From: an uncultured Clostridia bacterium
GTDB taxonomy: Bacteria; Bacillota; Clostridia; Oscillospirales; Oscillospiraceae
Direction of reading: 5' to 3'
DNA length: 45,673 nucleotides
Assembly (NCBI GenBank): GCA_947165825.1
Contig: CAMVBX010000001.1
Location: 1 to 45,673 of the forward strand
In this document: positions 1 to 45,673 of the stretch, piece by piece
Layout of the letters: every line of letters begins with the position of its first letter
Position numbering within the stretch: the first letter of the stretch is position 1
Program-made: the position numbers and the translations under genes
Notes under the pieces: generated by a model
What the model was told of the DNA's origin: nothing
Database searches by the model: none
The model's input: only the letters and a program-made list of their open reading frames with translations

Positions 1-2
1 TC

Positions 3-1259
3 AGCGACGCCTACGCCGGATTCGACGACCGGGAGTATCAGCGGTGGCTCCAGAGCCAGGGACAGAACCTTGACCTGGCGGACCGGTACAATCAGTACGG
101 GCAGCAGGACTACAGCCGCTTCCAGGACACCCTGGACCAGTGGAACCGGGACCGGAGCTTCGGCTATGGCGCGGCTCGGGACAATCAGCAGCTGGGACGG
201 CAGCAGGTGGAGGATCAGTACGGACGGTACCGCGACGCCGTGGGCGACGCGAGGTATGCCGACGAGACGGCTTACAACCGGTACCGCGACCAGGTGGAAG
301 ACCAGCGCTGGGACGCCCAGTGGGCGCAGCAGCTCCGGGAGTACGCGGACAGCCAGAACTGGAAGGCCACGGAATGGGAGCAGTACCTGCGGGAGTACGG
401 GGACAAGCTCAGCCGGCAGGAGCGGGAATGGGCCTATCAGCAGATGCGGGACAGCATCAGCGACGCGAGGTATGCGGATGCGCAGCAGTACGAACGGGCG
501 CAGGACGAACAGGCCCGGCAGCGGCAGGCGGCCCTGGACGAGCAGAACGCGGCGGAGTCCGCCTACGCCCGGCTGGTGAACGGGGCGAGGCTGGCGGCGC
601 AGTACGGGGATTACAGCGGCCTGGCGGCCCTGGGGATCAGCCCCAATGAAGAGGATCTCCGAAGGATGGCCATCGCCGGGGCGGGGCGGACCACCCCCGT
701 GGGAAGCGGCGGAACCCGTTCAGGCGGTTCCTCCGGCGTCGGGGGAGAGACGGAGGATTACGCCACCTCCACGGTGAACGCGGCCTACCGGGCCTATCTG
801 AACGGGGACCGGTCCGACCTGACCCTGCGGATCCTCAACAGCGCCGGGCTGCCCGTATCCGGGAGAGATCCCGAGGGCGATCCCGAGGGCGGAGAGATGC
901 AGGGAGAATATGCCGTCCTGGACCGGGTGCTGGCGGATATGCAGGCCCAGGGACGGCCCTGGAATCAGCTCCAGGTGGAGCTGGACGGGGAGCTCCGGGA
1001 CGGGCGGATCACCCGGGAGGAATACGAGGCCCTGCGGCAGAAGTACGTGAGCAGAGGCCTGGAGGACGGGGTGCGGAACCTGGAGGGCGTCGTCCATCGG
1101 GACGGCAGCCCCATGAGCGCGGGATTCTCCGGGATATGGCGGCAGCTTCGAAACGGCACGGATAGAGAAACAGCTTTGGCTGTCTTGGATCAGGCGATCA
1201 GTTCTGGGAGCATCCACAAGTATGAAAAGGATATGATCTTGGAACAGCTGGGATACTGA
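3..1259 (+). CDS. 5'-truncated repeat-rich protein of unknown function (possibly prophage-derived)
   Basis: Frame 3 is open from the window edge, with no stop before the listed ATG at 207, and ends at TGA 1257-1259. The sequence is Y/R/D/Q/W-rich and periodic. An exact 16-nt repeat gcgacgcgaggtatgc occurs at 244-259 and 460-475, a 216-nt (72-codon) period. A terminator hairpin follows. No family recognised. Confidence 0.6.
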   Translation, partial: SDAYAGFDDREYQRWLQSQGQNLDLADRYNQYGQQDYSRFQDTLDQWNRDRSFGYGAARDNQQLGRQQVEDQYGRYRDAVGDARYADETAYNRYRDQVEDQRWDAQWAQQLREYADSQNWKATEWEQYLREYGDKLSRQEREWAYQQMRDSISDARYADAQQYERAQDEQARQRQAALDEQNAAESAYARLVNGARLAAQYGDYSGLAALGISPNEEDLRRMAIAGAGRTTPVGSGGTRSGGSSGVGGETEDYATSTVNAAYRAYLNGDRSDLTLRILNSAGLPVSGRDPEGDPEGGEMQGEYAVLDRVLADMQAQGRPWNQLQVELDGELRDGRITREEYEALRQKYVSRGLEDGVRNLEGVVHRDGSPMSAGFSGIWRQLRNGTDRETALAVLDQAISSGSIHKYEKDMILEQLGY

Positions 1260-1266
1260 ATATTGA

Positions 1267-1302
1267 CCGGGACGAGCTGCCTTGGCAGCACGTCCCGGTT
1301 TC
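1267..1302 (+). terminator. Rho-independent terminator candidate
   Basis: ccgggacgagctgcc and ggcagcacgtcccgg form a GC-rich stem of about 14 bp with one mismatch. It lies 8 nt after the stop codon and is followed by ttt. Confidence 0.5.
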
Positions 1303-1359
1303 CCGTGGTCACAAATGGATTGTCACTTCAGGTAGAATGCTGATATTATACATGTGTGT

Positions 1360-2340
1360 TTACCGTAAGAGCGTTAAAGTCTGCGCATTGGCATCAAGCT
1401 CTCCCGTAATGCCAATCGGTATCGATAGCATAGGTGCGCAGTGGCTGAAATCGGTTTCAGCGATGATTGGGAAATTCACTTCTCCCAGCGATTCCATGAT
1501 GATCTCATACGATTTCTTCTTTGTGCCTGCATCGTCAAATGCTCTGAATTTCCCGATGATCAATCCGCTGATTAAGTTGAACACCCCGCACAGCTTCAGC
1601 CATGTTATGTATCTTTCAACATCTCCTGCCCAGGCCTCGGTGTCTTCCAGAAACAGAATATCACCTTTCTTTATTTCGGGCATGTACGGGGTTCCCCAAA
1701 TCACCGCTAACGTACTTAGGTTTCCTCCGATCAGTCTGCCTGTAGTTTTTCCGGCTCTTACCGTTATGATTCTATTGGGCATCTGCTTTTCAGATAGTAA
1801 ATCCTTGTTCCACCAATCTACGATTTCATCGGAATAGTATTCGGGAGCAGAGTATACATACTTATCTTTAAAACCCATAACATCACATAAGCATTGAAAT
1901 GCAATATCTCTGTATGGGCTTAGCCGGGCAAAACTAGTCACAAAGTTGGTGCCATAGTATACAGGAATACGTGTTTTTTCATAGAGTGCCAGAAGCAGAG
2001 CTGTTGTATCTGACATCCCGACTACCAGCTTTGGGTTTTTAGCAAAATAGTCATAGTCAATATATGGGAGGATCCCATTTGTCACACAGCCTCCGAAGCT
2101 GGCCATCAGGCAATCTACGTCGGAATCATATAGCAGTTCGTTGACCTCGTCGGCTCTTTCTTTTGCAGTTCCGCTGCGGAAAGCATCGGCCTTTCCCCAC
2201 TGTCTTCCTCTTTTTATATGATACCCTTTTGACTTGATAAATGATTCGGCACGAGTTACCGCATTTACAGCCTCGGCGGTAATGGGGTACGATGGGCTGA
2301 AAATGCCTATGGTAGCTCCTTTTTCCAGTCCTTTATGCAT
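1360..2340 (-). CDS. S66 family LD-carboxypeptidase (MccF / LdcA-like)
   Basis: 326-aa ORF. Nucleophile motif VVGMSDTTALL. Downstream acidic (LFLEDTE) and His (ETDFSHCAP) motifs are typical of the Ser-His-Glu triad of S66 peptidases. The gene sits in a visibly AT-richer segment. Confidence 0.85.
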   Translation of the reverse strand: MHKGLEKGATIGIFSPSYPITAEAVNAVTRAESFIKSKGYHIKRGRQWGKADAFRSGTAKERADEVNELLYDSDVDCLMASFGGCVTNGILPYIDYDYFAKNPKLVVGMSDTTALLLALYEKTRIPVYYGTNFVTSFARLSPYRDIAFQCLCDVMGFKDKYVYSAPEYYSDEIVDWWNKDLLSEKQMPNRIITVRAGKTTGRLIGGNLSTLAVIWGTPYMPEIKKGDILFLEDTEAWAGDVERYITWLKLCGVFNLISGLIIGKFRAFDDAGTKKKSYEIIMESLGEVNFPIIAETDFSHCAPMLSIPIGITGELDANAQTLTLLR

Positions 2341-2438
2341 GATTTCGTTGTTCCTTTACTCTGGTATGATTCACTTCACTACGAGTTTTTCCATCTCCTT
2401 TTAAAAGTGTCAAACTACAATTACGCATACAAAGACCT

Positions 2439-2933
2439 CTATCGCCGTACATAGTCGCGGGCATATTGATAAAGCTCATCAGAAATGCGTCGATGTGCCG
2501 CTTTCATCTGATCCAGGGCGGCATCTACCTCCTGCGCGGAGAGGATACCCTTATCGTAGCCAAGCAGCAGAATTCCAAGAGACCCCCGAACACGAAGCCC
2601 CATTGCCCTGGCGATTCGCCTGCCGGCGTCTTCCTCCATGAGCAGGATATCCGCCTTAATGTCGTCAGCATATACGATGGCTTCGCTCTCACTCAGGTCG
2701 AGGCCGGATGCACGGCGGAGGATATCCACCGCCTTGCGCTCCCCAACGGCAACTACCTGTACGAAGGAGCTGGAGCGAATCAGCTCCGCCTCCTCCGCAT
2801 ATCTCGCATTGCCAGTGAGTTCGGCGTAGACCGCCTCCGGTATCCGTATTTCCCCGTACAGTTCCCGCAGCAGGTCCAACTTCGCCGCTTTCATAAGGGA
2901 GATCAGCGGCCCGGAATCGGAGACGACGATCAT
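2439..2933 (-). CDS. DUF3368 family PIN-like nuclease (putative toxin)
   Basis: The N-terminus MIVVSDSGPLISL...IPEAVYAEL is typical of DUF3368 PIN-like proteins. It has a 4-nt ATGA overlap with the upstream UPF0175 gene. Confidence 0.8.
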   Translation of the reverse strand: MIVVSDSGPLISLMKAAKLDLLRELYGEIRIPEAVYAELTGNARYAEEAELIRSSSFVQVVAVGERKAVDILRRASGLDLSESEAIVYADDIKADILLMEEDAGRRIARAMGLRVRGSLGILLLGYDKGILSAQEVDAALDQMKAAHRRISDELYQYARDYVRR

Positions 2934-3211
2934 GAATCTGCCCTCTCAAAGCTGCGGATATCCGCCAATTCCTCTTCCAGCTCCGCCACCGACTGGTGTA
3001 GATAAGGCATCCCCAGGGAGGCATAGAAATCTATGAGGTCGAATTTGTGTACGCCCAGGATTTCCGCCGCTCTCCCGTGGGAAATCGTCTGCTTTTGGAT
3101 GAAGGGATAGAGCATCATGGCATTCCGCTCAAAAGAGTGATCCCGTTCCGAATCATTCAGGAAAGGGGTCATCCCCTCCGGCACCGTCAACTGCACGTTC
3201 ACCGTTTTCAT
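2930..3211 (-). CDS. UPF0175 family antitoxin
   Basis: 93 aa. The C-terminal HTH-like segment GRAAEILGVHKFDLIDFYASLGMPY is typical of UPF0175. It is translationally coupled to the DUF3368 gene. Confidence 0.8.
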   Translation of the reverse strand: MKTVNVQLTVPEGMTPFLNDSERDHSFERNAMMLYPFIQKQTISHGRAAEILGVHKFDLIDFYASLGMPYLHQSVAELEEELADIRSFERADS

Positions 3212-3265
3212 TGAAGCACCTCCTTCGCTCCTTCTTGCCGTTGCTTCAATCTGTTTTACATTAGC

Positions 3266-3294
3266 AGTATACCATAGAAGTCAACGCCTAACAA
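3266..3294 (-). promoter_or_regulatory. Candidate sigma-70 promoter of the TA pair
   Basis: Read on the minus strand: TTGTTA, a 17-nt spacer ending in TGg, then TATACT (an extended -10). This lies about 55 nt upstream of the UPF0175 start. Confidence 0.4.
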
Positions 3295-3323
3295 GAATCG
3301 TCTCAAATCCCTGGGTGTCATGG

Positions 3324-3352
3324 GTGTCAATGGGGACCGTTCTGATCGACAC
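3324..3352. repeat. REP-like hairpin, left copy
   Basis: gtgtcaatggggaccgttctgatcgacac. The ends gtgtcaat and atcgacac pair with one mismatch. Confidence 0.7.
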
Positions 3353-3354
3353 AC

Positions 3355-4098
3355 CTACGCGCGCTGGATCACGCCGCGGTTGATTCCCGTCAGACGTTCG
3401 AGCTGGCGCACGGAAATCCCCTCCGCCTTCAGCGCACGGAGGGCGGCGTTCCGCTCTTCCCGCTCAAACGTCTGGAGCGCCGTCCCGCTGCTTACCTTCA
3501 GCCGCTTCCGGATGATCGCGGAGGCCCAGCTGTCGTCATGCCTGCGCGGCTCAAACTCCATATACTCCGCGTCATCCTTTTCGCACAGAAATGCCGCGTA
3601 GTCGTCAGCGTCACCGATCAGGTCGTGCAGCAGCGAAGCATCTGCGATGGCTTCCGGATCGTCGTCCCGGCAGCAGCTGCTCCATTCGTAATCAGAAGCC
3701 CTGCAGATCCCCGCCTTTTCCGGGTTGTTCAGGATATATCGATATACAGCGAGAAAATACCCGTCGTCCTCGATCACCTCGCTCTGATACCGATCCTGAA
3801 ACAGATGACCTACCCGCTCGTACTTCCGATAATAATGCCTGGCATAGCATACGCCCAGTTTCTTCGTCAGCAGCGGCGTATGTCCCTTCGGATCATGGAC
3901 CAGCAGGTGAATATGGTTTTCCATCAGGCAGTATGCGCAGACCGTAACCTCGGTTTCCGTGCTGAACCGACGCAGAAGGGAAAGATAGTATACATGATCC
4001 TCCCGATCCTCAAAAAGAACCTGCCTGCCGATCCCGCGAACGATCAGGTGCAGATATCCCGTCGGGCTCAGTTTTCGCGCCGTTCTTGCCATCGTCAT
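3355..4098 (-). CDS. REP-associated / IS200-like Y1 (HUH) transposase with C-terminal HTH
   Basis: YLHLIVRGIGRQVLF, the HUH motif CLMENHIHLLV, and a catalytic Tyr context GHLFQDRYQSEVIEDDGYFLAVYRYILNNP. The C-terminal segment GISVRQLERLTGINRGVIQRA looks like an HTH. Confidence 0.85.
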   Translation of the reverse strand: MTMARTARKLSPTGYLHLIVRGIGRQVLFEDREDHVYYLSLLRRFSTETEVTVCAYCLMENHIHLLVHDPKGHTPLLTKKLGVCYARHYYRKYERVGHLFQDRYQSEVIEDDGYFLAVYRYILNNPEKAGICRASDYEWSSCCRDDDPEAIADASLLHDLIGDADDYAAFLCEKDDAEYMEFEPRRHDDSWASAIIRKRLKVSSGTALQTFEREERNAALRALKAEGISVRQLERLTGINRGVIQRA

Positions 4099-4139
4099 CC
4101 CTCCCTATGCTGTTTTAAGGAGACCAGACGGGCAGGAAT

Positions 4140-4168
4140 GTGTCAATTAGAACCGTCCCCATTGACAC
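4140..4168. repeat. REP-like hairpin, right copy
   Basis: gtgtcaattagaaccgtccccattgacac, with a perfect 8-bp stem gtgtcaat/attgacac. Confidence 0.7.
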
Positions 4169-4286
4169 AAGGACGGGAGCTGCGGATTGCCACAACCGGT
4201 GACATCGGTCACCGGTTTCGCAATGACCGTTTCGATGGTTTGGTACTTTGTCTACAGTCTGAGCGGTTTTTGAAAAAAACCGTCTT

Positions 4287-4949
4287 TTAAGCTTCGATCG
4301 CCCAGACCAGGGTGACGGTGTCCTGGGCCCGGATGTCATCCGGCTGAAAATCCATCCGGATGCTTTCGTCCGCGCTGTTCCGGGCCAGCATAGCCTTGGC
4401 CATCCGGGGCGTTTCCAGGGGGGGCTCCGCCATAGAGTAGTCCACCTGAAGCAAAGCGCCCAGCTTCACCCCTGCGGCGGCAGCCAGGATCCCGGCCTTC
4501 CGGCGGGCGTCTTCCACCGCGGCCTCCAACAGAGCGGACTTGGCGCCCTCCGGATCCCGGAGGGCATAGCTCAGCTGAAACTCCGGATCCACCGGGGCGG
4601 CGGCCAGAGCGGCCAGGGTGCGGCCCAGCAGGACATTGTCCACCGGGAATTCCAGCTTCAGCGCCTGGGTGAAGCGGTAACCCTTGAACTCCTGACGCCA
4701 ATGGCCCTTGTCATCCTGGACGGATTCATATTCCGCGTCCACGGAGAAATCCAGGGTTTTCAGATCCTCCCGGGTAAAACCCAGGGCGGCGATGGCCTCC
4801 ACCAGAGCGGCGGAATCCCGGGAGGCCCGGTTCAGGGCGTCGCTGTAGGCGGGCTCCAGCCCCCGGAGGGTGAGATTCACCCGGCACAGGTCCGATTTCA
4901 GGCGCAGAAGCCCGGTGCCCGTGACCCGGATGCGGCGTTCATCATTCAT
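4287..4949 (-). CDS. SIMPL (DUF541) domain protein
   Basis: Start trimmed to MNDERRIRVTGTG, which has the RBS aaaggagag 5 nt upstream. The IRVTGTG...LTLRG pattern and overall layout match SIMPL/BP26-like proteins. There is an 8-nt overlap with the YitT stop. Confidence 0.75.
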   Translation of the reverse strand: MNDERRIRVTGTGLLRLKSDLCRVNLTLRGLEPAYSDALNRASRDSAALVEAIAALGFTREDLKTLDFSVDAEYESVQDDKGHWRQEFKGYRFTQALKLEFPVDNVLLGRTLAALAAAPVDPEFQLSYALRDPEGAKSALLEAAVEDARRKAGILAAAAGVKLGALLQVDYSMAEPPLETPRMAKAMLARNSADESIRMDFQPDDIRAQDTVTLVWAIEA

Positions 4950-5907
4950 TGATCTCTCCTTTCTGCGCGGGCTGGGCGAGCTCCGCGCTGCGGTTGGCCT
5001 TGAATACGTCCGCAACCTCGCTGATGGTGATGAAGGCCATGGGGTCCAGACGATTCACCAGATTTTTCATTTTGTTGATCTGAAAGCGGTTCACCACAAA
5101 ATAGACGATGGTTTTGGGCCGGTTGGAAAAGCCGCCGGAGGCGGCCACCCGGGTGGTGCCGCACTCGAAAGCGCGGGACAGGGCGGCGCAGATCTCATCC
5201 GGCCTTTCCGTTACGATCATGGCGCACTTTTCCCGATCGATGCCTTCAACAATAAAGTCCACGGTTTTCAGACCGGCCATATAGGTGACGATGGAATACA
5301 GGGGGAGGATCCAGCTGGAGAGGATGCAGCCGCAGAGGGTATACAGGACCAGGTTGTAGGCCATAACGAAGGCGCCCACCGTGATCCCCAGGCGTCTGGC
5401 GAAAAGCACGGCCAGGACCTCGATCCCGTCCATGGCGCCGCCGCCCCGTACGGCGAGGCCGCTTCCCACGCCGGAGATCATTCCCCCGAAGAGGGCGCAG
5501 AGCAGCAGATCCCGGCCTGCCAGGGGAGAGGCGATATCCGTCTGGATGGGGAGCACGTCGGTGATCAGCCAGGCGGTCAGAGAATAGATGCCGACGGTAT
5601 ACAGGGAGTACAGCGTGAAGAGCAGGCCCTGCCGTTTGAGGCCGTAAAGAAACAGCGGCGTATTGAGCAGAATCAAAAAGAAGGAGAGGGGAAGCCAGTC
5701 CGGGGTGAGCTGACCCAAAAGCATGGCGGTACCGGAAATGCCGCTGTCATACAGCTGCACAGGATTGAGAAACAGGGCTACGCCGATGGCGTTCACCACC
5801 CCGGCAAGCGTGAGGATCAGCAGGTTGCGCGGCCGAAAATCTATCGGCCTGTTCAGCTTTCGTGTGTGCTTTCGGCGCTTCATCTGCGGCTTTTTCTTCG
5901 ATTTCAT
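4942..5907 (-). CDS. YitT family membrane protein (DUF2179)
   Basis: Start trimmed to MKSKKKPQ. It has a multi-TM N-terminal part and the C-terminal DUF2179-like segment KCAMIVTERPDEICAALSRAFECGTTRV. Its ATGA overlaps the PP2C stop. Confidence 0.85.
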   Translation of the reverse strand: MKSKKKPQMKRRKHTRKLNRPIDFRPRNLLILTLAGVVNAIGVALFLNPVQLYDSGISGTAMLLGQLTPDWLPLSFFLILLNTPLFLYGLKRQGLLFTLYSLYTVGIYSLTAWLITDVLPIQTDIASPLAGRDLLLCALFGGMISGVGSGLAVRGGGAMDGIEVLAVLFARRLGITVGAFVMAYNLVLYTLCGCILSSWILPLYSIVTYMAGLKTVDFIVEGIDREKCAMIVTERPDEICAALSRAFECGTTRVAASGGFSNRPKTIVYFVVNRFQINKMKNLVNRLDPMAFITISEVADVFKANRSAELAQPAQKGEINE

Positions 5908-7184
5908 TTCAACTGCGTTACTTCCCGCATATGCAGAACAAGCAGGCAGATATCGTCGTACTGGGGGCGGTCCCCCGTGAAGGTCAGCAGCTCCGTCATG
6001 AGCCGCAGGGGAAGATCCTCCACCCGCCTTGCGGCCAACTTCCGGAGGGTTCGCCGTAACCGTTCCACCCCGTAGGATTCGTCCAGAGGGGAACAGGCGT
6101 CCGGCGCGCCGTCCGAATACTGGAGCAGCGTGTCTCCGGCCCGGAGCTTCACCCGGTACGTGGGATAGCGAACGCCCGCCATCAGCCCCAGGGGGAGCCT
6201 CCGCTGGGCGGGCTCCAGCAGACGGGTTTTTCCCTTCCGAAGCAGGATGGGGTCCTCGTGTCCCGCGCTGGCATATTCCAGCACCCCCGCAGCCGGATCC
6301 AGGCAGGCGAACCAGACGGTGACGAACATGCCCATGGCGTTGTCCTCCCGGAGCCGGGTTCCGGCGTAGGTCAGAATCTCCCCCGGAGTGCCGCCCAGGG
6401 TCAGGGCCCGCTCCTTCAATACCGCCTTGGCGTTCATCATGAACAGGGCGGCGCTGATCCCCTTGTCGGACACGTCCCCCACCGTAAGGGCCAGCCGACC
6501 GTCCGGCAGGCGGTAGGCATCGTAAAAATCCCCGCCCATGGTGCGGCTGGGCCGGACCATGGCATCTAGGGTGAAGGGCTGGTTCCGTTCCAGCGGGGTG
6601 AGCTCCGGCAGGATATCCCGCTGGATCTCCCCGGCCACGTCCAGCTCCGCCTCCAGAGCCTCCCGCTCCGCCTGCAGCCCGTAGCTCTCCAGACTCTTGC
6701 CCGCGAAGGCGGAGACCACGCTGAGCAGATAAACGTCCTCCTCCGTGAACAGGGCGGGCTTGCCCTCCTCCGTCAGGCGGTTGATGCACTGGTACGCGCC
6801 GATCACCTCGCTGCGGCTGTTCAGCAGGGGGATCGTCAGCAGGGAGCGGGTGCGGTAACCGGTCTGCCGGTCCACCGCCGGGTTGAAGCGCCGATCCGCG
6901 TAAACGTCGTCGATGCGCTGCACCTCTCCGGAGCGGACGGTCTCCGCTACCAGACCGTAGTTGTCCGGCAAGGTGAGCCGGCCGGAGGAGGAGGCCGCCA
7001 GGGTCCAGAGCTTTCCGGCGGGTTTATCCCAGAACCAGAAGGATACCCGGTCACAGTTCACCAGCTCCCGGGTGAGGGCCGTCAGCAGATCCAGCACCGC
7101 CGGAAGGCGGGTCTCTGCGCACAGACGGCTCATGGTCTCCGTGATGCTGCCGAGCCGCCGGACGGCAAGGCCGGGGCCCGTCAT
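5904..7184 (-). CDS. GAF domain - PP2C (SpoIIE/RsbU-type) serine phosphatase
   Basis: Start trimmed to MTGPGLAV, whose ATGA overlaps the MATE stop. The N-terminal part is GAF-like. The PP2C part has the motifs GGDFYD, TVGDVSDKGISAALFM, YASAGHEDP and DDICLLVL. Confidence 0.85.
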   Translation of the reverse strand: MTGPGLAVRRLGSITETMSRLCAETRLPAVLDLLTALTRELVNCDRVSFWFWDKPAGKLWTLAASSSGRLTLPDNYGLVAETVRSGEVQRIDDVYADRRFNPAVDRQTGYRTRSLLTIPLLNSRSEVIGAYQCINRLTEEGKPALFTEEDVYLLSVVSAFAGKSLESYGLQAEREALEAELDVAGEIQRDILPELTPLERNQPFTLDAMVRPSRTMGGDFYDAYRLPDGRLALTVGDVSDKGISAALFMMNAKAVLKERALTLGGTPGEILTYAGTRLREDNAMGMFVTVWFACLDPAAGVLEYASAGHEDPILLRKGKTRLLEPAQRRLPLGLMAGVRYPTYRVKLRAGDTLLQYSDGAPDACSPLDESYGVERLRRTLRKLAARRVEDLPLRLMTELLTFTGDRPQYDDICLLVLHMREVTQLK

Positions 7185-8533
7185 TGGGGTTTCCCCGCTT
7201 TCACCACGGCCTTCGTCTCCCAGATCCCCGTGCGGAACCGGAGCCAGACCACGATAAAGCCGAAGGCCCAGCCGATGGGATTCGCGTAGTACAGGGAGGG
7301 GAAGCCCAGGTGGAAGCCATAGTTGAAGAGATAGGTGGCCGCCACCCGCACCGCCAGGACGGAAAGCGTGACGCAGGCCGCCGCCAGCACGTCCCCGGAG
7401 CCGGTGAGAATGCCTGCGGAGGACATGTACAGGGCGAAGATCACAAAGAAGGGGGAGATGAAGCGCAGGTGCTGAATGCCCAGGGTCAGGGATTCCCCCT
7501 CCACGCCGAAGATGCTCACCAGGGGCTTTGCGAAGATCCAGAGGATCAGGGAGATGATCAGGGCGGTGGGTACCATGATGTACCGCGCGTGCCGTCTGCC
7601 CGTGCGCACCCGGTCGAAGCGCCCCGCCCCCACGTTCTGCCCCGTGAAGGTGGCGATGCCGTTGTTCATGCTCTGGACGGGGATGAACATATAGTTCTCG
7701 ATCCTCCCCGCGGCGGTGTTGGCCGCCAGAGCCACGGTGCCCAGGTCGTTCACCACCCGCTGGATGAGGACGTTGCCCCCGGAGACGATGCACATCTGCA
7801 CCATGGTGGGGACGCCCAGCTTCAGGATCTGTTTGCAGCAGGAGCCGATAAAGCGGAACTCCCCCTTCCCGAAGCGGAAGAACGCATACCGCCGGTTCAT
7901 GTAAACGAGGCTCACCACGGCGCTGACCCCCTGGGCGATGACGGTGGCAATGGCGGTGCCCTCCACGCCCCAGTGGAAAACGATGACGAAAACCAGGTCC
8001 AGCACGATATTCACTACGCTGGAGATGCACAGGAAGAACAGGGTGGCCTTGGAGTCTCCCACGCTGCGTAAAGCGCCCGCCGAGACGTTATAGATGAACT
8101 GGAATACCAGACCCAGACAGTAGATGCGGAAGTACCCCGCCGCCATATCCAGGATCGCCTCCGGGGCGGCCAGAGCCCGGAGCAGGGGGCGGGCGAAGCA
8201 GAAGCCCAGGATGGAGATGATCAGGCCCAGGCCCGCCAGAAGGCAGAAGGCGGTGGACAGGTTTTTCCGCAGCTCCTCCATGCGCTTGGCCCCGAAATAC
8301 TGGGCGAAGATGACGCCGGAGCCGTTGGTGAGGCCCACGGCAAAGGAAACGGCGAACATGGTGAGGGCGGAGCAGGTGCCCACCGCCCCCAGGGCGGTCT
8401 CCCCCAGCTTCTGCCCCACCACCACGCTGTCCACGGTGTTATAGAGCTGCTGCAGTACAAGCCCGCCCATGATGGGCAGGGCAAAGGCCAGGATATGGGT
8501 TCCCTCCCGGCCGACCGTCATATCTCTCGCCAT
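7181..8533 (-). CDS. MATE family efflux transporter
   Basis: 450 aa and 12-TM-like. The N-terminal LAFALPIMGGLVLQQLYNTVDSVVVGQ signature is typical of MATE/NorM proteins. Confidence 0.9.
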   Translation of the reverse strand: MARDMTVGREGTHILAFALPIMGGLVLQQLYNTVDSVVVGQKLGETALGAVGTCSALTMFAVSFAVGLTNGSGVIFAQYFGAKRMEELRKNLSTAFCLLAGLGLIISILGFCFARPLLRALAAPEAILDMAAGYFRIYCLGLVFQFIYNVSAGALRSVGDSKATLFFLCISSVVNIVLDLVFVIVFHWGVEGTAIATVIAQGVSAVVSLVYMNRRYAFFRFGKGEFRFIGSCCKQILKLGVPTMVQMCIVSGGNVLIQRVVNDLGTVALAANTAAGRIENYMFIPVQSMNNGIATFTGQNVGAGRFDRVRTGRRHARYIMVPTALIISLILWIFAKPLVSIFGVEGESLTLGIQHLRFISPFFVIFALYMSSAGILTGSGDVLAAACVTLSVLAVRVAATYLFNYGFHLGFPSLYYANPIGWAFGFIVVWLRFRTGIWETKAVVKAGKPQ

Positions 8534-8536
8534 GGT

Positions 8537-9835
8537 TCAGCCCCCGGAAATGAGCACGTCCCGGAATATCACCCAGGGCAGGACGTAGCCGCCGGAGCAG
8601 ACCAGCTCCGCGGAGATGCCGCCGACGTTCTTCAGCATGTCCGCCAGGTTGCCGGAGATCATGGTCTCGTTGACGGCCTTGCCCAGCTTGCCGCCGGTGA
8701 TCCGGAAGCTGTTTTTGGCCACGCCGGAGAAGTCTCCGTTGGGGGAGGGTTCCCCGCCGGAAAAGCGGCCCACCAGAAGGCCGTTCCGGATGCTCCCGAT
8801 GAGCTCCTCCAGGGTCTTGTCCCCCGGTGCCATAACGGGGCAGAAATCCTCGTTCAGCGCCCGGGGCAGGCCGGTGCGGTTCGCCCCGTAGAGGGAAAGA
8901 CAGAAGCTCTCCAGCCGACCGTCCTTCAGCCAGTCGTAATCCCGGGAGAGGAAGCCCTCCCCGGTGTACTTGTCCCCGCCGCAGATGCGTCCGTCCAGGG
9001 GGGCGGCGCGTACGGAGAGGGACGGGGAGGCCACGGCCTCTCCCAGCCTGTCCTTCCAGGGGCTGGTGCCGTTGATCAGAGCCTGGTCGCTGCAGAACAG
9101 GTCTGCAGCCACCTCCAGGAATTCCATCAGCAGGTCCGGATGCACCAGGATATCCCCCATACAGGTCCCCTGGGTGGTCTCCGCGTCCAGGCTCCGCTCC
9201 GCGCTCTGCAGGTCCTTCGCCAGGGTGCCCAGCTCCAGGAAGGGCTGATCCAGATCCGGCGCGGTGACGGTGCTGCCGAAAAAGCTGGTGGCCTGTTCTC
9301 CCGCATGGCCGGAGAACATGAGATCCACGCTGTAATGCCCGGAAATATCCGTGAACCGGGAGCCCGCGGTGTTCAGATATACCTCCCGGGTGAGACGGTG
9401 CTCCGTGATGAGCTCCTCCACGATGACGTGGGGGTAGGCTTTTGCGATGGAGTCCAGCAGCTCCTTTGACCGCTCAAAAAGCCGGTCCGGATCCGCCTTG
9501 AGCGTGCCGGAGGTGAAATCCCCGGTCTCCGGGGCGGGAGCCAGATCCCAGGCCGGGTCGGATTCCCCGGAGGCGGCCACGGCCATGCAGTCCTCCGCCG
9601 TCCGGCGGATGGCGTCCGCATCCAGGCGGTTCACCTTGGCGGTGCCCCGCCGTCCGTCCCGGATGGCGGTGAGGCTGAGCTCCCGGTCCAGCAGGCTGCG
9701 CATGAGGGTGAATTCCCCGCCCAGGGCGTTCAGCTCCAGGGTCTCGCTGTCCTGCACCCGTACGCTGGCCTTCTCCGCCCCCAGGGCGGTGAGGGCGTCC
9801 AGTGCGGCCTGTGCCGCGGCGAAAAGCTTATCCAT
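8537..9835 (-). CDS. pmbA: PmbA/TldE family metalloprotease subunit
   Basis: 432 aa of the PmbA_TldD family, lacking HExxxH. It lies directly downstream of TldD with a 3-nt gap and has a GGAGG RBS. Confidence 0.8.
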   Translation of the reverse strand: MDKLFAAAQAALDALTALGAEKASVRVQDSETLELNALGGEFTLMRSLLDRELSLTAIRDGRRGTAKVNRLDADAIRRTAEDCMAVAASGESDPAWDLAPAPETGDFTSGTLKADPDRLFERSKELLDSIAKAYPHVIVEELITEHRLTREVYLNTAGSRFTDISGHYSVDLMFSGHAGEQATSFFGSTVTAPDLDQPFLELGTLAKDLQSAERSLDAETTQGTCMGDILVHPDLLMEFLEVAADLFCSDQALINGTSPWKDRLGEAVASPSLSVRAAPLDGRICGGDKYTGEGFLSRDYDWLKDGRLESFCLSLYGANRTGLPRALNEDFCPVMAPGDKTLEELIGSIRNGLLVGRFSGGEPSPNGDFSGVAKNSFRITGGKLGKAVNETMISGNLADMLKNVGGISAELVCSGGYVLPWVIFRDVLISGG

Positions 9836-9838
9836 CCC

Positions 9839-11224
9839 TCATCGACCTCCTATCGTCAGCCGGCAGCGCAGGGCGGGTCCGCCCAGACCCACGGCCATGG
9901 GCTGCTTTTTGCCGCAGTAGCCGCTGCTTTCCCAGACCACCTTGTCCGAGACCATGTCCACGGTTTTCAGCATATCGAAGGCTACGCCGGAGATGGTGGT
10001 ATCCAGGATGGCTTGTCCCAGCTTGCCCTTCTTGATCTCATAACCCAGGGTGACGCCGAACATGAACTCCCCGGTGGTGTCCGCCTGACCGTTGTTGGTG
10101 TTCAGCAGATAGTATCCGTCCTCCACGGAGGCGATGATGTCCTCCAGCTTGTCCTTGCCGGGGTGCACCGCCGTGTTCCGCATGCGGATGAGGGGCTCGT
10201 CGGAGAAGGAATAGGCCCGGGCGTTGCCCAGGGGCAGAGCTCCGAAGCGCTGGGCGCTCTCCCGGTCGTGCATGAAGCCCACCAGGACCCCGTCCCGGAT
10301 CAGCGGGGCATCCTGGGCCTCTACCCCCTCGTCATCGCAGTATACCGGAAGAGGAGCGGTTTCCCCGAAGGCCTCGCGGGCGAAATCCGTCATATTCACC
10401 AGGGGGGAGGCCACGACCTTGCCCAGGTTGGGACCGCCCACGCTGCCGCCGATCACCAGGTCCGCCTCCACGGTATGGCCCACGGCTTCGTGGGCCAGCA
10501 TGCCGCTGAGTTCGCCCCCCAGGATGCAGGTGCATTTCCCCGCCTTGGCGTAGACCCCCTCCCGCTTTTCCATGAGCTGCAGGTGGAGCTTTTCCACCTG
10601 CCCCCGGAGCTCGGCGGGATCCCGGAACCAGTCGTCAAAGCCCCCGAAGCCGCCGAAGGCCTTGGAGAGCTCCACCGCGTCCCCGTTCTTCGTTTCGGCG
10701 TTGAGATCCACGTAGAGATAGCACCGGGGCACGGCGGTATGCGCCTCCGCCCCGTCGCCTGTGACCAGATGCTTTTCCGTGCTGTCGCAGGCGACCACCA
10801 GCCGACGGCTGGTGAGATGGGGGAGCCCGGCGATCCAGGCGTCCAGCTCCCGCAGGTAATCCAGGTAGACCTTCTGCTCCGCGTCGGTCCAGGAGGTACC
10901 CGGGGCGATCAGGGCGCGGGGAACGGCTTTCCGGGCTGCCTTGCCCTTGTTCAGGTGCCGGTCCAGCACGGCGGCGTTCTCCTCTGCGCTTTTCAGCACC
11001 CGGCGCAGGGCCTCCTCATTCACCTCCGGCATGGAGGCAAAGCCGTAGGAGCCGCCCCGGCAGACCCGGGCGGAAACACCGCTCACCTCGCTGCGGAGGT
11101 TCACCACCGGGGTACCGGACAGGAGGACGATCCGCCGGTCCCGGTTCAGCTGAGCCCGCAGCTCCCCCTGCTCCCCGGAGGGGATCAGGGACGAAAAGCC
11201 ACGGGGAATCTGCAAATCCACCAA
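9839..11224 (-). CDS. tldD: TldD family metalloprotease
   Basis: 461 aa with the HEAVGH zinc motif in the MLAHEAVGHTVEADL context. The start is TTG at 11224 or GTG at 11221, after an aaaggaaa RBS. Confidence 0.85.
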   Translation of the reverse strand: MVDLQIPRGFSSLIPSGEQGELRAQLNRDRRIVLLSGTPVVNLRSEVSGVSARVCRGGSYGFASMPEVNEEALRRVLKSAEENAAVLDRHLNKGKAARKAVPRALIAPGTSWTDAEQKVYLDYLRELDAWIAGLPHLTSRRLVVACDSTEKHLVTGDGAEAHTAVPRCYLYVDLNAETKNGDAVELSKAFGGFGGFDDWFRDPAELRGQVEKLHLQLMEKREGVYAKAGKCTCILGGELSGMLAHEAVGHTVEADLVIGGSVGGPNLGKVVASPLVNMTDFAREAFGETAPLPVYCDDEGVEAQDAPLIRDGVLVGFMHDRESAQRFGALPLGNARAYSFSDEPLIRMRNTAVHPGKDKLEDIIASVEDGYYLLNTNNGQADTTGEFMFGVTLGYEIKKGKLGQAILDTTISGVAFDMLKTVDMVSDKVVWESSGYCGKKQPMAVGLGGPALRCRLTIGGR

Positions 11225-11242
11225 TCTGATTTCCTTTCTGTT

Positions 11243-12031
11243 TTACTTGCCGCAGGCGAGCCCGACCCCCCGCATCAGATGGGGCTGGGTGAAATCCGGC
11301 ACGTGGCCGCCGGGGCCTTCCTCGTAGGTGTACTCCGGCCAGGCCAGCTTTTCCATCAGGGCCTTGAAATCCCGGTTCACGGGATAGAGGAAGTCCTCCG
11401 TGCCCACGGCCTGGTAGATCGTGGGCAGGGGCCTGCCGCTGTTTCGCAGCTGCTCCGCCGCGGCCCAGGGGTCATGGATGCTCCCTTCCACCTTGTCCAG
11501 GTCTCCGAAAACGCTCTCGAAGTAGCCCCGGCTGAAGCCGTCGGAGCCCGTATCCGCCCGGCGGCGGACGTCCCGGGTCACCAGGGCGTTGCTGATGCCC
11601 ACGATATGGCCGAAGGTTTCCGGATACCGGAGGCCGTTGAGAATGGCCCCATAGCCCCCCATGGAGACGCCGCCGATGAGGGTGTCCTCCCGCTTCCGGG
11701 AAAGGGGGAAGATATTCCGGGTGTACTCCACCAGCTCTTTGCCCACATATTCGCCCCAGCGGAAGCCGAACCAGGCCTCGTCGTCCGTATAGAAATGGTT
11801 CTCCCCGTCGGGCATGATGATGGCCAGGTTGTGCATGGCGGAAAGGCTGCCCAGGGCAGAGGCGGTGAGCCAGAAGCTGCTGCTCCCCGTGACCCCGTGG
11901 AGGAGGTAGAGCGCCTTGATGGGCTCCTCCCTGGGCATGGTGGGACCGAAGCGGTCCGTGGGCAGGATGACGTTGAAGGCAACCTGCCGGGTGAGACACT
12001 CGCTCATGAAGCTCGCTTGGATCAGCGCCAT
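11243..12031 (-). CDS. Alpha/beta hydrolase, putative esterase family (PF00756-like)
   Basis: Start trimmed to MALIQASF, which has a GGAGGGAG RBS. Contains the GxSxG motif GGVSMGGYGA. It is a paralog of the upstream gene. Confidence 0.8.
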   Translation of the reverse strand: MALIQASFMSECLTRQVAFNVILPTDRFGPTMPREEPIKALYLLHGVTGSSSFWLTASALGSLSAMHNLAIIMPDGENHFYTDDEAWFGFRWGEYVGKELVEYTRNIFPLSRKREDTLIGGVSMGGYGAILNGLRYPETFGHIVGISNALVTRDVRRRADTGSDGFSRGYFESVFGDLDKVEGSIHDPWAAAEQLRNSGRPLPTIYQAVGTEDFLYPVNRDFKALMEKLAWPEYTYEEGPGGHVPDFTQPHLMRGVGLACGK

Positions 12032-12033
12032 GA

Positions 12034-12876
12034 TTACTCCCTCCATTCCGGAGCCAGGTACTGCTCGTCCCGCAGCTCCACCCACATGGGATTCTTCCAC
12101 TGCCCCGCGGGCTGCTTCCAGCCGCAGAGCTCCAGGCCCCGGGGCAGCGCCCAGCGCCAGAAGGCCCATTCATGGCTCCCCGGCCCCTCCTCATAGGTGT
12201 GGGGGAAGCCGATGGCGTTCAGAAAATCGTGGTACTTCCGGTTGCTCACCGCCAGCTGGTCATTGTAGCCGCAGCTGATGTGCAGCTCGGGCAGGGGTCC
12301 GCCCTCCCCCAGCAGCTTCTTCGCCAGATACTCCGGGTTGCCGATGCTGGTCCCCCAGTCCGCCGGGTCCCCGTACATCCCCCGGAACCGGGCTTCGGTG
12401 GCCTTGTCCACGATGGTCTCCGGCCCCATGAAGCCCCCGCTGAGGGGCAGGCTGTACCCGAAGGTCTCCGGGTAGCGCAGGGCGGTGACCAGGGCGCCGT
12501 AGCCTCCCATGCTCAGCCCGGCCACAGCGGTATCCTCCCGCTTGTCCGACAGGGGGAAGCTCTTCCGGGTGAAGTCCACCAGCTCCCTGCCGATATACTC
12601 TCCGTATTTCGTGCCGCTGACGGCGTGATCCATATAGGCGCTGTTCTCCCCGGAGGGCATGACAACGGCGCAGTCATACTGCCGGCTCCAGCCCACCACG
12701 TCGGTGTTCAGCAGCCAGTCCGTATGATCCCCCCGGAAGCCGTTCAGCAGGTACAGGGTGCGGCATTTGTCCCCCGCCTTCCGGCCCATGCGGTCCGGCA
12801 GGATCACGTTCACCGGCACCGAATGCAAAAGGCTGGAGGAAAAGAAGCTCACTTGAAACCAGGCCAATCTGCTCAT
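12034..12876 (-). CDS. Alpha/beta hydrolase, putative esterase family (PF00756-like)
   Basis: 280 aa with the motifs AGLSMGGYGA and LYLLNGFRGDHTDW. It is a tandem paralog of 11243-12031. Confidence 0.8.
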   Translation of the reverse strand: MSRLAWFQVSFFSSSLLHSVPVNVILPDRMGRKAGDKCRTLYLLNGFRGDHTDWLLNTDVVGWSRQYDCAVVMPSGENSAYMDHAVSGTKYGEYIGRELVDFTRKSFPLSDKREDTAVAGLSMGGYGALVTALRYPETFGYSLPLSGGFMGPETIVDKATEARFRGMYGDPADWGTSIGNPEYLAKKLLGEGGPLPELHISCGYNDQLAVSNRKYHDFLNAIGFPHTYEEGPGSHEWAFWRWALPRGLELCGWKQPAGQWKNPMWVELRDEQYLAPEWRE

Positions 12877-13023
12877 CCTTTCTTCACGTATACTGAATAT
12901 CTGATTTTACCATATCCCTGCGGGATGAACAAGGGGAACTGCGATGTCCCCGTACAGACCGGGCACCGGGGTTGCAATCCGTTCCTTTCCCTGTTAGAAT
13001 TCCAGGGAAAGGAAGTGACCGCG

Positions 13024-13563
13024 ATGCCGGATATGGAAAAACTGGGCAAGCTGGCGGAGGAATTCGGCTTCACCGCCTGGGGCGAGATGAATATGAACAC
13101 CCTGGAGTTCAAGCAGGAGGTCCGGGATATGTGCAAGGCCAATACCTGCGGCCAGTGGGACCGGACCTGGGCCTGCCCCCCTGCCTGCGGCACCCTGGAG
13201 GAGATGCGGCAGCGGGTGGAGAAATACCGCTGCGGCTTCCTGGTGCAGACCGTGGGCCAGATGGAGGACAGCTTCGATATCGAAACCATGATGGAGACGG
13301 CGGTGAACCATAAGAAAAACTTCGATGCCCTCTGGGATGAGCTGAAAAAGGAATATCCCGGCCTGATGGCCATGGGCACGGGAGGCTGCAATCGCTGCGC
13401 GAAGTGCACTTATCCCGACGCGCCCTGCCGGTTCCCGGACAAGCTCTGCGCCTCCATGGAGGGCTGCGGTCTGGTGGTGAACGAGGTTTGCACCGCCAAC
13501 GGGCTGAAATACAACCACGGGAAGGATACCATCTGCTACACCGGCTGCTTCCTGCTGGAGTAA
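13024..13563 (+). CDS. DUF2284 family Cys-rich metal-binding protein
   Basis: Start trimmed to MPDMEKL after an aggaag RBS. Contains the Cys clusters CKANTCGQWDRTWACPPAC and CNRCAKCTYPDAPC. Confidence 0.7.
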   Translation: MPDMEKLGKLAEEFGFTAWGEMNMNTLEFKQEVRDMCKANTCGQWDRTWACPPACGTLEEMRQRVEKYRCGFLVQTVGQMEDSFDIETMMETAVNHKKNFDALWDELKKEYPGLMAMGTGGCNRCAKCTYPDAPCRFPDKLCASMEGCGLVVNEVCTANGLKYNHGKDTICYTGCFLLE

Positions 13564-13588
13564 GCGGCCGGAGATCCGGAACACATAC

Positions 13589-13644
13589 GGCACCCTGCGG
13601 AAAGACGCTTCGGCGCATCCGCGGGGTGCCGTTTTTTCTGTTTT
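13589..13644 (+). terminator. Rho-independent terminator between convergent genes
   Basis: Stem ggcaccctgcgg / ccgcggggtgcc with one mismatch, followed by gttttttctgtttt. Confidence 0.6.
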
Positions 13645-13681
13645 GCCGGGGGAGCGGCTGCCGCGACGGAAAGCCCGCCGC

Positions 13682-14377
13682 TCAGGCCTTTGTCCCGGCT
13701 GAGGGGTATTCCGTACAGAGCAGCCGGTAAGGCGCTTCGTCCTCCTCGACGGCGGGGAAGCGGCCCACCGGCGGTTCAAAGCGGTTGTCCGAACGGTCGT
13801 CGTTCACCTGGCTCACTTCGCCCAGCAGGACGTTCCCGGAGCCGGGAAGAATGGAGAAATCGTGGTAGAGCCGGGGGTAGATATGGATGCTCTCCCCGGG
13901 CTTCAGGGCCACCTGGGTCCCGGCGGAAACGGTGTACCGCCGCCCGTCGGAGATCACCTCCACGGGGGAGGTCCGATCGATCCCCTCGTCCGGGAGGGAA
14001 CGCCAGACCCGGATCAGCACCGTGCCTCCGCCCCGGTTGATGATATCCTCGCTTTTGAACCAGTGAAAGTGGTTGGGGGCATACTGCCCCTCCCGCAGAT
14101 ACAGGAGCTTTTCCGCATAGACCTGGGGGTATTTCTCCGGCATGGCCCGGCAGCCGTTGCGCAGGGTGATGAGGGAAAAACCGAATTTTCGGAAATCTCC
14201 CTGGCCGTAATCCGTGATGTCCCAGCCCAGACCGCAGTCCCGCACCTCATCGTACTCCGGTCCCAGGCTCCGCCAGTCCTCCGGCGTGAAGGCGCAGAAG
14301 GGGGGGAGGGGATACTGCAGCTTTTTGCAGAAATCCTCCATTTCCCGGAGGGCGGCGTTGATCTCGCTTCGTTTCAC
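13682..14377 (-). CDS. D-lyxose/D-mannose isomerase (cupin)
   Basis: GTG start (VKRSEINAAL) 5 nt after an AAGGAGGAG RBS. The motifs LPPF..F, GWDITDYG, FSLITLRNG, HFHWFKSEDIINRGGG and GEVSQVNDDRSDNRF match the YdaE/Z5688-type lyxose isomerases as I recall them. Confidence 0.8.
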   Translation of the reverse strand: MKRSEINAALREMEDFCKKLQYPLPPFCAFTPEDWRSLGPEYDEVRDCGLGWDITDYGQGDFRKFGFSLITLRNGCRAMPEKYPQVYAEKLLYLREGQYAPNHFHWFKSEDIINRGGGTVLIRVWRSLPDEGIDRTSPVEVISDGRRYTVSAGTQVALKPGESIHIYPRLYHDFSILPGSGNVLLGEVSQVNDDRSDNRFEPPVGRFPAVEEDEAPYRLLCTEYPSAGTKA

Positions 14378-17163
14378 AGGATCTCCTCCTTTACGTTGAA
14401 GCCCTTCAGCCAGAGGGAAGCCTTTTTCGCGCTGCAATCCAGCCGGATCCGGCGTTTCTCCCCCGGCAGCAGGGTCAGGAAATTCTCCTCGGAAAACACG
14501 GGCAGGATGGTCTTTCCCGTCTCCGGGTCCTTCAGCCGCAGCTCCGTCATCAGGGCGGGAGCCGCATCGGGGTTTTCGATCTCCGCCAGGAAGCCCGTTT
14601 CCGTGGGTTCCAGGCGGCCGGAAAGGCGTACCTTCGGCAGGCTGAGCAGCCCCCGGTAATCCGTGTGCGCCCAGCCGTTGACCCAGTAGCCGTTGATCAC
14701 CGGCGCCGCGCCCTCCTCCAGCACCGTCAGCCGCAGGAGCTGCACTTCATTCATCCAGCGGGGCGCCTCCATCACGTAATCCGCCCAGTCCGGCGGGACC
14801 TGCCGGGTCAGACTTTCCCGCCGCAGCAGAGTTCCCCGCAGATCGTAGAGCTCCATCACCAGGGTCAGGGTCCTGGCCTTGCCCGTGGCGTTCACCAGGA
14901 CGATCTCCTCCCGCAGCACGTCGTAGATGGCATTCACCCCGCGGCAGCCGTCCCGGCAGCCCTGGAAGCCGCCGTTTATGTCGTACCGGCTGTCATAGGT
15001 CTGCCATACGGTGCTGGGCCATGCGGGGTTGGACATCCACATGAGCAGGCCCTGGCTGTGTCCGGCGAACACCGCCTCGAACATGGCCTTGTGGTTGGAA
15101 TAGCACAGGAGCTGGCTCAGCCGGGTGAATTCCTCCAGACTGTCATACTCCCCGTAGCTCTCCCGCAGCTGCTTTTCGAATTCGTCGGAGCGCATGGCGC
15201 CGTCCCGGCAGAAGTCATGAAGGGCCCATACCTCGTCCATGGGCCAGCGGTGGTCCGGACCCAGCATGGCCTCCATGCTTTCCAGGGAGGGAATGTTCAT
15301 CATGCCCCGCTCGGAATGGAGGGTATGGTAGGTGTGGCCGAAGTAATATTCCGGACCGGCGCTGTGGTACGGACCGAAGCCGCTGACCAGGCCCAGGGCG
15401 GAGTGGGGTAGATAAGGACGGGTGCCGTCCCACTGCGCGCAGACGGCGCGGAGACCCCGGTCCAGGGCTTCCGGGGCGAAGCCCTCGTTCCGGGCGCAGT
15501 AGAGAGCGGCGGACGGATGCCGGCGCACCCGGCGCACCTTGTCCTCGGCATTCCGGAGGAACATGGCTTCGTCCGTCGGGTCCGGCCCGTCTACGGGATT
15601 TGCCAGCCAGAAATCGTCCCAGATGAGGATGCCGTGGCGGTCGCAGGCGTCGTAAAACTCCTCCCGGCCCACCATCCCCACCCAGTTGCGGATCATGGTG
15701 AAATTCATTTCCCGGTGAAAGCGGACCCGGGTCTCATAGTCCTCCGGGGTGCAGCGCAGCAGGGCGTCGTCCATGCCCCAGTTGCCGCCCCGGCAAAGGA
15801 TGCGCACCCCGTTGACGAAGAGCTTCATAGGCCAGTCCTCCGTCCAGCGGAGCTCCCGGACGCCGAAGGAAAAAGTCTGCGCATCGCTCTCCCCGCCGTC
15901 GGCATAGGCGGCGAGACGGCAGGTGTAGAGAAACGGTTCCCCGTAGGTATTGGGCCACCAGAGCCGGGGCGCGGTCAGGGTGAGGGCGGCCTCCGCCTCC
16001 CGGCTTTCCCCGGGCTGCAGGGTCACGGTCCCGCTCGCAAAGGGAAAATCTCCCGGCAGGATGCGCCCGGAAAACCGGGCCGTCACCGGCGCGTCCCCCG
16101 TGTTCCGCAGTACCGCCGCCACGGTGAGCTCCGCCTTGCCGTCCCCCAGGACCGTCTTCACCCAGGGATCCTCTGCCAGAAGTCTGCCCTTTGTGCGCGT
16201 CAGCTCCACGGGGCCGATGAGGCCGACGTTCCGCCCCCGTACGGTGGGCATCCAGTCCCAGCCGGCGGCCGCGTGGATGGTGGGATTGTCCGCCCCCAGC
16301 GGGCCTCCGTTGGGACCCGCCGCTGCCCGGGTGTGGACCTTGATGGGGCCGGGTGTGGCGTTGGTGAAGACGCGGATGGCCAGATGGTTGCCCCTGGGCT
16401 TCAGCGCCTCCGTGACGTCCCATTTCCCCCGCAGAAAGGCGCCCTCTATCTTCCCCGGCCGATTCCCGTTGAGCCAGACCTCCGCCTTCCAGTTCGCCTG
16501 CCGAAGGGTGAGCCATACCCGGCCTTCCCCCTCCGGAGCATCGAAGCTGCGGCGGTACCAGTAATCCGTCAGGAAAAACGCGTCGGAGATCTGGAACTGG
16601 CCGTCTGCGGGATCCATTTCCGGCACGGCCCCGGCCCGCTGCCAGCTCACCAGAGCCGTGCCCGGCACCTGAGCGGGCAGCCAGTCCGAGTCGTCCCATT
16701 CGCCGGAGAGGGCGGCGCCGTCGGCCTCCACCTCCGGGACCCGGGCAATCCGCCAGGGCGAAACGGGCATGGGCGGCTGCTCCCCCTCGCCGGGGACCTC
16801 CACCCGGCTTATACGGCACCGGCGGCCCGGGGCGAGAAGGAAGCGGAGCTTCAGATGACGCGCCTCCGCATGGTCCAGGGGGACTTCCTGAATCCCCGCG
16901 CAGCCGGAAAAGACCGCGGCCGTTTTCCAGCGCTCCCCATCCCGGGATACCAGGACCTCTGTCCGATCCGCCGGCTCCTCCCAGCGGATCCGCAGACAGA
17001 ACAGGGTGCAGAGCGCACCCAGATCGAAACGCAGCCACTCCTCCCCGGAATCGCCGCTGATCCAGCAGGATCCCGGATCCCCCCAGGTGACCAGATGGCC
17101 GCAGTGGTCAAAATCCGCCGCAGCGGAGTGGATTGCCGCCCGGCGATGGACAAGATCGCGCAT
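14374..17163 (-). CDS. Glycoside hydrolase family 2-like enzyme with N-terminal discoidin (F5/8 type C) domain
   Basis: Start trimmed to MRDLVHRR, which has a GGAGG RBS. The N-terminal part is discoidin-like. The GH2-like sugar-binding and TIM regions include NFTMIRNWVGMVGREEFYDACDRHGILIWDDFWLANP. A GTGA overlap joins it to the isomerase gene. Confidence 0.75.
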   Translation of the reverse strand: MRDLVHRRAAIHSAAADFDHCGHLVTWGDPGSCWISGDSGEEWLRFDLGALCTLFCLRIRWEEPADRTEVLVSRDGERWKTAAVFSGCAGIQEVPLDHAEARHLKLRFLLAPGRRCRISRVEVPGEGEQPPMPVSPWRIARVPEVEADGAALSGEWDDSDWLPAQVPGTALVSWQRAGAVPEMDPADGQFQISDAFFLTDYWYRRSFDAPEGEGRVWLTLRQANWKAEVWLNGNRPGKIEGAFLRGKWDVTEALKPRGNHLAIRVFTNATPGPIKVHTRAAAGPNGGPLGADNPTIHAAAGWDWMPTVRGRNVGLIGPVELTRTKGRLLAEDPWVKTVLGDGKAELTVAAVLRNTGDAPVTARFSGRILPGDFPFASGTVTLQPGESREAEAALTLTAPRLWWPNTYGEPFLYTCRLAAYADGGESDAQTFSFGVRELRWTEDWPMKLFVNGVRILCRGGNWGMDDALLRCTPEDYETRVRFHREMNFTMIRNWVGMVGREEFYDACDRHGILIWDDFWLANPVDGPDPTDEAMFLRNAEDKVRRVRRHPSAALYCARNEGFAPEALDRGLRAVCAQWDGTRPYLPHSALGLVSGFGPYHSAGPEYYFGHTYHTLHSERGMMNIPSLESMEAMLGPDHRWPMDEVWALHDFCRDGAMRSDEFEKQLRESYGEYDSLEEFTRLSQLLCYSNHKAMFEAVFAGHSQGLLMWMSNPAWPSTVWQTYDSRYDINGGFQGCRDGCRGVNAIYDVLREEIVLVNATGKARTLTLVMELYDLRGTLLRRESLTRQVPPDWADYVMEAPRWMNEVQLLRLTVLEEGAAPVINGYWVNGWAHTDYRGLLSLPKVRLSGRLEPTETGFLAEIENPDAAPALMTELRLKDPETGKTILPVFSEENFLTLLPGEKRRIRLDCSAKKASLWLKGFNVKEEIL

Positions 17164-17379
17164 ATGCCCACCTCCCGTTGAATCTGTTCGCATGCCGTAA
17201 GTATAGCACAGATGCGGAAAATCCGCATCCGGTTCTTTCCCGGCTGCGGGATGCGGAAAGGACTGCACCGGTATCCCCCGGACCTTGCGGCGAGCTGCAT
17301 TTTATGGTATCTTTGCAGACGGAAACCGGCTGCAGATCCGGGGAAGACCGGTACGGGAGAGGGGGGCTCGGCGTTGGCG

Positions 17380-18633
17380 ATGGATATCGGCGTTCTGGCT
17401 GCGCTGGCGCCGCTGCTGTTCCTGCTCCTGGGCCTGGGGTTCACGGTGGTGATCGACCCGTATATCCGGCGGGAGAACCGGCGGATCATGCTGGTCATCG
17501 TCCTGCTGTGCCTCACGCTGATCGCGCAGAATCTGGTGGAAAACAGCCTCGCCTCGGGACCCGCGCGGGTGACGGGAAGAACGCTGGTATCCGTTTACGG
17601 TTATATTGTGCGCCCGGTTTTCCTGATCCTGTTCCTGTATATCGTGCATCCGGAAGGGAAGCACTGGCTTTGGTGGGGGCTTGCGGCCGGGAATGCGGCT
17701 GTCTGCCTCACGGCGCTGTTTTCCGATATCTGCTTCATGATCGGCAGCGACAACCACTATCACCCCGGGCCTCTGGCGAACACGACCCTCTATATCAGCG
17801 CAGTTCTGTTGGCCAATCTTCTGGTTCAGACGCTGCGGAGCCGCCGGGAAGCCGGAAAGCAGGAAAAATGGATCCCGGTCTTCATCGCGGCCATGATCGT
17901 GCTCTCCGTCCTGATGGACAGCCGGGTACAGGCGGCGGCGGACCAGCCTGTCGCTTTCCTGACCATCGCCATCGTGGTGGGCAGCGTATTCTATTACCTC
18001 TGGCTCCATCTGCAGTTTGTCCGGGGGCATGAGCAGGACCTGAGGGCGGCTCAGCGCATCACGATCATGGCATCCCAGATCCGGCCGCATTTTCTCTACA
18101 ACACCATCGCCACGATCAGAGCCCTGTGCAGGCGCGATCCGGAAAAGGCGGAGAAGGTAGCGGAGGATTTCGGCCGGTACCTGCGGCAGAACATGGATTC
18201 TCTGGAGAGCGCAGGGCTGATCCCCTTTGAAAAAGAGCTGGAGCACACGCGCTGCTATGCCGATATTGAAATGGTGCGGTTCGAGAACATCCGCGTGGAG
18301 TACGATATCGGGGACCGGGTATTTACATTGCCCCCCCTGACAGTGCAGCCTATGGTGGAGAACGCGATTCGCCATGGCGTCCGGATCCGGAAGGAAGGCG
18401 TGGTCCGGGTGAGTTCCCGCTTCACGGACGGCTGCCATGAGATCCGGATACAGGATAACGGGATCGGATTTGACGTAAACGCCATAGAGGCAGCCGGGGG
18501 CCCCCATATCGGCATCCGCAACGTGCGGGAGCGGATCGAAACGCAGTGCGGCGGTTCGCTCCTCCTGGAAAGCCGGATGGGAGAAGGGACAACGGTCATC
18601 ATCCGGATCCCCGGGCGGAGGGAAAAAGCATGA
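17380..18633 (+). CDS. Sensor histidine kinase, LytS/YehU-type (His_kinase + HATPase_c) with polytopic N-terminal sensor
   Basis: About six N-terminal TM helices, the phospho-acceptor motif IRPHFLYNTIATI and the ATPase motif VQPMVENAIRHGV. The start is uncertain; the ATG at 17380 was chosen and its RBS is weak. Confidence 0.8.
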   Translation: MDIGVLAALAPLLFLLLGLGFTVVIDPYIRRENRRIMLVIVLLCLTLIAQNLVENSLASGPARVTGRTLVSVYGYIVRPVFLILFLYIVHPEGKHWLWWGLAAGNAAVCLTALFSDICFMIGSDNHYHPGPLANTTLYISAVLLANLLVQTLRSRREAGKQEKWIPVFIAAMIVLSVLMDSRVQAAADQPVAFLTIAIVVGSVFYYLWLHLQFVRGHEQDLRAAQRITIMASQIRPHFLYNTIATIRALCRRDPEKAEKVAEDFGRYLRQNMDSLESAGLIPFEKELEHTRCYADIEMVRFENIRVEYDIGDRVFTLPPLTVQPMVENAIRHGVRIRKEGVVRVSSRFTDGCHEIRIQDNGIGFDVNAIEAAGGPHIGIRNVRERIETQCGGSLLLESRMGEGTTVIIRIPGRREKA

Positions 18634-19442
18634 AAGTGATCTGCGTTGACGATGAGCGTCTCCTGATGGAGGACACCCTGGCCATGTGTCTCTCCCTGCC
18701 GGAGATCGACGAGGCGAAGGGATTTGTCTGGGCTCGGGACGCGCTGGAATGGACAGAACATAACCCGGTGGATCTGGCGCTTCTGGATATCGACATGCCG
18801 GATATGAACGGGATCATGCTGGCGGCGGAGATTAAGAACCGATCCCCCGGGACAGCGATTATTTTCCTCACCGGCTATGCCCAGTATGCGGTGGACGCGT
18901 TTGCCGTGCGGGCTTCCGGCTATTTGCTGAAGCCGGTCACCCGGGAGATGCTGGCCGCAGATGTGGCCTATGCGCTCTCCGGGAGGCGGAAGACGGCGGC
19001 GGTCCATGTGTTGGTCAGGACCTTCGGCCTGTTTGACGTATTTCTGGACGGGGCTCCGGTGAGATTCAAGATGGCGAAATGCAAGGAGCTTCTCGCCTAC
19101 CTGGTGGATCGGCAGGGAAGCAGCGTATCCCGGGCCGAGCTCTCCGCCGCCCTGTGGGAGGACCGCCCCTATGACCGGAAGCAGCAGAAGCAGCTGGATG
19201 TGTACATCCGCTCCCTGCGGGAAACGCTGGCGGATAACGGAATTGAGAACATTCTGGAGATGCAGAGGGGGACCCTGCGGATTATCCCGGAAACCTTTGA
19301 CTGTGACGCGTACCGTTTCTTTTCGGGGGACAGCGACGCGGTCAACGCCTATCGGGGGGAATACATGAGCGCCTATCCCTGGGCGAGCATCACGGAAGGC
19401 GCGATGTTCTGGCAGCAATGGGGGGAAGGCGGGAAGGATTGA
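18630..19442 (+). CDS. Response regulator: REC + SARP-type winged helix + truncated BTAD (COG3947-like)
   Basis: Its ATGA overlaps the kinase stop. REC motifs are LLDIDMPDMNG and YLLKP. The output domain LFDVFLDGAPVRF..AKCKELLAYLVDRQGSSVSRAELSAALWEDRP...LDVYIRSLRETL...LRIIPETFDCDAYRF matches the SARP/OmpR-family wHTH followed by the beginning of a BTAD. Confidence 0.85.
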   Translation: MKVICVDDERLLMEDTLAMCLSLPEIDEAKGFVWARDALEWTEHNPVDLALLDIDMPDMNGIMLAAEIKNRSPGTAIIFLTGYAQYAVDAFAVRASGYLLKPVTREMLAADVAYALSGRRKTAAVHVLVRTFGLFDVFLDGAPVRFKMAKCKELLAYLVDRQGSSVSRAELSAALWEDRPYDRKQQKQLDVYIRSLRETLADNGIENILEMQRGTLRIIPETFDCDAYRFFSGDSDAVNAYRGEYMSAYPWASITEGAMFWQQWGEGGKD

Positions 19443-19462
19443 CCCCACCGCCCCGGATGAAG

Positions 19463-19505
19463 AAGCCGTTTTTTTCCAAGAAACTGGAAGGAACGGCTTT
19501 TCTAT
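19463..19505 (+). terminator. Weak terminator candidate after the response regulator
   Basis: Stem aagccgtt / aacggctt around a long, partly paired loop, followed by a T-rich tctatt. Confidence 0.35.
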
Positions 19506-19536
19506 TGGACATTTATTGGACACGGACGGATAGACT
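19505..19536 (+). promoter_or_regulatory. Direct-repeat (TTGGACA-N4-TTGGACA) activator-type promoter, copy 1
   Basis: ttggaca ttta ttggaca cggacgga tagact. Two identical heptamers have 11-nt periodicity. The 3' heptamer lies 8 nt from a TAnnCT -10-like hexamer. The first 28 nt are identical to 40166-40193. Confidence 0.55.
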
Positions 19537-19555
19537 GTTTTCGGAAAGAGAATCG

Positions 19556-19782
19556 GACCCATGTCCCGTTCCGGGACATGGGCCAGACTGTAGACAAACC
19601 CGAAAATGGAACGAAAACGGGAAGGAAGATAGCGCGAAAGAAACCCAGGAGGGGTGTCTTTCGCGTTCAATCAGAAGTTTTTCGAACAATTTCTACCGTA
19701 TTTCCTGTTCGAAAAACTTGCTTCAGCGGGGCGACAAGACTTTGTCGACACGCTGACCCATGTCCCGTTCCGGGACATGGGC
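19556..19782. repeat. 227-bp hairpin-rich element bounded by ~43-nt imperfect inverted repeats (MITE/REP-cluster-like or structured 5' leader)
   Basis: The identical 28-nt gacccatgtcccgttccgggacatgggc occurs at 19556-19583 and 19755-19782. Each copy has an 11-bp stem and a 3-nt loop. The adjacent flanks cagactgtagacaaa (19584-19598) and actttgtcgacacgctga (19739-19756) are inverted relative to each other. Internal hairpins lie at 19633-19665 (9 bp) and 19678-19716 (11 bp). Confidence 0.6.
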
Positions 19783-19821
19783 AGCCGTCGGACGATCCGC
19801 CGCGGGAAAAGGAGTACGGCC

Positions 19822-20109
19822 ATGTCGGAACCTGGAAGCATATATGAACTGAGCGCCGATCAGCTGGAAGAGGTCAGCGGCGGAAGCCCGCAGCTCGGCA
19901 TCTACCGTCCCGGTTTCCGGTTCAGGGAAGAATCCCTGCGGTATTTTCGCCAGTGCGTCGGGGAGGAGACCTATGTCCGAGCCATGTCCAGCGAGGCGGG
20001 GCGGCGGCATCATTACGTCGTGGCCAGAGCGTTTCTGAGCCAGGCGGACTGGGAGAAATTCGTCTGGATCGAGCAGTTTGGCTCGCTGGACGGCTTTCCG
20101 GGCTGCTGA
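19822..20109 (+). CDS. Double-glycine-leader precursor protein (21-aa leader, 74-aa core)
   Basis: An AAGGAG RBS lies 7 nt before the ATG. The leader MSEPGSIYELSADQLEEVSGG fits the LSxxELxxIxGG consensus (L-12, L-7, V-4, GG). The core has two Cys, one of them the C-terminal residue. The gene lies immediately upstream of a C39-ABC exporter. Confidence 0.75.
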   Translation: MSEPGSIYELSADQLEEVSGGSPQLGIYRPGFRFREESLRYFRQCVGEETYVRAMSSEAGRRHHYVVARAFLSQADWEKFVWIEQFGSLDGFPGC

Positions 20110-20121
20110 GGAGAGAAAGAG

Positions 20122-20541
20122 ATGGAAGAACAGAAAACCATATTCCGAAAAAAAGCGCTGGAGCGGATCTCCTCTCCGGATCAGCTGACGGATTATCTCT
20201 GCGTGACGAACCCCGGGATCTGGGTGATCCTTGCCGCGATCCTTGCGCTCCTGGTCGGCCTCCTTGCCTGGGGGACCATCGGAACGCTGGAAACCAGCGC
20301 CAGGGTCAAGGTGATCATCGCGGATCATACGGCGGAGGTCGTTCCCCTGGGCAGCGAGCGCCTGGCGGAGGGAATGACGCTGTGTGTCGCGTCCCAGGAG
20401 ACCGTCATCGCCTCCACCGGCAGGGACGATTTCGGCAGGATCTTCGGCGTTGCGGAGCTCCCCCTGCCGGACGGCGTTTATGACGGGACCGTTGTGGTGG
20501 AACAAACGCGGCCCATCGACTTCCTGCTGGAAAGCCGGTAG
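20122..20541 (+). CDS. Short HlyD-like accessory protein of NHLM-type bacteriocin exporters
   Basis: The N-terminus FRKKALERISSPDQLTDYL followed by one TM helix resembles the start of NHLM-system HlyD proteins (TIGR03794, from memory). The protein is only 139 aa. Confidence 0.65.
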   Translation: MEEQKTIFRKKALERISSPDQLTDYLCVTNPGIWVILAAILALLVGLLAWGTIGTLETSARVKVIIADHTAEVVPLGSERLAEGMTLCVASQETVIASTGRDDFGRIFGVAELPLPDGVYDGTVVVEQTRPIDFLLESR

Positions 20542-20548
20542 TCCGTTT

Positions 20549-22726
20549 ATGAGCGGAATGAAGATCCGGTCGCCCCTCGCCAGGGGCGTTGCCAGGGTCC
20601 CCGTGATCCTGCAGCTGGAGGCGCTGGAGTGCGGCGCGGCGGCGCTGGCCATGGTCATGGCGTACTACGGCAAATGGGTGCCGCTGGAGCAGGTGCGCCT
20701 GGACTGCGGCGTCTCTCGGGACGGGAGCAAGGCTAAAAACATCTATCTGGCGGCGGAGCGCTACGGCTTTTCCGTTCAGGCCTTCCGCATGAGCCCGGAC
20801 GCCCTGCGGGAAAAGGGACGGTTCCCCTGCATCATCCACTGGAACATGAACCACTTTGTGGTGCTGGACGGGTTCCGGGGAAGGCACGTGTACCTGAACG
20901 ATCCTGCCAGGGGGGCGATCAGGGTGACCTGGGAGGAGTTCGACCGCTCCTTTACCGGCGTGACGATCATCCCCGTTCCCTCGGAACGCTTCGAGCCCAG
21001 CGGCAAGCGCCGCAGCACCGTGGAATTTGCCCGGAAGCGCCTGGCGGGCGCAGGGGCGGCGGTGGCCTTTGCGATGCTGACCACGGCGATCTCCTATCTC
21101 TTCGGCATTGCCAACTCCGTCACCTCCCGGATCTTCATGGACCGGCTGCTGACGGGGATCAATCCGGACTGGCTCTATCCCTTCATCGGTCTGATGGTCA
21201 TTCTGGCACTGATCCAGCTCATCGTGGCCTGGGCGCAGACGGTCTACTCCCTCCGGATCAACGGGAAGATGGCCGTCATCGGCAATACCACATATATGTG
21301 GAAGGTGCTTCGCCTGCCCATGGAATTCTTTTCCCAGCGGCTGGCGGGAGATATCCAGTCCCGGGCGGCCATGAACGCCGCCATCGCGGGAACGCTGGTG
21401 AACACCTTCGCTCCGCTCCTGCTGAATACCGGGATGATGATCTTCTACCTGGTGCTGATGCTGCGGCAGAGCCCGATGCTGACGCTGATCGGACTGGTGA
21501 CCCTGGTGCTGAACATCTTCATGTCCAGAGTGATCTCCAATCAGCGGATCAATACCACCCGGGTACAGATGCGCGACGCCGGAAAGCTGGAGGCGGCCAC
21601 AGTCAGCGGCATCGAAATGATCGAAACCATCAAGGCAAGCGGCGCGGAGAACGGCTTTTTCCAGAAATGGGCGGGCTATCAGGCCTCCGTCAATCTGCAG
21701 AGCGGAAAGATCGCGCTGACCGACTCCTTTCTGGGCATGATCCCGACCCTTCTCAGCACCCTGGCCGACTGCGCCGTTCTGGTGCTCGGCGTATGGATGA
21801 CCATGCAGGGCCGGTTCACCCTGGGCGCGGTGCTGATGTTCCAGGGGTTTCTGGGATCCTTCATGTCCCCGGCCATGACCCTGGTGAGCGCGGGTCAGAC
21901 GATCCAGGAGATGCGCACCCAGATGGAGCGGGTGGAGGACGTGATGGAATACCCCACGGACGAAAACGTCCTGGAGCGGGAGCCGGAAGCCCCGGAGCTG
22001 GCCAAGCTCAGGGGAAATGTGGAGCTCCGAAACGTAACCTTCGGTTATTCCCGGCTGGAGGCGCCCCTCATCCGGGACTTCTCCCTGAAGCTGAAAACCG
22101 GTGACCGGGTCGCCCTGGTCGGGGCGTCCGGCTGCGGAAAATCCACGATCTCCAAGCTGATCTCCGGCCTCTATCCGCCCTGGAGCGGGGAGATCCTTTT
22201 TGACGGCAAGCCCCGGAACGCCTATCCCCGGGAGGTCTTGTCGGGCTCGCTGGCCGTGGTGGATCAGGACATCATCCTTTTTGAGGATACCATAGCCAAC
22301 AACATCAAGATGTGGGACGACTCCATTCAGGATTTTGAGATGATTCTGGCCGCCCGGGACGCCCGGCTGCATGAGGACATCACGAAGCTTTCCGGGGGGT
22401 ATCAGCATCGGCTGACCAGCGGAGGCCGCGATCTCTCCGGCGGCCAGCGGCAGCGGCTGGAGATTGCCCGGGTCCTGGCCCAGGATCCCACCGTCATCAT
22501 TCTGGATGAAGCCACCTCCGCCCTGGATGCAAGAACGGAAAACGAGGTCGTTCAGGCCATTCGGGACCGGGGCATCACCTGCATCGTGATCGCCCACCGT
22601 CTCAGCACCGTGCGGGACTGCGACGAGATCATCGTCCTGGACAAGGGCCGGGCGGTGGAACGCGGCACCCATGATGAGCTGATGGCGCTGGGCGGCCTGT
22701 ATGCGGACCTGGTGGCGAACGAGTAA
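20549..22726 (+). CDS. Peptidase C39 domain-containing ABC transporter (PCAT; NHLM ABC1-like)
   Basis: C39 motifs are LQLEALECGAAALAMV (catalytic Cys) and HWNMNHFVVLDG (His). A 6-TM domain follows. The NBD carries Walker A GASGCGKST, the signature LSGGQRQR and Walker B IILDEATSALD. The start is ATG 20549 (alternative 20558). Confidence 0.9.
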   Translation: MSGMKIRSPLARGVARVPVILQLEALECGAAALAMVMAYYGKWVPLEQVRLDCGVSRDGSKAKNIYLAAERYGFSVQAFRMSPDALREKGRFPCIIHWNMNHFVVLDGFRGRHVYLNDPARGAIRVTWEEFDRSFTGVTIIPVPSERFEPSGKRRSTVEFARKRLAGAGAAVAFAMLTTAISYLFGIANSVTSRIFMDRLLTGINPDWLYPFIGLMVILALIQLIVAWAQTVYSLRINGKMAVIGNTTYMWKVLRLPMEFFSQRLAGDIQSRAAMNAAIAGTLVNTFAPLLLNTGMMIFYLVLMLRQSPMLTLIGLVTLVLNIFMSRVISNQRINTTRVQMRDAGKLEAATVSGIEMIETIKASGAENGFFQKWAGYQASVNLQSGKIALTDSFLGMIPTLLSTLADCAVLVLGVWMTMQGRFTLGAVLMFQGFLGSFMSPAMTLVSAGQTIQEMRTQMERVEDVMEYPTDENVLEREPEAPELAKLRGNVELRNVTFGYSRLEAPLIRDFSLKLKTGDRVALVGASGCGKSTISKLISGLYPPWSGEILFDGKPRNAYPREVLSGSLAVVDQDIILFEDTIANNIKMWDDSIQDFEMILAARDARLHEDITKLSGGYQHRLTSGGRDLSGGQRQRLEIARVLAQDPTVIILDEATSALDARTENEVVQAIRDRGITCIVIAHRLSTVRDCDEIIVLDKGRAVERGTHDELMALGGLYADLVANE

Positions 22727-22741
22727 GGCGGGGACGAGGAC

Positions 22742-24931
22742 ATGGGCTGGTTTGAGAACCAAATCGAAGAAAGACGCAGGGCCGACCAGCAGCTGCTGGA
22801 GGACTCCTTCCGCAAGATCGCCGGCGTGGTGCTGGGACAGCGCGCGGCGGAGAAGATCGGCGATGCCCGGATCGTCACGAAGGGCGCCATCGATGAGATC
22901 CTGAAGCACTATCATATCCAGCCGACGGAGCTTCCGGAGGACATCGCGGATACAGGCGACCAGCTGGATTATTGTCTGCGGCCCCATGGCATCATGCACC
23001 GCACCGTGGAGCTTGCGGAGGGCTGGTATCGGGACGCGTTCGGCCCCATCCTGGCCTTCACGAAGGAGGAAAGGATCCCCGTGGCGCTGCTGCCCGCCGC
23101 GATCCGCGGCTACAGCTTCACCGATCCCCGGACCGGGAAACGGGAAACCCTCAACAAGGTCACCGCCGCCCGCTTCGCCTCATCGGCGATCTGCTTTTAT
23201 CGGCCGCTGCCGCCCAAAAAGCTGGGGATCCCCGATCTCCTTCTGTACATGAAGCGCTGCGTGACCCTGAGCGATGTCGTCCTGATTGTTGCGGCAACGC
23301 TGGCGGTATCGGCAGTTGGACTGCTCATGCCCCGGATCACCAAGGCCCTGACCGGTCCGGTGCTCCTCAGCGGACGGAGCAGCGCCCTGATCGGCATCGC
23401 GGTGGCCATGGTCTGCATTTCCATCTCCTCCCGGCTCCTCAACAGCACGAAGGGGCTGGTCGGGAATCGCCTGGAGCTCAAGACCACACTGGGGGTGCAG
23501 GCGGCCATGATGATGCGGCTCCTGTCCCTTCCCGCGAGCTTTTTCCGGCAATACAGTCCGGGGGAGCTGAAAAGCCGCGCCATGTCGGTGAAGCAGCTCT
23601 GCTCCAGCATGCTGAGCATGGTCATGACGACCGGGCTGACATCTCTCACCTCCCTCCTGTATGTGGGACAGATCTTCCGTTATGCCCCGGCGCTGGTGAT
23701 CCCCTCCCTGATCACCATCCTTATCACGGTGGCGGTTTCTGCGGCTGCGACTTTAATGCAGATCGGGATCAGCCGGAAGCACATGGAGCATGCTGCCAAA
23801 GAATCCGGCATGAGTTACGCGCTGATCACCGGCGTACAGAAGATCAAGCTGGCCGGCGCGGAAAAGCGGGTCTTTGCCAAGTGGCTGGATGTATATGCCG
23901 AAGGCGCGGAGCTGGAGTATAACAGTCCGGCGTTTATCAAGCTGAACGGCGTGTTCTCCCTGGCGATCAGCCTTTTTTCCACCATCGTCCTGTACTATAC
24001 CGCGGTGAGCAGCGGCGTTGACCAATCCTCGTATTACGCCTTCACCGCATCCTATGGGATGCTCATGGGCGCGTTCCTGTCGTTGGCCGGAGTCGCCCTG
24101 TCCGCTGCCCGTATCCGGCCGATTCTGGAAATGGCTGAACCCTTCCTGCAGACCCCGCCGGAAACCGCGGAGGGCAAAAAGCCGGTGACAAGGCTCACCG
24201 GGAGCGTCGAGCTGGAGCATGTGTCGTTCCGGTATGGGAAGAATGAGCCGTATGTCCTGAACGATCTGTCGCTGAAGATCCGGGCGGGGGAGTATGTCGC
24301 CGTGGTAGGCAGGAGCGGCTGCGGCAAGTCCACCCTGGTCCGCCTGCTGCTGGGCTTCGAAAAGCCGGATACGGGAGCGATATTCTATGACGGCAGGGAT
24401 CTGGACAGCCTGGATCTGCCCTCCCTGCGCAGGAAGATCGGCACGGTCGCCCAGGACGCGGGACTGTTCCAGGGAGATATTTATTCCAATATCGTGATTT
24501 CCGCTCCGGAGCTTACGCTGGACCAGGCCTGGGAGGCTGCCGAAACGGCGGGCATTGCCGAGGAGATCCGGGCTATGCCCATGGGTATGCATACGCTCAT
24601 CTCCGAGGGGCAGAACGGGATTTCCGGCGGTCAGCGCCAGCGCATCATGATCGCCCGCGCCATAGCGCCGAAGCCGAAGCTGCTGATTTTCGACGAGGCG
24701 ACCAGCGCATTGGACAACCGGACCCAGCGCCGGGTCTCCGAAGCCCTGGATGCCATGGGCTGCACCCGCATCGTCATCGCCCATCGGCTGAGTACCATCC
24801 GGCACTGTGACAGGATCCTGGTGCTGGACGGGGGAAGGATCGTGGAGGACGGTACCTACGATCAGCTGATCGAACAGAACGGCTTTTTCGCCGAGCTGGT
24901 GGCGCGGCAGAGACTGGATACCGCTGGATAG
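22742..24931 (+). CDS. ABC transporter permease/ATPase without peptidase domain (NHLM ABC2-like)
   Basis: 729 aa. An N-terminal non-peptidase domain of about 160 aa is followed by a TMD. The NBD has GRSGCGKST, ISGGQRQR and LIFDEATSALD. Confidence 0.9.
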   Translation: MGWFENQIEERRRADQQLLEDSFRKIAGVVLGQRAAEKIGDARIVTKGAIDEILKHYHIQPTELPEDIADTGDQLDYCLRPHGIMHRTVELAEGWYRDAFGPILAFTKEERIPVALLPAAIRGYSFTDPRTGKRETLNKVTAARFASSAICFYRPLPPKKLGIPDLLLYMKRCVTLSDVVLIVAATLAVSAVGLLMPRITKALTGPVLLSGRSSALIGIAVAMVCISISSRLLNSTKGLVGNRLELKTTLGVQAAMMMRLLSLPASFFRQYSPGELKSRAMSVKQLCSSMLSMVMTTGLTSLTSLLYVGQIFRYAPALVIPSLITILITVAVSAAATLMQIGISRKHMEHAAKESGMSYALITGVQKIKLAGAEKRVFAKWLDVYAEGAELEYNSPAFIKLNGVFSLAISLFSTIVLYYTAVSSGVDQSSYYAFTASYGMLMGAFLSLAGVALSAARIRPILEMAEPFLQTPPETAEGKKPVTRLTGSVELEHVSFRYGKNEPYVLNDLSLKIRAGEYVAVVGRSGCGKSTLVRLLLGFEKPDTGAIFYDGRDLDSLDLPSLRRKIGTVAQDAGLFQGDIYSNIVISAPELTLDQAWEAAETAGIAEEIRAMPMGMHTLISEGQNGISGGQRQRIMIARAIAPKPKLLIFDEATSALDNRTQRRVSEALDAMGCTRIVIAHRLSTIRHCDRILVLDGGRIVEDGTYDQLIEQNGFFAELVARQRLDTAG

Positions 24932-24999
24932 CCCGTACGCTGAAACCGGGCTTTTCGGAATACAGATCGAAAACCAATATAGATTAGGAGGATATTGCA

Positions 25000-25161
25000 G
25001 TGGAAAACGTGAAAAAGACAGATTTGCCGGAGAAGGATACGGAACAGGTCGCCCTGGAGCCTAACGAGCTGAGTCAGGTGGCGGGTGGGGGAGATCCCTT
25101 CGCCGATATCCCCAGGGTGCCGGAGAATCCCATTGACGATGAGCTCAGGAAAGACGGTTAA
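25000..25161 (+). CDS. Small GG-leader peptide A1 (53 aa; predicted 23-aa core GDPFADIPRVPENPIDDELRKDG)
   Basis: Not in the supplied ORF track. A GTG start lies 8 nt after the AGGAGG at 24986-24991, and there is an in-frame stop at 24985. The leader ...LEPNELSQVAGG fits the double-glycine consensus exactly. The peptide is a paralog of A2. Confidence 0.7.
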   Translation: MENVKKTDLPEKDTEQVALEPNELSQVAGGGDPFADIPRVPENPIDDELRKDG

Positions 25162-25174
25162 GGAGGAACGCACC

Positions 25175-25339
25175 ATGCTGGAACTGCGGAAGAACGGGAA
25201 AGGGACTGATCGGGAGCCGGAAAAGGTGGCGCTGGATCTCAACGATCTGGATCTGGTAACGGGATCCGGCGATCCCTTTGAAAATATCCCCCGGGTACCG
25301 GAAAAGGAGATCGATCCCGAGCTCCGGAACGATGCCTGA
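25175..25339 (+). CDS. Small GS-leader peptide A2 (54 aa; predicted 23-aa core GDPFENIPRVPEKEIDPELRNDA)
   Basis: An internal ATG of the listed 84-aa ORF lies 8 nt after an AAGGAGG that overlaps the A1 stop. The leader is ...LDLNDLDLVTGS. The core is 16/23 identical to A1. Confidence 0.75.
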   Translation: MLELRKNGKGTDREPEKVALDLNDLDLVTGSGDPFENIPRVPEKEIDPELRNDA

Positions 25340-26708
25340 ACGGCGGGAGCTGACCGGGCGGACCGGGATCTGCGTTCTTGCGGCGATCCTGCTCCTGGCG
25401 CTTCTCTCCATCTCTTCCCCCGCTCCGGCTGCAGCCGCCGGGGAGACGGCGTATATCGTGAAGATCAAGGCGTCCGATGCCCCGTTCACCGTTGTCGGGG
25501 AAGGGGAGATGCGGCGTCTGGACCGGGCCGGGCTCCTGGAATGGGCGGAGCCCGATGGGGAAGCTCAGCTGCTGGGCACCCTGTCCCCCTACTATGCGGA
25601 TGAACAGTGGAACCTGGATATGATCGGCGCGGAGGCTGCCTTCCGGCAAAACTGTCTTGGGCAGGGGATCCGGGTGGGCGTCCTGGATTCCGGCGTGAAT
25701 CCCCATCCGGACTTCGGGGACCGTCTGCTGCCGGGACATAACTACGTCCAGGACGCCGAGGATCCGGAGGACACCTCGGATTCCTACGGCCATGGCACCC
25801 GCATCGCGGGCCTCGTCGCCGCTGCCGGCGAAGCGGGATATATCGGCACCGCCCCCGGAGCGGAGATCGTACCCATCAAGGTAACGGATGGAAAATCCGT
25901 CAAGGTCAGCGTCATTTGCGAGGCGATCTACGGGGCGATCGACGACTTCGGCTGCCGCGTTCTGAACTTGAGCATGGGCGTGCGGACAGACTATCAGTCC
26001 CTGCGGGATGCCGTGGCCTATGCGGAAGCCAGGGGCGTCGTGGTGGTTTCCGCGGCGGGCAACAGCGGCACCTCCGCCATGTACTACCCCGCCGGGTACG
26101 AAACGGTCATCGGCATCGGAGCGGTGGACTGCAACAGCGTGCTGTATTACCACTCCGATCACAATGAAAGCGTTTTTCTGACCGCCCCGGGGGTGGATGT
26201 GCGCAGCACGGCCTCCCGCGGCGGCTATACCGCCTCTACAGGCACCAGCTTCGCGGTGCCCCAGGTATCCGGCGCGGCGGCGGTGCTGCTGGGGATGGAC
26301 GGCGGTCTGAGCCCGGAGGAGATCCGGAGGATTCTGGCAGAAACCGCCAGTGATGCCGGAGACGAGGGCTATGACGAGTATTTCGGCTACGGGATCCTGA
26401 ACCTGGCGGGCTGCGTCTCCCGCCTGACGGAAGGGGAAGAACTGCCCGGGGAACCGTGCAGTTTCCTCCCGGAAACAGGTCCCGCCGCAGCGGTCCGCAG
26501 CAACGTGAACGAAGAAATCGATTGCACCTATCTGCTGGCCGAATATGACACGGACGGCGTCTGCCTGAGCGTGCAGACATGGCGTTTTACTCTCCCGGCC
26601 GGAGGAATTGCGGAGCTCACCCTTCCCGAGGAAAACGCGAACTACGGACAGTTTCTCTATGATTCGAAAACCCTGTGCCCCCTGGCCGAGGCGCGCAAAT
26701 CGCACTGA
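25332..26708 (+). CDS. Secreted subtilisin-like serine protease (peptidase S8)
   Basis: Its ATG overlaps the end of A2 (an 8-nt overlap). It has a signal peptide or anchor, ICVLAAILLLALLSISSPAPAAAA. The catalytic motifs are VGVLDSG (Asp), SYGHGTRIAG (His) and GTSFAVPQVSG (Ser). Confidence 0.9.
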   Translation: MPERRELTGRTGICVLAAILLLALLSISSPAPAAAAGETAYIVKIKASDAPFTVVGEGEMRRLDRAGLLEWAEPDGEAQLLGTLSPYYADEQWNLDMIGAEAAFRQNCLGQGIRVGVLDSGVNPHPDFGDRLLPGHNYVQDAEDPEDTSDSYGHGTRIAGLVAAAGEAGYIGTAPGAEIVPIKVTDGKSVKVSVICEAIYGAIDDFGCRVLNLSMGVRTDYQSLRDAVAYAEARGVVVVSAAGNSGTSAMYYPAGYETVIGIGAVDCNSVLYYHSDHNESVFLTAPGVDVRSTASRGGYTASTGTSFAVPQVSGAAAVLLGMDGGLSPEEIRRILAETASDAGDEGYDEYFGYGILNLAGCVSRLTEGEELPGEPCSFLPETGPAAAVRSNVNEEIDCTYLLAEYDTDGVCLSVQTWRFTLPAGGIAELTLPEENANYGQFLYDSKTLCPLAEARKSH

Positions 26709-26740
26709 ACACAATGCTTCACGAAATTGAGGGATCTGCC

Positions 26741-29700
26741 ATGAGAAAACCATTTGTCCGAATCCTTGCGGCGCTTCTCATCGTCTTGATGCTGTTCCAG
26801 CTTTCCGGGGAGAGCATCGCCTATGCGGCGGACACGCTGGACAAGGCGCTCAACCCGGAGAAACAGATCGAACTCATCGTGCCGCAGTCGCTGCAGGATG
26901 GGGAAAACTACTTCTTCATCCGGGAGGATACCTTCACCATCAGTGAGAAGAGCAGCGAAAAGCTGTATATCCCCATCCAGCGGACCGGAGACATAGATGC
27001 GGCGACGGACGTGACGCTCAAGGTCATCGACATGTCCGCCCACTTCGGCGTGAACTATGAAGCCAGGATCTGTGACGAAAAGACGGCTCCCGTGACGATC
27101 CTGAACGGCATCGCCGTGATCGATCTGTTCCTGTATGCCGATGAGCAGATCGAAGCCGAACCGATCGACGAGGATGAACTGGGCACCATATTGACCGAGA
27201 ATGGCGGAAGCGGGGATATCCTGGCGCCGGACGGTGAGGTCGTGGGCTCGATTTCCGCTGTCCCTCTGGATGAAAACGGCAATCCGATCCCACCCGAAAC
27301 GGGCGGGACAGCATCGGCTGCGCCTGCGGCGGAGCCTGGCGATGAGGGAGAATCCGTCCCCAATGCGTCGGCGGAGGCTGAGGCGGAGGAAACTGCGCTT
27401 GCGGAGGACGGAGAACCGGAGGAGGAACCCCTGTCTCCCCCCCGGAGCCTGATGGCCGCCCGCAATGCCTTCACCGGGACCCAATCCGACCGACAGCAGC
27501 TGGCAGGCGGCGATACCTTCGGCGCTCTGTCTCCCGCTCAGCGTCTGGAAGCGGCGCAGGAGGGGCAGCAGCGCACCGACGCGGAGATCGCGGCGGAAAA
27601 CTACCCCGGTCGGGAATACGCCCTGCATTTCGAAGCCGGGGAGATCGTCAAATTCCTGGAGATCACCCCCAAGTATTCCGAGGCTGCCGATGGGGACAGC
27701 ACCATCATCCTCATGCTGAAGGACTTGCCGGATAACGCCGTCGTCCCGGAGGACTTCAATATGCGCTCCGTCGTCATCACCGACGAGGATGAGCATGAGG
27801 AGGTCGTCATCAGCCTGACCCAGGAGACGATCCGCGCCGAGGACGGGAAGGCGGTCATCACGGTCACCCGTACCGGCCGCATCAACGATCTGGTGGGCGT
27901 CATGCTCTCCTCCCAGGATGGCAGCGCCGTTGCCGGGGACGATTACGGCGGCGTGGGGGCCAAACTCTGGTTCTCCATGGGGATCACCTCCCGTACGGTG
28001 GAATTGCCGGTGGGCCACGGGGCTGAGGAGAAAGACTTCACCGTGACCATCGCGCCTCTGCCCACCATGCCTGACGTGAAGATCGGATTGGCCAGCGCCC
28101 GCGTTATCATCCCTGCCGGGGAGAAGGCGGATGACGGCGAGCTGATGGCCAGCACGGACCTGTACGGCGACATGTGGAACCTGCGGGACAGGACCCGGAA
28201 GATCACCGGCAAGGTGAATTATGACAGCGATACGACCGTCAGCTACAGGACCAGCCTCGATAAGTGCGAGACACAGTACATCTCCCTCTACACGGACAGA
28301 GACTATGCCTGGGACGGCATCCACGTAGTATACGACTACCACACCTGGTATTCCAAGGGCAAAGTTGATGTGGAATTGAATAACGGCGACGGCAACTGGG
28401 TCCGTGTTTTCCGTAAAGACTGGGGCGACCTGGACGAGAAGTGGAAGCGAGAGCAGATTGCCGACGCCTATTTCGGCCAGTTAGAGGGACCCTGGATCAT
28501 CAGCATCGATAACTATACCTATGAGGTTCATAACGGCTTCCGGGACAGCCATTCCGACATCGTCGTAACAAGCGTGCAGCCCATCAAGCGGCAGTTCACC
28601 ATCAAGATGCTGGCGCCCGAGGCCCTCTCCTTCGAGGGAATGACGGAGGCGGAGGTGCTGGCCCGGTATGAGCAGGTCATGCTGGACTCCGGCCTGGATA
28701 CCTCCGTGACCCTGTATACCGGGGACAATTTCTCCATCTCCCGTCTCAGCAGCCCGGAGATGGCCCGGCTCGTGGGGATCGAGGCGGTCCGGTCCGACGG
28801 CATGACGTACCGGATCGCAAACATCACCGGCAGTAACGGCACCGCCACGGTGGAGCTGAATCCGCGCCTCATCAACTTGCTGGCCGGTTACGGCTACATC
28901 GAATGGAAGGAGAGCAAAGGCTCCTACTCCGGCACCATCCAGGTCCGGCCGGTATTCGACTACGTGAAGAGCGTCACCGTCCAGGTCCGGGATTCCGCCT
29001 ACGGGACCCTCTGCCTGGAGGACGAGCCCCCTCTCCGCTGGGAATTCGATTCTGACCAGATGATCAACGTCTGTATGGGCGCCAACTCCCGCCACAACGT
29101 CGACTGGCAGGGAGAAACGGATAATGCGGGCAACGATTACTATACCTTCACCGCCACGGGAGACGACCCTTACGTCTCCATCGACATGCCTTACGCGAAC
29201 GCCTCCAAGCTGGTCTGGGTCAAGGTCCGGGCCAGGAACCTCTGCGGGGCGGACGCCATTGAGCTCTTCGGCAAGTTCAACGATACGGGTCCCGAAGGCA
29301 CAAGCTGCGTCCATATCGATCTGGAGCAGGACAAGGAATGGCACACCTACCTGGTGAACATCCCGGAGTCGAATATCCAGACCGTCAACGCCTATAAAGG
29401 AGCCACCATCAGCACGACCACCTGGAAGGGGAAGGCCAACTGGCTCCGGCTGGATCCCGTGTGGAATGAAAACTCCTCCGCGCGCTCCGGCGATCAGATC
29501 CAGATCGACTACGTGGCTTTCTTCTCCGACAAGGAGAAGGCGGAATCCTATCATAACGGCACCGCCGCGGGCACTACCCTCACCGCCGGCAGGCATACCT
29601 TCCATTACGGCGATAAGCTGGTCTTCCTCCCCAACCTGGATCCCGCCTGGGCGGGCCGGATGCGGGCCCTGGGCATTTCCAGCGAGAGCCGCAGGAACGG

Positions 29701-32700
29701 ACCTGCCGGGACGCTGACCGGGAAGAACGACGGGTATTACGTGGGTGAGGATGGGGCCGATCAATGGTCCGTCACCCTGGATCAGGATTACTATGAATTC
29801 TGGCAGTTCTACACGGATGTGGACAACCTGGTGCAGGTCCAGATCCCCGTATCCGACGCGGAGTATTTCGATACCGAAAAGGGCCTCTTCGCAGGGCTTG
29901 CCCCCACAGTCAGCGGGAACTATCAGATCTGGACGGTGCGGGAGAGCGTCCTGACCAACGAACTGGTGGACCTGATCGCTCTGCCGAAGGACAGCAGCCA
30001 TGTGCCGGTCTGGACTCTTGCCGGAAACGGAAATACGTATTCCGGCAGCGAATTCTTCTTCTTCGCCGGGGTACAGGCCTCGGACAATCTGGTTACCCTC
30101 CGGATGGACCGGACGGCGTCCGATCACGCCTGGTACTCCCTCCGGGGCACCGCCTGCTACTCCACCCTGAATCTGGAGAGCGGGAATGAGGCGGACGATC
30201 TCTATCCCGCAGAGTTTGCCCGGATCACTTCCGCCCTGTCCGGCACCGAGTCGGGCCGGGACGGCGATTTTACCCTGGAGCCCATGTACTTGCTGGGCGG
30301 CAGCATCGTGCGCTACATCGTGCATTTTAACGGCACCTCCATGATCCGGGAGGTCAAGGTGGCCCCGGCGAATGCCGCCACCGAAACGGTGAATTACCTG
30401 GATGCCGCGGGCGGCTATTCGCAGATCCGGGCCATCCCTGTGGATCTGGGGAACGTGAAGGTGGAGGGGTGGTCCCGTACAGGCGCGCATTTTTCCAATG
30501 TCAGCGTGACCCTGGCCAACTTCAACCCCGAAGTCATCACCGCCATGGAGATGAACGGCAAGACCCTCACCGTGAAAATCACGGTGGATCCGGGGCAGCC
30601 GTACATCTGGGAGGGCGCGCAATGCAGAGAGACCGTCACAGAGGTGACCCTCTGGTTCCAGAGCCAGCTCACCGGAGAGATCCACGGGATCTACTCCACC
30701 ACCCTGCAGGAGGGAGAGACGAGCCCCGGCCTCACCTGGAACCAGATGACGAATACCGCCACCCTGACCATCCGGAGATTCTCACCGGACGCGCCGGAAA
30801 AGTACACCTACGGCGATGTGATGATGCTCCAGCTCACCACCGATAAGAAAACCTCTGCAGGCGGGAGCGGCCTGATGGTCTATCAGCCCGTGTCCAGCGG
30901 CTATACCGTCATCACCGACCAGAACTATGTACCGGAAACCTATGAAGAGGATGTGGACATGTCCAGCATGCTGGATGCGGCCCTCTCCGAAGAAAACAAG
31001 ACCCGTTACAGCTTTGGTCAGTTCCCCTGGCTGGGAAACATCACCGGGGTCTTTGCCACCTTTTCCTATTTTGTCAGCTCCGGATTCAACAATACCGCGC
31101 AGATGATCCTGGACGATCTGCAGCTCATGGAGGATGGGGACGCGGAGCTCATGGCCGGCGTTCTCCCGCGCAAGGCGGCCATCAGTGCGGCAGTGGCCTT
31201 CAAGGAACTCCCCTACGGCGGCGTCCGCACCATGATTGCCGTGGCCGTATCCTTCGGCAATGCCGCCTATTCCAGACGGGCCAATCCCTATCAAGCGAGG
31301 GAAGTCGCGTCTACCTTCCTGAGCGGCATTACCAGCGGCAGCAGCGGAGACCTGCTCTATGGAGGCGGCCAATTCAACGGCGGCGAATCCCTGGTCCAAA
31401 GCGAGCTGGGCGGATCATACATCTACTTCACCATCTATGTGGGCCTCTATCTCGACTGGGGCTTCATTGAGAAAGCCGTGACCGACAGCGACGGTGAGAC
31501 GGAACAGAGCCACTTCGCCCTCTTCCTGGGCGCCGGGGGCTTCTACGGCATCAGCATGACCGGCGGCTATACGAAATACGTTTTCCCCTGGGGCGTTCCG
31601 GTGTATTTCAATATTGAGGCGAATATCGACCTGACGGTATTCCTGGGGTCTTCTGCGGATCCCCAAAAGACGCTGGAATCCTTCTACGAGACTTCAGACC
31701 ACAAGGGACAGGACTTCGCCTTCAATATGGAGATTTATGCAGATGCCGGGCTGAAGCTTACCATCGGTGTCGGCCTCTACAAGATCATAGGCGTCCGGGC
31801 ATCCGGCGGTGTCGGGGTCCAGGCCGGCCTGAGCCTGCGCATGGCGGACTGGTTCCCGGATCTGGAAGGGGCCGATACCCTCAGCGTCTCCACCGATGCC
31901 ACGTTCTCCGGTTCCGTTGACCTGATCGTGACCAGTATCGATCTCTGGAGCGCCTCCTGGCCGCTGCCCCTGGGCTATGGCTGGCTGCAGTATTTCCAGC
32001 AGATGCGCCGGGCGAATATCCTGATCCATTTTATCAACGAGGAGATCAACGAGCACAGAGGTTCTCAGGCAGCCAGAGACGAATGTCGCCGGCTGGCCGA
32101 CGAGCTGGGCGCCTATGTGGACGCCTATCAGGGTACCGGCAAGGCGCTGAAAAAGCTGGTGGACCACCTCAACGACTATGCCTATGATCATGGCATCATC
32201 CGGCCGGAGCACTGGGCCCGGGTCAATATGATTCGGCAGGGCGGCTTGCTGGGCAACATGGCGGAAAGCTACTATGCCTGGATGATGGAGGACGACGGGC
32301 AAAGCAGCCTCTTCCATACCCGGGACCATGTGGATACCCGCTGGGTGGCGGGGGAGGACGCCTCTCTTATGGCGGCCTTCGGCCCGGTGAGCACCGCAAA
32401 GCTTGTGGAGAATGCGGTCTCCCAGCCCGCGGCGCAGATCGCGGCCCTGGGGAACAACCGCTTCCTTGCGGTCTTCCTGGACGACGACGCAAGCCGGGAC
32501 CGCCAGCAGGCCGGCGTACTGAAATGGGCGGTTTACGATGCAAACACAAACGCATGGACGGCCCCGCAGACCGTACAGGATGACGGGACCGCGGACGGGC
32601 GTCCCAACCTCATCGACGGCGGGGACAAGCTGATCCTCTCCTGGTCCTCCATCCCGCAGGAAAAGTACGCCGCGATGAAGCTGGAGGTCGCCAGGGAGCT

Positions 32701-35700
32701 GAACGTCGCAGATTACAATGAAGAAACTGAGGTCTACACCATCACCGACGACACGGCTGTGCTCCGCACCCTGGAGACGAACCCGGATCGGGTAATGAAC
32801 CTGATGGACATCTTCACCGCGGAGTTCAGCAAGAGCAGTTTCACCTTCGGCCCCATCACCCAGCTCACGGACGACGACTATTACGACGACGGGCCCCAGG
32901 CGGTGTACGACAGTGAGACCGGCGACTATGTCATCCTCTACTATAAGACCGCCCAGGATACGGAGGCCTATGCCGATGCGGAGGACCGGCTGCTGGATCT
33001 GGTAAACTCCAACGCGGATCCCAACCGGACCTACGGCGTCATGTGCTACATGCTCTACAACAATCAGACCGAGACTCCGGATACCAAGGGCCTTACCCAT
33101 GCCTCCGGCTGGGCGAGGGATTATCTCTTCCCCAACGAGACGGATCTGGCTCCGGCAGCGCAGGCCGCTTTCCTGGCAGCCTGGGGCGGTCAGCGTTTTC
33201 TGGCCTCCGCGATCAAGTCCGTCGGCCCGGACGGGAGAGTAATCCAGTCTGACGCGCCCATCGCGGACCTGACCGTCTGCAGCGGATATAACGGTCTTGC
33301 GGCCTATGCCTTCACGGTGGATATGGACTATAACGTGGACACCGCTGAGGACAAGGAGCTGTTTGTGCAGTTCTATCGCTTTGCCGACCATAAGACCTAT
33401 GTGCCGGTGAAGGTGGCGGGTGAGGCTGTGAAGGAAAAGCTGAACTCCGCTGTGCGTGACGCGAACAGAAGAACCATCGTTCCGGCCACGGTCACCGAGG
33501 CGGTGACGCCCGTGAACGTGGGACAGCCCAAGCTGATCCGCAACGAAGGCTCCACCTGGCTTTTCTGGCGGGAGGACGAGCGAGGCCTGCGCTACCTGAA
33601 CATCTCCGAGCTGCTCAACAAGAAGCTGGAGACCGGGCCGGGGGACGACGATTGGGTCTATGCCCTGCAGGATAACGGCACCTTTGCCACGGATCCCGAT
33701 ACCGGAAAGCCCTATGAGCCTGAAGCCCAATGGGTGGATTTCGGCTCCGCCATGACGGATGGGAAAATGACCATCACGGACTACCAGGTCGTCACGGACC
33801 GGGACGATAATCTCTACGTGGTCTGGACCGACCTTCATAGCTACGAAGTACAGGATGACATTCTGGAAACGACCATCTCCAACCCGGCGCAGGCCATCTA
33901 CGCCTCGGCCAAGATCAAGCAGACGAACAGCGACGTGAAAGAGGGAGAAGTGGACAGCATCGCCCGCTGGTCCAAGCCCTACCGGCTGACGAAGGACAAC
34001 TCCTCCAACGACGGCGTCACCATCGCCCTGGATGACAACGGCGGGCTGATCCTGCTGCACAACCAGTTCTTTATGGAGCTGGCGGACACCGAGGCTGAGA
34101 TCGCCTACATGCTCGCAAACCATCTGGCAGGGGCCTATCATGACGAGGAAAGCGGCAACGACTATTTCCTGGGCTATCCCTATTACCCCAGCGGCATGAG
34201 CCTGATGGTGACCCGCTGCGAACCCATCGGCTCCGTGGAGGCCACGACGTTCGTCTTTGACGACGTCACCCCCGTGGCGGGACAGACTGTGCAGGTCGCA
34301 GCGGCGGTGGAGAATGTGGGCCTGACCAACGCCAAGGGCTGCGAGGTCCGATTCTATGAGTACAGGAACGGCGTACAGGGAAGGTTGCTGCAGACTGCTT
34401 ACAGCGAAGAGGAATTCCAGGTCAACTCGGCCAGGCAGGTCGTATTCGACTGGACCATCCCGGCAGACGGACCCGAGGGCTTCTGCATCCAGGCAGTGGC
34501 CAGGGAGAAGAGGGCGGACGGCACCTGGTACGATCCGACAGAGACCTTCTCCGAGCCCTTCGTTCCGAAGGCGGAATATGCGCCGGAGCTGGTGAAATGC
34601 GTGCAGAGCGGAGACGGCTTCGACGTGGAGTACACCGTGACCAATACCGGAAACCTGGCCGCGCCTCAGGGCATGAAGGCCGACCTTGTCCTTGAGGGAC
34701 TTTACGGCGACCTGAAGGAACAATACGGCATGGATGACGACCTGCTGATCACGGAGGACATCTCCGGCCTGGCCCCCGGGGAGACCCGGACCGTTGCGAA
34801 GACCATCGTCCTCCCGGTCACCGTCTTCCGGTTCTGCGGCTATGACGCCGTGACCGTCGTGGTGCGGGATCAGTACGACGAGGCTGTGAAGTGCACGGAT
34901 CACAGCTTCATCACCCTGGATGCGCCGCTGAACCTGGAGCTCAACGGCGGCGCGGAGCTGGCGCTCATGAGCGGTGAGAAAAAGACCGCCGCGCTTCGCT
35001 TTGACTCCACCGGATTTATGGATATCAGCGGAAAGACGAAATACTCCGTGTCCGATCCCGCCGTCGCCTCCGTGGATGAAAACGGCGTTGTCACCGGTAT
35101 CAGCGAAGGTACCGCCACCCTGACGGCCACCCTGATGCCCAGCGGCCGTACCGTGGAGATCCGGGTGACGGTGAGCGGTACGGCGGAGCCCGGCAGCTCG
35201 GATGTACCGACGATTCGGGAGTACATGATCGGTCTGAGCGGACGCCTGGAGAACGGCACGGTGCAGACCGGCGCCAACAGCGCCATCCCGGGGAGCCGGG
35301 TCACGTTTACGCCGAAGCCGGAGGAGGGCTATACCGTCGGGACGGTCACCGTGACCAACCGGAACGGCATCCCGCTGGAGCTCATCGACAACGGGGACGG
35401 CACCTGGAGCTTCATCATGCCGGCGGAAAACGTGAGGATCGGTGTGGAATTTGTCCCGGCTGGCGCCCCGGCTGAGGAACCCCCGGCGCCGGATCAGCAG
35501 TTTGCGGATGTGCCCGCGGGGACCTGGTTCACCGACGCGGTGGCCTGGGCTGTGGCACAGGGGATCACCAACGGCACGGACGAGACGCATTTCAGCCCGG
35601 ATGTGCCCTGTACCCGGGCGCAGATGGTGACCTTCCTGTGGCGCGCGGCAGGCAAGCCCGAGCCTGCGGGAGGGGAGATGCCCTTCCAGGACGTGGCGAA

Positions 35701-36022
35701 GGGGAGCTACTATGAGAAGGCCGTCCTTTGGGCGGTGGAGCAGGGGATCACCCAGGGCGTGAGCGAGACGGAATTTGCGCCGGACGCCACCGTGACCAGA
35801 GCCCAGACCGTGACCTTCCTGTACCGCTTCGCAGGGGCGCATACGAAGGCGGCCGCTGTCTTTGCGGATGTGCCTGTGGATTCCTGGTATGCCGAGGCGG
35901 TGACCTGGGCGGTGGAAAACAAGATCACCAGAGGCACGGGCGACACCACCTTCTCCCCGGACGACGCCTGTGTGCGGGCCCAGATCGTCACCTTCCTTTA
36001 CCGCTATCCGGGAGAGGGATAA
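26741..36022 (+). CDS. Giant (3093 aa) SLH-anchored cell-surface protein with Calx-beta, CARDB-like and Big_2 domains
   Basis: Signal peptide MRKPFVRILAALLIVLMLFQLSGESIAYA. Calx-beta-like segments include SSQDGSAVAGDDYGGVGAKLWFSMGITSRTVELPV near 27.8-28.0 kb. CARDB-like segments lie near 34.2-34.9 kb. A Big_2 segment (YSVSDPAVASVDENGVVTGISEGTATLTA) lies near 35.0 kb. Three C-terminal SLH repeats follow. Most of the central roughly 2000 aa has no domain I recognise. Confidence 0.9.
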   Translation: MRKPFVRILAALLIVLMLFQLSGESIAYAADTLDKALNPEKQIELIVPQSLQDGENYFFIREDTFTISEKSSEKLYIPIQRTGDIDAATDVTLKVIDMSAHFGVNYEARICDEKTAPVTILNGIAVIDLFLYADEQIEAEPIDEDELGTILTENGGSGDILAPDGEVVGSISAVPLDENGNPIPPETGGTASAAPAAEPGDEGESVPNASAEAEAEETALAEDGEPEEEPLSPPRSLMAARNAFTGTQSDRQQLAGGDTFGALSPAQRLEAAQEGQQRTDAEIAAENYPGREYALHFEAGEIVKFLEITPKYSEAADGDSTIILMLKDLPDNAVVPEDFNMRSVVITDEDEHEEVVISLTQETIRAEDGKAVITVTRTGRINDLVGVMLSSQDGSAVAGDDYGGVGAKLWFSMGITSRTVELPVGHGAEEKDFTVTIAPLPTMPDVKIGLASARVIIPAGEKADDGELMASTDLYGDMWNLRDRTRKITGKVNYDSDTTVSYRTSLDKCETQYISLYTDRDYAWDGIHVVYDYHTWYSKGKVDVELNNGDGNWVRVFRKDWGDLDEKWKREQIADAYFGQLEGPWIISIDNYTYEVHNGFRDSHSDIVVTSVQPIKRQFTIKMLAPEALSFEGMTEAEVLARYEQVMLDSGLDTSVTLYTGDNFSISRLSSPEMARLVGIEAVRSDGMTYRIANITGSNGTATVELNPRLINLLAGYGYIEWKESKGSYSGTIQVRPVFDYVKSVTVQVRDSAYGTLCLEDEPPLRWEFDSDQMINVCMGANSRHNVDWQGETDNAGNDYYTFTATGDDPYVSIDMPYANASKLVWVKVRARNLCGADAIELFGKFNDTGPEGTSCVHIDLEQDKEWHTYLVNIPESNIQTVNAYKGATISTTTWKGKANWLRLDPVWNENSSARSGDQIQIDYVAFFSDKEKAESYHNGTAAGTTLTAGRHTFHYGDKLVFLPNLDPAWAGRMRALGISSESRRNGPAGTLTGKNDGYYVGEDGADQWSVTLDQDYYEFWQFYTDVDNLVQVQIPVSDAEYFDTEKGLFAGLAPTVSGNYQIWTVRESVLTNELVDLIALPKDSSHVPVWTLAGNGNTYSGSEFFFFAGVQASDNLVTLRMDRTASDHAWYSLRGTACYSTLNLESGNEADDLYPAEFARITSALSGTESGRDGDFTLEPMYLLGGSIVRYIVHFNGTSMIREVKVAPANAATETVNYLDAAGGYSQIRAIPVDLGNVKVEGWSRTGAHFSNVSVTLANFNPEVITAMEMNGKTLTVKITVDPGQPYIWEGAQCRETVTEVTLWFQSQLTGEIHGIYSTTLQEGETSPGLTWNQMTNTATLTIRRFSPDAPEKYTYGDVMMLQLTTDKKTSAGGSGLMVYQPVSSGYTVITDQNYVPETYEEDVDMSSMLDAALSEENKTRYSFGQFPWLGNITGVFATFSYFVSSGFNNTAQMILDDLQLMEDGDAELMAGVLPRKAAISAAVAFKELPYGGVRTMIAVAVSFGNAAYSRRANPYQAREVASTFLSGITSGSSGDLLYGGGQFNGGESLVQSELGGSYIYFTIYVGLYLDWGFIEKAVTDSDGETEQSHFALFLGAGGFYGISMTGGYTKYVFPWGVPVYFNIEANIDLTVFLGSSADPQKTLESFYETSDHKGQDFAFNMEIYADAGLKLTIGVGLYKIIGVRASGGVGVQAGLSLRMADWFPDLEGADTLSVSTDATFSGSVDLIVTSIDLWSASWPLPLGYGWLQYFQQMRRANILIHFINEEINEHRGSQAARDECRRLADELGAYVDAYQGTGKALKKLVDHLNDYAYDHGIIRPEHWARVNMIRQGGLLGNMAESYYAWMMEDDGQSSLFHTRDHVDTRWVAGEDASLMAAFGPVSTAKLVENAVSQPAAQIAALGNNRFLAVFLDDDASRDRQQAGVLKWAVYDANTNAWTAPQTVQDDGTADGRPNLIDGGDKLILSWSSIPQEKYAAMKLEVARELNVADYNEETEVYTITDDTAVLRTLETNPDRVMNLMDIFTAEFSKSSFTFGPITQLTDDDYYDDGPQAVYDSETGDYVILYYKTAQDTEAYADAEDRLLDLVNSNADPNRTYGVMCYMLYNNQTETPDTKGLTHASGWARDYLFPNETDLAPAAQAAFLAAWGGQRFLASAIKSVGPDGRVIQSDAPIADLTVCSGYNGLAAYAFTVDMDYNVDTAEDKELFVQFYRFADHKTYVPVKVAGEAVKEKLNSAVRDANRRTIVPATVTEAVTPVNVGQPKLIRNEGSTWLFWREDERGLRYLNISELLNKKLETGPGDDDWVYALQDNGTFATDPDTGKPYEPEAQWVDFGSAMTDGKMTITDYQVVTDRDDNLYVVWTDLHSYEVQDDILETTISNPAQAIYASAKIKQTNSDVKEGEVDSIARWSKPYRLTKDNSSNDGVTIALDDNGGLILLHNQFFMELADTEAEIAYMLANHLAGAYHDEESGNDYFLGYPYYPSGMSLMVTRCEPIGSVEATTFVFDDVTPVAGQTVQVAAAVENVGLTNAKGCEVRFYEYRNGVQGRLLQTAYSEEEFQVNSARQVVFDWTIPADGPEGFCIQAVAREKRADGTWYDPTETFSEPFVPKAEYAPELVKCVQSGDGFDVEYTVTNTGNLAAPQGMKADLVLEGLYGDLKEQYGMDDDLLITEDISGLAPGETRTVAKTIVLPVTVFRFCGYDAVTVVVRDQYDEAVKCTDHSFITLDAPLNLELNGGAELALMSGEKKTAALRFDSTGFMDISGKTKYSVSDPAVASVDENGVVTGISEGTATLTATLMPSGRTVEIRVTVSGTAEPGSSDVPTIREYMIGLSGRLENGTVQTGANSAIPGSRVTFTPKPEEGYTVGTVTVTNRNGIPLELIDNGDGTWSFIMPAENVRIGVEFVPAGAPAEEPPAPDQQFADVPAGTWFTDAVAWAVAQGITNGTDETHFSPDVPCTRAQMVTFLWRAAGKPEPAGGEMPFQDVAKGSYYEKAVLWAVEQGITQGVSETEFAPDATVTRAQTVTFLYRFAGAHTKAAAVFADVPVDSWYAEAVTWAVENKITRGTGDTTFSPDDACVRAQIVTFLYRYPGEG
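35501..36009 (+). other. Three tandem SLH (S-layer homology) repeats of the giant protein
   Basis: FADVPAGTWFTDAVAWAVAQGITNG..., FQDVAKGSYYEKAVLWAVEQGITQG... and FADVPVDSWYAEAVTWAVENKITRG..., each ending in TRAQ/VRAQ..VTFLYR. Confidence 0.85.
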
Positions 36023-36037
36023 AACAACAAAAAAACT

Positions 36038-36069
36038 GCCCGGATCCTCCGGAAATCGGGGATCCGGGC
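36038..36069 (+). terminator. Intergenic GC-rich hairpin (possible attenuating terminator; no T-tract)
   Basis: gcccggatcc / ggatccgggc forms a 10-bp stem with a 12-nt loop, 16 nt after the giant gene stop. It is preceded by an A-run and not followed by a T-run. Confidence 0.3.
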
Positions 36070-36094
36070 CATCGTATGAAACAGAGGAAGCGAC

Positions 36095-37240
36095 ATGAAA
36101 AAGAGAATCCTTTCCGCCGCGCTGAGCCTTCTGCTGATTCTGGGGCTGAACGGCGCATCTGCCGCCGGATCCGGGGAGCCCGGATTCTATGCCATGGACG
36201 CTGTGCAGGGAATCACCGTGGAGCCTCTGCTGGCGGAAGGCGGACCGGCGCGGGCAGAACTGGCCGATGTGGACGGAGATGGCCTGGAGGAGGTCTTCTG
36301 GCCCGGGTCCGCGGCGCTGCGGGTGACCGTGGCTGACTCCCGGGAAGAAAGCCAGTATCTCCTTCTGCTCCGGGAGACGGGGGGCGGGACCGTGTATTAT
36401 GCGGATCAGCAAACCGGCGGCGGACCGCTGACTTTCCTCATCCGGTTTTCTCTCCCGGACCGGCAGACGAAGCTGGAGCTTACGGTCAGCAGCGATGCGC
36501 CGGGCTTTGCCCCCCTGCGTGTCTCCCTGGCCTATACGCCTGCCGCTGCGGAGGACGTTCATCCTGCTGAACCGGAGGCGCCGACGCAGCCGACGCCCGG
36601 GCCAGACCCGGCGGGGGAGACCGGGGATCCCCCGGCACAGGGGGAAACCGAACGCCCCTGGCTGACCTGCACCCGGGATGGGCGCTGTCCCCTGACCGCC
36701 TTTTCAGACCTGGATCCGGAGGCATGGTACCATGACGGGATCCACTATGCGCTGGAGCGCGGGATCATGAACGGCTATGACGGCGGCCTGTTTTCCCCCG
36801 GCAGCGCCGCGTCCCGGGCCATGCTGGTGACGATCCTGTGGCGGATGGAAGGCAGCCCTTCCGCGAGCGATGCCATGCCCTTCGGCGACGTGGATCCGGG
36901 AGCCTGGTATGCGGAGGCGATCCGGTGGGCCGCCGGGGTGAAGCTCGTCGGCGGGTATGACCCGGAGACCTTCGGGCCCAACGATCCCGTTACCCGGGAG
37001 CAGTTCGCCGTGATCCTCTGGCGGTATATCCGGATGAAAGACCCGGGCAGGGAGGCTCCGGACCGCCCGCTGGAATTTGCCGATGCGGGGGAGGTTTCCG
37101 ACTGGGCCGACGAGGCTCTGCGCTGGATGACGGCGGAGGGGGTGCTGCGGGGAACGGAGGATCACCGCCTTGCCCCCGGGGAAACCGCGACCCGGGCGCA
37201 GATCGCCACGATGCTGATGCGCTGTGATCCTCTTGGATGA
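36095..37240 (+). CDS. Secreted SLH-domain protein (N-terminal domain unknown)
   Basis: Signal peptide MKKRILSAALSLLLILGLNGASA, a Pro-rich linker, and three C-terminal SLH repeats (FSDLDPEAWYHDGIHYALERGIMNG, FGDVDPGAWYAEAIRWAAG, FADAGEVSDWADEALRWM). Confidence 0.85.
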   Translation: MKKRILSAALSLLLILGLNGASAAGSGEPGFYAMDAVQGITVEPLLAEGGPARAELADVDGDGLEEVFWPGSAALRVTVADSREESQYLLLLRETGGGTVYYADQQTGGGPLTFLIRFSLPDRQTKLELTVSSDAPGFAPLRVSLAYTPAAAEDVHPAEPEAPTQPTPGPDPAGETGDPPAQGETERPWLTCTRDGRCPLTAFSDLDPEAWYHDGIHYALERGIMNGYDGGLFSPGSAASRAMLVTILWRMEGSPSASDAMPFGDVDPGAWYAEAIRWAAGVKLVGGYDPETFGPNDPVTREQFAVILWRYIRMKDPGREAPDRPLEFADAGEVSDWADEALRWMTAEGVLRGTEDHRLAPGETATRAQIATMLMRCDPLG

Positions 37241-37296
37241 ATCGGGCAGATCGCCCCGCTGTAAATATCGAAAGAACCGTTTTGGGAGGTATCGAC

Positions 37297-39432
37297 ATGA
37301 AACACAGAAAGCGTCTTTCTCTCCTGCTGGCCCTGATTCTGGCGCTGTCCCTCTTTTCCGGCCATGCCCTGGCGGCGGATGGGGAGACGGAAGCACCGCT
37401 GACCCGGGGAGAGTTTCTCACCGCGCTCTACGAAATGAGCGGCGATGCGGCTCCGGGGGAGAGCCAGACCGCGTTTGCGGATGTTCCGCCTGACGGGGCG
37501 TTTGCTCCGGCGATCCGCTGGGCTATGGACAGGGGCATCGTCAACGGCTACGGAAACGGCAGATTCGGACCGGATGATCCGGTTACCCTGGAACAAATGG
37601 CCGTGATGCTGTATCGCAGCGCCCTGGCCCTGGATCAGGCGCCCCGGGGCGATTGGCTGTTTCCCCTGGGCTTCCTGGACGCAGACGAGATCTCCCCTTG
37701 GGCGGACAAGGCTGTGCAGTGGGCGGTCATGAACCGGATCCTTTCCGGGACCGGTCAGCGTCTCATGCCGAAGGCGGCGGTGACGGAAGAACAGCTTGCT
37801 CCCATCCTGGAGGGCTGGACGGACTTTCTGGTCCCGGAAGGGGAGAGCAGAGGCACCGTGATCCTCTACACCAGCGACGTCCACTGCGGCATCGATAAAG
37901 GCTTCGGCTATGCCGGGCTCCAGGAGGTGCGGGACGCCCTGATCGCCCAGGGCTATGCGGTGCTCCTGGTGGACGACGGGGACAGCATCCAGGGCGAGCC
38001 GGTGGGGACGATGACGAAGGGAGAAGCGATCCTGGGGCTCATGAATCGGCTGGGCTACTCCGCGGCGATTCCCGGCAACCATGAGTTCGATTACGGCATG
38101 GAACAGTTCCTCTCCCTGGCGGGGATGGCGGATTTCGCGTACATCAGCTGCAATTTCACCTGCCGCGGGGAGCAGGTCTTCCGGCCTTATGTGATCCGGG
38201 AGCTGGGGGGAAAACGGATCGCCTTCGTGGGCGTCACCACCCCGCAGACCATCATTACCTCCACGCCCGGCTTTTTTCAGGATGAGACGGGGGAGTTTAT
38301 CTATGGATTCCTCCAGGATGAAACGGGGGAGGGGGTATATTCCGCCGTTCAGTCTGCCGCGGATGAGGCAAGAGCGGAAGGCGCTGATCACGTGATCCTC
38401 ATGGGGCATTTGGGGAACAGCCTGCAGAGCGCGCCATGGAACTATGCCGACGTGATCTCCCATACCCGGGGGATCGACGCCGTGCTGGACGGGCACAGCC
38501 ACGATGCCGACCAGGTGGTCATGAAGAATGCGGAGGGCGTGCCCACCCCCCGCTCCGCCTGCGGCACGAAACTGGCCAATATCGGCTGGTGCTTCATCGC
38601 GCCGGACGGGAAAGTCAGCACCGGTCTGTATACCTGGAGCGACAGCGTTCCCGCGCCGGAAAAGCTGGGGATCGACAATGAGATGGCCCGGGCTGTGGCG
38701 GAGGCCACCGAAGCGCTGGATCGGAAGCTGGGCGAGACGGTTGCCGTCAGCACGGTGGAGCTCACCATATATGACCCCGCAGCGACGGATGCCGGAGGCA
38801 AGCCGATCCGCATGATCCGGCGGGCGGAGACGAACCTGGGGGATCTGTGCGCGGACGCGTACCTTGACCAATCCGGCGCGGACATCGCCATTGCCGTCGG
38901 CGGCAGCATCCGGGCAAATCTTGCCGCGGGGGACATCACCCTGCGGGATATCCTGACCGTGCATCCCTTCGGAAACTATCTGTGCGTGGCGGAAGTGACC
39001 GGACAGCAGATCCTGGACGCGCTGGAATGGGGCGCGCGCATCGTTCCGGGGGAATGCGGCGGTTTCCTGCAGGTCTCCGGCCTGACCTATGAAATCCACA
39101 GCTATCTTCCCTCCCCCTGCCTGTCGGACGAGAATGGCATGTTCCTTCGCGTTGAGGGCGAGCGCCGGGTGAAGAATGTGCTGGTGGCAGGCGAGCCCAT
39201 CGACCTCTCCGGGACGTACACCCTGGCCGGATTGGATTATACGCTCAAGGAAAACGGCGACGGCTTTACGGTGTTCGACGGCGTGCCCGTCCTGCGGGAC
39301 GGGATTAAGCTGGATCATCAGGTGCTGATCGACTATATGGCCGGGACCCTCGGCGGAGTGGTGGGGGAAGCATACGCGGATCCCTGCGGCCAGGGCCGGA
39401 TCACGATCGTCGACAGTCCTGCGGAGCCATGA
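37297..39432 (+). CDS. SLH-anchored bifunctional metallophosphatase / 5'-nucleotidase (UshA family)
   Basis: Start trimmed to MKHRKRLS after a GGGAGG RBS. It has a signal peptide and two SLH repeats. The metallophosphatase motifs are YTSDVHCG, VDDGDSIQG and PGNHEFDYG, followed by a C-terminal 5'-nucleotidase substrate domain. Confidence 0.9.
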   Translation: MKHRKRLSLLLALILALSLFSGHALAADGETEAPLTRGEFLTALYEMSGDAAPGESQTAFADVPPDGAFAPAIRWAMDRGIVNGYGNGRFGPDDPVTLEQMAVMLYRSALALDQAPRGDWLFPLGFLDADEISPWADKAVQWAVMNRILSGTGQRLMPKAAVTEEQLAPILEGWTDFLVPEGESRGTVILYTSDVHCGIDKGFGYAGLQEVRDALIAQGYAVLLVDDGDSIQGEPVGTMTKGEAILGLMNRLGYSAAIPGNHEFDYGMEQFLSLAGMADFAYISCNFTCRGEQVFRPYVIRELGGKRIAFVGVTTPQTIITSTPGFFQDETGEFIYGFLQDETGEGVYSAVQSAADEARAEGADHVILMGHLGNSLQSAPWNYADVISHTRGIDAVLDGHSHDADQVVMKNAEGVPTPRSACGTKLANIGWCFIAPDGKVSTGLYTWSDSVPAPEKLGIDNEMARAVAEATEALDRKLGETVAVSTVELTIYDPAATDAGGKPIRMIRRAETNLGDLCADAYLDQSGADIAIAVGGSIRANLAAGDITLRDILTVHPFGNYLCVAEVTGQQILDALEWGARIVPGECGGFLQVSGLTYEIHSYLPSPCLSDENGMFLRVEGERRVKNVLVAGEPIDLSGTYTLAGLDYTLKENGDGFTVFDGVPVLRDGIKLDHQVLIDYMAGTLGGVVGEAYADPCGQGRITIVDSPAEP

Positions 39433-39496
39433 GCCGCTCCGGAGGGAGGTCCCTGCTCCCCGCCGGAGAAAAGGGGAAGAAAGGGAGAAGGACCGC

Positions 39497-40141
39497 ATGA
39501 AGCTTTCTCACGATGCTTCGGGATTCGTCCTGCTGAGCGAGGCTGTGCCGGAGATCATTCAGGAGATCCGGTATGCCTCGGCGGAGAATTTCATCGGGAC
39601 CCGGATCGACGGATATTGGGAACCCGCCGCCCTCCTGACCCGGGAGGCCGCGGATGCGCTGCGGGCGGTGAGCGCAGACCTGGCAGTCAGGGGACTGCGG
39701 CTGAAGGTCTTCGATGCCTATCGCCCCCGGCAGGCCGTGGACCATTTTCTCCGTTGGGCGAAGGACCCGGCGGATACCCGCAGGAAAGCGGAGTATTATC
39801 CGGAGCTGAAAAAGGAAACGCTGATCCCATTGGGGTATATCGCAGAAGAATCCGCCCACAGCCGGGGCAGCGCCGTGGACCTGACGCTCTGCGGCGGGAT
39901 GGGGCGGGAGCTGGACATGGGCAGCCCCTTCGATCGGTTCGGCCCGATCAGCCGCCCGGACTATCCGGGGATCACGGCGGAGCAGCGGACCAATCGCCTG
40001 CTGCTGCGGGAGGCCATGCGGGCCCGGGGCTTTTTGCCGCTGGAGGAGGAATGGTGGCATTTCACCCTGGCGGCTGAGCCTTATCCCGATACCTGCTTCA
40101 CCTTCCCGGTGAGCCGCTCCGTGTTGTCCGGAGGCCTGTGA
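39497..40141 (+). CDS. D-alanyl-D-alanine dipeptidase (VanX/DdpX, peptidase M15D)
   Basis: Motifs VFDAYRP, SAHSRGSAVDLTL and EEEWWHFTL are characteristic of VanX-type dipeptidases. Confidence 0.85.
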   Translation: MKLSHDASGFVLLSEAVPEIIQEIRYASAENFIGTRIDGYWEPAALLTREAADALRAVSADLAVRGLRLKVFDAYRPRQAVDHFLRWAKDPADTRRKAEYYPELKKETLIPLGYIAEESAHSRGSAVDLTLCGGMGRELDMGSPFDRFGPISRPDYPGITAEQRTNRLLLREAMRARGFLPLEEEWWHFTLAAEPYPDTCFTFPVSRSVLSGGL

Positions 40142-40165
40142 ATTCTCCGGGAAGAGCCGACTGTC

Positions 40166-40205
40166 TTGGACATTTATTGGACACGGACGGATATTCTGCT
40201 ATACT
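40166..40205 (+). promoter_or_regulatory. Direct-repeat (TTGGACA-N4-TTGGACA) promoter, copy 2
   Basis: The 28 nt at 40166-40193 are identical to 19505-19532. The 3' heptamer lies 8 nt from tattct (40192-40197). Read as a sigma-70 promoter instead, TTGGAC (40177-40182), a 17-nt spacer and TATACT (40200-40205) also fit. It lies about 100 nt upstream of the STAS gene. Confidence 0.6.
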
Positions 40206-40304
40206 GAACGTATCCTGCGCTGCGGAAACGGCTGGATCAGAATCCCCTGCGGTCCGCAGGCAGGTTTATCCCGACCGTACGGAATCGGATAAGGAGGTTG
40301 CGAT

Positions 40305-40601
40305 ATGACCATCAACAAAACCGGAAGCGGAAGCAAGCTGACCCTGGCCTTGGCGGGCCGTCTGGATACCGTTACCGCGCCAGAGCTGGAAAAGGAACTG
40401 CAGGATTCCCTGGAGGGGATCGATACGCTCATTTTCGATTTCTCCGGTCTGGAGTACGTCTCCTCCGCCGGGCTGCGTGTGCTGCTTTCGGCGCAGAAGA
40501 CCATGAACAAGCAGGGAGAAATGAAGCTTACTCATGTGAACGAAAGCATCATGGAAATTTTTGAGGTCACCGGCTTTACGGATATCCTGACCTTCGAATA
40601 A
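40305..40601 (+). CDS. STAS domain anti-sigma-factor antagonist (SpoIIAA/RsbV-like)
   Basis: 98 aa after an AAGGAGG RBS. The conserved phospho-Ser context FSGLEYVSSAGLRVLL is present, and the C-terminal MEIFEVTGF segment is typical of the family. Confidence 0.9.
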   Translation: MTINKTGSGSKLTLALAGRLDTVTAPELEKELQDSLEGIDTLIFDFSGLEYVSSAGLRVLLSAQKTMNKQGEMKLTHVNESIMEIFEVTGFTDILTFE

Positions 40602-40620
40602 GCGGAGGGAGAAGAGCGGA

Positions 40621-41238
40621 ATGAAGACAGCAAGGATCAAAGTCACGACCCGGGGCGAAGGAATGGAAGAAGCCCTGGCGGCAACGGAGAAACTGGGGAC
40701 CGACAGCGGTCTCGCGCACAAGGAGCAGCTGCGGCTCCGCCTGTTGGCGGAGGAGCTGATCGGCCTGATGCGGGGCATTGCGGGCAGCGTGGAGGCCTGC
40801 TATCAGGCGGAGCAGGAGGAGCGGAGATTCCGCCTTTGCCTCAGCGCCGATGTTACGCTGGACAAGGAGATGCGCAAGCAGCTGCTGGCCGCCTCCTCCA
40901 GCGGGAAAAACGCGGCGGCCCGGGGATTCATGGGAAAACTCCGGGAAATGGTGGCCATCGTTGTGCTTCCAAAGAGCCAGAGTTCGCCCGGGGTGTCCAA
41001 TCTCTCTCTGGGTCTGATCAGCATGGGCAGCCCCAGAGGGTATGTTTCCGGCGCGGATACCTATAACTGGTCCATGAGCACCTATATGTCCGAGGTCAAA
41101 AGCAAGCGGGGAGAGAACGCGGAAGCCGACGAGGCCTGGGACGAACTGGAAAAGTCCATTGTGGCCAACCTGGCGGATGAGGTCACCGTACAGATCGTGG
41201 GGCACAACGCGGAGATCACCATTACCAAGGCTTTCTAA
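40621..41238 (+). CDS. Hypothetical protein (205 aa) inside the partner-switching module
   Basis: GGAGGGAG RBS and codon usage like its neighbours. No family recognised. Confidence 0.6.
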   Translation: MKTARIKVTTRGEGMEEALAATEKLGTDSGLAHKEQLRLRLLAEELIGLMRGIAGSVEACYQAEQEERRFRLCLSADVTLDKEMRKQLLAASSSGKNAAARGFMGKLREMVAIVVLPKSQSSPGVSNLSLGLISMGSPRGYVSGADTYNWSMSTYMSEVKSKRGENAEADEAWDELEKSIVANLADEVTVQIVGHNAEITITKAF

Positions 41239-41304
41239 GGCACAGTACGGCATAGACGAAGGAAACGGCGCTGCCACGAATATGGGAAGAGGAGACGGAA
41301 GGGT

Positions 41305-42873
41305 ATGGAAAAAAAGCGGATTACGATCCCGCTCTCCGGGCGGATCGACTCCAATAACGCAGCAGCGGTGGAACAGGAGATCCTGGCGAAGCTGGGGGCG
41401 GAGCGGGATATCGCCCTGATCCTGGACGCGGAGAAGCTGGAGTATATTTCCAGCGCGGGCTTGCGGGTGATCCTGCACCTGAAAAAGATGATCCCGGAGC
41501 TGAGCATCCGAAACGTCAGCTCCGAGGTTTATGAGATCCTGGAGATGACCGGGTTCACCGAGATGATGACGGTGGAAAAGGCCTACCGGGTCGTCTCGGT
41601 GGAGGGCTGCGAGGAGATCGGGCGCGGCGCAAACGGCACGATCTACCGGATCGACCGGGATAATGTGGTCAAGGTTTACAACAATGCCGACGCTCTGGCG
41701 GATATCCAGCATGAGCGGGAGGTGGCAAAGCTTGCCCTGATCCTGGGCATCCCCACGGCCATTTCTTACGACGTGGTCCGGGTGGGGGAGAGCTATGGCT
41801 CTGTTTTCGAGCTGCTGAACGCCAGGTCCTTCTCCAAGATCATCGCAACGGAGCCGGAGAAGCTGGACTGGTGCGTGGAGGAATACGTAAAGCTGCTGAA
41901 GACGATCCACGGCACGCTGGTTCCGGCGGGCAAGCTGCCGGATATGCGGGAAACGGCCCTGGACTGGGCCCGGTTTATGCAGGACTATCTGCCCCGGGAG
42001 GCCGGAGCGAAGCTGCTGGCCCTGGTGGAGGCGGTGCCCAGGGACGATCATATGCTCCACGGGGACTATCATACGAAGAATCTGGAGCTGCAGAATGACG
42101 AGGTCCTGCTCATCGATATGGACACCCTGGCGGTGGGCCATCCCATCTTTGAACTGGCGAGCATCTACAACTCCTTCGTCGGGTATTCCGAGCTGAAGCC
42201 GGAAACGATCCTGGCGTTCCAGGGCTTCGACCAGGAAACCGGCCGGACCTTCTGGCACAAGGCGCTTTCCGCCTATCTGGGCACGAACTGCCCCGCGAAG
42301 CTGCGGGAGGTGGAGGACAAAGCCCGCATCATCGGGTATACCCGCATGATCCGCCGCTCCATCCGGCGCAAGGGATTGGAGACGGAGCAGGGCAGAGCGG
42401 AGATCGAGCTGTGGAAGCGGGAGCTTCTGGAGCTGCTGGAACGGACGGACAAGCTGACTTTCTCCCGCAATGAGCTGGAGCTTGAAGCCGTCGACGAGAA
42501 CCTGGCGCAGGTGCAGACCTTCGTGGATGAGCGTCTGGAGGCGGCGGACTGTCCGCCGAAGGCGCAGATGCAGATCGGCGTGGCGGTGGAGGAGATCTTC
42601 GTGAATATCGCCCACTATGCCTATGCGCCGGATAAGGGCAGCGCCGCGGTGCGCGTGGAAGTCAGCGATGATCCCGTTACGGTGTCCATCACCTTCATCG
42701 ACCAGGGTATGCCCTATGATCCCTTGGCCAGGACCGATCCGGATATATCGCTCCCGGTCAGCGAGCGGGACGTCGGCGGGCTGGGGGTCTTCCTGACCAA
42801 ACAGCTCATGGACGACGTGACCTATTCCTATCGGGACGGACGGAATATCCTGACCCTGAAAAAGAAGCTGTGA
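41305..42873 (+). CDS. Triple-fusion regulator: STAS - APH/choline-kinase-like kinase - GHKL anti-sigma kinase (SpoIIAB-like)
   Basis: N-terminal STAS with EKLEYISSAGLRVILHL. The central kinase fold has GRGANGTIYRI, VVKVY, LHGDYHTKNL and LLIDMD. The C-terminal HATPase has AVEEIFVNIAHYAY, IDQGMPYDP and VGGLGVFLTKQLMD. Confidence 0.85.
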   Translation: MEKKRITIPLSGRIDSNNAAAVEQEILAKLGAERDIALILDAEKLEYISSAGLRVILHLKKMIPELSIRNVSSEVYEILEMTGFTEMMTVEKAYRVVSVEGCEEIGRGANGTIYRIDRDNVVKVYNNADALADIQHEREVAKLALILGIPTAISYDVVRVGESYGSVFELLNARSFSKIIATEPEKLDWCVEEYVKLLKTIHGTLVPAGKLPDMRETALDWARFMQDYLPREAGAKLLALVEAVPRDDHMLHGDYHTKNLELQNDEVLLIDMDTLAVGHPIFELASIYNSFVGYSELKPETILAFQGFDQETGRTFWHKALSAYLGTNCPAKLREVEDKARIIGYTRMIRRSIRRKGLETEQGRAEIELWKRELLELLERTDKLTFSRNELELEAVDENLAQVQTFVDERLEAADCPPKAQMQIGVAVEEIFVNIAHYAYAPDKGSAAVRVEVSDDPVTVSITFIDQGMPYDPLARTDPDISLPVSERDVGGLGVFLTKQLMDDVTYSYRDGRNILTLKKKL

Positions 42874-44099
42874 GCGCATTTCCAAAGCTGCAGTTTGACA
42901 CCCGGACGAAAAAGCCGAAGCTCTTCCTGCTTCTGCTTCTGGCGGGGATCGCCGGGCTCGCGGTCTTGCTCCTGTCCCTGGGGGGGACGGAACGCAGCGC
43001 CGTTCCCATCTGCGGGATAACGGCAGCCTTCTGCCTGGCGGCATTCTTCATGCTCCTCTGGGCCTGGCGGGAGCAGCATCGGTATAATCCCTATTCCTAC
43101 AATACGATCTATTACATGGGCTTTGCCCTGTTTGCCCTTTTTGTGCTGGCGACGAATGCGGTGCTGGTCAGCCGGATGCTGCGCTGGCCTGAGCTGTACC
43201 CGGCGGATGCCGTCATGCGTATGCTGCTGGATTCCGCAAAGCAATACATGCTCATTTCCAGCCCTTTCCTTCTGCTTTTCTCTGCGGCGCTGGTGGTATC
43301 CAATCTCTCCCTGATCCGGCATGAGGGAAGGCGGCTGGTGAACCTTCTGGGGATCATTCTGGCTTTCCTGCTGGTGGGCGGTCTGGCCTTCCTGTTCATC
43401 TTTGATTATGCCGTGTCCGGAAGCCTGCAGGAGGTGATGATCCACGATCTGATCACCAACCTCTTTGCCGCCGTGTACCTGTATTTTGAGTGCATGCTGC
43501 TGGGCATCATCATCGCGGACGCGGTGGTGATCCGCTATGAACCGGAGCCGGACAAGGATTTCATCATTATCCTCGGCTGCGGCATCCGCAGCGACGGTAC
43601 GCCCTCGCCCCTTCTGCGGGGGCGGATCGATCGGGCTCTGGATTTTGCGAAAAAACAGGAGGCGGAGACCGGAAAAGCGCCGGTATTCGTCCCCTCCGGC
43701 GGCCAGGGGCCTGATGAGCCGTGCGCGGAGAGCGCCGCCATGAAGCGGTATCTGCTGGAACAGGGCGTCCCGGAGGAACGGATCCTGGAAGAGAACCGGT
43801 CCACGGATACCTTTGAGAACATGAAATTTTCCAAGGAGATCATCCTGGCGGCAAATCCGGAGGGAAAGGTCGCCTTTTCCACCACGAATTACCACGTGTT
43901 CCGCGGCGGCCTCAAGGCCCGCCGGGTGAAAATGCGGGCGGTGGGCATGGGCGCCAGGACAAAATGGTATTTCTGGCCCAACGCTGCGGTGCGGGAATTC
44001 GTGGGCCTGCTGACGGAGCACCGGGGGAAGCAGGCGCTGATCCTGGGGAGCATGGTCGTGTTCTACACCGTGCTGACGCTGCTGGCGTATCGGCGCTGA
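42870..44099 (+). CDS. DUF218 (YdcF/SanA/ElyC-like) membrane protein
   Basis: GTG start overlapping the upstream stop (GTGA). Five to six TM helices are followed by a DUF218 core: FIIILGCGIRSDGTPSPLLRGRIDRAL...PSGGQG...ESAAMKRYL...STDTFENM...TTNYHVFR. Confidence 0.8.
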   Translation: MSAFPKLQFDTRTKKPKLFLLLLLAGIAGLAVLLLSLGGTERSAVPICGITAAFCLAAFFMLLWAWREQHRYNPYSYNTIYYMGFALFALFVLATNAVLVSRMLRWPELYPADAVMRMLLDSAKQYMLISSPFLLLFSAALVVSNLSLIRHEGRRLVNLLGIILAFLLVGGLAFLFIFDYAVSGSLQEVMIHDLITNLFAAVYLYFECMLLGIIIADAVVIRYEPEPDKDFIIILGCGIRSDGTPSPLLRGRIDRALDFAKKQEAETGKAPVFVPSGGQGPDEPCAESAAMKRYLLEQGVPEERILEENRSTDTFENMKFSKEIILAANPEGKVAFSTTNYHVFRGGLKARRVKMRAVGMGARTKWYFWPNAAVREFVGLLTEHRGKQALILGSMVVFYTVLTLLAYRR

Positions 44100-44120
44100 G
44101 TCTGACCAAAAGAGAAGAGA

Positions 44121-44166
44121 ACTGCTGCATCGGATCCCGTTTCCCGGGCGGATGCAGCAGTTTTTC
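44121..44166. terminator. Terminator between convergent genes
   Basis: actgctgcatc / gatgcagcagt forms an 11-bp stem with additional inner pairing, followed by ttttt. It is preceded by a purine-rich agagaagagaa run. Confidence 0.65.
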
Positions 44167-44167
44167 A

Positions 44168-45409
44168 TCAGAGCGGGGAAACCGGATGCTCTGAGCCGGA
44201 TGATTGCCGTTCCCTGTTCCCGATGAACCGGACCGTCGCTCTGTAGCAGTTTTCCAGTCCTTCTTCGTTCAGATTGTCATAGGAGTCCTTGCGCGTATGA
44301 TAATACCGCTCCAATTTGTGGCTGAGTCCGGTGATCCCGATGGAGCGAAAGCCGCCCTGGGTAAAGGCGGCGCTGTCCGTTGCGCCGCCCATCAGGGGAA
44401 CGCTTCCCTTTGCGCAGGGGATTCCCGCTTCTTCCGCCGCGCGCAGAAACTCCCCGCCAAGCTCCTGATCCGCCGGGACGGTGCCGTTCAGGTCCCGCAG
44501 GTTGACCAGGAGCTTCTGCGGATCGTGAATGGTGTCGAAGCAGAGGATAACGGTCGGAACGTCCCGGTACTCTCCCCTGTGCGCTCCGCACCAGGCTTTT
44601 GCCCCGCGAAGACCGGCTTCTTCCGATCCGGTGAGGATCACCCCCAGTTCGGTATGCTCCAGCGTTACGCCGAGGCGTTCCATCTCCCGCAGGACCGCAA
44701 TGCCCATAAAGCATCCGGTCAGATCGTCGTTTGCTCCGTCCACCACCCGCTTCGGGTCATAGGTGCAGCCCACAAGCAGAAAAAACGGCAGGAATATCAG
44801 GCCCCAGAGCGCTGCGGTCTGCACCCAGGATCCCGCGCCGCAGAGCCGGCAGATCCCCAGAAGCAGATAAAACAGCACCCCGACCACGGCGGCAGCGCCG
44901 GGGATCTCAAACACGATCCCGCCGAAATGATAATTGAGGGGAAATTCCCAGGCGGCGTCCATATGCCCGTTCAGAAAGATCCGCTGTCGGACTTCCCCCA
45001 AACAGGGGCGGAGAGCCGTTACGTTCAGGCTTTCCTTCTCCGGAAACAGGGGATCGATCACCTGCTTGTACAGGACGAATTGAAAGAGGAACAGGAGCAG
45101 GGCGGCAGCGCCGAAAACCAGACTGAGCCAGGGGCAGAAAAAGTGGGTGACCGCGCACAGACAGTCCAGGACCGCGGAGAACTTGAAATAGCGGTGGAAA
45201 GCGGCAGGGTGTTCCGTGAAGCTTTCCATCCGGATATCCCCGCAGCCGCACGCATCCCGCAGGAGCTTTGCCATATATTTCCCGGCTTCCCGTTCTCCGG
45301 CGCTTCCCGGCGCACGTTTCTTCATCTCCCGGCATACGTGGGCGATCTCCCGGACCATAAAGGAAACCGCGTGCGCGCGGCTTTCCTCAAGCCTTTTCAT
45401 TTCGGACAT
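44168..45409 (-). CDS. M28 family metallopeptidase with internal TM segments
   Basis: Start trimmed to MSEMKRLE after a GGAAGGAGA RBS. Motifs: GSAGEREA, FLNGHMDA, DDLTGCFMGIAVL, TGSEEAGLRGA and YYHTRKD. Confidence 0.8.
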   Translation of the reverse strand: MSEMKRLEESRAHAVSFMVREIAHVCREMKKRAPGSAGEREAGKYMAKLLRDACGCGDIRMESFTEHPAAFHRYFKFSAVLDCLCAVTHFFCPWLSLVFGAAALLLFLFQFVLYKQVIDPLFPEKESLNVTALRPCLGEVRQRIFLNGHMDAAWEFPLNYHFGGIVFEIPGAAAVVGVLFYLLLGICRLCGAGSWVQTAALWGLIFLPFFLLVGCTYDPKRVVDGANDDLTGCFMGIAVLREMERLGVTLEHTELGVILTGSEEAGLRGAKAWCGAHRGEYRDVPTVILCFDTIHDPQKLLVNLRDLNGTVPADQELGGEFLRAAEEAGIPCAKGSVPLMGGATDSAAFTQGGFRSIGITGLSHKLERYYHTRKDSYDNLNEEGLENCYRATVRFIGNRERQSSGSEHPVSPL

Positions 45410-45442
45410 TGCCGTTCTCCTTCCCACCCCGTTGTTGAGAGA

Positions 45443-45448
45443 ATTATA
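45443..45448 (-). promoter_or_regulatory. Candidate -10 hexamer (TATAAT) for the M28 peptidase gene
   Basis: On the minus strand ...ccctgTATAATtctc lies about 35 nt upstream of the ATG. The -35 is poor (TTGCGT-like). Confidence 0.3.
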
Positions 45449-45673
45449 CAGGGTTTTTCCGAATACGCAACCAAAAACCGACGGGCGGAAAAGACAAATA
45501 GCCGCAGAGAGTCAATCCCTGCGGTTCTGCTGCGGTCTAAAACCGCGTTCTGGGAAATAACGCTGATAATGGTACCAAATGCACCCCATGTGTCGCGCGG
45601 AGTGCATCTCGACAAACGGGAATTTGTTGATATCAAAGCGTCAGTATTTCACTCACGATTTCACAAACGTTCT

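Follow-up and report, generated by a model that had tools for sequence, protein, structure and literature searches.

PCAT1 of Clostridium thermocellum (PDB 4RY2, 6V9Z) is a C39 ABC exporter adjoining CtA, a double-glycine (GG)-leader cargo of about 90 residues. In streptococci, the ComCDE/ComAB and BlpRH/BlpC/BlpAB circuits set a GG-leader gene beside a kinase-regulator pair and use a PCAT exporter. NHLM-type exporters are classically RiPP-associated (Haft 2010, PMC2887384). LahT150 cuts short leaders ending in GG, GA or GS, provided that positions -4, -7 and -12 are hydrophobic (PMC6363468). In promoters of SARP regulators, direct repeats are spaced by 11 or 22 bp, and 8 bp separate the 3' repeat from the -10 box (PMC10936776).

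A locus in an uncultured rumen Clostridia bacterium resembles each of these systems in part. It lies in a 45.7-kb stretch of DNA, analysed whole and called the window here, and was compared with about 50 related loci (L-numbers). We consider it probable that the locus is one regulated secretion operon, neither a bacteriocin nor a RiPP cluster. All seven genes that a preliminary description had listed between 19.5 and 26.7 kb were found on the + strand with good ribosome-binding sites (Table 1). That description had bounded the module at 19505 and 26708. The start stands, as 19505 is the first base of a direct-repeat operator; the end does not, as the unit reaches at least the giant SLH gene beyond 26.7 kb. 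Gaps between module genes measure 7–68 nt and therefore leave no room for an immunity or modification ORF inside the module.

Table 1. Features of the locus, in window coordinates
Feature	Coordinates	Strand	Basis
Sensor histidine kinase, about 6 TM helices, His_kinase (PF06580) and HATPase_c; start within the first ~80 ORF codons	17212..18633	+	Pfam
Response regulator, receiver domain and OmpR/SARP-type winged helix; start overlaps kinase stop	18630..19442	+	Pfam
Operator-promoter 1: TTGGACA (19505-19511), 4 nt, TTGGACA (19516-19522), 8 nt, TAGACT (19531-19536)	19505..19536	+	Conserved pattern
Lineage-specific insertion of ~200 nt in the p95 leader region	19556..19782	+	Flanked by identical 28-nt palindromes (19556-19583, 19755-19782)
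p95: 21-residue double-glycine leader (ELSADQLEEVSGG, then S) and 74-residue, 8.7 kDa all-helical domain	19822..20109	+	AF2, homologue clusters
139-aa single-TM accessory protein, truncated HlyD-like	20122..20541	+	TIGR03794 partial match; TM segment
ABC1: C39 peptidase, transmembrane domain and ATPase	~20549..22726	+	TIGR03796, PF03412
ABC2: second half-transporter without peptidase, 170-residue N-terminal domain	22742..24931	+	TIGR03797
pep1: GTG start, 30-residue leader (LEPNELSQVAGG) and 23-residue core GDPFADIPRVPENPIDDELRKDG	25000-25161	+	Strong GGAGG ribosome-binding site
pep2: 31-residue leader (LDLNDLDLVTGS) and 23-residue core GDPFENIPRVPEKEIDPELRNDA	25175-25339	+	GS site
Secreted S8 subtilase, N-terminal signal or anchor sequence	25332..26708	+	PF00082 (1.5e-49)
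Giant 3,093-aa surface protein: signal peptide, Calx-beta, Big_2, CARDB, 3 C-terminal SLH domains	26741..36022	+	Pfam
Operator-promoter 2: identical TTGGACATTTATTGGACA; TATTCT 8 nt and TATACT 16 nt downstream	40166..40205	+	Repeat search

An NHLM-like exporter and short leaders

The transport genes follow the order of NHLM/LahT cassettes, with the accessory protein first, then ABC1 with its C39 domain and then ABC2. Both ABC subunits pass curated cut-offs: ABC1 scores 904.5 bits against TIGR03796 (cut-off 853.3) and ABC2 727.2 bits against TIGR03797 (cut-off 709.4). PF03412, which the preliminary description had proposed to search for, matches ABC1 at E=3.8e-33. The proposed NHLM-type three-gene exporter is borne out for ABC1 and ABC2 and falls short at the HlyD-like protein, which reaches only 31.5 bits against TIGR03794 (cut-off 156.2). 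Because its alignment is limited to profile positions 1–54 of 421, we regard this protein as a truncated relative rather than a TIGR03794 member. It has a single TM segment (residues 25–43), and a homologue with 33–99% identity precedes ABC1 in all exporter loci. The N-terminal domain of ABC2 showed no detectable kinship to C39 by hhalign (probability 0.3%); its single-sequence AF2 model has a pLDDT of 42.

What the cassette serves differs from the NHLM/LahT pattern. The accessory protein here has just 139 residues, and the exporter is embedded in a two-component regulon. This locus has neither an NHLP or Nif11 precursor nor a modification enzyme, and none of the three window cargoes matched the NHLP (TIGR03793) or Nif11-type (TIGR03798) profiles. 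The cargo is instead a folded 8.7 kDa protein and two acidic peptides predicted to be unmodified. Nif11-type precursors do occur in related loci, in L028 (Pfam Nif11, 24.1 against a threshold of 23.8) and as a match below cut-off in L047 (TIGR03798, 19.6 against 32.3).

The peptidase and the leaders fit each other. The C39 domain shares 62% identity with LahT150 (PDB 6MPZ; 88/142 residues, E=1e-62) and also aligns with PCAT1 (E=3.5e-15). Its catalytic set Q21, C27, H101 and D117 aligns to both proteins and is invariant in nine homologues. V-4, L-7 and L-12 occur in each of the three leaders of the window, followed by GG in p95 and pep1 and by GS in pep2, so the short classical double-glycine leaders described earlier stand in three of three, and they carry the determinants defined experimentally for LahT150. 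The accompanying idea that short leaders are odd for an NHLM-type exporter does not survive, as LahT150, the closest solved relative, cleaves short GG, GA and GS leaders (PMC6363468). We propose that an ABC1/ABC2 heterodimer with the 139-aa protein would read the leaders through the hydrophobic residues at -4, -7 and -12, and that C39 would cut after GG or GS. The products would be exported unmodified: p95 as a folded helical protein of 8.7 kDa, pep1 and pep2 as acidic peptides of 23 residues.

The clostridial PCAT1-CtA pair, too, places a C39 ABC exporter beside a GG-leader protein cargo of p95's size. Unlike the window exporter, PCAT1 has no ABC2 partner and forms a homodimer, and p95 did not match CtA in a search of PDB sequences.

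Two cargo families with separate genomic partners

The three cargo genes named in the preliminary description all exist, but they are not a single set: across about 50 loci, p95 and the small peptides are two unrelated families. By comparative evidence the cargo ORFs are real, because the small-peptide core is conserved in 21 DNA versions with synonymous codons and p95 has 118 homologue clusters. That description had named lack of conservation as grounds for abandoning its reading; in related loci the cargo ORFs are conserved beside S8 and SLH genes. Both families lack existing annotation, and we take their products to be unmodified.

p95 is a predicted folded domain behind a disordered leader. 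Its AF2 model has pLDDT below 50 at residues 1–21 and above 90 at 30–90, which points to a confidently helical mature domain. The mature domain is soluble, neutral and compact (pI 7.8, GRAVY -0.48). The model found no fold match in the PDB, and the sequence found no family in Pfam or NCBIfam. Its 118 homologue clusters stand at 54–91% identity, and a search of 1.84e9 proteins gave 69 representatives at 50% identity.

p95 travels with the two-component system. The same kinase-regulator pair directly precedes it in nearly all of about 35 loci. The exporter adjoins p95 in the window, L001/L013, L012, L021, L040, L041, L043 and L044, and lies close to it in L026, L028 and L035. In most kinase-regulator-p95 loci no exporter was found within 10 kb, so export in trans must be assumed there. 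L040 and L041 run regulator, p95, HlyD-like, ABC1, ABC2, and have no cargo gene besides p95 before the housekeeping genes downstream of ABC2. A GG/GA/GS motif is missing from about 25% of p95 homologues, many distant members among them, and only about 35–40% keep fully canonical -4 and -7 residues; p95 export may therefore not be family-wide. GG leaders nonetheless recur in distant relatives (P0134, P0145, P0147, P0148, P0153, P0172 and P0178).

The small peptides travel with the giant SLH gene. They lie directly 5' of it in the window and in L001, L002, L004, L005, L013, L016, L043, L044, L046–L049, L051 and L052, and nearly always precede it, with or without p95, kinase or S8 protease. The kinase is absent near the peptides in L047 and L048. 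Twelve peptide loci have enough upstream sequence to judge, and 10 of them contain the exporter. Upstream of a distant giant-protein homologue (L053/L054, 41% identity) no such peptide was found. The giant protein's SLH region matches Sap S-layer protein structures. An S8 gene is present in 10–11 of 14 peptide loci, 5' or 3' of the peptide genes, and in L045, L047 and L048 the protease itself ends in SLH domains. In the window the S8 start is most likely ATG 25332, which overlaps the pep2 stop (ATGCCTGA), rather than TTG 25278.

The peptide core, of the pattern DPF...PRVP...PID..LR, is conserved. All 21 DNA versions encode exactly 23 residues, and invariant residues use different codons (five for R9, four for R20, three for L19). 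The core is near-invariant and the leader variable, which is the reverse of typical pheromone diversification. In mature form both peptides are strongly acidic and hydrophilic (pI 4.1–4.2, with 4.1 for pep1; GRAVY -1.15 for pep1 to -1.29; net charge -4). They contain no GxxxG motif, and they are near-duplicates of each other, not a complementary pair.

No RiPP-modifying enzyme family was found across the window, nor any modification or immunity gene beside the peptide genes in 14 related peptide loci. The earlier claim that both are missing holds within that scope. Bacteriocin families of Pfam and NCBIfam did not match the cargoes, save for one 16-bit, leader-only match.

A two-component system and its direct-repeat promoters

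As first described, a two-component system is encoded directly upstream of the module. The kinase matches PF06580 (7.7e-20) and PF02518 (7.4e-12) and has six hydrophobic segments; nearly all related loci have a homologue 5' of p95. The regulator matches PF00072 (5e-21) and PF00486 (4.8e-10), and its homologues (56–91% identity) always sit between kinase and p95. A BTAD domain (PF03704) was not found in it even at E<=1; about 55 residues follow the winged helix.

A conserved direct-repeat promoter recurs in the window and beyond. TTGGACA-N4-TTGGACA is present in two copies in the window, against 0.2 expected by chance, and the exact operator pattern in 25 related loci. A TAnnnT box lies exactly 8 nt 3' of the second repeat in 29 of 30 distinct operator instances, a conservation that bears out the activator-type promoter of the preliminary description. 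The -10 box of operator 1 is weak (TAGACT). The lineage-specific insertion separates operator 1 from p95 and is missing in L044, where the operator lies 112 nt from the ATG; its 28-nt palindromes were not found upstream of p95 in other loci. In L035, one operator copy precedes the exporter and another p95. Operator 2 lies upstream of genes for a STAS protein (40305-40601), a 205-aa protein, a STAS-APH-HATPase_c_2 protein and a DUF218 protein.

The geometry is that of SARP/PhoB-type class II promoters: 7-bp repeats with 11-bp periodicity over the -35 region, 8 bp from the -10 box in all but one instance. Two features set it apart: the repeat TTGGACA is specific to this family, and the regulator, unlike SARPs, is a clostridial receiver-domain protein, dependent on phosphorylation, with no BTAD detected. 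The regulator is predicted to bind the two repeats, spaced 11 bp and overlapping the -35 region. From operator 1 it would drive p95, both small peptides, their exporter and the genes for the S8 protease and the giant SLH protein; from the operator at 40.17 kb, the STAS/HATPase_c_2/DUF218 operon.

A candidate secretion circuit and its alternatives

A regulated secretion circuit for signalling and cell-surface functions fits best. The sequences show which genes are present and to which families they belong, the catalytic residues and leader determinants, the conserved operator with its geometry, and both linkage patterns; cleavage and export, operator binding by the regulator and any role of the cargoes outside the cell are inferred. 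p95 goes with the two-component system and would most likely be secreted as a signal or co-factor with feedback on the polytopic kinase. The small peptides go with the giant S-layer-anchored protein; outside the cell they would most likely serve it as ligands, or as co-factors in its assembly or processing, and the surface S8 protease would probably act on the peptides or the giant protein.

The likeness to ComCDE and BlpRH lies in layout. As in the streptococcal circuits, a direct-repeat promoter of the regulator's type appears to stand upstream of the candidate signal gene, p95, and a promoter of this regulator-bound kind implies a positive feedback loop. The parts differ, in agreement with the preliminary description. 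The kinase is PF06580 (LytS-like) rather than HPK10, and the regulator has an OmpR/SARP-type winged helix (Trans_reg_C, PF00486) rather than LytTR. In place of peptides of 17–27 residues, the candidate signal here is a folded domain of 74 residues. The exporter is a heterodimer of NHLM type, and the regulon holds cell-envelope and SLH proteins instead of competence genes or bacteriocins. The loop would be ComC/BlpC-like but made of unrelated parts. The extracellular loops of the kinase are all short, and an 8.7 kDa folded ligand would be unusual for it.

Taken to its full extent, this reading makes p95 a protein-sized autoinducer with a new fold, cleaved and exported by a PCAT, and sensed by a polytopic LytS-like kinase, which would close a positive loop through a promoter of SARP geometry; the 23-residue peptides would be secreted as obligate partners of the 3,000-residue S-layer-anchored protein, in the role of ligand, cap or assembly factor. 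We offer this combination tentatively, as possible rather than probable. If true, it would be a quorum or envelope-signalling circuit in which every part is new to that purpose.

Other assignments of the cargoes are less likely. p95 might be a cytoplasmic accessory regulator, an anti-kinase or connector with a vestigial GG-like N-terminus, leaving the window exporter to the small peptides. Its linkage, in most loci, with the kinase-regulator pair and not with the exporter, the quarter of the family without a GG motif and the compact, soluble helical domain all suit that role, but the fully canonical window leader, predicted to be disordered, the GG leaders of distant relatives, the lone-cargo loci L040 and L041 and the operator shared by exporter and p95 in L035 make it unlikely. 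Nor do we favour the small peptides as ComC-like pheromones sensed by the kinase, with p95 an unrelated co-regulated product. Tandem genes for 23-residue GG-leader peptides near a PCAT exporter and a two-component system do recall ComC and BlpC; yet the peptides occur in a small subset of kinase-regulator-p95 loci (6 clusters versus 118), track the giant SLH gene even where no kinase is near, and keep their cores while varying their leaders, opposite to pherotype evolution. This makes the pheromone role very unlikely.

Just as doubtful is a role as RiPP precursors for the peptides, for p95 or for both, with modifying enzymes encoded elsewhere in the genome. The RiPP history of NHLM-type exporters (PMC2887384) favours it, as do the conserved cores of some cofactor-type RiPPs and L028, where Cys-rich Nif11-type precursors and an rSAM/SPASM maturase sit beside p95 and the exporter. 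Against it stand the absence of modifying enzymes from the window and beside the peptides in 14 loci of varied context, cores without Cys, Ser/Thr-rich stretches or the Trp/Lys motifs typical for known crosslinks, and the predicted fold of p95, which looks like a confidently folded domain and not a peptide scaffold. Scarcely credible is an unmodified class II bacteriocin locus under quorum control, with a two-peptide bacteriocin or p95 as a large one, even though the layout combines a two-component system and tandem GG-leader peptides with an accessory protein and a C39 ABC exporter. The acidic, hydrophilic mature peptides make a bacteriocin unlikely, in keeping with the preliminary preference for a signalling or surface role. 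Near-duplicate peptides without GxxxG, intergenic gaps too short for an immunity ORF, the near-total lack of bacteriocin-family matches and the conservation of p95 across many lineages, unlike fast-evolving bacteriocins, speak against it as well.

The regulon neighbours are of cell-envelope type: SLH proteins, an M15 dipeptidase, VanY and DUF218. In L035, a related exporter adjoins a GG-leader protein that consists of two CW_7 cell-wall-binding repeats.

Export machinery and its predicted double-glycine cargo

The window is best read as carrying an operon under a regulator's control that serves to process and export unmodified double-glycine cargo of two functionally separate families: the 95-aa leader-bearing protein p95 and the small peptides pep1 and pep2. 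The preliminary description had listed these together with an HlyD-like protein, two ABC subunits and an S8 subtilase, and we found exactly these genes, all on the + strand and tightly packed. Intergenic gaps of 7-68 nt leave no space for an immunity or modification gene within the module. The reported absence of a modification enzyme also held more widely, with no RiPP-modifying enzyme family across the 45.7-kb window. A GH2 enzyme, DUF2284, an esterase and TldD/PmbA flank the module upstream; SLH proteins, an M15 dipeptidase, a STAS-APH-HATPase_c_2 protein and DUF218 lie downstream. Two start-stop overlaps, regulator with kinase and S8 with pep2, suggest translational coupling.

Features of the export module and its surroundings in the window
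Feature	Position	Strand	Remarks
TldD/PmbA metalloprotease pair	8537-11224	-	about 8 kb upstream of module
Kinase/regulator overlap	18630-18633		regulator ATG with kinase stop codon
Operator 1	from 19505		upstream of p95
Paired palindromes	19556-19583 and 19755-19782		28 nt each, 199 nt apart
p95	19822-20109	+
139-aa single-TM protein	20122-20541	+
ABC1	about 20549-22726	+
ABC2	22742-24931	+
pep1 small ORF	25000-25161	+	GTG start; strong GGAGG-type ribosome-binding site
pep2 small ORF	25175-25339	+	strong GGAGG-type ribosome-binding site
S8 subtilase	likely start codon 25332	+	start overlaps pep2 stop codon
pep2/S8 overlap	25332-25339		S8 ATG with pep2 stop codon (ATGCCTGA)
Promoter with operator 2	40166-40205		operator at 40166-40183
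Genes behind operator 2	40305-44099		STAS to DUF218

By sequence, the transporter clearly belongs to a known kind and lies near LahT. Its layout had been likened to NHLM-type systems, and the likeness stood for the two ABC subunits but failed for the accessory protein. HMM searches placed ABC1, the subunit with the C39 peptidase, at 904.5 bits (TIGR03796 cut-off 853.3; PF03412 at 3.8e-33) and ABC2 at 727.2 bits (TIGR03797 cut-off 709.4). The 139-aa protein scored 31.5 bits against a TIGR03794 cut-off of 156.2, aligning with profile positions 1-54 of 421. Judged by its two ABC subunits, the exporter is thus NHLM-type; its accessory protein is a truncated relative rather than a family member. 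The C39 domain shares 62% identity (88 of 142 residues, E=1e-62) with LahT150 (PDB 6MPZ), which derives from a Lachnospiraceae lanthipeptide cluster, and aligns with PCAT1 and ComA too; nine homologues all keep its catalytic Gln, Cys, His and Asp. We rejected a degenerate C39-like domain in the N-terminal 170 residues of ABC2 (BLASTP E=0.99, hhalign probability 0.3%); the single-sequence AlphaFold2 model of that region had a pLDDT of 42, too low for use.

All three window leaders suit such a peptidase. Experiments on LahT150 showed that it recognises only the last ~13 leader residues, needs hydrophobic residues at -4, -7 and -12, and cuts after GG, GA or GS (PMC6363468). These requirements are satisfied by p95 (E-L(-12)-S-A-D-Q-L(-7)-E-E-V(-4)-S-G-G/S, the slash marking the cut), pep1 (L(-12)-E-P-N-E-L(-7)-S-Q-V(-4)-A-G-G/G) and pep2 (L(-12)-D-L-N-D-L(-7)-D-L-V(-4)-T-G-S/G). 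The predicted cleavage register, kept in all homologous small peptides, yields a 74-residue mature p95 and two mature 23-mers.

Operator, promoter and transcription

A conserved operator precedes p95. The preliminary description began the module at the first base of TTGGACATTTATTGGACA, whose pattern consists of two TTGGACA repeats 11 bp apart. The pattern is exact upstream of p95 in 25 loci and carries one mismatch (TTAGGACA) in others. A TAnnnT hexamer, most commonly TACAAT, TATAAT or TAAAAT, follows exactly 8 nt past the 3' repeat in 29 of 30 distinct operator instances. Promoters of SARP-type activators space their repeats by one helical turn and have 8 bp between the 3' repeat and the -10 box (PMC10936776). 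The TTGGACA operator has this same geometry, in keeping with the regulator's Trans_reg_C winged helix, but no BTAD domain is detectable in the window's regulator.

An identical copy of TTGGACATTTATTGGACA, operator 2, lies far downstream. By chance the pattern would be expected 0.2 times in the window. Behind it stand genes for a STAS anti-sigma antagonist, a 205-aa unknown protein, STAS-APH-HATPase_c_2 and DUF218. In the related locus L006 these four genes directly follow p95, and the window's block of exporter, peptides, S8, giant protein and SLH genes therefore looks like an insertion into a conserved regulon. L035 has one operator ahead of its exporter genes and another ahead of p95. Terminator prediction gave none on the + strand from 19.5 to 40.1 kb; a first transcription unit reaching from p95 past the gene for the giant protein, a 3,093-aa SLH surface protein, as far as the M15 gene is therefore possible. 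Scans for sigma-70 promoters and terminators inside the module stayed within shuffle expectation.

A ~200-nt insertion separates operator 1 from p95 in the window's lineage only, being absent from L044 and other loci. It is bounded by two identical palindromes (GACCCATGTCCCGTTCCGGGACATGGGC), with no T-runs after them on the + strand, which are candidates for RNA hairpins or a small mobile element. We rejected the palindrome (25-28 nt) as a conserved operator: it belongs to the insertion and is missing from all other loci. Some gene callers let ORFs run across the operator (P0153; window ORF 19418-19756). The translated operator (F-L-D-I-F/Y-W-T-R) then shows up at the N-terminus of predicted p95 proteins, a possible source of misannotated long forms.

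Two cargo families across related loci

The two cargo families keep different company: p95 associates with the two-component system, and the small peptides associate with the giant SLH protein. Metagenome contigs and species-representative genomes yielded about 50 related loci, onto which we mapped the window proteins; wherever a source is named it is an uncultured member of the Clostridia, in most cases from a rumen sample. The order kinase, regulator, p95 recurs in nearly all loci with sufficient upstream sequence. What follows p95 varies, from STAS, SpoIIE and HATPase_c_2 partner-switching genes to VanY, M15 dipeptidase, DUF218 or the exporter. The exporter stands directly 3' of p95 in the window, L001/L013, L012, L021, L040, L041, L043 and L044, and within a few kb in L026, L028 and L035; most other p95 loci have none within 10 kb. 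In L041, p95, the HlyD-like gene, ABC1 and ABC2 run into glutamine synthetase and other housekeeping genes, with no further cargo gene in that stretch. Some metagenome-assembled genomes (L020, L028) hold two kinase-regulator-p95 modules and one exporter.

Every small-peptide locus places one or two peptide genes just upstream of a giant-protein homologue, sometimes with an S8 gene between. This pairing occurs within the whole window arrangement (L001/L013, L004, L043, L044), with p95 but without exporter or S8 (L016), beside a divergent exporter without p95 or kinase (L045, L047, L048), after DUF218 (L052), and after ABC2 without S8 (L051). A search with the giant-protein N-terminus, using a word pre-filter, gave at least six fragmentary matches, two of them useful for genomic context. 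A distant giant-protein homologue (41% identity) on a low-GC human-gut contig has no such peptide upstream. S8 genes occur in 10-11 of the 14 peptide loci, on either side of the peptide genes. Those of L045, L047 and L048 encode their own C-terminal SLH domains, and the proteases would thus be wall-anchored; they also have an acidic Pro-Glu-Asp-rich linker (e.g. L047 7977-9938). The window S8, by contrast, has only an N-terminal signal or anchor sequence plus a small C-terminal domain.

The small-peptide family is rare and strongly constrained. It forms six clusters among 5.8 billion proteins, and DNA-level scans brought the distinct core versions to 21. Leaders vary freely, and the core always counts 23 residues, which follow x-D-P-F-x-x-x-P-R-V-P-x-x-P-I-D-x-x-L-R-x-D-[GA]. 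Invariant residues use several codons (five at R9, four at R20, three at L19), direct evidence of selection on the protein sequence. The mature 23-mers are acidic (computed pI 4.1), proline-rich and hydrophilic. Their core showed only insignificant similarity to the giant protein, S8, the kinase and PDB chains.

p95 is a more widespread, stand-alone protein. Its homologues form 118 clusters at 54-91% identity; at the 50% level, 1.84 billion proteins contain only 69 representatives, each a stand-alone protein of about 70-120 aa. AlphaFold2, with a 39-sequence alignment, leaves residues 1-21 disordered (pLDDT <50) and folds residues 30-90 into a confident compact five-helix domain (pLDDT >90), for which Foldseek found no PDB match below E=4.8. 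In a PDB sequence search the only matches were weak ones to the nanobody/VH framework (best E=1e-3), recurring over residues 19-89 (GGSLRLSCAASGFTFS...WFRQAPGKE versus GGSPQLGIYRPGFRFREESLRYFRQCVGEE); because the modelled fold is all-helical, this resemblance is probably chance. Neither cargo family matches Pfam or NCBIfam, and databases name both only "hypothetical protein".

Some related loci hold other leader-bearing cargo. Directly 3' of a related ABC2, whose exporter lies behind the same operator, L035 encodes a 107-aa protein (6910-7233) with a canonical GG leader (cut after LTDEVLENVSGG) and two CW_7 cell-wall-binding repeats (Pfam 7.3e-30); it may be a peptidoglycan-binding mini-protein exported by the PCAT. 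In L028, an rSAM/SPASM maturase and two Nif11-leader Cys-rich precursors (GG/VCFADYDCYTAWNH...) lie between regulator and p95 (7507-9956), 7 kb upstream of a related exporter, a genuine RiPP cluster within the shared island. L047 encodes a 98-aa Nif11-like precursor (7684-7980; sub-threshold TIGR03798) beside the divergent exporter, flanked by a regulator-like gene and the S8-SLH protease; it has a GG site, and its 23-residue core, LSPSERQAAWKDWFVTWTGAENA, is rich in Trp.

Possible roles of the cargo

PCAT and NHLM exporters are commonly taken as markers of bacteriocin or RiPP clusters, and genome-mining pipelines would label such loci RiPP-like or class II bacteriocins, a label to be treated with caution. 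We disfavour a class II bacteriocin locus: peptide charge and hydropathy are unsuited, an immunity gene is absent, and both cargo families evolve slowly. That the cargo are RiPP precursors served by remotely encoded enzymes is improbable, since none of 14 related peptide loci, of varied context, has such an enzyme beside its peptide genes, and the sole rSAM/SPASM locus has Nif11-type Cys-rich precursors of its own. The strict pairing, near-invariant core and acidic, proline-rich, hydrophilic character of the 23-mers speak instead for the giant SLH protein, and possibly S8, as their partner outside the cell, and against a pheromone or toxin. Their distribution across loci likewise makes it unlikely that they are the kinase's signal.

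p95 has the kinase-regulator pair as its neighbour, that pair's operator ahead of it and often its own exporter alongside, the same logic as in ComC/ComDE-ComAB and BlpC/BlpRH-BlpAB. The parts differ: here the kinase is of the PF06580 family, the regulator is OmpR/SARP-type, the NHLM exporter is a heterodimer and the product is a folded protein of 8.7 kDa. We therefore favour a reading in which p95 is secreted and, as a signal or co-factor, feeds back on the kinase. We hold this reading tentatively, because about a quarter of the family has no GG motif, most loci have no local exporter and the kinase has only short external loops. A purely cytoplasmic p95 is less likely, and would apply above all to the GG-less members.

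A wider cell-envelope theme is supported by the L035 exporter adjoining a GG-leader CW_7 protein and by the regulon's neighbours, which are SLH proteins, M15, VanY, DUF218 and polysaccharide deacetylase. The system wires a LahT-like exporter into a two-component regulon of uncultured rumen Clostridia and places it beside two cargo families without annotation, modification enzyme or antimicrobial character. p95 and the CW_7 mini-protein lend support to a view of such transporters as exporters of small folded proteins. We found no specific account of this architecture in literature searches; in the literature and family libraries searched, both cargo families, the kinase-regulator-p95 module with its TTGGACA operator, the peptide-giant protein pairing and the minimal accessory protein appear undescribed. 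The conserved three-gene module with a defined operator makes regulator binding and a signal role for p95 directly testable, and the strict pairing of a near-invariant 23-mer with a giant SLH protein suggests an unrecognised route to build or control a Gram-positive surface structure. The system would gain in weight should p95 turn out to act as a protein autoinducer, or should the giant surface protein have the 23-mers as obligate partners.

Elsewhere in the window, the TldD/PmbA pair belongs to a protease family that processes microcin B17 in E. coli, yet these are common housekeeping genes, and no tie to the module was seen among related loci. Rfam and tRNA scans of the window gave no matches. 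The left end of the contig is unusual in composition: the first kb has a GC of 0.68 and an AT skew of +0.29, and GC falls to 0.49-0.52 at 1-3 kb, against about 0.62 elsewhere.

Follow-up and report, generated by a model that had tools for sequence, protein, structure and literature searches.

What is the function of two identical heptamers that stand in tandem between the gene of a response regulator and a set of peptide and exporter genes? Such a pair occurs in the window, by which we mean the whole stretch of 45,673 nucleotides analysed here, and an earlier note had read it as TTGGACA-TTTA-TTGGACA, 8 nt and TAGACT at 19505-19536, in an arrangement like that of promoters served by SARP activators. 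That reading of the letters proved exact, and the site (site 1) is made up of the following parts:

19505-19511, + strand: upstream heptamer TTGGACA, read directly
19512-19515, + strand: inter-heptamer spacer TTTA, read directly
19516-19522, + strand: downstream heptamer TTGGACA, at 11 nt from the first, with 8 nt between it and the -10 hexamer
19523-19530, + strand: 8-nt spacer cggacgga, read directly
19531-19536, + strand: -10 hexamer TAGACT, corresponding to TAnnnT at +8 in related sites

In this register the start of transcription would fall near 19543 and the upstream heptamer would cover about -38 to -32. No canonical sigma-70-type promoter (TTGACA, 16-18 nt, TATAAT) was called in 19380-19900. 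Judged by its conservation in sequence, the unit formed by the two repeats and the -10 hexamer can be regarded as a genuine promoter box that is shared by Clostridia of the gut and rumen, and most likely the adjacent, uncharacterised regulator uses it to turn on two operons, one for peptide export and one for signalling. The box lies 3′ of the regulator terminator and 5′ of the peptide and exporter genes, as had been claimed, within this order of features:

17212..18633, + strand: sensor histidine kinase of the LytS/YehU type (Pfam His_kinase PF06580 7.7e-20, HATPase_c 7.4e-12)
18630..19442, + strand: response regulator of 270 aa (Pfam REC 5e-21, Trans_reg_C 4.8e-10)
19461..19501, + strand: terminator-like hairpin of the regulator gene (RNA fold -20.9 kcal/mol, z -3.7)
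19556..19782, + strand: structured leader segment between two identical 28-nt palindromes (repeat search, RNA fold z -5.5)
19822..20109, + strand: 95-aa protein with a double-glycine-type leader (…LSADQLEEVSGG), the first gene downstream of site 1
20122..24931, + strand: exporter genes (Pfam Peptidase_C39, ABC_membrane, ABC_tran)
within 20122..24931, + strand: 139-aa protein resembling the HlyD N-terminus (NCBIfam NHLM_micro_HlyD 8.5e-8, below the family cut-off)
about 20546-22726, + strand: C39-peptidase ABC transporter (Pfam)
22742-24931, + strand: second ABC transporter (Pfam)

The true start of the kinase is probably near 17380 (MDIGVLAAL...), and its homologues are paired with regulator homologues in many loci. 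The U-rich tail of the hairpin, UUUUCUAUU, extends into the 5′ flank of the box, and since this is a real hairpin with such a tail, the label of weak terminator that it had received was correct; equivalent, stronger hairpins are present in the related loci L001, L004 and L006. The palindrome that bounds the leader segment is GACCCATGTCCCGTTCCGGGACATGGGC. About 195 nt of the leader are missing from L001, the closest relative, none of the fetched loci contains the palindrome, and the long leader had no match in Rfam; the segment may be an inserted element or may exert leader-RNA control. The 95-aa protein, whose leader reads …EEVSGG, matches no Pfam family. It has a conserved core of about 70 aa (…CVGEETYxRAMSxEAGRRHHYVxARxFLxQxDWEKFVWIEQxGSLDGFP), and homologues occur in L002, L004, L016, L024, L046, L072 and L075, the same loci that hold the regulator and STAS genes, where they lie 5′ or 3′ of STAS within the same operons. 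The double-glycine leader is found in many members of this family and is absent in others. Exporter genes also follow the box in L001, L006 and L075.

The exact double heptamer is present in two copies in the 45-kb window, and the second, which the earlier note does not mention, precedes genes of another kind:

40166..40183, + strand: site 2, second exact TTGGACA-TTTA-TTGGACA (pattern scan, repeat family D11)
40192..40197, + strand: -10-like hexamer TATTCT of site 2, at the family-conserved +8 position
40200..40205, + strand: TATACT, the hexamer of an overlapping sigma-70-like promoter
40305..42873, + strand: operon downstream of site 2 (Pfam)
40305-40601, + strand: STAS protein (Pfam)
40621-41238, + strand: 205-aa protein with no assigned family (Pfam search)
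41305-42873, + strand: STAS-APH-HATPase_c_2 protein (Pfam)

Both boxes are intergenic and oriented toward the downstream genes, and they share an identical block of 28 nt, TTGGACATTTATTGGACACGGACGGATA (40166-40193 for the site 2 copy), within 31 identical positions out of 33; an identity of 28 nt within 45 kb is far beyond chance. The 11-nt repeats and the 8-nt distance are present at both sites, and transcription from site 2 would start near 40204. Less complete versions of the pattern are not enriched in the window: single TTGGACA heptamers number 7 for 3.9 expected, and double heptamers with up to 3 mismatches number 3 for 2.2 expected. The only match that the loose pattern added, at 19974-19991 on the coding strand, was treated as due to chance. 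In relatives the STAS operon lies directly downstream of the regulator and box, whereas in the window it is 20 kb away. A gene for a 3,115-aa surface protein with SLH-like repeats at its C-terminus occupies 26675-36022, and further proteins with the same repeats are encoded at 36095-37240; this block, between the exporter genes and site 2, parts the regulator from its usual STAS neighbour.

When genome contigs were scanned for the exact 18-mer, with one genome per species and 185,579 species, we obtained 98 stretches with 100 unique sites. TAnnnT occurs at +8 in 62 of these sites and in at most 10 at any other offset. None of the sites combines the 8-nt spacer and the -10 hexamer found in the window. 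The 62 sites belong to Clostridia-type assemblies (Oscillospiraceae, Ruminococcus, Lachnospiraceae and 'Clostridia bacterium'), several genomes having many of them, with at least 9 in RUG328 and divergent pairs included. The 8-nt spacer often contains the TG of an extended -10, and the 5′ flank reads TTnTA. The box is always oriented toward genes, with start codons mostly 25-100 nt downstream of the predicted transcription start, and the products of the first genes include STAS proteins, HAMP-SpoIIE-HATPase_c_2 proteins, a GAF-ABC ATPase, a dCache chemoreceptor-like protein, an MscS-like channel, a YkuD-like lipoprotein, SH3 and other secreted proteins and a double-glycine peptide with a LysM-like sequence. 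A tblastn search with the window proteins placed homologues of the regulator, kinase, STAS, leader, 205-aa or ABC proteins beside the box in about 40 loci. The box stands upstream of the kinase-regulator operon in L020, L064 and L085; none was found upstream of the window's own kinase gene. The autoregulatory placement is seen only in some relatives. Proteobacterial matches to the 18-mer TTGGACATTTATTGGACA were excluded, being a tRNA-adjacent element with no -10 at +8. In these Alpha- and Gammaproteobacteria (L029, L034, L045, L047, L060, L065, L079, L089, L095 and L102), a tRNA gene has its 3′ end about 30-45 nt from TTGGACATTTATTGGACA, which resembles a conserved repeat of the island-end or integrase-side kind and has no relation to the clostridial box.

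The reverse approach, in which loci were chosen through the regulator, led to the same box. Loci were fetched via identical homologous proteins, without use of the motif, and in these the box is found 45-140 nt downstream of the regulator gene, as the following four examples show:

L001, regulator of 91% identity: spacer cggactgc and hexamer TAGGCT, then leader protein and exporter
L002, regulator of 79% identity: spacer tggcccga and hexamer TAAACT, then STAS
L004, regulator of 74% identity: spacer gactctgt and hexamer TAAATT, then leader-protein homologue, STAS, unknown protein, SpoIIE and STAS-APH-HATPase_c_2
L006, regulator of 67% identity: spacer tacgctgg and hexamer TAAAAT, then HlyD-like protein and two ABC transporters

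We extended the comparison to 80 metagenome loci (452 kb) selected by regulator homology only, at 43-75% identity, and scanned them for TTGGACA-N4-TTGGACA with at most 2 mismatches and a fixed start-to-start distance of 11 nt. The box is carried by 49 of the 80, with 61 hits against 1.9 in composition-preserving shuffles (about 30-fold), and TAnnnT falls exactly at +8 in 52 of the 58 unique hits for 0.05 expected. Its position is 3′ of the regulator gene, immediately 5′ of it, or 5′ of the kinase gene. The SARP-style architecture proposed at the outset is thus kept in 62/100 unique box-anchored and 52/58 unique regulator-anchored sites. No box was found within reach in L008/L009, in L010 and in 31 of the 80 metagenome loci, where many contigs are short.

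Down to a regulator identity of 43%, the heptamer, the 8-nt distance and the 11-nt period are constant, the last in scans that fixed the repeat distance in advance, while the 8-nt spacer differs freely from site to site, as do the outer flanks. The 4-nt spacer between the heptamers follows the clade of the regulator: the window's clade has TTTA, and other clades have TTTG, TCTG, TCCT or TTCT. In 21 of 52 sites the 4 nt that precede the first heptamer are the same as this spacer, which indicates that the repeated and recognised unit is probably 11 nt long. Conservation over the whole family and a usual target in the STAS partner-switching operon are, together with the second site, what the analysis adds to the earlier note.

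The regulator begins with a REC domain, continues with a winged helix of the SARP type and ends in a truncated BTA domain of about 55 aa. Its D53 is an invariant REC aspartate in our alignment (A1) and the presumed phospho-acceptor. The REC domain resembles those of LytR, BtsR and MrkE, which fits a kinase of the LytS type. A fold search with the full-length protein was dominated by ordinary OmpR/PhoB regulators and did not type the effector half. A model of the effector only (residues 125-270, pLDDT 92.5), searched with Foldseek, resolved the question. The matches to AfsR (8hvr, 8k60) and EmbR (2ff4, 2fez) reached E values of 2e-6 to 2e-5 over about 163 columns with a TM score (query) of 0.71-0.76, in contrast to PhoB, ArlR, SaeR and others at 1e-3 or worse, with a TM score of about 0.49 over 84 columns. 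This closer match to AfsR and EmbR than to PhoB-type folds indicates a winged helix of the SARP type, as had been supposed for this protein. However, a sequence profile of the effector domain scored better against an OmpR-type protein of the PDB (ArlR, 5e-5) than against EmbR (0.2), so it is the predicted structure that supports the SARP assignment. Beyond the wing, approximately 55 residues form three helices that correspond to the first helices of the BTA domain, the model covers 0.44 of the AfsR SARP chain, and no Pfam BTAD hit was obtained in the regulator at E<=0.01. A complete BTA/BTAD domain like that of the SARP family is thus not present, and the modelled effector is best described as SARP-like, fused to a receiver and truncated in its BTA part. 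More than 2,400 homologues of the regulator were found at E<=1e-10, mostly in metagenome bins of Oscillospiraceae and other Clostridia, some of them labelled 'two-component SAPR family response regulator' by JGI. Two homologues of 428 aa (P0006, P0008) have a single REC domain and, behind it, a tandem of two SARP-like effector modules, as would be expected if two modules occupy two adjacent repeats. A tandem-module homologue of this length is encoded at 2673-3959 of L010, a 6-kb contig on which no box was found.

How could such a protein act on the box? At SARP promoters direct repeats recur every 11 or 22 bp and 8 bp separate the 3′ repeat from the -10, and AfsR binds as a side-by-side dimer over the -35 region, where it contacts sigma region 4 and the polymerase core (PMC10936776). 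The geometry of the clostridial box is that of the SARP rule, from which we infer tandem binding by a dimer of the phosphorylated regulator, with recruitment of the housekeeping polymerase. It is quite probable, on this sequence evidence, that the box is an activator-dependent promoter core bound in tandem by two protomers of the adjacent regulator. The two effector domains would bind head-to-tail, each taking one 11-nt unit made of a 4-nt T-rich flank and TTGGACA. The upstream protomer would occupy the usual place of the -35 and the downstream one would lie on the spacer, at a distance of 8 nt from the -10. The bound dimer would replace -35 recognition, as in the transcription complexes of the SARP AfsR, and would recruit the housekeeping RNA polymerase to a weak -10, TAGACT at site 1 and TATTCT at site 2. 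Binding would be triggered when the LytS-type kinase phosphorylates the receiver domain, presumably at D53. In the window the predicted regulon would have two arms, site 1 driving the double-glycine-leader protein and C39-ABC exporter operon, and site 2, 20 kb away, driving the partner-switching operon of STAS, unknown and STAS-APH-HATPase_c_2 proteins. Since the BTA domain is largely missing, the mode of activation may differ from that of AfsR. In AfsR the BTA domain contributes to the dimer interface and to RNA polymerase contacts.

Activation in preference to repression is itself part of what is inferred, and the regulator could instead bind the box as a repressor or autoregulatory operator that blocks RNA polymerase. 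The box does overlap the core promoter, and boxes are also found upstream of kinase-regulator operons. Moreover, at site 2 (40178-40205) the 3′ heptamer can itself serve as the -35 of a sigma-70-like promoter (TGGACA, 16 nt, TG and TATACT, with 10 of 12 matches). This promoter may give basal expression or complicate the effect of the regulator, and given the -35-like heptamer for TATACT, binding at site 2 could repress or modulate instead. As a general account of the box, repression is nonetheless improbable: site 1 and most related sites have no usable -35, so there would be no promoter to repress without the factor, and the fixed 8-nt register to the -10 is a signature of class II-type activation in SARPs.

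A promoter for an alternative sigma factor could also be read from the box, with the upstream TTGGACA as -35 and TAnnnT as -10, and such a factor might be controlled by the STAS, anti-sigma-like kinase and SpoIIE proteins often encoded downstream. Partner-switching modules classically control sigma factors (SigB, SigF), and this reading deserves attention for the abundance of partner-switching proteins in the regulon, many of the box-driven genes encoding STAS, HAMP-SpoIIE-HATPase_c_2 and STAS-APH-HATPase_c_2 proteins. A sigma factor needs only one -35, whereas both heptamers and the full 11-nt unit are conserved. A distance of 19-20 nt would have to separate -35 from -10, the -10 resembles that of housekeeping promoters and is often extended by TG, no sigma gene is present in the gene lists obtained for the loci, and linkage of the box is tightest to the regulator gene. 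All this makes an alternative sigma factor distinctly improbable.

It is very improbable that another protein of the locus, such as the 205-aa protein or an HTH-REC protein, binds the box and that the regulator is a mere passenger. No family is assigned to the 205-aa protein, which accompanies the operon, but OmpR/SARP winged helices have tandem direct repeats with a period of 11 nt as their standard target, no DNA-binding protein other than the regulator is consistently adjacent, and boxes adjoin regulator genes in loci (L001, L006 and L020) where the 205-aa protein is absent. That the box is a chance or structural feature with no regulatory role, a terminator tail or a mobile repeat, is hardly credible: it does abut the terminator T-run, and single heptamers are not enriched in the window, but the excess of about 30-fold over shuffles, the constant orientation toward genes and the conservation across regulators of 43-99% identity despite diverging flanks all speak against it, and the strict TAnnnT register at +8 (62/100 and 52/58 unique sites) contradicts it.

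The preferred reading, a promoter core activated by a tandem dimer of the regulator, relates the box to several known systems. Like the promoters of the Streptomyces SARPs (the afs box of AfsR and the targets of ActII-ORF4, DnrI and RedD), it has direct repeats of 11-bp period, each with 7 conserved nucleotides and about 4 others, a 3′ repeat 8 bp from the -10, an upstream repeat over the -35 position and a poor or absent -35, and the fold of the clostridial effector domain is closest to AfsR and EmbR. The repeat, however, is TTGGACA in place of the TCGAGNN-like repeats of Streptomyces, and the hosts are Clostridia and not Actinobacteria. The protein here is a two-component regulator with an N-terminal REC domain and about three BTA helices, and its targets are signalling and export genes, whereas those of the Streptomyces SARPs lie in antibiotic clusters. 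With PhoB and OmpR the regulator shares a REC domain joined to a winged helix, a Pfam Trans_reg_C hit and, as predicted here, a mode of binding in which protomers line up head-to-tail on direct repeats of 11 bp that have an A/T-rich linker and take the place of the -35 (PMC1906773). It differs from them by a LytR/BtsR-like REC domain, a SARP-like C-terminal extension of the effector and a LytS-type kinase (PF06580) where those systems have EnvZ/PhoR types. The pho box stands 10 bp from the -10 (PMC1906773), in contrast to the 8 nt found here, so that the register is not that of a pho box. The architecture is the known one of SARP and OmpR promoters; what is new is the protein variant, the lineage and the regulon.

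The literature searched, which was incomplete, contained no description of the box or of a binding site for this regulator family, in agreement with the earlier view that such sites are essentially undescribed, and TTGGACA appeared in it in primers only. A paper on C. difficile CD1688 does not, to judge by its text, deal with this regulator family. The box offers a precise and testable DNA target for a family of two-component regulators, very large and unstudied, in Clostridia of the gut and rumen. It is predicted to extend the SARP promoter rule, so far a feature of actinobacterial antibiotic regulation, to a receiver-fused and BTA-truncated Firmicutes version. It can be used now for regulon prediction in MAGs, where the predicted regulon includes partner-switching proteins, exporters, chemoreceptor-like proteins, MscS-like channels and secreted proteins, and it could underlie reporters or inducible promoters in anaerobes that are hard to study.

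The gene order also recalls ComCDE/ComAB, BlpRH and AgrCA, in which a kinase-regulator pair lies beside a gene with a double-glycine leader and a C39-peptidase ABC exporter. The position of the box upstream of some kinase-regulator operons suggests positive feedback, as in the peptide-pheromone circuits of Firmicutes. The Com, Blp and Agr regulators have LytTR domains that recognise 9-bp repeats about 21 bp apart, and their kinases are of another class. The effector here is Trans_reg_C/SARP-like and not LytTR, and the exported product would have a conserved 70-aa core, with some members leaderless, where the Com, Blp and Agr systems have a short and variable peptide. It is possible, though we find it doubtful as a whole, that the locus is an autoinducing circuit for cell-cell signalling in gut and rumen Clostridia. 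The C39-ABC pair would then cleave and export the 95-aa protein, the LytS-type kinase would sense the product, and the phosphorylated mini-SARP regulator would fire every TTGGACA box and so amplify export. It would also switch a partner-switching network of STAS, SpoIIE and anti-sigma-like kinase proteins that might control surface, secretion and second-messenger genes, and the lineage-specific 4-nt spacers could insulate paralogous circuits within one genome.

Directly 3′ of the second ABC transporter gene, at 25000-25339, we also observed two small tandem ORFs with leaders of the GG/GS type and the common core GDPF(A/E)(D/N)IPRVPE…ELR(K/N)D. They lie before or overlap the gene of an S8 subtilase (25278-26708) and may encode further exported peptides.

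Follow-up and report, generated by a model that had tools for sequence, protein, structure and literature searches.

Small non-coding repeats such as the BOX, RUP and SPRITE elements, Correia, ERIC and bcr1 are co-transcribed with their neighbours and are found in both 5' and 3' UTRs. Their insertions create duplications that are short and of fixed length, such as TA, or create none, and we know of no report of one lying between two copies of a host stem-loop; the insertion of REP or REPIN units is, to our knowledge, likewise not associated with duplicated host hairpins. Stem-loops are used as landing sites by IS1397 and ISKpn1 of the IS3 family, which insert into REP palindromes, and by class C group II introns, which insert after terminator stem-loops. 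Y1 transposition, as in IS200/IS605, is not known to give a target duplication, and for the IS1182 family direct repeats of 0-60 bp are recorded in ISfinder. The IS1182-family elements IS1272 and TnSha1 of staphylococci target stem-loops by structure, without sequence specificity (PMC5678879, PMC4923244), and a hypothetical pathway, which would duplicate the whole stem-loop if the element were joined to the 5' feet of the cruciform, is modelled in the discussion of one of these studies (PMC5678879).

The window analysed here, a stretch of 45,673 nucleotides from an uncultured Clostridia bacterium of the Oscillospiraceae, contains on its plus strand a peptide operon whose leader probably carries a MITE-like element, referred to as element I, whose insertion at the base of a stem-loop left that stem-loop duplicated in full as the target-site duplication. 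The leader follows the intrinsic terminator of a response-regulator gene, as read from the sequence (AGCCGTT...AACGGCT then TTTTC; 19463..19502), and opens with a box promoter (19503..19537), composed of direct repeats TATTGGACA at 19503-19511 and 19514-19522 and a -10-like GATAGACT. The adjacent OmpR-type response regulator presumably binds this box, a second copy of which is found at 40166-40198. At the other end, an RBS (AGGAG, 19810-19814) precedes the ATG (19822-19824; originally placed at 19823) of a gene for a 95-residue peptide with a double-glycine leader (19822..20109; …ELSADQLEEVSGG…), which is the first of the operon, has 118 homologous clusters and is followed by genes for a 139-aa protein, a C39-peptidase ABC exporter and a second ABC transporter. 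The location of the hairpins inside a 5' UTR, as put forward in the original prediction, is supported by the orthologous loci, in which the two TATTGGACA repeats, the -10 region, the AGGAG and the ATG are all kept. The box is nearly invariant across three of them (L025, L031 and L035), and a terminator is kept at the equivalent position in L025 and L031.

The sequence features described in the original prediction were all confirmed at the positions given. Between the promoter and the RBS, the 28-mer GACCCATGTCCCGTTCCGGGACATGGGC occurs exactly twice, at 19556-19583 (H1) and 19755-19782 (H2), 199 nt apart, where the original prediction had seen an identical perfect hairpin; zero matches are expected by chance (100 shuffles, 3 mismatches allowed). 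H1 and H2 each form an 11-bp stem, and since both loops read TTC, the repeats are direct and not inverted. In two sister-species loci, whose peptides are 91% and 83% identical, the spacer between the regulator and the peptide gene measures 186 and 182 nt, compared with 379 nt here, so that these loci are about 195 bp shorter, a difference which removal of 199 bp predicts. Terminator, response-regulator box promoter and RBS are all retained there, as is a leader stem-loop, present once and homologous to H1 and H2. In L025, the single leader hairpin occupies the same place, with a 10-bp stem and a 3-nt loop (CCAACCCCCG-GGA-CGGGGGCTGG), and the sequence to the right of H2 (CAGCCGTCGGAC...GCCGCGGGAAAAGGAG) can be aligned with what follows the hairpin in the orthologous leaders. 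Removing 199 bp in silico, with one hairpin kept, leaves 152 nt that are 71% identical to L025 (the orthologues have 158 and 154 nt), whereas after removal of all 227 bp the length is 124 nt and the identity 60%. Judged by these alignments, the 199 bp are an insertion into an ancestral one-hairpin leader, and H1 and H2, both native leader sequence outside the mobile element, are a 28-bp target duplication (26-28 bp, given the ambiguity of the terminal bases).

The single 227-bp element proposed originally has to be divided accordingly: the mobile unit is the 171-nt interior alone (19584..19754, plus strand), and the two 28-nt hairpins are the duplicated stem-loop of the operon leader. Imperfect terminal inverted repeats of about 43 nt, also part of that proposal, do exist as 41-nt arms (19558-19598 and 19741-19781, 83% complementary) but are composite and not the termini of the element; because the hairpins stem from duplication of the leader stem-loop, each apparent repeat joins a self-complementary native hairpin to a true terminal inverted repeat, which measures about 15 nt. 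Counting copies of the 28-mer, as had been suggested, would mislead, since its 23-nt hairpin core yields only chance terminator matches elsewhere; a copy count is informative for the interior alone, which is found in many copies. A dispersed REP was for this reason rejected as the identity of the hairpin: a scan of 185,579 species genomes (596 Gb) and of JGI metagenomes, including a sample where the organism assembles into 14-kb contigs, returned only this locus, the matches outside it being chance terminators in Delftia and one Streptomyces. Of the three options put forward originally (a MITE or REP insertion, a cis-regulatory leader or a small RNA), mobile insertion is the one favoured, given the absence from orthologous leaders and the dispersed, multi-copy interior.

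Element I is matched by the family HMM at 19585-19755 (E = 3e-47). Its 5' terminal repeat CAGACTGTAGACAAA (19584-19598) pairs with TTTGTCGACACGCTG at 12 of 15 positions, the 3' terminal repeat lying at 19740-19754, and the termini conserved across the family, (C/T)|AG(A/G)CTGT ... CACGCT|GA, fall at the inner edges of H1 and H2. A purine-rich conserved 5' module extends to about 19630 and is followed, on the same strand, by the hairpins h3 (19633-19665), h4 (19675-19719) and h5 (19724-19755). The first two correspond to the interior hairpins of the original prediction, with arms at 19633-19646/19652-19665 (14 nt, 93%) and 19675-19688/19706-19719 (14 nt, 100%). The last, a fifth hairpin that had gone unmentioned, is a terminal hairpin that forms the 3' end of the element from an internal copy of the terminal repeat, with a perfect 15-bp stem in L055; its 3' strand has alternative partners in the 5' terminus of the element and in an internal repeat. 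The covariation analysis proposed earlier supports all three when run across copies of the family: over 10 copies, 98% of the positions in h3, h4 and h5 are paired and nine pairs change on both sides, a level reached by 0 of 500 shuffles, and slid controls give 35-52% pairing. With 171 nt the element lies within the size range of bacterial MITEs (about 50-400 bp), and it is non-coding, the called ORFs differing in frame and strand between copies and running on into unrelated flanks. One short ORF inside the element, which starts with GTG at 19654 and shares the frame of the peptide gene, was discarded: its AGGAGG directly adjoins the GTG, leaving no spacer, and its frame is not kept in other copies. 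Neither an internal promoter nor a sense-strand terminator was found in element I in a scan of 19300-20000, in line with the earlier remark that none of the hairpins is followed by a U-tract, and no element sequestering the RBS was found in the leader.

Copies of element I are widely dispersed. Vescimonas fastidiosa MM35 carries at least six full or partial copies in 33 kb (L039, 2974-3135, and five sites in L040), and further copies are present in three IMG/VR contigs (L043, L054 and L055) and in rumen-type contigs (L049 to L052). An additional 150 kb of V. fastidiosa (L041, L042 and L046) contained no copies, and scans of viral contigs with the 5' module and the gut-type h3 gave nothing new. 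Among contigs attributed to the species of the window, at least three further right flanks were found (two in L047 and one in L048), next to interiors that are 98-100% identical; going by this attribution, element I is multi-copy in contigs of that species. The copies are mosaic, consisting of the 5' module alone, of the 5' module with h3, of the 5' and 3' ends, or of h3 alone. Both orientations occur, and copies are found between convergent genes, immediately behind a stop codon and in truncated, mosaic form, beside functionally unrelated genes (recJ, lipoate ligase, nitroreductase-like, uppS, blaI/blaR1 and the peptide operon).

The dispersal also accounts for the way in which the locus assembles. 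Contigs made by MEGAHIT at k141 begin at 19616, 19618 and 19619, their first 141-mers ending at 19756-19759, and Logan contigs, for which we take k to be 31, end at 19609, 19609 and 19612. Nearly all metagenome contigs break k-1 bases inside element I, because k-mers lying wholly within it are common to other loci. A loss of coverage caused by the hairpins was rejected as the reason: the break positions move with k between the two sets of contigs, and therefore mark a branch in the graph. The sole contig that spans element I (L004) has two private SNPs in it. L047 is demonstrably chimeric across the repeat, and L006 and L007 are probably chimeric assemblies as well.

The sequences in which element I is embedded are themselves structured. 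Of the 13 flanks resolved in the rumen lineage, 12 consist of a perfect stem-loop of 8-14 bp that directly adjoins the element. Their sequences are unrelated, and over 34 nt they fold at -17 to -31 kcal/mol, which places every one of them among the lowest 1.5% of background windows; two have T-runs and are canonical terminators. The exception, the left flank in L007 (-6.9 kcal/mol), is an IS1182-type end. The same stem-loop is present on both sides at three independent loci, in the window (28 of 28 positions), in L049 (GAGCCCGCACGCCGAACGGCGTGCGGGCTC and GAACCCGCACGCCGAACGGCGTGCGGGTTC, 28 of 30) and in L055 (AGGGCCGCCCC-GGAC/GTCC-GGGGCGGCCT), which amounts to whole-stem-loop duplications of 28, 30 and 25 bp; in L055 the loops are mutually reverse complementary, so the orientation of the duplication is ambiguous. 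The length thus appears to be set by the structure of the target and not to be fixed. Different hairpins are found to the left and right of the element in L050 and L051, which may be assemblies chimeric across the repeat, like L047. Possible flanking repeats in the gut lineage are short and inconsistent in length (7, 4 and 3 bp in L043, ves1 and the L040 copy at 2012, respectively), and the flanks there are mostly not hairpins. Each of the two junctions, taken on its own strand, reads hairpin-TC|AG-element.

Several other readings of the locus were weighed against insertion. It is extremely unlikely that the full 227 bp arose at this site as an attenuator or riboswitch-type leader specific to the locus, the cis-regulatory origin considered in the original prediction. 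The position in the 5' UTR, the alternative pairings of h5 and the exceptional stability of the leader (predicted at -125.8 kcal/mol for 19537-19825, against -90.8 +/- 5.2 in shuffles, z = -6.8) would suit such an origin, which is already contradicted by the orthologous leaders that lack the segment; the interior is a dispersed repeat with unrelated neighbour genes, neither a terminator nor an RBS-sequestering element is present, and the pairing between the 5' and 3' ends of the element is maintained in only 82%, without covariation. No Rfam family corresponds to it either: no part of the window matches Rfam 15 at gathering score, and when E < 10 is allowed, the best match at the locus (E = 0.47) is P10, which is unrelated and falls on H2, and the Vescimonas copy gives nothing. 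Somewhat less remote, though still improbable, is a primarily functional structured RNA, either a family of sRNA genes or a cis-acting domain, whose copy in this leader would have been recruited as a regulatory module for stability, processing or protein binding and for which mobility would be secondary. The covariation of h3-h5 speaks for it, as do the copies that begin a few nt from good -35/-10 promoters (L043 and L040 at 17653 and 20002), those that end at U-tract terminators (ves1 and L040 at 2012) and those situated between a promoter and a gene (L043, L040 at 17653 and the window). Its weight is reduced by the lack of a relevant Rfam match, by copies that are truncated, lie in either orientation, between convergent genes or after stop codons, by neighbours without a common function, and by orthologous leaders in which promoter and RBS are the same but the element is missing; near-identical copies in contigs attributed to one species indicate recent spread rather than old paralogy. 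A switch, with the hairpins as recombination sites and the segment between them inverted or excised for phase variation of the operon, has very little probability. Although an inverted-repeat architecture between a promoter and a first gene invites this idea, the contig-break positions fit an in-place inversion of 19584-19754 equally well and 28-bp direct repeats could support excision, the interior has the same orientation in 13 of 13 contigs that enter it from either side, the TTC loops make the repeats direct, and the interior contains no promoter. The breaks are explained by the other copies with different flanks, the same interior lies between unrelated hairpins in other genomes, and no contig with an empty-site junction (…AATCG-H-CAGCCGTC…) was retrieved, the empty-site allele not being seen within the species of the window.

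As for the machinery, no autonomous element or cognate IS with matching ends was found in the window or in the loci examined, and the candidates for the mobilising enzyme are a RayT-like Y1 transposase and IS1182-type DDE enzymes. The latter are represented by L007, a contig with an IS1182-family transposase, which joins the locus exactly at the 3' foot of H1 (19582|19583) and whose IS end (GGCGCGTTGCAAAATAGCG…) is unrelated to the termini of element I. The former is encoded in the window itself, on the minus strand at 3358-4098 (region 3324..4168; 247 aa, Pfam Y1_Tnp, E = 1.3e-10). A variant of the insertion reading names this HUH enzyme and takes element I as REPIN-like, moved through single-stranded DNA; the conserved hairpins would then be recognition structures, and the …TC|AG… junctions, present at both ends, would reflect HUH-type nicking of cruciform hairpins. 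The variant is possible, but rather unlikely. In its favour, an exact second copy of the 15-nt 5' terminus of element I (4247..4261, minus strand, 0 mismatches, with 0.35 matches expected by chance at up to 3 mismatches) lies, in the window only, about 80 nt from the flanking hairpin of the gene and, like the other copies, adjoins a stem-loop (GCGGTTTTTGAAAAAAACCGTC); some 40 nt to its left resemble the 5' module (score 30, against a shuffle maximum of 25). The terminal hairpin at the 3' end of element I also fits, most of more than 890 homologues of the enzyme are on contigs of 1-2 kb, as expected of repeat-flanked genes, and the hairpin arm TGTGTCGAT and the Vescimonas-type terminal repeat GCTGTCGATAAAG share the core TGTCGAT, which is a weak resemblance. 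Against it, the protein scores 52 bits with NCBIfam REP_Tyr_transpos, below the cut-off of 80, and the gene is flanked by inverted 30-nt hairpins (3324-3353 and 4139-4168) whose conserved sequence, GTGTCAAT-N12-ATTGACAC, is not that of element I and is not detected by the family HMM. The same hairpins flank a 77%-identical homologue in L053, near which no terminus of element I was found, and a target duplication is not what known Y1 transposition leaves behind. A tblastn search with the protein, which covered plasmids, returned no Vescimonas homologue.

Under the preferred reading, that of an insertion at the foot of the stem-loop irrespective of the enzyme, the ancestral leader was about 80 nt long, with one GC-rich stem-loop about 10 nt downstream of the predicted transcription start, and the non-autonomous element I entered at its foot in one transposition-type event. 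The machinery may recognise the extruded stem-loop, or cruciform, by structure and not by sequence, each strand being cut or joined at the equivalent foot of its hairpin; the staggered break would then span the entire palindrome, so that gap repair duplicates all of it. Element I would be transcribed within the leader, lengthening it from about 80 to about 280 nt and adding three hairpins. Because the target was duplicated, one stem-loop lies near the 5' end and the other at the original distance from the RBS, and since both of these features are kept, the autoinduction circuit driven by the response regulator was probably left largely intact. The outcome for the operon, with promoter box, one 5'-proximal hairpin and hairpin-to-RBS spacing preserved, is in this respect mostly reassuring; any effect would be expected on mRNA stability or processing, and with 28-bp direct repeats on either side, the insert could be lost precisely. 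The strong covariation of h3 and h4 implies selection on structure, for which a purely selfish DDE-type MITE has no obvious need.

A target-site duplication that consists of an entire 25-30-bp host stem-loop, documented here at three independent loci, is unusual and apparently undescribed for a MITE in the literature searched, which was not covered exhaustively. The repeat family, from Oscillospiraceae, is unannotated, being absent from Rfam and unmentioned in a 2024 review of prokaryotic MITEs. For annotation, caution is advisable, as paired identical hairpins around a structured UTR insert can mimic a riboswitch, an inverton or an element with long TIRs, and here are host sequence duplicated through insertion. 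Copies that are 98-100% identical also fragment and chimerise short-read assemblies, and the quality of MAGs suffers around quorum-sensing and bacteriocin loci. More speculatively, and with odds clearly against it, element I might represent a class of mobile DNA, so far unrecognised and guided by structure, in Clostridia of gut and rumen. A RayT-like HUH enzyme would recognise the conserved hairpins of the element as single-stranded DNA and any extruded host stem-loop as a target, nick the two hairpins of the cruciform at their feet and in this way copy entire terminators or leader hairpins. If that were true, tandem terminators, split 5' UTRs and excisable cassettes would arise systematically, and neighbouring genes could have their transcription boundaries rewired.

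In comparison with described systems, element I resembles the pneumococcal BOX, RUP and SPRITE elements, Correia, ERIC and bcr1 (reviewed in PMC10969869) in being small, non-coding and intergenic with stable predicted folds, and its mosaic copies recall the boxA/B/C combinations of BOX, but it has no sequence relationship to any of these and folds into three local covarying hairpins instead of one long fold-back. With REP and REPIN it shares the nature of a hairpin-based, non-coding dispersed repeat concentrated near gene ends and terminators. REPs, however, are high-copy units of 20-40 nt, whereas element I has 171 nt, three different hairpins and a non-palindromic 5' module, and RAYT genes are flanked by their own REP family, whereas the RayT-like gene of the window is conservedly flanked by a different hairpin. 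The PATE of IS200/IS605 were dismissed, as the left junctions have no conserved target tetranucleotide and duplications are present. The palindromic nature and the 28-bp length of the duplication were the reason for considering a CRISPR-like repeat-spacer unit, a Xer/dif-type site pair and integrase att sites; these were set aside, other copies of the interior being flanked by unrelated hairpins. IS1397, ISKpn1 and the class C group II introns also use a DNA stem-loop as insertion landmark, but they are autonomous and protein-coding, and their duplications are of 3-4 bp or absent and are not known to comprise the whole stem-loop. In target choice, element I resembles IS1272 and TnSha1, which likewise insert at the base of a stem-loop or terminator hairpin without a primary-sequence consensus. 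Element I differs from them in its length of 171 nt, in being non-coding and in having termini unlike the IS1182-type end in L007, and in the fate of the target hairpin, which the two staphylococcal elements remove or replace without duplicating it and which element I keeps on both sides at all three of the loci with duplicated stem-loops.

The 28-nt hairpin GACCCATGTCCCGTTCCGGGACATGGGC (H) of the peptide-operon leader occurs in the window, with up to three mismatches allowed, only at 19556-19583 (H1) and 19755-19782 (H2); by chance, no match would be expected. The exact duplication proposed in the original prediction was thus confirmed, as was the imperfect inverted repeat around both ends, which reaches inward (19558-19598 against 19741-19781; 41 nt, 83%), and the two strong internal hairpins are present as it described; one more hairpin (19724-19755) forms the end of the interior. 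The leader RNA (19537-19825) has a predicted fold of -125.8 kcal/mol, with z = -6.8 against shuffles. In strain variants the hairpin foot is lengthened to GA…TC, with GGGTC at H2 in L009 and GGTC at H1 in L016.

The leader lies downstream of genes for a His_kinase/HATPase sensor (17212-18633) and an OmpR-type response regulator (18630-19442), followed by an intrinsic terminator and a promoter in which TATTGGACA occurs twice (19503-19522). The first gene downstream encodes a 95-aa double-glycine-leader peptide (19822-20109) of a large family (118 clusters, 55-91% identity), and after it come genes for a 139-aa protein, a C39-peptidase ABC exporter and a second ABC transporter. The box promoter recurs (TTGGACATTTATTGGACACGGACGGATA, 40166-40198; 31 of 33 bases identical) ahead of another operon, upstream of a gene that starts near 40306 behind a leader of about 100 nt without the insert, and the two boxes suggest a small regulon of the two-component system. 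The contig source names STEW18 and XIEF21 for this locus presumably indicate ruminant-gut studies.

Comparison with orthologous leaders identifies 199 bp of this leader as an insertion. The gene order is the same at loci with 91%-identical (L025-L030) and 83%-identical (L031-L034) peptides, where the spacer between the regulator and peptide genes measures 186 and 182 nt, respectively, against 379 nt in the window. The alignment conserves the terminator, the box, the -10 region and the sequence up to …AATCGGA, and also the stretch …CGGAC…GCCGC(G/A)GGAAAAGGAG up to the ATG; between these blocks the orthologues lack all of the window's sequence, and each has one GC-rich hairpin at that position. 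The hairpin of L025, CCAACCCCCG-GGA-CGGGGGCTGG, has outer and inner stem bases in common with H. Removal of 199 bp, with one H kept, leaves 152 nt, against 158 and 154 nt in the orthologues, at 71% identity to L025, whereas removal of all 227 bp leaves 124 nt at 60%. The alignment and the fit of the one-hairpin deletion therefore indicate that H is native leader sequence, now present twice, and that the 171 nt separating these copies (element I, 19584-19754) are foreign. At a more distant locus, L035, the same box is present, and the leader is about 25 nt long and has no hairpin.

Searches with the hairpin core of H matched unrelated terminators alone when one genome per species was covered and, in JGI metagenomes, nothing but two contigs of this same locus. 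Counting copies of the 28-mer, one part of the proposed test for a MITE, would have misdirected the search. The interior, on the other hand, is dispersed. It matches intergenic sequence without annotation in Vescimonas fastidiosa MM35 (68-71% identity), in several places per record, and local profile searches placed one full copy upstream of recJ (L039, 2974-3135) and five more, full or partial, in 27 kb of a second V. fastidiosa record, all intergenic and in both orientations. An IMG/VR contig (L043) carries a full copy, with a promoter on one side and a nitroreductase-like gene on the other, as well as a second partial copy, and L044 and L045 carry a variant of about 335 nt. Further copies were sought by joining the six reading frames of the interior end to end and searching them against a protein collection, which returned six “proteins” reading through other copies, with L047-L052 among their contigs. 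L047 holds the window's sensor gene, regulator gene, promoter, H1 and I at 99.5% identity and, past the 3′ end of I, a different flank, made up of a canonical terminator and a blaR1/blaI-like pair; this pair (Penicillinase_R/Peptidase_M56; 3146-5765) lies between two copies of I whose 3′ ends face inward, both abutting a terminator-like hairpin. In L048, I is 100% identical over 139 nt and is followed by yet another hairpin. In contigs attributed to the window's species by sequence identity (99.5% for the locus in L047, 98-100% for I), I is thus joined to at least three further right flanks. L049-L052 hold diverged copies from other organisms, of which that in L049 matches the window's at 87.6% identity. 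No Rfam model covers the interior or its relatives, and a 2024 review of prokaryotic MITEs (PMC10969869) mentions neither Clostridia nor hairpin targets. Element I represents a new family within a known class, the structured MITE-like repeats of bacteria; the MITE option of the original prediction was essentially right, with the unit and its “43-nt TIRs” wrongly delimited. A 151-aa frame (19654-20109) that opens at a GTG within the internal hairpin h3, in frame with the peptide gene, was judged spurious, as AGGAGG abuts the GTG and the frame is unconserved. The equivalent frame at another copy has been annotated by a gene caller (P0122).

The family has a 5′ terminus (C/T)|AG(A/G)CTGT(A/C)GA…AAA and a 3′ terminus TTT…TCGACACGCT|GA, which in the window lie exactly at the inner edges of H1 and H2. 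In rumen-lineage copies, perfect 8-14-bp stem-loops directly adjoin I at 12 of 13 resolved flanks, with folds of -17 to -31 kcal/mol per 34 nt that all rank among the lowest 1.5% of background windows; only the left flank of L007, which derives from an IS, departs from this. At three independent loci I lies between two copies of one stem-loop, namely in the window (28/28 identical), L049 (28/30) and the IMG/VR contig L055 (23/25 in direct register). The two differences in L049 form a compensatory pair (GAG…CTC against GAA…TTC) that leaves both palindromes perfect, and this pair, together with the foot variants, reflects either selection for perfect pairing or correction of quasi-palindromes. 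In L055 the loops GGAC and GTCC are reverse-complementary, through either a loop flip or an inverted duplication. Since the flanking hairpins differ wholly between loci despite near-identical I, they are not carried by the element. Two different hairpins flank I in L050 and L051, contigs that may be chimeric like L047, as I exceeds the usual k. Gut-lineage copies (L043 and the Vescimonas copy ves1) have flanking repeats of at most 4-7 bp and mostly non-hairpin flanks. In L055 (7633-7723) the terminal repeat forms a perfect 15-bp palindrome as the 3′ terminal hairpin, CAGACTGTCGAAAAG-GTC-CTTTTCGACAGTCTG, and a solo second 3′ end of I, 13 nt past the right-hand host hairpin and followed by a T-run, points to nested or repeated insertion at one site. 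This signature is of real interest for specialists in mobile DNA, and it has practical relevance for annotation and for the assembly of metagenomes.

Nearly every contig of the window's species stops within I, and the multiple right flanks of near-identical copies explain these breaks. Three k141 contigs start at 19616, 19618 and 19619, their first 141-mers ending at 19756-19759, and the final positions of three Logan contigs are 19609, 19609 and 19612. If k = 31, which we take to apply to Logan contigs, the last k-mers would start at 19579-19582. Such positions are the signature of a graph branch where a k-mer falls wholly inside a repeat at about 19583-19756, the few extra shared bases being the GA or GACCC that opens the right flanks of other copies. 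Inversion of I in place would produce the same break points, but none of 13 contigs entering I was inverted, and alternative flanks were recovered. Only one contig, L004, crosses the element, and its copy of I carries two private SNPs. Two samples show the leader joined exactly at the H2 3′ foot (19782|19783; L006 3635|3636 and L012 1-3, the latter holding only the last two bases, GT) to unrelated GC-rich sequence with the end …CTTGT, a junction that could come from chimeric assembly, from a second context of the peptide gene or from a further rearrangement directed by a hairpin.

A search of 19300-20000 gave no promoter-like site, and from the box promoter to the ATG the sense strand carries no terminator, so the leader transcript should include I. 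With the target duplicated, H1 would stay about 10 nt from the predicted start and H2 would keep its ancestral distance to AGGAG/ATG. The insertion is present in every recovered contig of the window's species, from several studies, and is hence common or fixed; it is probably tolerated as near-neutral. The three added stable hairpins could change mRNA decay or processing, and the 28-bp direct repeats would permit precise loss of the insert. For the operon, the insertion brings no new principle of regulation.

Strong covariation in h3 and h4, where 98% of cells are paired and both partners have changed in nine pairs (a level reached by 0 of 500 shuffles; slid controls pair at 35-52%), argues that the structure of I is under selection, which would fit DNA-hairpin recognition by an HUH enzyme or an RNA role; pairing of the 5′ and 3′ termini shows no covariation. 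A RayT-like Y1 transposase of 247 aa is encoded at 3358-4098 on the minus strand (within 3324-4168), and its gene lies between 30-nt hairpins in inverted orientation, GTGTCAAT-GGGGACGGTTCT-ATTGACAC. Homologues of about 245 aa number more than 890; most sit on 1-2 kb contigs, and some are called RayT by JGI. About 80 nt beyond one flanking hairpin lies a solo 5′ terminus of I, with an exact 15-mer at 4247-4261 (-) and about 40 nt of 5′-module similarity (region 4215-4285), adjoining a stem-loop, GCGGTTTTTGAAAAAAACCGTC; this terminus belongs either to a truncated copy or to a larger unit including the Y1 gene, whose end it would mark. At a 77%-identical homologue (L053) the GTGTCAAT…ATTGACAC hairpins are conserved, the downstream one tandemly duplicated, and its flanks contain no I sequence, so the link between Y1 and element I stays a lead.

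The target would be recognised as an extruded cruciform, each strand being cut or joined at the equivalent foot of its hairpin, with a stagger of the palindrome plus about 3 bp whose repair would yield the duplicated palindrome. The same cruciform geometry appears as “pathway b” in the discussion of IS1272 transposition (PMC5678879). In L007, an IS1182-family transposase (DUF772, DDE_Tnp_1, DDE_Tnp_1_6) and its upstream end (1-1445) join the locus exactly at the H1 3′ foot (19582|19583), a junction that resembles insertion by stem-loop replacement and has the geometry published for IS1272; this IS end is unrelated to the termini of I, and the contig is chimeric at its other end too (window 20179). 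IS1272 and TnSha1, both of the IS1182 family, target hairpins by structure and then delete them (PMC5678879; PMC4923244), so that the target hairpin is lost, whereas element I has its target hairpin on both sides.

Follow-up and report, generated by a model that had tools for sequence, protein, structure and literature searches.

Peptides made with a double-glycine leader are normally classed either as bacteriocins or as private pheromones, and in the private pheromones of quorum sensing the core is mostly less conserved than the proteins encoded in the same cluster. Peptides can also be released outside the cell by S8 proteases. For example, the Phr/CSF peptides of Bacillus carry Sec signal peptides, are freed by extracellular S8 enzymes (subtilisin, Epr, Vpr), and, after re-import through Opp, bind to Rap proteins in the cytoplasm. 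The leaders of substrates of peptidase-C39 ABC transporters (PCATs) follow a published rule, with hydrophobic residues at positions -4, -7 and -12 (PMC10885120). In some of these systems a hexapeptide remains to be removed: GDVQAE is taken off after the GG cut in CylB/CylA, the corresponding peptide of LicT/LicP is NDVNPE, and in MrsT/mersacidin GDMEAA is left after the first cut and then removed by a secreted S8 enzyme (PMC10885120). For the two-peptide bacteriocins of class IIb, the criterion used here is the presence of GxxxG, AxxxA or SxxxS helix-packing motifs (PMC13289728).

The stretch of DNA analysed here (hereafter the window) comprises 45,673 nucleotides from an uncultured Clostridia bacterium (GCA_947165825.1, CAMVBX010000001.1:1-45673). 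It contains two adjoining small genes, A1 and A2. They are best explained as paralogues in tandem that encode precursors of double-glycine-leader peptides, in a family not described before. An earlier reading of the sequence alone (the original prediction) had proposed two mini-genes, each with a ribosome-binding site 8 nt from its start, the first beginning with GTG and the second hidden inside an 84-aa ORF. Coordinates, spacing and start codon were all re-found: AGGAGG motifs lie at 24986-24991 (A1) and 25161-25166 (A2), 8 nt from the start in both cases, and A2 is enclosed by a mechanical 84-aa ORF at 25085..25339. The features of the locus are collected in Table 1; other loci compared with it are referred to by number (L001 and so on).

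Table 1. Features of the peptide locus and its surroundings, with positions counted from the first nucleotide of the window.
Feature	Position	Strand	Remarks
Sensor histidine kinase	17212..18633	+	His_kinase (PF06580) and HATPase_c (Pfam); likely start M57, 17380
Response regulator	18630..19442	+	Receiver and OmpR/SARP-type winged-helix (Trans_reg_C) domains, Pfam
Box TTGGACATTTATTGGACACGGACGGATA	19505..19532	+	7+4+7 direct repeat TTGGACA-N4-TTGGACA (spacer TTTA), upstream of the export/peptide operon
Structured 5' leader	19535..19821	+	Fold z-score -6.9; identical 23-nt hairpins at 19559-19581 and 19758-19780
GG95, third double-glycine-leader ORF, 95 aa	19822..20109	+	MSEPGSIYELSADQLEEVSGG followed by a 74-aa core
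HlyD-like accessory protein, 139 aa	20122..20541	+	TIGR03794 match limited to the first 54 positions of the model
PCAT (Peptidase-C39 ABC transporter)	20549..22726	+	TIGR03796, 904 bits (cut-off 853)
Second ABC permease/ATPase subunit, without peptidase domain	22742..24931	+	TIGR03797, 727 bits (cut-off 709)
A1 precursor	25000..25161	+	GTG start, 53 aa; leader 25000-25089, core 25090-25158
A2 precursor	25175..25339	+	ATG start, 54 aa; leader 25175-25267, core 25268-25336
Subtilisin-like S8 protease, secreted or anchored	25332..26708	+	Pfam Peptidase_S8, 1.5e-49
Giant wall-anchored protein, ~3,093 aa	26741..36022	+	Signal peptide, Calx-beta, CARDB, Big_2, three SLH
Identical 28-nt TTGGACA box	40166..40193	+	Upstream of the STAS gene
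Partner-switching-like module	40305..42873	+	STAS anti-sigma antagonist 40305..40601; 205-aa protein; STAS-kinase-RsbW-like fusion 41305..42873

Judged by their substitution pattern, A1 and A2 are genuine coding genes under purifying selection. In a codon-level comparison of 13 copies, pN/pS is 0.34 across the 23 core codons (pS 0.54, pN 0.18) and 0.75 across the last 15 leader codons. Between A1 and its orthologue in L001, synonymous change in the core is saturated and the amino acids hardly differ: 13 of 15.3 synonymous sites have changed as against 2 of 53.7 non-synonymous ones. The original prediction had named a substitution pattern inconsistent with coding in orthologous regions as grounds for giving it up; the pattern found is that of coding sequence. 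GC content by codon position in both genes follows the pattern of the adjoining genes, and the close relative L016 has ATG in place of the GTG of A1, with the spacing of the ribosome-binding site and the twin layout unchanged. The antisense ORFs that run across the A1/A2 stretch are of the usual high-GC artefact kind.

The leaders end in VALEPNELSQVAGG (A1) and VALDLNDLDLVTGS (A2), and both carry L-12, E/D-8, L-7, V-4 and G-2, as had been claimed for them. They conform to the double-glycine rule (G at -2, G or S at -1, hydrophobic residues at -4, -7 and -12), and the putative cleavage site is GG in A1 and GS in A2. A cut after this pair would release cores of 23 residues each, GDPFADIPRVPENPIDDELRKDG from A1 and GDPFENIPRVPEKEIDPELRNDA from A2, which are identical at 16 of 23 positions. 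Each has a net charge of -4 and four prolines and is free of Cys, Ser and Thr; the GRAVY values are -1.15 and -1.29, and the computed monoisotopic masses of the unmodified predicted 23-mers are 2564.251 Da (A1) and 2649.303 Da (A2); 17-mers produced by trimming would have 1962.017 and 1990.048 Da. Recomputation thus returned the same core length, identity and charge as originally given. In the AlphaFold model of the A1 precursor a short leader helix is seen, as expected, and the core (pLDDT ~87) is extended apart from one helical turn at DELR.

Relatives of the pair are numerous, well past what chance would yield. The original prediction had suggested building an HMM or regular expression from the two cores to scan small ORFs next to PCAT or S8 genes. 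A profile of the A1/A2 pair retrieved 17 homologues among 5.8 billion proteins (E 1e-27 to 1e-8), and when 1.84 billion representatives were searched exhaustively by profile, 128 clusters at 50% identity emerged (E<=1e-3). All searches pooled gave 227 distinct family sequences. Peptides of the A1/A2 type occur in six rumen or gut Oscillospiraceae genomes and on ten metagenome contigs, the metagenome scan having used the narrower of the family alignment profiles; a search of viral contigs and plasmids returned no member. The family leader follows the consensus E-L-x-x-[DE]-x-L-[DE]-x-V-[STA]-G-[AGS], with G-2 in 97%, V-4 in 83% and L-7 in 91% of the 227 sequences, in which the -1 residue is A (52%), G (41%) or S (6%), together 99%. 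The core, always C-terminal in position, reads G-[ND]-P-F-x-[DN]-[IV]-P-R-V-P-x-x-P-I-D-x-x-L-[RK]-x-x-x and is exactly 23 residues long in 156 of 170 canonical cases. Its most conserved part is the C-terminal 17-mer, while position 6 varies between D, N, E and G; some members have a longer or shorter N-terminal segment, or additional residues that separate the NPF motif from the GG site.

Every part of the original prediction that sequence can test stood up. The wider sample qualifies one of its statements, which had described the core as acidic and free of Cys, Ser and Thr. For A1 and A2 the description holds, and the near-absence of Cys (present in 2 of 170 canonical cores) extends to the family as a whole. 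Acidity and the lack of Ser and Thr are, by contrast, local traits, because the charge of the canonical cores ranges from -6 to +4 and because Ser occurs in 60 and Thr in 75 of them. The traits of the family are thus its fixed length, its motif and the near-absence of Cys.

Conservation is distributed in an unusual manner for a secreted peptide of this kind, in that the core exceeds not only its own leader but, across genera, also the exporter, the S8 protease and the giant protein. In L005, for example, the core is ~83% identical, compared with 51-63% for these three proteins. In databases the family is close to invisible: all sources call its members 'hypothetical protein' at best, and most carry no annotation. 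A1 and A2 have no match in Pfam and none in NCBIfam at E<=1. Among 84 members compared with Pfam, weak leader-type matches below threshold were obtained to Mersacidin (4), L_biotic_typeA (4) and ComC (2). In NCBIfam, six of the 84 weakly match the class IIb lactobin A/cerein 7B model TIGR03949 (best E 4e-4, below cut-off), and the NHLP and Nif11 leader models have no match in this set. The weak matches below cut-off also take in, for a few members, the lichenicidin A2 model beside the cytolysin/mersacidin one. Searches of the literature by motif, by the combination of PCAT and S8 with peptides of rumen bacteria or Clostridia, and by the accession of the L009 genome brought up no account of the family. 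The view that the core is unlike any described family is thereby upheld.

Directly upstream of A1 lies a C39 peptidase-ABC exporter, whose two ABC subunits score above the curated cut-offs (Table 1). The PCAT comprises Peptidase_C39 (4.4e-33), ABC_membrane and ABC_tran domains in Pfam, and the Q/C/H/D motifs are seen in its sequence. The shortened HlyD-like protein is retained beside the PCAT in other loci, and a cognate C39-ABC exporter is likewise part of the cluster at other peptide loci. Export of the peptides is well supported, because the leaders follow the published PCAT rules and the cognate C39-ABC pair adjoins them; the PCAT is accordingly predicted to be both the leader protease and the exporter of A1 and A2. 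GG95, which precedes the HlyD-like protein, is unrelated to A1 and A2, and the only orthologue found for it is in L001.

Comparison of loci shows which genes travel with the peptide. In Clostridia with 40-66% GC the peptide gene is accompanied by an NHLP-type exporter trio, an S8 protease gene and the gene of a giant Calx-beta/SLH protein. The exporter trio stands beside the peptide at every locus with enough flank, so that the exporter is a universal partner, and S8 and giant are frequent ones. Gene order varies considerably. An order like that of the window (exporter trio, S8, peptide or peptides, giant) is found in L001, L005, L007 and L016, and a divergent exporter with S8 (or S8-SLH), peptide and giant in L002-4, L014 and L020. 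L028 has exporter, ECF sigma factor, peptide, giant and S8-SLH, and in L027 a giant-peptide-S8 group lies next to an AgrC/ComD-type kinase and a LytTR regulator. The cluster of L009, an isolate genome, holds two giant+peptide pairs, S8, partner-switching genes and the exporter, with ATP-grasp and GH3-type ligase genes inside it. Two peptides accompany one giant in the window, L001, L005 and L007, and a single peptide copy is present in L002-4, L014, L015, L026 and L027. The smallest arrangement is a four-gene module of the L011/L012/L015 lineage, which consists of the HlyD stub, PCAT, second ABC subunit and peptide, with S8 and giant not nearby. The co-conservation of the peptide genes with S8 and giant is the strongest contextual clue to the locus, and it was not part of the first reading.

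The S8 gene adjoins the peptide gene in the window and in L001-5, L007, L009, L014, L016, L017, L019, L020, L027 and L028. In the window its ATG overlaps the stop codon of A2 (ATGCCTGA), and a similar peptide/S8 overlap occurs in L009. This coupling is tight in either gene order and points to a direct relationship between peptide and protease. The protein has a hydrophobic N-terminus and a complete catalytic triad, with the equivalents of D32, H64 and S221 aligned, and by sequence it is nearest to ordinary subtilisins. The residue corresponding to BPN' G166, on the floor of the S1 pocket, is replaced by Tyr; among the S8 proteins compared it is Tyr or Phe, and Arg in L009. In L002-4, L010 and L028 the S8 protein carries SLH domains. 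D-x-PF and IDPE-like strings in the S8 prodomain raised the idea that the core mimics it; comparison of the core profile with S8 proteins gave E>0.2, and the idea was rejected.

The giant protein next to it is full-length homologous to those beside peptide genes in L009, L014, L027 and L028, still at 29% identity, and across the Clostridia loci its length is ~2,600-3,100 residues. Comparison with PDB chains and Pfam recovered SLH, Calx-beta, Big_2, CARDB and Flg_new_2 only, and some 2,000 central residues had no match in these sequence and profile searches. An AlphaFold model of residues 1390-2500, built on a six-sequence alignment, had a mean pLDDT of 36.5 and was unusable. Downstream of the giant gene follow two further SLH proteins and a VanX-like dipeptidase.

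Upstream of the export operon, the start of the response regulator gene overlaps the stop codon of the kinase gene. The kinase has about six transmembrane helices in front of its catalytic domains (hydropathy profile), and among the loci compared it has orthologues in L001 and L016 only; the TTGGACA repeat likewise follows the response regulator gene directly in these two. Winged-helix regulators of the OmpR/PhoB/SARP type bind sites of 7+4+7 geometry. A sigma-70 promoter scan of positions 19300-27000 was empty, so we interpret the repeat as the site of a regulator instead of a standard -35 element. Since the box has the 7+4+7 geometry, the neighbouring regulator probably binds both copies and so drives both operons, that of the exporter and peptides and that of the STAS module. 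Genes related to this module (STAS, SpoIIE, RsbW-like) are part of the cluster or adjoin it in L001, L007, L009 and L010. The structured 5' leader, like the rest of the window, contains no Rfam family. Regulators change with the lineage: the window has a two-component system, L028 an ECF sigma factor, L009 and L010 partner-switching genes, and L002-L005 none. Because they differ between clusters, no conserved receptor is evident.

Starting from the genes, their constrained core, the canonical leader, the cognate exporter and the S8/giant co-conservation, all of which are visible in the sequences compared, we infer an unmodified product, processing by S8 and a role as signal or ligand. The C39 domain of the PCAT encoded upstream would recognise the leader of about 30 residues. 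The PCAT would then cut after GG (A1) or GS (A2) and, with its TIGR03797 partner and the short HlyD-like protein, export the linear unmodified 23-mer. Outside the cell, S8, translationally coupled to A2, would probably trim the 23-mer in the manner of CylA and LicP. The product, a diffusible signal or ligand and not an antibiotic, would be linked to how the giant is produced or how it functions. In this lineage, the kinase and the SARP/OmpR-type regulator would probably drive the operon through the TTGGACA-N4-TTGGACA box. To this reading of a PCAT-exported linear peptide, handled by S8 and linked to the giant as signal or ligand, we assign a probability of roughly 0.45. A linear unmodified product is the simplest assumption because no modifying enzyme is common to the clusters compared across loci, although modification enzymes could be encoded at unlinked sites. 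A second cut by S8 is not obvious at a strict hexapeptide site, as core position 6 varies. That the core is the most conserved part of the cluster, of fixed length and with an obligatory free C-terminus favours a conserved binding partner and argues against a strain-private pheromone. The minimal modules of the L011/L012/L015 lineage, with peptide and exporter and neither S8 nor giant nearby, count against this reading, as do the regulators that differ between clusters.

Several alternatives have to be weighed against this one. Instead of signalling, the 23-mer might work only at the surface of the cell that makes it, as a partner of the giant in structure or function: as a ligand, as a factor in assembly or release, or as a substrate that S8 attaches or removes. 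The peptide gene stays directly beside the giant through rearrangements of gene order and in lineages with 40-66% GC, the two giant+peptide pairs of L009 fit such a partnership, and a core conserved along its whole length and mostly fixed at 23 residues is what would be expected of a peptide that docks on a conserved surface; the core is moreover modelled at a pLDDT of ~87. Copy numbers, however, are not 1:1 where two peptides face one giant, the L011/L012/L015 lineage lacks a nearby giant, and PDB-chain, Pfam and AlphaFold analyses revealed no binding domain in the giant; we regard this alternative as unlikely, though worth serious attention. The same S8 coupling permits another view, in which the peptide mainly regulates the protease, as a competitive inhibitor or as a substrate that times its activity, whereby proteolytic processing or shedding of the giant would be controlled via S8. 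Peptide and S8 genes are coupled in either order, S8 and giant are both located at the surface (S8 through SLH domains in the loci named above), and the Tyr/Phe in place of the S1-pocket Gly suggests a narrow specificity. Linear Pro-rich peptides are usually protease substrates and not tight inhibitors, though, the core profile is unlike S8 prodomains, and the lineage with the minimal modules has the peptide with no S8 nearby, which makes regulation of S8 an improbable main function.

The bacteriocin class comes to mind because two adjoining double-glycine peptides exported by a PCAT form the classic class IIb layout, and the weak TIGR03949 matches point the same way. The product, however, is anionic at a charge of -4 and, with a GRAVY of about -1.2, strongly hydrophilic; it lacks a GxxxG, AxxxA or SxxxS motif, and the clusters show no immunity-like gene or conserved small membrane protein; these three properties together argue against a bacteriocin. 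Many loci moreover have one peptide copy, the conserved part is the core and not the leader, and the database matches are below cut-off, so that we hold an unmodified two-peptide bacteriocin for quite improbable. The exporter belongs to the NHLP-type pair that usually carries modified peptides, which raises the question of whether A1 and A2 are RiPP precursors whose modifying enzymes are encoded elsewhere. Hydroxylation, epimerisation or changes at Arg, Asp or Phe would be possible chemistries, the invariant F, R and D are potential sites, and the L009 cluster includes ATP-grasp and GH3-type ligase genes. Yet the clusters share no candidate modifying enzyme, minimal modules consist of exporter and peptide alone, RiPPs usually combine a conserved leader with a variable core, the opposite of what is found here, and NHLP, Nif11 and other RiPP precursor models gave no match above cut-off. 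This origin is very improbable in our estimate. As for particular modifications, the exclusion of lanthipeptide and sactipeptide chemistry in the original prediction was sound: the required Cys, Ser and Thr are missing from both cores, Cys is all but missing from the family, and no cluster holds a LanM/LanBC, radical-SAM or cyclodehydratase partner. Lasso peptides, graspetide/marinostatin-like products and PatG-type macrocyclisation were rejected as well; no conserved acceptor or nucleophile stands at the positions needed, no ATP-grasp enzyme is conserved, and S8 is closest to ordinary subtilisins.

If the preferred reading of a signal or ligand for the giant is true, it would open a first way into the function of a large, so far unstudied class of surface proteins in Clostridia and would extend the known uses of PCAT exporters. 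A bolder version, which we consider doubtful, is that the 23-mer, S8 and the giant make up an unrecognised three-part surface system in gut and rumen Clostridia with the peptide as the giant's obligate extracellular partner. The peptide could then act as ligand, switch, or protease-gated release or assembly factor, and would fall outside both the bacteriocins and the conventional pheromones of quorum sensing. Whichever function applies, a family profile would annotate hundreds of small genes that at present have neither names nor models.

Among described systems, the PCAT-exported double-glycine pheromones and class II bacteriocins of the ComC/ComAB, BlpC and lactococcin G type come close in several respects. 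Common to them and the present locus are a short precursor whose leader has G at -2, G, A or S at -1 and a hydrophobic residue at each of -4, -7 and -12, an adjoining dedicated C39-ABC exporter, the lack of a modification enzyme, and a two-component system beside the operon (in the window and in L027). They differ in that the core family here is new and better conserved than its leader, the product is hydrophilic and, in the window, anionic, the exporter is a two-subunit NHLP-type one, and S8 and a giant wall protein are co-conserved. The kinase of the window is, in addition, of the PF06580 type and not of the HPK10 type.

The predicted order of processing resembles that of CylB/CylA, LicT/LicP and MrsT, where a PCAT cut after GG, GS or GA is followed by an extracellular S8 encoded in the cluster. 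The first six core residues, GDPFAD in A1 and GDPFEN in A2, resemble GDVQAE, NDVNPE and GDMEAA. In contrast to these systems, the present locus has no LanM and no Cys, and the putative hexapeptide, whose position 6 varies, is followed by a conserved 17-mer in place of the lanthionine core of class II lanthipeptides; the S8 sequence, too, is nearest to ordinary subtilisins. With the NHLP/Nif11 cassettes it has in common an exporter pair above the TIGR03796 and TIGR03797 cut-offs and the N-terminal TIGR03794 match. The leader of ~30 residues, however, lacks homology to nitrile hydratase or Nif11, the HlyD-like protein is shortened to 139 aa, and cyclodehydratase, LanM and radical-SAM enzymes are missing. 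Finally, like the Phr/CSF peptides, the exported pro-peptide would be processed by an extracellular S8, and the part best conserved, presumably the active one, is at its very C-terminal end. Unlike them, it has a GG leader and a PCAT in place of the Sec route, and no Opp or RRNPP genes were seen in the window. The family is widespread in gut and rumen Clostridia and fits neither the bacteriocin nor the private pheromone class well. Its export route is of a known kind; new are the peptide family itself, its inverted pattern of conservation and the link to a subtilase and a giant wall protein.

In two related loci, L005 and L001, the tandem copies of the peptide gene have diverged in their leaders but little or not at all in their cores (see table). 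This pattern among within-genome paralogues suggests that gene conversion or concerted evolution has acted on the core only.

The regular peptide of the related locus L028 is truncated after PRVPPQPIP. A 66-aa ORF (4984..5184) immediately upstream of an ECF sigma factor gene in the same locus has at its end a degenerate version of leader plus core, ELSDDELCMLSAAGDPFSQPPDP...; this ORF may represent a decayed or repurposed member of the family. In L010, the S8 gene adjoining the peptide (6475..7398) is cut off past the His region, and therefore lacks the catalytic Ser, and is fused to SLH repeats; since recombinase genes are also present, this locus may be a degraded copy.

Features of the window and of related loci.
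Feature	Position	Strand	Remarks
IS200-like transposase ORF	3355..4098	-	inside low-GC stretch 1001-4100
TldD/PmbA metallopeptidase pair	8537..11224	-	14 kb upstream, opposite strand
28-nt box TTGGACATTTATTGGACACGGACGGATA	19505-19532	+	upstream of export/peptide operon
Long 5' leader of export/peptide operon	19535-19825	+	strongly structured (z = -6.9)
Third double-glycine-leader ORF	19822..20109	+	opens export/peptide operon; unrelated to A1/A2
28-nt box TTGGACATTTATTGGACACGGACGGATA	40166-40193	+	upstream of STAS partner-switching operon; identical copy
STAS, aminoglycoside-phosphotransferase-like kinase and RsbW-like HATPase_c_2 in one chain	41305..42873	+	unusual combination
Tandem peptide paralogues	L005 9956..10135, 10164..10340		cores nucleotide-identical, leaders diverged
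Tandem peptide paralogues	L001 9755..10138		cores near-identical, leaders diverged

The heptad repeat of the 28-nt box recurs in L001 (3105) and L016 (4690). The 5' leader of the export/peptide operon, for which no Rfam match was obtained, carries two identical copies of a perfect hairpin, CCATGTCCCGTTCCGGGACATGG (19559 and 19758), not found in the related loci. The product of the opening ORF consists of the leader MSEPGSIYELSADQLEEVSGG and a 74-aa core, rich in Arg and aromatic residues, with a C-terminal Cys; apart from weak leader matches it matched no family, and L001 is the sole locus in which an orthologue was found. The STAS-kinase fusion gene is followed by a DUF218 gene, and in L007 the exporter is flanked by genes for a HATPase_c_2 protein and a DUF218 protein.

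In the giant wall-anchored protein (26741..36022, + strand), no recognisable domain was found either in a stretch rich in Gly, aromatic and hydrophobic residues (residues ~1400-1760) or in the C-terminal region of ~1,000 residues, which is 29% identical to its L009 counterpart. The AlphaFold model was unusable; repeated blade-like motifs in the sequence hint at a beta-propeller.

Positions 1001-4100 have a GC content of 0.49-0.55, compared with ~0.62 elsewhere in the window. The TldD/PmbA pair is not conserved together with the peptide cluster; enzymes of this type process some peptides, such as microcin B17.

Follow-up and report, generated by a model that had tools for sequence, protein, structure and literature searches.

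Why do the same 28 nucleotides stand twice in one genome, in the same orientation and 20.6 kb apart, and do they tie together the genes that follow them? The window, by which we mean the whole stretch of 45,673 nt that was analyzed, comes from contig CAMVBX010000001.1 of an uncultured Clostridia bacterium of the Oscillospiraceae (assembly GCA_947165825.1). Its GC content is 0.49 to 0.55 at 1001-4000, versus about 0.62 in the remainder. The repeat, TTGGACATTTATTGGACACGGACGGATA, occurs exactly at 19505-19532 and at 40166-40193, on the + strand in both places, and nowhere else in the window, where no third match was found at up to 3 mismatches; 100 shuffles yielded 0 chance matches. An exact second copy at this distance, reported in an earlier note made from the letters of this DNA, is thus confirmed in its coordinates.

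The identity of the two copies ends abruptly upstream, at the edge of a heptamer that opens the repeat. Downstream of the 28-mer the likeness fades, with TAGACTG in copy 1 and TATTCTG in copy 2. A repeat finder lengthens the pair (its family D9) to 31 identical positions out of 33, the extra matches being the T, A, C, and T of a -10-like hexamer plus a G, and the flanks of both copies outside the 33-nt pair gave no alignment, which agrees with the earlier statement that similarity fades past the 28-nt block. The paired-heptamer core is likewise present in 2 copies only in the window, where the earlier note had noticed no further pair. A weak core match on the - strand (19974-19991, 2 mismatches, within the peptide gene described below) is at chance level, since a search with 3 mismatches found 3 cores where 2.19 were expected.

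Both copies can be divided into the same parts, and copy 2 has one further reading:

19505-19536, + strand: box copy 1, which fits the family consensus
19505-19511 and 19516-19522, + strand: the two heptamers TTGGACA of copy 1, with the spacer TTTA between them
19523-19530, + strand: 8-nt linker of copy 1, CGGACGGA
19531-19536, + strand: -10-like hexamer TAGACT of copy 1, with a predicted transcription start near 19543
40166-40205, + strand: box copy 2, with heptamers at 40166-40172 and 40177-40183
40184-40191, + strand: linker of copy 2, CGGACGGA
40192-40197, + strand: -10-like hexamer TATTCT of copy 2, at the family position
ending at 40205, + strand: overlapping second reading of copy 2 from a pattern scan, TGGACA, 16 nt, TGcTATACT

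The heptamer resembles a -35 consensus with one extra G. Direct heptamer repeats with an 11-bp period are present in both copies and in 49 unique instances from related loci that were found by their regulator (see below). In SARP promoters described in the literature, the spacing of the direct repeats is 11 or 22 bp and the -10 follows the 3' repeat at a distance of 8 bp; the center of the afs box is at -29.5, overlying a poor -35 (PMC10936776). The same 8 bp separate the 3' heptamer from TAGACT at 19531 and from TATTCT at 40192. With the -10 placed at -12 to -7, the heptamer pair of the window covers -38 to -21, and its center falls at -29.5. The two family-position -10 hexamers of the window are weak and lack the TG that is found in many relatives. 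Two other promoter types were considered and rejected: a sigma-54 site, because on inspection of the sequence the TTGG/TTGC spacing is one off, and the box as the -35 of an alternative sigma factor, because the heptamers lie 9 or 20 nt from the conserved -10.

The earlier note had also read copy 2, in distinction from copy 1, as a canonical sigma-70 promoter. The pattern scan agrees in that it finds TGGACA, 16 nt, and TATACT with a TG at copy 2 and no sigma-70 -35/-10 pair at copy 1. This TATACT (40200-40205) lies off the family-conserved -10 position, which in copy 2 is occupied by TATTCT (40192-40197), and its position is not shared by other STAS promoters. Basal, activator-independent activity of copy 2 is possible on the strength of a valid consensus match that conservation does not back.

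Immediately upstream of copy 1 is a gene pair that could supply a protein to read the box:

17380-18633, + strand: sensor histidine kinase, with Pfam His_kinase PF06580 (LytS/YesM type) and HATPase_c
18630-19442, + strand: response regulator of 270 aa, with Pfam Response_reg and Trans_reg_C
19456-19506, + strand: terminator hairpin with U-run, -20.9 kcal/mol, z = -3.7

The kinase open reading frame runs from 17212, with M57 at 17380 as its likely start; other assemblies call a 417-aa product. About six membrane helices are predicted from hydropathy, N-terminal to the His_kinase domain. The start of the regulator gene overlaps the stop of the kinase gene (ATGA), and kinase orthologues (45 to 80% identity) adjoin the regulator in most related loci. 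The hairpin closes the kinase-regulator operon and abuts box copy 1, and in relatives the sequence '...cggcTTTTTTA' likewise stands directly 5' of the box.

The phospho-acceptor pocket of the receiver domain is intact: D8, D53, and T81 are invariant across homologues, and K101 is nearly so. A receiver of this kind joined to Trans_reg_C, and encoded next to a kinase, gives the regulator the composition of the OmpR/PhoB class. The AF2 model (pLDDT 79.6) has full-length OmpR/PhoB regulators as its top structural matches; the fold search with this model returned generic OmpR/PhoB matches, among which SARP and OmpR were inseparable. For the DNA-binding half, the best solved relative is the SARP EmbR (2fez, E=1.5e-3), in an alignment that reaches the start of the BTAD. 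The tail of about 50 aa after the winged helix resembles a BTAD start and is modeled with low confidence, and a Pfam BTAD was undetected in the regulator even at E = 5. JGI labels homologues 'two-component SAPR family response regulator'. With only a BTAD stub, the regulator may or may not belong to the SARP family proper, but its working resemblance to SARPs is strong. Its receiver domain is nearest to LytR/BtsR-type receivers, which is consistent with the PF06580 kinase. The union of such a receiver with a winged-helix, SARP-like output, and not with LytTR, has the look of a swapped output domain. The regulator matches more than 2,400 database proteins at E <= 1e-20, and the literature searched yielded no characterized member of this family.

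To ask whether the box accompanies the regulator in other genomes, we used loci that were found by protein and not by box. Regulator protein homology alone retrieved 80 metagenome loci (45 to 99% identity), and 71 of them, those with at least 200 nt past the regulator stop codon, were counted; a box was scored if it lay on the strand of the regulator gene, no more than 260 nt past the stop codon, with at most 2 mismatches. The box followed the regulator stop in 42 of the 71 loci, compared with 10 matches per 995,540 positions elsewhere in the same loci, counts that overstate the number of independent lineages somewhat because the metagenome loci are partly redundant. Several of the 10 background matches precede the kinase gene or divergent neighbors. 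In 8 loci whose regulator is at least 62% identical, no box lies directly 3' of the gene, and some of these have a box elsewhere in the locus. The phylogenetic footprinting that had been proposed as a check on the box is therefore positive.

An information profile of the 49 unique instances shows which positions are held. Near-invariant positions are both heptamers, the T that follows heptamer 1, and, in the -10, the TA...T. The rest of the N4 spacer is weakly constrained (TTTA, TCCT, TTCT, TTTG, TTTT, TCAG), and linker positions 19-23 are unconserved, with a slight TG preference at positions 24-25. Three loci with more distant regulators, about 55% identical (L153, L155, and L160), keep the same 7+4+7+8+TAnnnT frame with other heptamers, namely, TGTGACA, TTGGATG/ATGGATA, and ATGGATA, respectively. 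Their recognition helices, a part that is otherwise conserved, carry substitutions of R183 to H/Y and of Q188 to Y. Such covariation of heptamer and recognition helix, seen in three lineages only, may represent a specificity code of the regulator family. Taken as an association, the linkage of box and regulator supports a putative binding site that is tied to this regulator family, although a different conserved factor might be what binds there.

The core was also followed beyond these loci. In a species-representative set with one genome per species, the exact 18-mer TTGGACATTTATTGGACA was present in 98 stretches, where about 17 were expected (2 x 596e9 / 4^18), most of them, judging by record titles, in ruminant-gut Clostridia (Ruminococcus, Oscillospiraceae, Lachnospiraceae, and unclassified Clostridia). 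Several copies per genome are common, and some form divergent pairs with about 150 nt between them. Of 99 unique exact 18-mers, 61 are followed by a TAnnnT hexamer whose first base is exactly 9 nt past the box, with every other offset represented 10 times or fewer, and a TG often stands directly before this hexamer. STAS genes lie behind the 18-mer box in at least 7 independent loci. Other genes found there include homologues of the peptide and the HlyD-like protein of the window, the kinase-regulator pair itself, and genes for a GAF-ABC ATPase, a HAMP-SpoIIE-HATPase_c_2 protein, an L,D-transpeptidase-like (YkuD-like) protein, an MscS channel, and lipoproteins. This gene content points to an envelope and partner-switching regulon that may comprise at least nine promoters per genome elsewhere. 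In L020, L039, L027, L059, L098, and other loci, boxes, partly as divergent pairs, also precede an alpha/beta hydrolase gene.

The 18-mer has a second kind of context in alpha- and gammaproteobacterial genomes. There it lies just 3' of tRNA-Arg, tRNA-Glu, and tRNA-Val genes, usually after TATA, and just upstream of integrase-like open reading frames (L019, L024, L035, L079, L085, L092, L040, and L012); in the first six of these loci the box is 36 to 38 nt from the tRNA 3' end. This context is unlike that of the Clostridia promoters, and these 18-mers possibly mark the edge of a family of integrated elements.

Behind copy 1, the window continues with a leader, a peptide gene, exporters, and envelope genes:

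19556-19782, + strand: structured leader insert, with two exact GACCCATGTCCCGTTCCGGGACATGGGC copies at 19556-19583 and 19755-19782
19822-20109, + strand: precursor peptide of 95 aa with double-glycine leader MSEPGSIYELSADQLEEVSGG, the first gene behind copy 1
20122-20541, + strand: short HlyD-like membrane protein (weak match to TIGR03794)
20384-22726, + strand: ABC exporter with C39 peptidase domain (TIGR03796, 904 bits, above cutoff)
22742-24931, + strand: second ABC exporter (TIGR03797, 727 bits, above cutoff)
25278-40141, + strand: envelope genes between the two boxes (Pfam)
39497-40141, + strand: VanX-like M15 D-Ala-D-Ala dipeptidase, the last gene before copy 2

The leader that separates the peptide gene from box copy 1 contains two copies, 199 nt apart, of the 28-nt repeat GACCCATGTCCCGTTCCGGGACATGGGC, which includes a palindrome, and this leader folds far better than its shuffles (z = -6.5). 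In L104, the orthologous leader has no GACCCATGTCCCGTTCCGGGACATGGGC repeat and is some 200 nt shorter. The insert may have arisen as a small inserted element, or it may add a second layer of regulation; no Rfam families were found in the window. The precursor peptide has a well-conserved 74-aa core (RAMxSEAGRRHHYVxARAFLxQxDWEKFVWIE) and matched no Pfam or NCBIfam family at threshold, and at least 14 related loci have a homologue of it behind the box. Both ABC exporters are of the NHLP type. The envelope genes encode an S8 subtilase, a 3115-aa SLH/Calx-beta/Ig-like surface protein, a 381-aa SLH protein, and an SLH 5'-nucleotidase. In the region 35501-37222, the 3' end of the gene for the 3115-aa protein carries three tandem repeats of about 180 nt, and the two genes after it contain related 33-nt segments; all of these correspond to SLH domains (repeat families D1 and D2).

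Four genes follow copy 2:

40305-40601, + strand: STAS protein (Pfam/NCBIfam)
40621-41238, + strand: conserved, soluble protein of 205 aa
41305-42873, + strand: STAS-APH-HATPase_c_2 fusion (Pfam/NCBIfam)
42870-44099, + strand: DUF218 membrane protein (Pfam/NCBIfam)

The STAS and 205-aa genes stand immediately behind the box in many genomes. Neither Pfam nor NCBIfam has a match to the 205-aa protein. In a profile comparison, its N-terminal 72 residues gave a weak alignment to the beginning of HATPase_c_2 domains (hhalign probability 10.7%) and lacked the conserved Asn, so that the protein stays without an assignment; it may be a degenerate partner of the anti-sigma-like kind. No sigma factor domain was detected by Pfam or NCBIfam in any open reading frame of the cluster. 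No significant terminator was found between the M15 gene and copy 2, so that read-through from the upstream operon is possible.

Do the two operons belong together? The earlier note had placed the peptide and surface-protein operon and the STAS-kinase operon in one putative regulon, and related genomes speak for this placement. Five loci (L065, L106, L087, L036, and L143) carry the kinase, regulator, box, STAS protein, 205-aa protein, peptide, HlyD-like protein, and ABC genes in one run, with both gene sets behind one box. Two others, L104 (regulator 91% identical) and L142, resemble the window in that their box is followed by peptide, HlyD-like, and ABC genes. The operons of the window are thus halves of a gene set that shares one box elsewhere, which supports the idea of a single regulon.

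The perfect identity of the two copies is another matter. It had been taken as a sign of a shared protein-binding site rather than of a duplicated segment, and only part of that argument stands. A binding site is favored by the box behind the regulator in 42 of 71 loci; the exclusion of duplication is not, because spacer and linker are otherwise variable. Two independent boxes would agree at the 11 spacer and linker positions with P = 4.7e-5. Among box pairs from the same locus elsewhere, 0 of 39 have linkers that match at 8 of 8 positions, and same-locus linkers are more alike than random pairs (4.05 versus 2.70 of 8). Even in L104, the closest relative, the orthologous copy-1 linker differs at 2 of 8 positions. 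Identity over 28 nt at unconstrained positions thus indicates that a short promoter cassette may recently have been copied or homogenized, and we infer that recent duplication or gene conversion of this cassette would add to selection on the heptamers and the -10.

Close relatives offer a view of the same region. Among contigs with an identical regulator or STAS protein, neither box varies. Two strain or species variants, L187 (1-300) and L188, are 100% identical to the window from copy 2 through the STAS operon and lack the M15 gene. The end of their 5'-nucleotidase gene has visibly diverged from that of the window (39250-40170 region compared), and their homology to the window is lost some 20 nt 5' of the box, a pattern suggestive of recombination beside copy 2.

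Starting from a repeat whose conservation, fixed distance to the -10, and linkage to regulator orthologues are direct observations, we consider it probable that the 28-mer is a docking site and core promoter for the adjacent regulator, linking both operons. Each copy would be a compact activator-dependent promoter, with heptamers 11 bp apart, an 8-nt linker, and a weak -10. The membrane kinase would phosphorylate the regulator encoded at 18630-19442, which would bind the two heptamers as a head-to-tail dimer centered near -29.5, over the -35 region, and recruit RNA polymerase with the housekeeping sigma factor in the manner of SARPs and PhoB. Copy 1 would then drive the peptide and ABC exporter genes and probably the surface-protein genes downstream, and copy 2 would drive the STAS, 205-aa, STAS-APH-kinase, and DUF218 operon, so that one two-component system would control both gene sets. 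One copy may have derived recently from the other, or both may have been homogenized. A self-reinforcing peptide-signaling loop is plausible, given that peptide and exporter are both encoded behind the box. Binding of the regulator to the box, activation, the peptide as signal, and the history of duplication are all read from sequence comparison and are meant in this conditional sense.

Activation is not the only use to which a dimer at this place could be put. The same regulator might be a repressor that sits over the -35 of a housekeeping promoter and blocks polymerase, as would fit the overlap of the box with the -35 position and the good sigma-70 match of copy 2, in which heptamer 2 serves as the -35. 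However, the conserved -10 lies 8 nt from the box and leaves no space for a normal -35, which is the activator-dependent pattern of SARP and PhoB promoters; copy 1 has no sigma-70 pair of any kind, and the position of TATACT is unconserved in other STAS promoters. We regard repression as improbable.

A different reader of the box, either an alternative sigma factor or the output of the STAS/kinase module, would make copy 2 autoregulatory. The cluster contains no sigma factor gene, and a tandem 7+4+7 arrangement with a housekeeping-type, often TG-extended -10 is unlike the -35/-10 motif of a sigma factor. Moreover, the loci that have the box directly after the regulator (42 of 71) include some without a nearby STAS gene, and the heptamer shifts along with the recognition helix of the regulator. 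A reader of this kind could draw on the autoregulation that is typical of partner-switching operons, on the box ahead of STAS genes in many genomes, and on the absence of a family assignment for the 205-aa protein, but we find it unlikely in view of these points.

That the 28-mers are merely remnants of a segmental duplication or the attL and attR of a 20.6-kb element, with no regulatory role, is very improbable: direct repeats do flank a block of surface-protein genes, identity at unconstrained positions does speak of common descent, and the gene content of strain variants does differ right beside copy 2, but an integrated island with att repeats was rejected, as there is no integrase among the annotated open reading frames and no tRNA gene, GC is flat (0.57 to 0.66 across 19-41 kb), the same promoter-like core precedes genes at the same -10 distance in dozens of other genomes, and L187 keeps copy 2 and differs only by the missing M15 gene.

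With the box taken as a probable docking site of the adjacent regulator, a wider and distinctly more tentative proposal can be made, one that we would not yet put at even chances. The box would serve as operator in a circuit that is widespread among Clostridia of the rumen and gut. In this circuit, a LytS-type kinase and a receiver-SARP hybrid would sense a self-exported double-glycine signal and activate three sets of genes: those for the signal and its exporter, those of the envelope, and those of a partner-switching module that lacks a sigma factor. If this is true, the envelope set would comprise SLH proteins and a D-Ala-D-Ala dipeptidase and, elsewhere, an L,D-transpeptidase, an MscS channel, and ABC systems; the output of a partner-switching module that lacks a sigma factor would be something new; and SARP-style activation would operate under phosphorelay control outside the actinomycetes. 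The geometry of SARP promoters would then not be confined to actinomycete antibiotic clusters. The putative operator TTGGACA-N4-TTGGACA-N8-TAnnnT assigns a testable target to a large regulator family and permits prediction of regulons from metagenome-assembled genomes of uncultured rumen and gut Clostridia. By joining double-glycine export, surface-protein genes, and a STAS/kinase module, the hypothesis also provides a model for cell-cell or envelope signaling.

How does this arrangement compare with known systems? The targets of SARPs (the Streptomyces afs box of AfsR and the sites of ActII-ORF4, DnrI, and PimR) have the same 11-bp heptamer repeats, the same 8 bp to the -10, a center near -29.5 where the -35 is missing, and a reader with an OmpR-type winged helix. 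SARP heptamers are of TCGAG-type sequence, in contrast to TTGGACA here. Unlike in SARPs, the DNA-binding domain is fused here to a phospho-receiver, paired with a membrane kinase, and followed by a BTAD stub; the host belongs to a Clostridia lineage and is not an actinomycete; and the targets are genes for a secreted peptide, exporters, the envelope, and STAS/kinase proteins rather than antibiotic clusters.

The pho box is 18 bp long and consists of two direct repeats of 7 bp around an A/T-rich spacer of 4 bp; it lies immediately 5' of the -10 in place of the -35, and the phosphorylated receiver-winged-helix regulator PhoB binds it as a tandem dimer. The box described here has the same 18-bp 7+4+7 layout, and the model of its presumed regulator matches PhoB-family structures. 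It differs from the PhoB system in its heptamer, in its PF06580 kinase, in the LytR/BtsR-like receiver, and in the SARP-like C-terminal tail.

A double-glycine precursor and a C39 ABC exporter lie behind the box of the regulator, in the same order in L104, L142, and L065 as in the window. As in the streptococcal ComCDE and BlpRH systems, they are encoded beside a polytopic kinase and its regulator, and a direct-repeat box before the peptide gene would amount to auto-induction wiring. The regulators of ComCDE and BlpRH are of the LytTR type and use 9-bp repeats about 21 bp apart. The present regulator has a winged helix, and its 7-bp repeats have an 11-bp period, which sets it outside the LytTR type; the conserved 74-aa core of the peptide is also large for a pheromone.

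The operon behind copy 2 resembles RsbV/RsbW modules in that it encodes a STAS protein along with a HATPase_c_2 serine-kinase domain, and in other genomes a HAMP-SpoIIE-HATPase_c_2 protein stands behind the box. Unlike in RsbV-RsbW-SigB, the cluster lacks a sigma factor gene, the kinase is part of a fusion with a further STAS domain and an APH-like domain, the -10 is of the housekeeping type, and transcription apparently comes from a two-component regulator and not from the module's own sigma factor.

A literature search for TTGGACA returned only primers and similar noise, and searches for COG3947/SAPR, for receiver-SARP proteins in Clostridia, and for Ruminococcus double-glycine or STAS systems found the system undescribed in the literature searched, the coverage of which is incomplete. 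As a kind, the tandem-repeat operator of a winged-helix regulator is already known. What is new is the combination: a kinase of the LytS type and, in Clostridia, a receiver-SARP-like regulator occur together with envelope genes, a double-glycine peptide and its exporter, and a partner-switching module that lacks a sigma factor.

Follow-up and report, generated by a model that had tools for sequence, protein, structure and literature searches.

Partner switches with and without sigma factors

Partner switching is a textbook form of sigma-factor control, and few outputs other than sigma factors are known (SiaABCD, SypA, and BtrV). Each of the SpoIIAA/SpoIIAB/SpoIIE and RsbV/RsbW/RsbU systems of Bacillus combines a STAS antagonist whose phospho-serine motif is conserved, a serine kinase of the HATPase_c_2 family in which the N, G1, and G2 boxes are intact, and a PP2C phosphatase of the SpoIIE family. 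In SiaABCD of Pseudomonas aeruginosa, a small partner protein controls the diguanylate cyclase SiaD, and its phosphorylation is set by a PP2C and a kinase (PMC8457831; PMC7647112). SypA/SypE of Vibrio fischeri and BtrU/V/W of Bordetella are STAS phospho-switches with sigma-independent outputs; SypE, which consists of a kinase, a receiver, and a PP2C, illustrates that switch components can share one polypeptide (PMC8256260).

The module considered here lies in a window of 45,673 nucleotides, the whole stretch of DNA analyzed, from an uncultured Clostridia bacterium (Table 1). It has the STAS antagonist and the serine kinase in common with the Bacillus systems; the PP2C, adjacent in most relatives of the module, is missing at this locus. 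Unlike the Bacillus systems, the module has no apparent sigma target, its serine kinase shares a polypeptide with a second STAS domain and a kinase of the APH type, and extra GHKL-like proteins or domains that appear catalytically dead are present. In SiaABCD the phospho-partner governs an enzyme and not a sigma factor, and the same is proposed for the module; the components of the two are unrelated in sequence, except for the PP2C, whose match to SiaA is weak, and the enzyme thought to be controlled in the module differs in being an APH-type kinase covalently fused to STAS. SypA/SypE and BtrU/V/W have other fusion partners and lack the APH domain, the pseudo-GHKL receptor, and the transporter fusion. 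The non-sigma outputs of SiaABCD, SypA/SypE, and BtrUVW provide precedent for a module without a sigma factor.

Table 1. Features of the module and of candidate trans-acting loci in the window.
Feature	Position	Strand	Size, evidence, and remarks
GAF–SpoIIE PP2C phosphatase, candidate trans-acting	5904..7184	-	Pfam SpoIIE 1.6e-43, GAF 2.2e-14
Histidine kinase	17212-18633	+	Pfam His_kinase/HATPase_c
Response regulator	18546-19442	+	Pfam Response_reg/Trans_reg_C
First copy of 28-bp tandem box	19505-19532	+	exact repeat of 40166-40193
Promoter region, tandem TTGGACA-N4-TTGGACA box	40166..40205	+	exact 28-bp repeat, promoter scan
Free STAS protein	40305..40601	+	98 aa; SSAG phospho-serine motif EYVSSAGLRVL; Pfam STAS 1.9e-16; NCBIfam ant_ant_sig 3.8e-19
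P205, predicted degenerate SpoIIAB/RsbW-fold protein (pseudo-GHKL), candidate STAS-binding partner	40621..41238	+	205 aa; fold match
Triple fusion, STAS + APH-type kinase + GHKL kinase	41305..42873	+	522 aa; Pfam; full length kept in relatives
Fused STAS domain	41323..41580	+	aa 7-92; Pfam STAS 1.1e-12; S49 S50 A51 G52 invariant
APH/choline-kinase-type phosphotransferase domain	41611..42180	+	aa 103-292; Pfam APH (PF01636) 6.8e-15
SpoIIAB/RsbW-type GHKL serine-kinase domain	42487..42864	+	aa 395-520; Pfam HATPase_c_2 (PF13581) 4.5e-22
DUF218 membrane protein	42870..44099	+	409 aa; Pfam DUF218 5e-26

Organization of the module

The original prediction described three genes, and the open reading frames of the free STAS protein, P205, and the fusion are as it gave them. 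Pfam bears out its domain assignments for the fusion; the motifs it quoted (GRGANGTIYRI, HGDYHTKN, IDMD, EEIFVNIAHYAY, and GGLGVF) are all present in the translation, and their catalytic positions are invariant among the 30-40 family members aligned. NCBIfam matches of the module proteins (ant_ant_sig, TIGR02172, and RsbW/SpoIIAB-type) are all partial, and the AF2 model of the fusion has a pLDDT of 79.7. The start of the DUF218 gene overlaps the fusion stop codon (GTGA), so the two are probably co-translated from the same operon.

Both STAS units carry the conserved phosphorylatable serine at the start of helix 2 (DSSG/SSAG motif), which we take to be the counterpart of S58 of SpoIIAA. The free STAS protein forms one orthogroup (~60-65% identity) with the free STAS proteins of related modules, whatever their neighbors. 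The GHKL domain of the fusion matches the SpoIIAB fold at 24% identity, and its boxes are intact and invariant: N (E429, E430, N434), G1 (D466, G468), and G2 (G491-G494). The APH domain has the hallmarks of PF01636 (a Gly-rich loop with an accompanying Lys, the HxDxxxxN Brenner motif, and, further downstream, an Asp that binds metal), with G106, G108, K123, H252, G253, D254, N259, D271, and D273 invariant in the same 30-40 members; helices C-terminal of this domain reach to about aa 380.

P205 had been left as an uncharacterized protein. It indeed matches no Pfam or NCBIfam family, but is best read as a degenerate SpoIIAB/RsbW fold. The AF2 model of P205, which belongs to a family of ~1700 members, has a pLDDT of 78, and the PDB folds that it matches best are those of SpoIIAB, RsbW, and UsfX (probability ~1.0, E 0.015-0.06), moderate matches with TM-scores of 0.63-0.67 to the target and 0.44 to the query. 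An hhalign comparison of P205 with GHKL domains is weak (E 0.004, probability 8%, 48 residues) and lines up with the helix of the N box, in which Leu or Met occupies the position of the Asn. This suggests that P205 is probably a STAS-binding pseudokinase, with a predicted SpoIIAB-like fold minus the catalytic Asn. The P205 gene adjoins the STAS gene wherever the order is readable, and 10 STAS genes have a P205 neighbor. The N-terminal domain of the SDF transporters encoded near related modules is likewise a degenerate GHKL domain (hhalign 95.5%, E 1.5e-8), with Arg in place of the N-box Asn. P205 and this SDF domain each seem to relate separately to GHKL; a direct comparison gives no support for treating them as one family (hhalign E 0.31).

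The family and its gene neighborhoods

A survey of the fusion architecture finds it to be common in rumen and gut Clostridia: the same four Pfam matches occur in 120/120 best database relatives (75-99% identity), species-representative genomes yield at least 567 matches to the architecture, and it is full length in 80/80 genome loci retrieved. Literature searches covering STAS with APH, HATPase_c_2, PHP, small alarmone hydrolases, TIGR02172, and pseudokinase/transporter combinations returned nothing that matches this architecture; in one eLife paper (PMC7159879), APH and STAS appear in unrelated contexts only. A known anti-phage defense system is rejected by PADLOC, whose defense-system models match none of the STAS, P205, fusion, DUF218, PHP, SpoIIE, and HD_4 proteins.

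At 50% clustering, most of the closest relatives are STAS–APH proteins with two domains and ~390 aa, in which the SSAG motif and the catalytic H/D/N/D residues are retained; the few representatives with names are Clostridia, Eubacteriales, and Lachnospiraceae MAGs. The triple fusion is derived from this much larger, older two-domain family. In two-domain operons GHKL is either a stand-alone gene, encoding a 147-aa RsbW-like kinase to which the fused GHKL domain is 47% identical, or a SpoIIE–HATPase_c_2 fusion with the PP2C. Elsewhere GHKL is joined to STAS–APH at the N- or C-terminus depending on lineage, and fusion at either end argues for a direct functional link. Two-domain operons also contain a free STAS gene, an SDF transporter gene, and an HD_4 hydrolase gene directly adjoining or overlapping the core gene; their transporters bear degenerate GHKL domains.

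The module had been called an orphan. This is correct for the present locus but not for its relatives, most of which have a SpoIIE-type PP2C directly upstream and, beside the core gene, a phosphohydrolase of the PHP or HD_4 type. Their gene order is STAS – SpoIIE PP2C – fusion – PHP phosphoesterase, frequently with DUF218. Within 4 kb of the triple fusion at 100 loci, STAS occurs 57 times, SpoIIE 57, PHP 56, SDF 9, and P205 9; all neighbor counts are lower bounds, since many loci end at contig ends, and derive from crude ORF calling. The nearest relatives of the PHP protein are 3',5'-nucleoside bisphosphate phosphatase and RNase RNM; HD_4 is RelA/SpoT-like. The window holds a rearranged variant of the module that lacks the PP2C and PHP/HD_4 in cis.

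The GAF-PP2C is, as had been stated, the only PP2C in the window and lies 33 kb from the module. It shares 33-38% identity with module-linked PP2Cs in the catalytic domain, the only part that aligns. No orthologue of this GAF-type PP2C was found adjoining related modules; one related core gene (L118) has a short PP2C without a GAF domain next to it.

Taken as a whole, the earlier interpretation holds for the domains, the genuine fusion, the absence of a sigma factor from the window, and the promoter box; its name for the central kinase is imprecise, and the module is not intrinsically an orphan.

Promoter and candidate regulator

The TTGGACA box proposed to drive the module is real and stronger than claimed, being part of a 28-bp exact repeat, TTGGACATTTATTGGACACGGACGGATA, that occurs twice in the window (Table 1). 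At the module, the second TGGACA (from 40178) is 16 nt upstream of an extended -10 element, TGcTATACT, ending at 40205; the promoter scan gives a 10/12 sigma-70-like match with TG. The bare heptamer is not enriched (7 found vs 3.9 expected), and TTGGACA is meaningful solely in its tandem 28-bp form. Rfam rejects a riboswitch or known RNA: nothing in the window reaches the gathering threshold, and the 110-nt leader gives chance-level matches only.

The same tandem box stands upstream of the first gene of the module in other species (L026, L083, and L163). Near related modules there are orthologues of the response regulator (52-71% identity; L026, L038, L061, and L163) and of the histidine kinase (50-51% identity; L026, L038, and L061), and the box is present at all four of these loci. 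In five species the box co-occurs with the orthologous histidine kinase/response regulator pair, which makes the pair at 17212-19442 a candidate transcriptional regulator of the module.

Proposed mechanism

We consider it somewhat better than an even chance that the locus is a rearranged copy of a conserved, sigma-independent partner switch of rumen and gut Clostridia, whose regulated output is the APH-type small-molecule kinase; in relatives, the phospho-switch seems to control transporters as well. The scheme draws on computed domains, motif conservation, folds, neighborhood statistics, the lack of a conserved sigma factor, and the co-occurrence of box and regulator, from which we infer each step of phosphorylation and binding, which way regulation runs, and the kind of substrate.

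The C-terminal GHKL domain would act as a serine kinase of the RsbW/SpoIIAB type on the SSAG serine of the free STAS protein, the fused STAS domain, or both. The fused STAS domain, through its phosphorylation or binding state, would gate the central APH domain, which would phosphorylate a hydroxyl group of a small molecule. Unphosphorylated free STAS may switch between two kinds of partner, the active kinase and GHKL-like receptors devoid of catalytic activity: P205 at this locus and, in relatives, the degenerate GHKL domains on SDF transporters and possibly those of MATE proteins. A SpoIIE-type PP2C would reset the STAS proteins, and the PHP or HD_4 phosphohydrolase would reverse the APH reaction. 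Since the PP2C and PHP/HD_4, adjacent in most relatives, are absent here, they would have to act in trans, and the switch cycle is not closable from the window sequence; the GAF-PP2C would be the window's only candidate phosphatase in trans. The operon STAS–P205–fusion–DUF218 would be transcribed from the tandem-box promoter, the box probably being the operator of the response regulator.

A more specific proposal, which we offer tentatively and as rather improbable in full, is that STAS–APH and its obligatory PHP/HD_4 partner form a synthase/hydrolase pair for a new phosphorylated small-molecule signal, gated by the partner switch, with the dead GHKL domains on SDF and MATE proteins and P205 as STAS receptors. 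If so, the signal could be a nucleotide that carries a phosphate on a hydroxyl of its ribose, synthesis of the signal and transport would be coupled through a single phospho-switch, and the operon in the window would be a stripped-down version relying on hydrolases encoded elsewhere.

Substrate of the APH-type kinase

The central domain had been labeled a eukaryotic-like kinase. The APH/choline-kinase fold is correct but the label is imprecise, since its sequence and fold relatives are small-molecule kinases. Foldseek matches the domain with probability 1.0 to Cph, LicA, APH(3'), and APH(2''); the fold relatives are exclusively small-molecule kinases (capreomycin, choline, aminoglycoside, and methylthioribose kinases), with no protein kinase among the top 50. 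The best PDB sequence matches are capreomycin and hygromycin kinases. Cph, LicA, APH(3')-Ia, APH(2''), MtnK, and AmiN share the fold and motifs of the fusion (Gly-rich loop/Lys, HGDxHxxN, IDxD), but their sequence identity to it is just 12-17%, and they lack the N-terminal STAS domain, the C-terminal helical segment, and GHKL. The best NCBIfam match, TIGR02172 (aa 103-324, E 1.1e-28), is a Fibrobacter succinogenes paralogous family of unassigned function; the score of 100.6 bits is far under the cut-off of 228.2, so the fusion is related to this family and not a member of it.

It is unlikely, on these relationships, that both kinase folds act on STAS, with APH as a protein kinase for the fused or free STAS at the same or a second site, no small-molecule substrate, and PHP/HD_4 as protein phosphatases or unrelated proteins. 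The direct STAS–APH fusion found throughout the family suits such a role, as does the retention of the SSAG serine even at loci where no GHKL kinase is nearby: several two-domain loci (L088-L090) have the order HD_4–STAS-APH–STAS with no GHKL kinase or PP2C inside 7 kb, which leaves room for the APH domain itself acting on STAS. Spore-coat kinases of the CotS/CotI type match the fusion weakly, and similarity of the APH fold to small-molecule kinases may still be compatible with a protein substrate. Against this, no protein-kinase Pfam family, Hanks-type included, matches the fusion at E <= 0.1, and NCBIfam protein-kinase matches are marginal (E 0.04-0.09); the phosphohydrolases at the conserved neighbor position are of nucleotide or small-molecule type rather than known protein phosphatases, and complete operons already hold a dedicated GHKL kinase and PP2C.

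A particular version of the small-molecule reading, in which APH inactivates or traps an antibiotic or imported compound as part of a regulated xenobiotic response, is decidedly unlikely. The switch would then coordinate APH with MATE efflux, SDF uptake, and cell-wall genes (VanX, DUF218/SanA-like). The closest solved APH relatives are antibiotic kinases (capreomycin, hygromycin, aminoglycoside, and amicoumacin), and the neighborhoods are in keeping with such a response: MATE–HATPase_c_2 fusions occur near core genes at 16-17 loci (16/100 triple-fusion loci, <=4 kb), VanX at 10, and DUF218 at 29 (27/100 triple-fusion loci, <=4 kb), while GNAT acetyltransferases are the commonest family among other neighbors (8/150), with VanY and nitroreductases present too. 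Within the window, the promoter box also recurs at a locus beside C39-peptidase ABC exporters. However, the HD_4 and PHP partners, together with fusions of family members to PolyA_pol, HD_4, HD-CE, and PHP, point to nucleotide-like chemistry, ~75-80% identity across many species is unusually high for resistance enzymes, and no resistance-family equivalog in NCBIfam matches.

Probable absence of a sigma-factor target

That the window encodes no sigma factor is confirmed: none of the ORFs scanned has a sigma Pfam domain. A contig with an identical gene carries an ECF sigma gene (L001, 6108-6680) ~320 bp past the right end of the window. ECF sigma factors are normally under the control of their own anti-sigma factors, not RsbW-type kinases. 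This gene is rejected as the target: it lies 3.1 kb downstream of the fusion, from which DUF218 and a convergent peptidase gene separate it, it is followed by its own downstream genes as a separate transcription unit, and an ECF-type sigma probe on related loci finds it at its own locus only.

A canonical anti-sigma system whose target is encoded elsewhere is very improbable. GHKL would in that case sequester a distant sigma factor (the ECF factor beyond the window or a SigB/SigF-like one), the STAS proteins would be ordinary antagonists, and APH would be an accessory sensor. The RsbW and SpoIIAB matches of the GHKL domain, its SpoIIAB fold, and the nearness of the ECF gene are consistent with this, as is the name "anti-sigma factor antagonist" that NCBI gives to relatives, members being otherwise labeled only "STAS domain-containing protein", "ATP-binding protein", or "phosphotransferase". 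But a conserved sigma factor near the module is found in none of 148 related loci, there is no sigma-70 family member among 150 representative unclassified neighbors, and none of the conserved neighbor clusters consists of sigma factors.

The chance that an assembly or sequencing artefact joined two or three genes is negligible, since the full-length fusion recurs in independent assemblies and the linker region between its domains is conserved.

Significance of the family

The sigma-independent switch favored here would, across the family, extend partner switching to a small-molecule kinase, phosphohydrolases of the nucleotide type, and transporters. The family is abundant, with thousands of protein clusters in hundreds of rumen and gut Clostridia species. 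If dead GHKL domains do serve as portable STAS receptors on transporters, they would represent a new principle of post-translational transport control, and finding the compound that the APH domain phosphorylates could bring to light a new metabolite or signal, and the way it is regulated, in a major group of gut fermenters.

Domain organization and conservation of the fusion protein

The 522-aa product of the core gene joins STAS, APH and HATPase_c_2 (GHKL) domains, all three found by Pfam, and its gene follows those for a free STAS protein and for a 205-aa protein (P205) without a Pfam family. The three ORFs lie where the original prediction had placed them, and the five motifs it had quoted are all present in the translation. 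The fourth gene of the operon encodes a DUF218 membrane protein and has a start that overlaps the stop codon of the fusion gene by 4 bp. NCBIfam gives partial matches to the anti-sigma-antagonist superfamily, to RsbW/SpoIIAB-type models and to TIGR02172 (aa 103-324); the last scores 100.6 bits against a curated cut-off of 228.2, and membership of TIGR02172 is rejected.

Alignments of 30-40 relatives show invariant S49, S50, A51 and G52 in the fused STAS domain; G106, G108, K123, H252, G253, D254, N259, D271 and D273 in the APH domain; and E429, E430, N434, D466, G468 and G491-G494 in the GHKL domain. Given this invariance, all three domains look competent, catalytically or functionally, and are under purifying selection.

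Positions of the features discussed (window coordinates unless a related locus, L number, is named)
Feature	Position	Strand	Remarks
Low-GC segment	1001-4100		GC 0.49-0.55
IS200-like Y1 transposase gene	3355-4098	-	
GAF–SpoIIE PP2C	5904-7184	-	Pfam-confirmed
Sensor kinase	17212-18633		His_kinase/HATPase_c
Response regulator	18546-19442		Response_reg + Trans_reg_C
TTGGACATTTATTGGACACGGACGGATA, copies 1 and 2	19505-19532; 40166-40193		28-bp exact repeat
GACCCATGTCCCGTTCCGGGACATGGGC, both copies	19556-19583; 19755-19782		28-nt exact repeat
151-aa ORF	19654-20109		no family
Secretion/surface genes	20384-36022		
144-nt repeats	35501-36004		~180-nt spacing
VanX-like D-Ala-D-Ala dipeptidase gene	39497-40141		directly upstream of free STAS gene
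CCTGCGG-T-CCGCAGG	40246-40260		perfect palindrome
Free STAS, 98 aa	40305-40601	+	Pfam STAS, E 1.9e-16
P205, 205 aa	40621-41238	+	
Fusion, 522 aa	41305-42873	+	
Fusion STAS	aa 7-92		Pfam, 1.1e-12
Fusion APH	aa 103-292		Pfam, 6.8e-15
Fusion HATPase_c_2	aa 395-520		Pfam, 4.5e-22
DUF218 protein, 409 aa	42870-44099		
ECF-type sigma	L001 6108-6680		Sigma70_r2/r4_2
ECF sigma and downstream genes	L001 6108-8280		
SpoIIE–HATPase_c_2	L165 1836-3866; L166 3388-5418; L167 397-3204		
STAS–HAD phosphatase	L120 312-1418; L132; L163 8592-9374		~368 aa
PNP_UDP_1 nucleosidase	L018 1816-2655		immediately 3' of fusion

Distribution and origin

That the fusion is an assembly join of two genes is rejected, since the architecture recurs in many independent assemblies: the best 120 database relatives (75-99% identity), drawn from such assemblies, all carry the same four Pfam matches over their full length (120/120). 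Species-representative genomes give at least 567 matches; of the best 80, nearly all are MAGs sampled from the rumen or the ruminant gut, with the labels Oscillospiraceae, Ruminococcaceae or Clostridia.

Searched exhaustively, the 50%-identity representatives yield 16,965 proteins at E <= 1e-3, of which 841 reach E <= 1e-30. The majority of the top representatives are ~390 aa long and align with just aa 5-386 of the query, covering STAS and APH but no GHKL domain; in these two-domain proteins both the SSAG serine and the catalytic H/D/N/D set are retained. Where a name exists, the source is a Clostridia, Eubacteriales or Lachnospiraceae MAG and the label is "anti-sigma factor antagonist" or "phosphotransferase". 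In other lineages the STAS–APH core is joined to an N-terminal HATPase_c_2, PHP, a PolyA_pol nucleotidyltransferase head, HD_4, HD-CE or a YezG-like domain. A stand-alone GHKL kinase encoded beside two-domain proteins shares 47% identity with the C-terminal domain of the fusion in the window; the triple fusion therefore arose by joining of the operon's own RsbW-like kinase to a STAS–APH protein.

Gene neighbourhoods

ORFs were called and neighbours clustered for 80 genome and 80 metagenome loci; the numbers of neighbours found up to 4 kb from the core gene, for 100 triple-fusion and 48 two-domain loci, are lower bounds because many contigs end near that gene.

Neighbours within 4 kb of the core gene
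Neighbour	Triple-fusion loci	Two-domain loci
Free STAS	57/100	15/48
SpoIIE PP2C	57/100	13/48
PHP protein (~290 aa)	56/100	0/48
HD_4 protein (~189 aa)	3/100	16/48
Stand-alone GHKL (~147 aa)	0/100	12/48
DUF218	27/100	2/48
MATE–HATPase_c_2 fusion	16/100	1/48
SDF transporter	9/100	5/48
P205	9/100	2/48
VanX	9/100	1/48

The usual order in triple-fusion loci puts the SpoIIE gene immediately 5' and the PHP gene immediately 3' of the fusion gene. The HD_4 gene of two-domain loci adjoins the start of the core gene or overlaps it. Pfam annotation of three loci confirms the two-domain operon: [SpoIIE–HATPase_c_2] – HD_4 – STAS-APH (L165), the same preceded by SDF – STAS (L166), and HD_4 – STAS-APH – STAS – SDF with a 5TM-SpoIIE-HATPase_c_2 protein close by (L167). 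One of the three SpoIIE–HATPase_c_2 proteins carries a 5TM-5TMR_LYT sensor, and STAS–HAD phosphatase proteins are also found in relatives. The order in the window, VanX – STAS – P205 – fusion – DUF218, is a minority variant, with neither PP2C nor phosphohydrolase in cis; its free STAS shares one orthogroup with the free STAS of complete modules. The description of the module as an orphan thus holds at this locus but not in relatives.

In 10 loci (L009, L010, L019, L028, L046 and L067 among them) a VanX-like dipeptidase gene is no more than 4 kb from the fusion, and in 29 loci DUF218 is equally near the core gene; of the remaining neighbours, the most frequent family is the GNAT acetyltransferases (8/150). 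This recurrence may point to a cell-envelope or xenobiotic theme. PADLOC defence models do not match the core module proteins; the sole defence-library match among neighbours is the L018 PNP_UDP_1 nucleosidase (candidate model PDC-M60C, E 2.6e-53), a gene that directly follows the fusion in a few loci.

The P205 family

The protein earlier called uncharacterised has a family of ~1700 members in the database, and none of them carries a Pfam domain. An AlphaFold model built from 32 homologues (mean pLDDT 78) has as best PDB matches the anti-sigma kinases SpoIIAB, RsbW and UsfX (probability ~1.0, E 0.015-0.06, TM-score 0.63-0.67 target-normalised and 0.44 query-normalised). Profile-profile comparison with the module GHKL domains gives a weak match (E 0.004, probability 8%) that stays in register through the first strand, first helix and N-box helix, and aligns LLAEELIGLM of P205 with VAVEEIFVNI, placing Leu/Met at the position of the Mg-binding Asn. 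With moderate confidence, P205 is read as a degenerate SpoIIAB-like protein incapable of phosphorylating. Where related loci have P205, it adjoins a STAS gene, and 10 free STAS genes have it as a neighbour.

Promoter box and two-component control

The TTGGACA box noticed earlier is part of a 28-bp exact repeat holding two heptamers at 11-bp spacing (TTGGACA-N4-TTGGACA). The second heptamer gives a -35-like TGGACA, 16 nt ahead of TGcTATACT in a promoter scan. For winged-helix response regulators, the classic arrangement is a pair of direct repeats that have an 11-bp period and overlap the -35 element. A response-regulator gene ends 63 bp before the first copy, and its partner sensor is encoded beside it. 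In four other species (L026, L038, L061 and L163) an orthologue of the regulator (52-71% identity) is encoded no more than 10 kb from the fusion gene, and all four loci contain the tandem box; three of them (L026, L038 and L061) also have the sensor (50-51%). In several of these loci the box is upstream of the module operon: L163 has the order regulator – box – small ORF – STAS – … – SpoIIE – fusion, and in L026 the box separates a divergent kinase gene from the operon DUF3592 protein – STAS – DUF218 – SpoIIE – fusion – PHP. From the repeat layout and this co-occurrence, the box is probably the operator of the response regulator and the module probably a member of its regulon.

A perfect palindrome in the ~100-nt leader between promoter and STAS start codon could be an operator or leader structure; it has no Rfam match, and the Rfam scan finds no element. 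Near the first box, one copy of GACCCATGTCCCGTTCCGGGACATGGGC, itself a near-perfect hairpin, lies between the box and a 151-aa ORF, the other within that ORF. Further downstream, a pair of ABC transporters, of which one carries a C39 peptidase domain, and an S8 subtilase precede a 3115-aa ORF with 144-nt repeats at its 3' end; an SLH-domain protein and an SLH 5'-nucleotidase come after it, and the whole looks like a secretion and cell-surface cluster. At the left, a segment with a transposase gene and family-less ORFs may be an inserted element (GC elsewhere ~0.62).

Sigma factors

As predicted, a sigma-70 domain is absent from every window ORF scanned. Among the fetched loci, no neighbour cluster is a conserved sigma factor, and sigma-70 families are absent from those matched at least twice by Pfam in 150 representatives of unclassified 140-330-aa neighbours. 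On L001, a contig that carries the identical gene and runs on past the window, an ECF-type sigma gene lies 3.1 kb 3' of the fusion and ~320 bp past the window's right end, with DUF218 and a convergent M28 peptidase gene in between. This sigma is seen at this locus only and has its own downstream genes (two small ORFs, then a PrsW-protease-family protein); none of these genes is conserved beside related modules.

Candidate outputs

The "eukaryotic-like kinase" of the original prediction belongs to the APH superfamily by sequence and fold: its closest structures are capreomycin phosphotransferase, LicA choline kinase, APH(3')-Ia, APH(2''), methylthioribose kinase and amicoumacin kinase, its best PDB sequence matches are likewise small-molecule kinases, and the absence of any protein kinase among the top 50 fold matches rejects a Hanks-type assignment. 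Beside the core gene stands a PHP protein (closest, under cut-off, to 3',5'-nucleoside bisphosphate phosphatase and RNase RNM), an HD_4 hydrolase of RelA/SpoT type or occasionally a PNP_UDP_1 nucleosidase; L047 8119-9015 (PHP) and L062 11563-12150 (HD_4) are examples. PHP and HD_4 occur both beside and fused to the core, a pattern suggestive of a kinase and a phosphohydrolase that work on a single small molecule, possibly nucleotide-like.

The N-terminal ~140 aa of the SDF transporters match the module GHKL profile (95.5% probability, E 1.5e-8) and carry Arg in place of the N-box Asn, and the G1 and G2 boxes of the C-terminal HATPase_c_2 of the MATE proteins look degenerate by eye. Both domains, together with P205, look like kinase-dead STAS receptors.

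Proposed mechanism

The GHKL domain would phosphorylate the SSAG serine on free STAS, fused STAS or both, and PP2C would remove the phosphate. The state of fused STAS would gate the APH kinase; unphosphorylated free STAS would divide between active kinase and dead GHKL receptors (P205 in the window), and the APH reaction would be undone by PHP or HD_4. From domain identities, motif conservation and gene associations, which are observed, we infer the binding and phosphorylation events and the substrate class; the mechanism as a whole has somewhat better than an even chance of being correct. The main alternative, a possibility, is that the APH domain itself phosphorylates STAS. It is kept alive by loci L088-L090 (HD_4 – STAS-APH – STAS), which have no GHKL or PP2C within 7 kb; the small-molecule character of the closest APH structures argues against it.

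Like known partner switches, the module has STAS and a HATPase_c_2 kinase; unlike canonical ones, it shows no sigma target, and the only PP2C in the window, the GAF–SpoIIE protein, lies outside the operon. Non-sigma outputs are known: the state of SiaC, the activator of a diguanylate cyclase, is set in SiaABCD by a phosphatase of PP2C type and a kinase (PMC8457831, PMC7647112), and SypA/SypE and BtrUVW are further cases (PMC8256260). The observation behind the original prediction is confirmed and its interpretation partly supported. No literature on the STAS–APH–GHKL architecture was found; the architecture is already visible in databases. The module is, if only just, probably a widespread, sigma-independent partner switch whose output is a small-molecule kinase, and in which transporters bear GHKL-like receptor domains. 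The family is broad and steadily linked to nucleotide-type hydrolases and to fusions with transporters, and it is wholly unstudied by experiment, all of which recommends it as a target.
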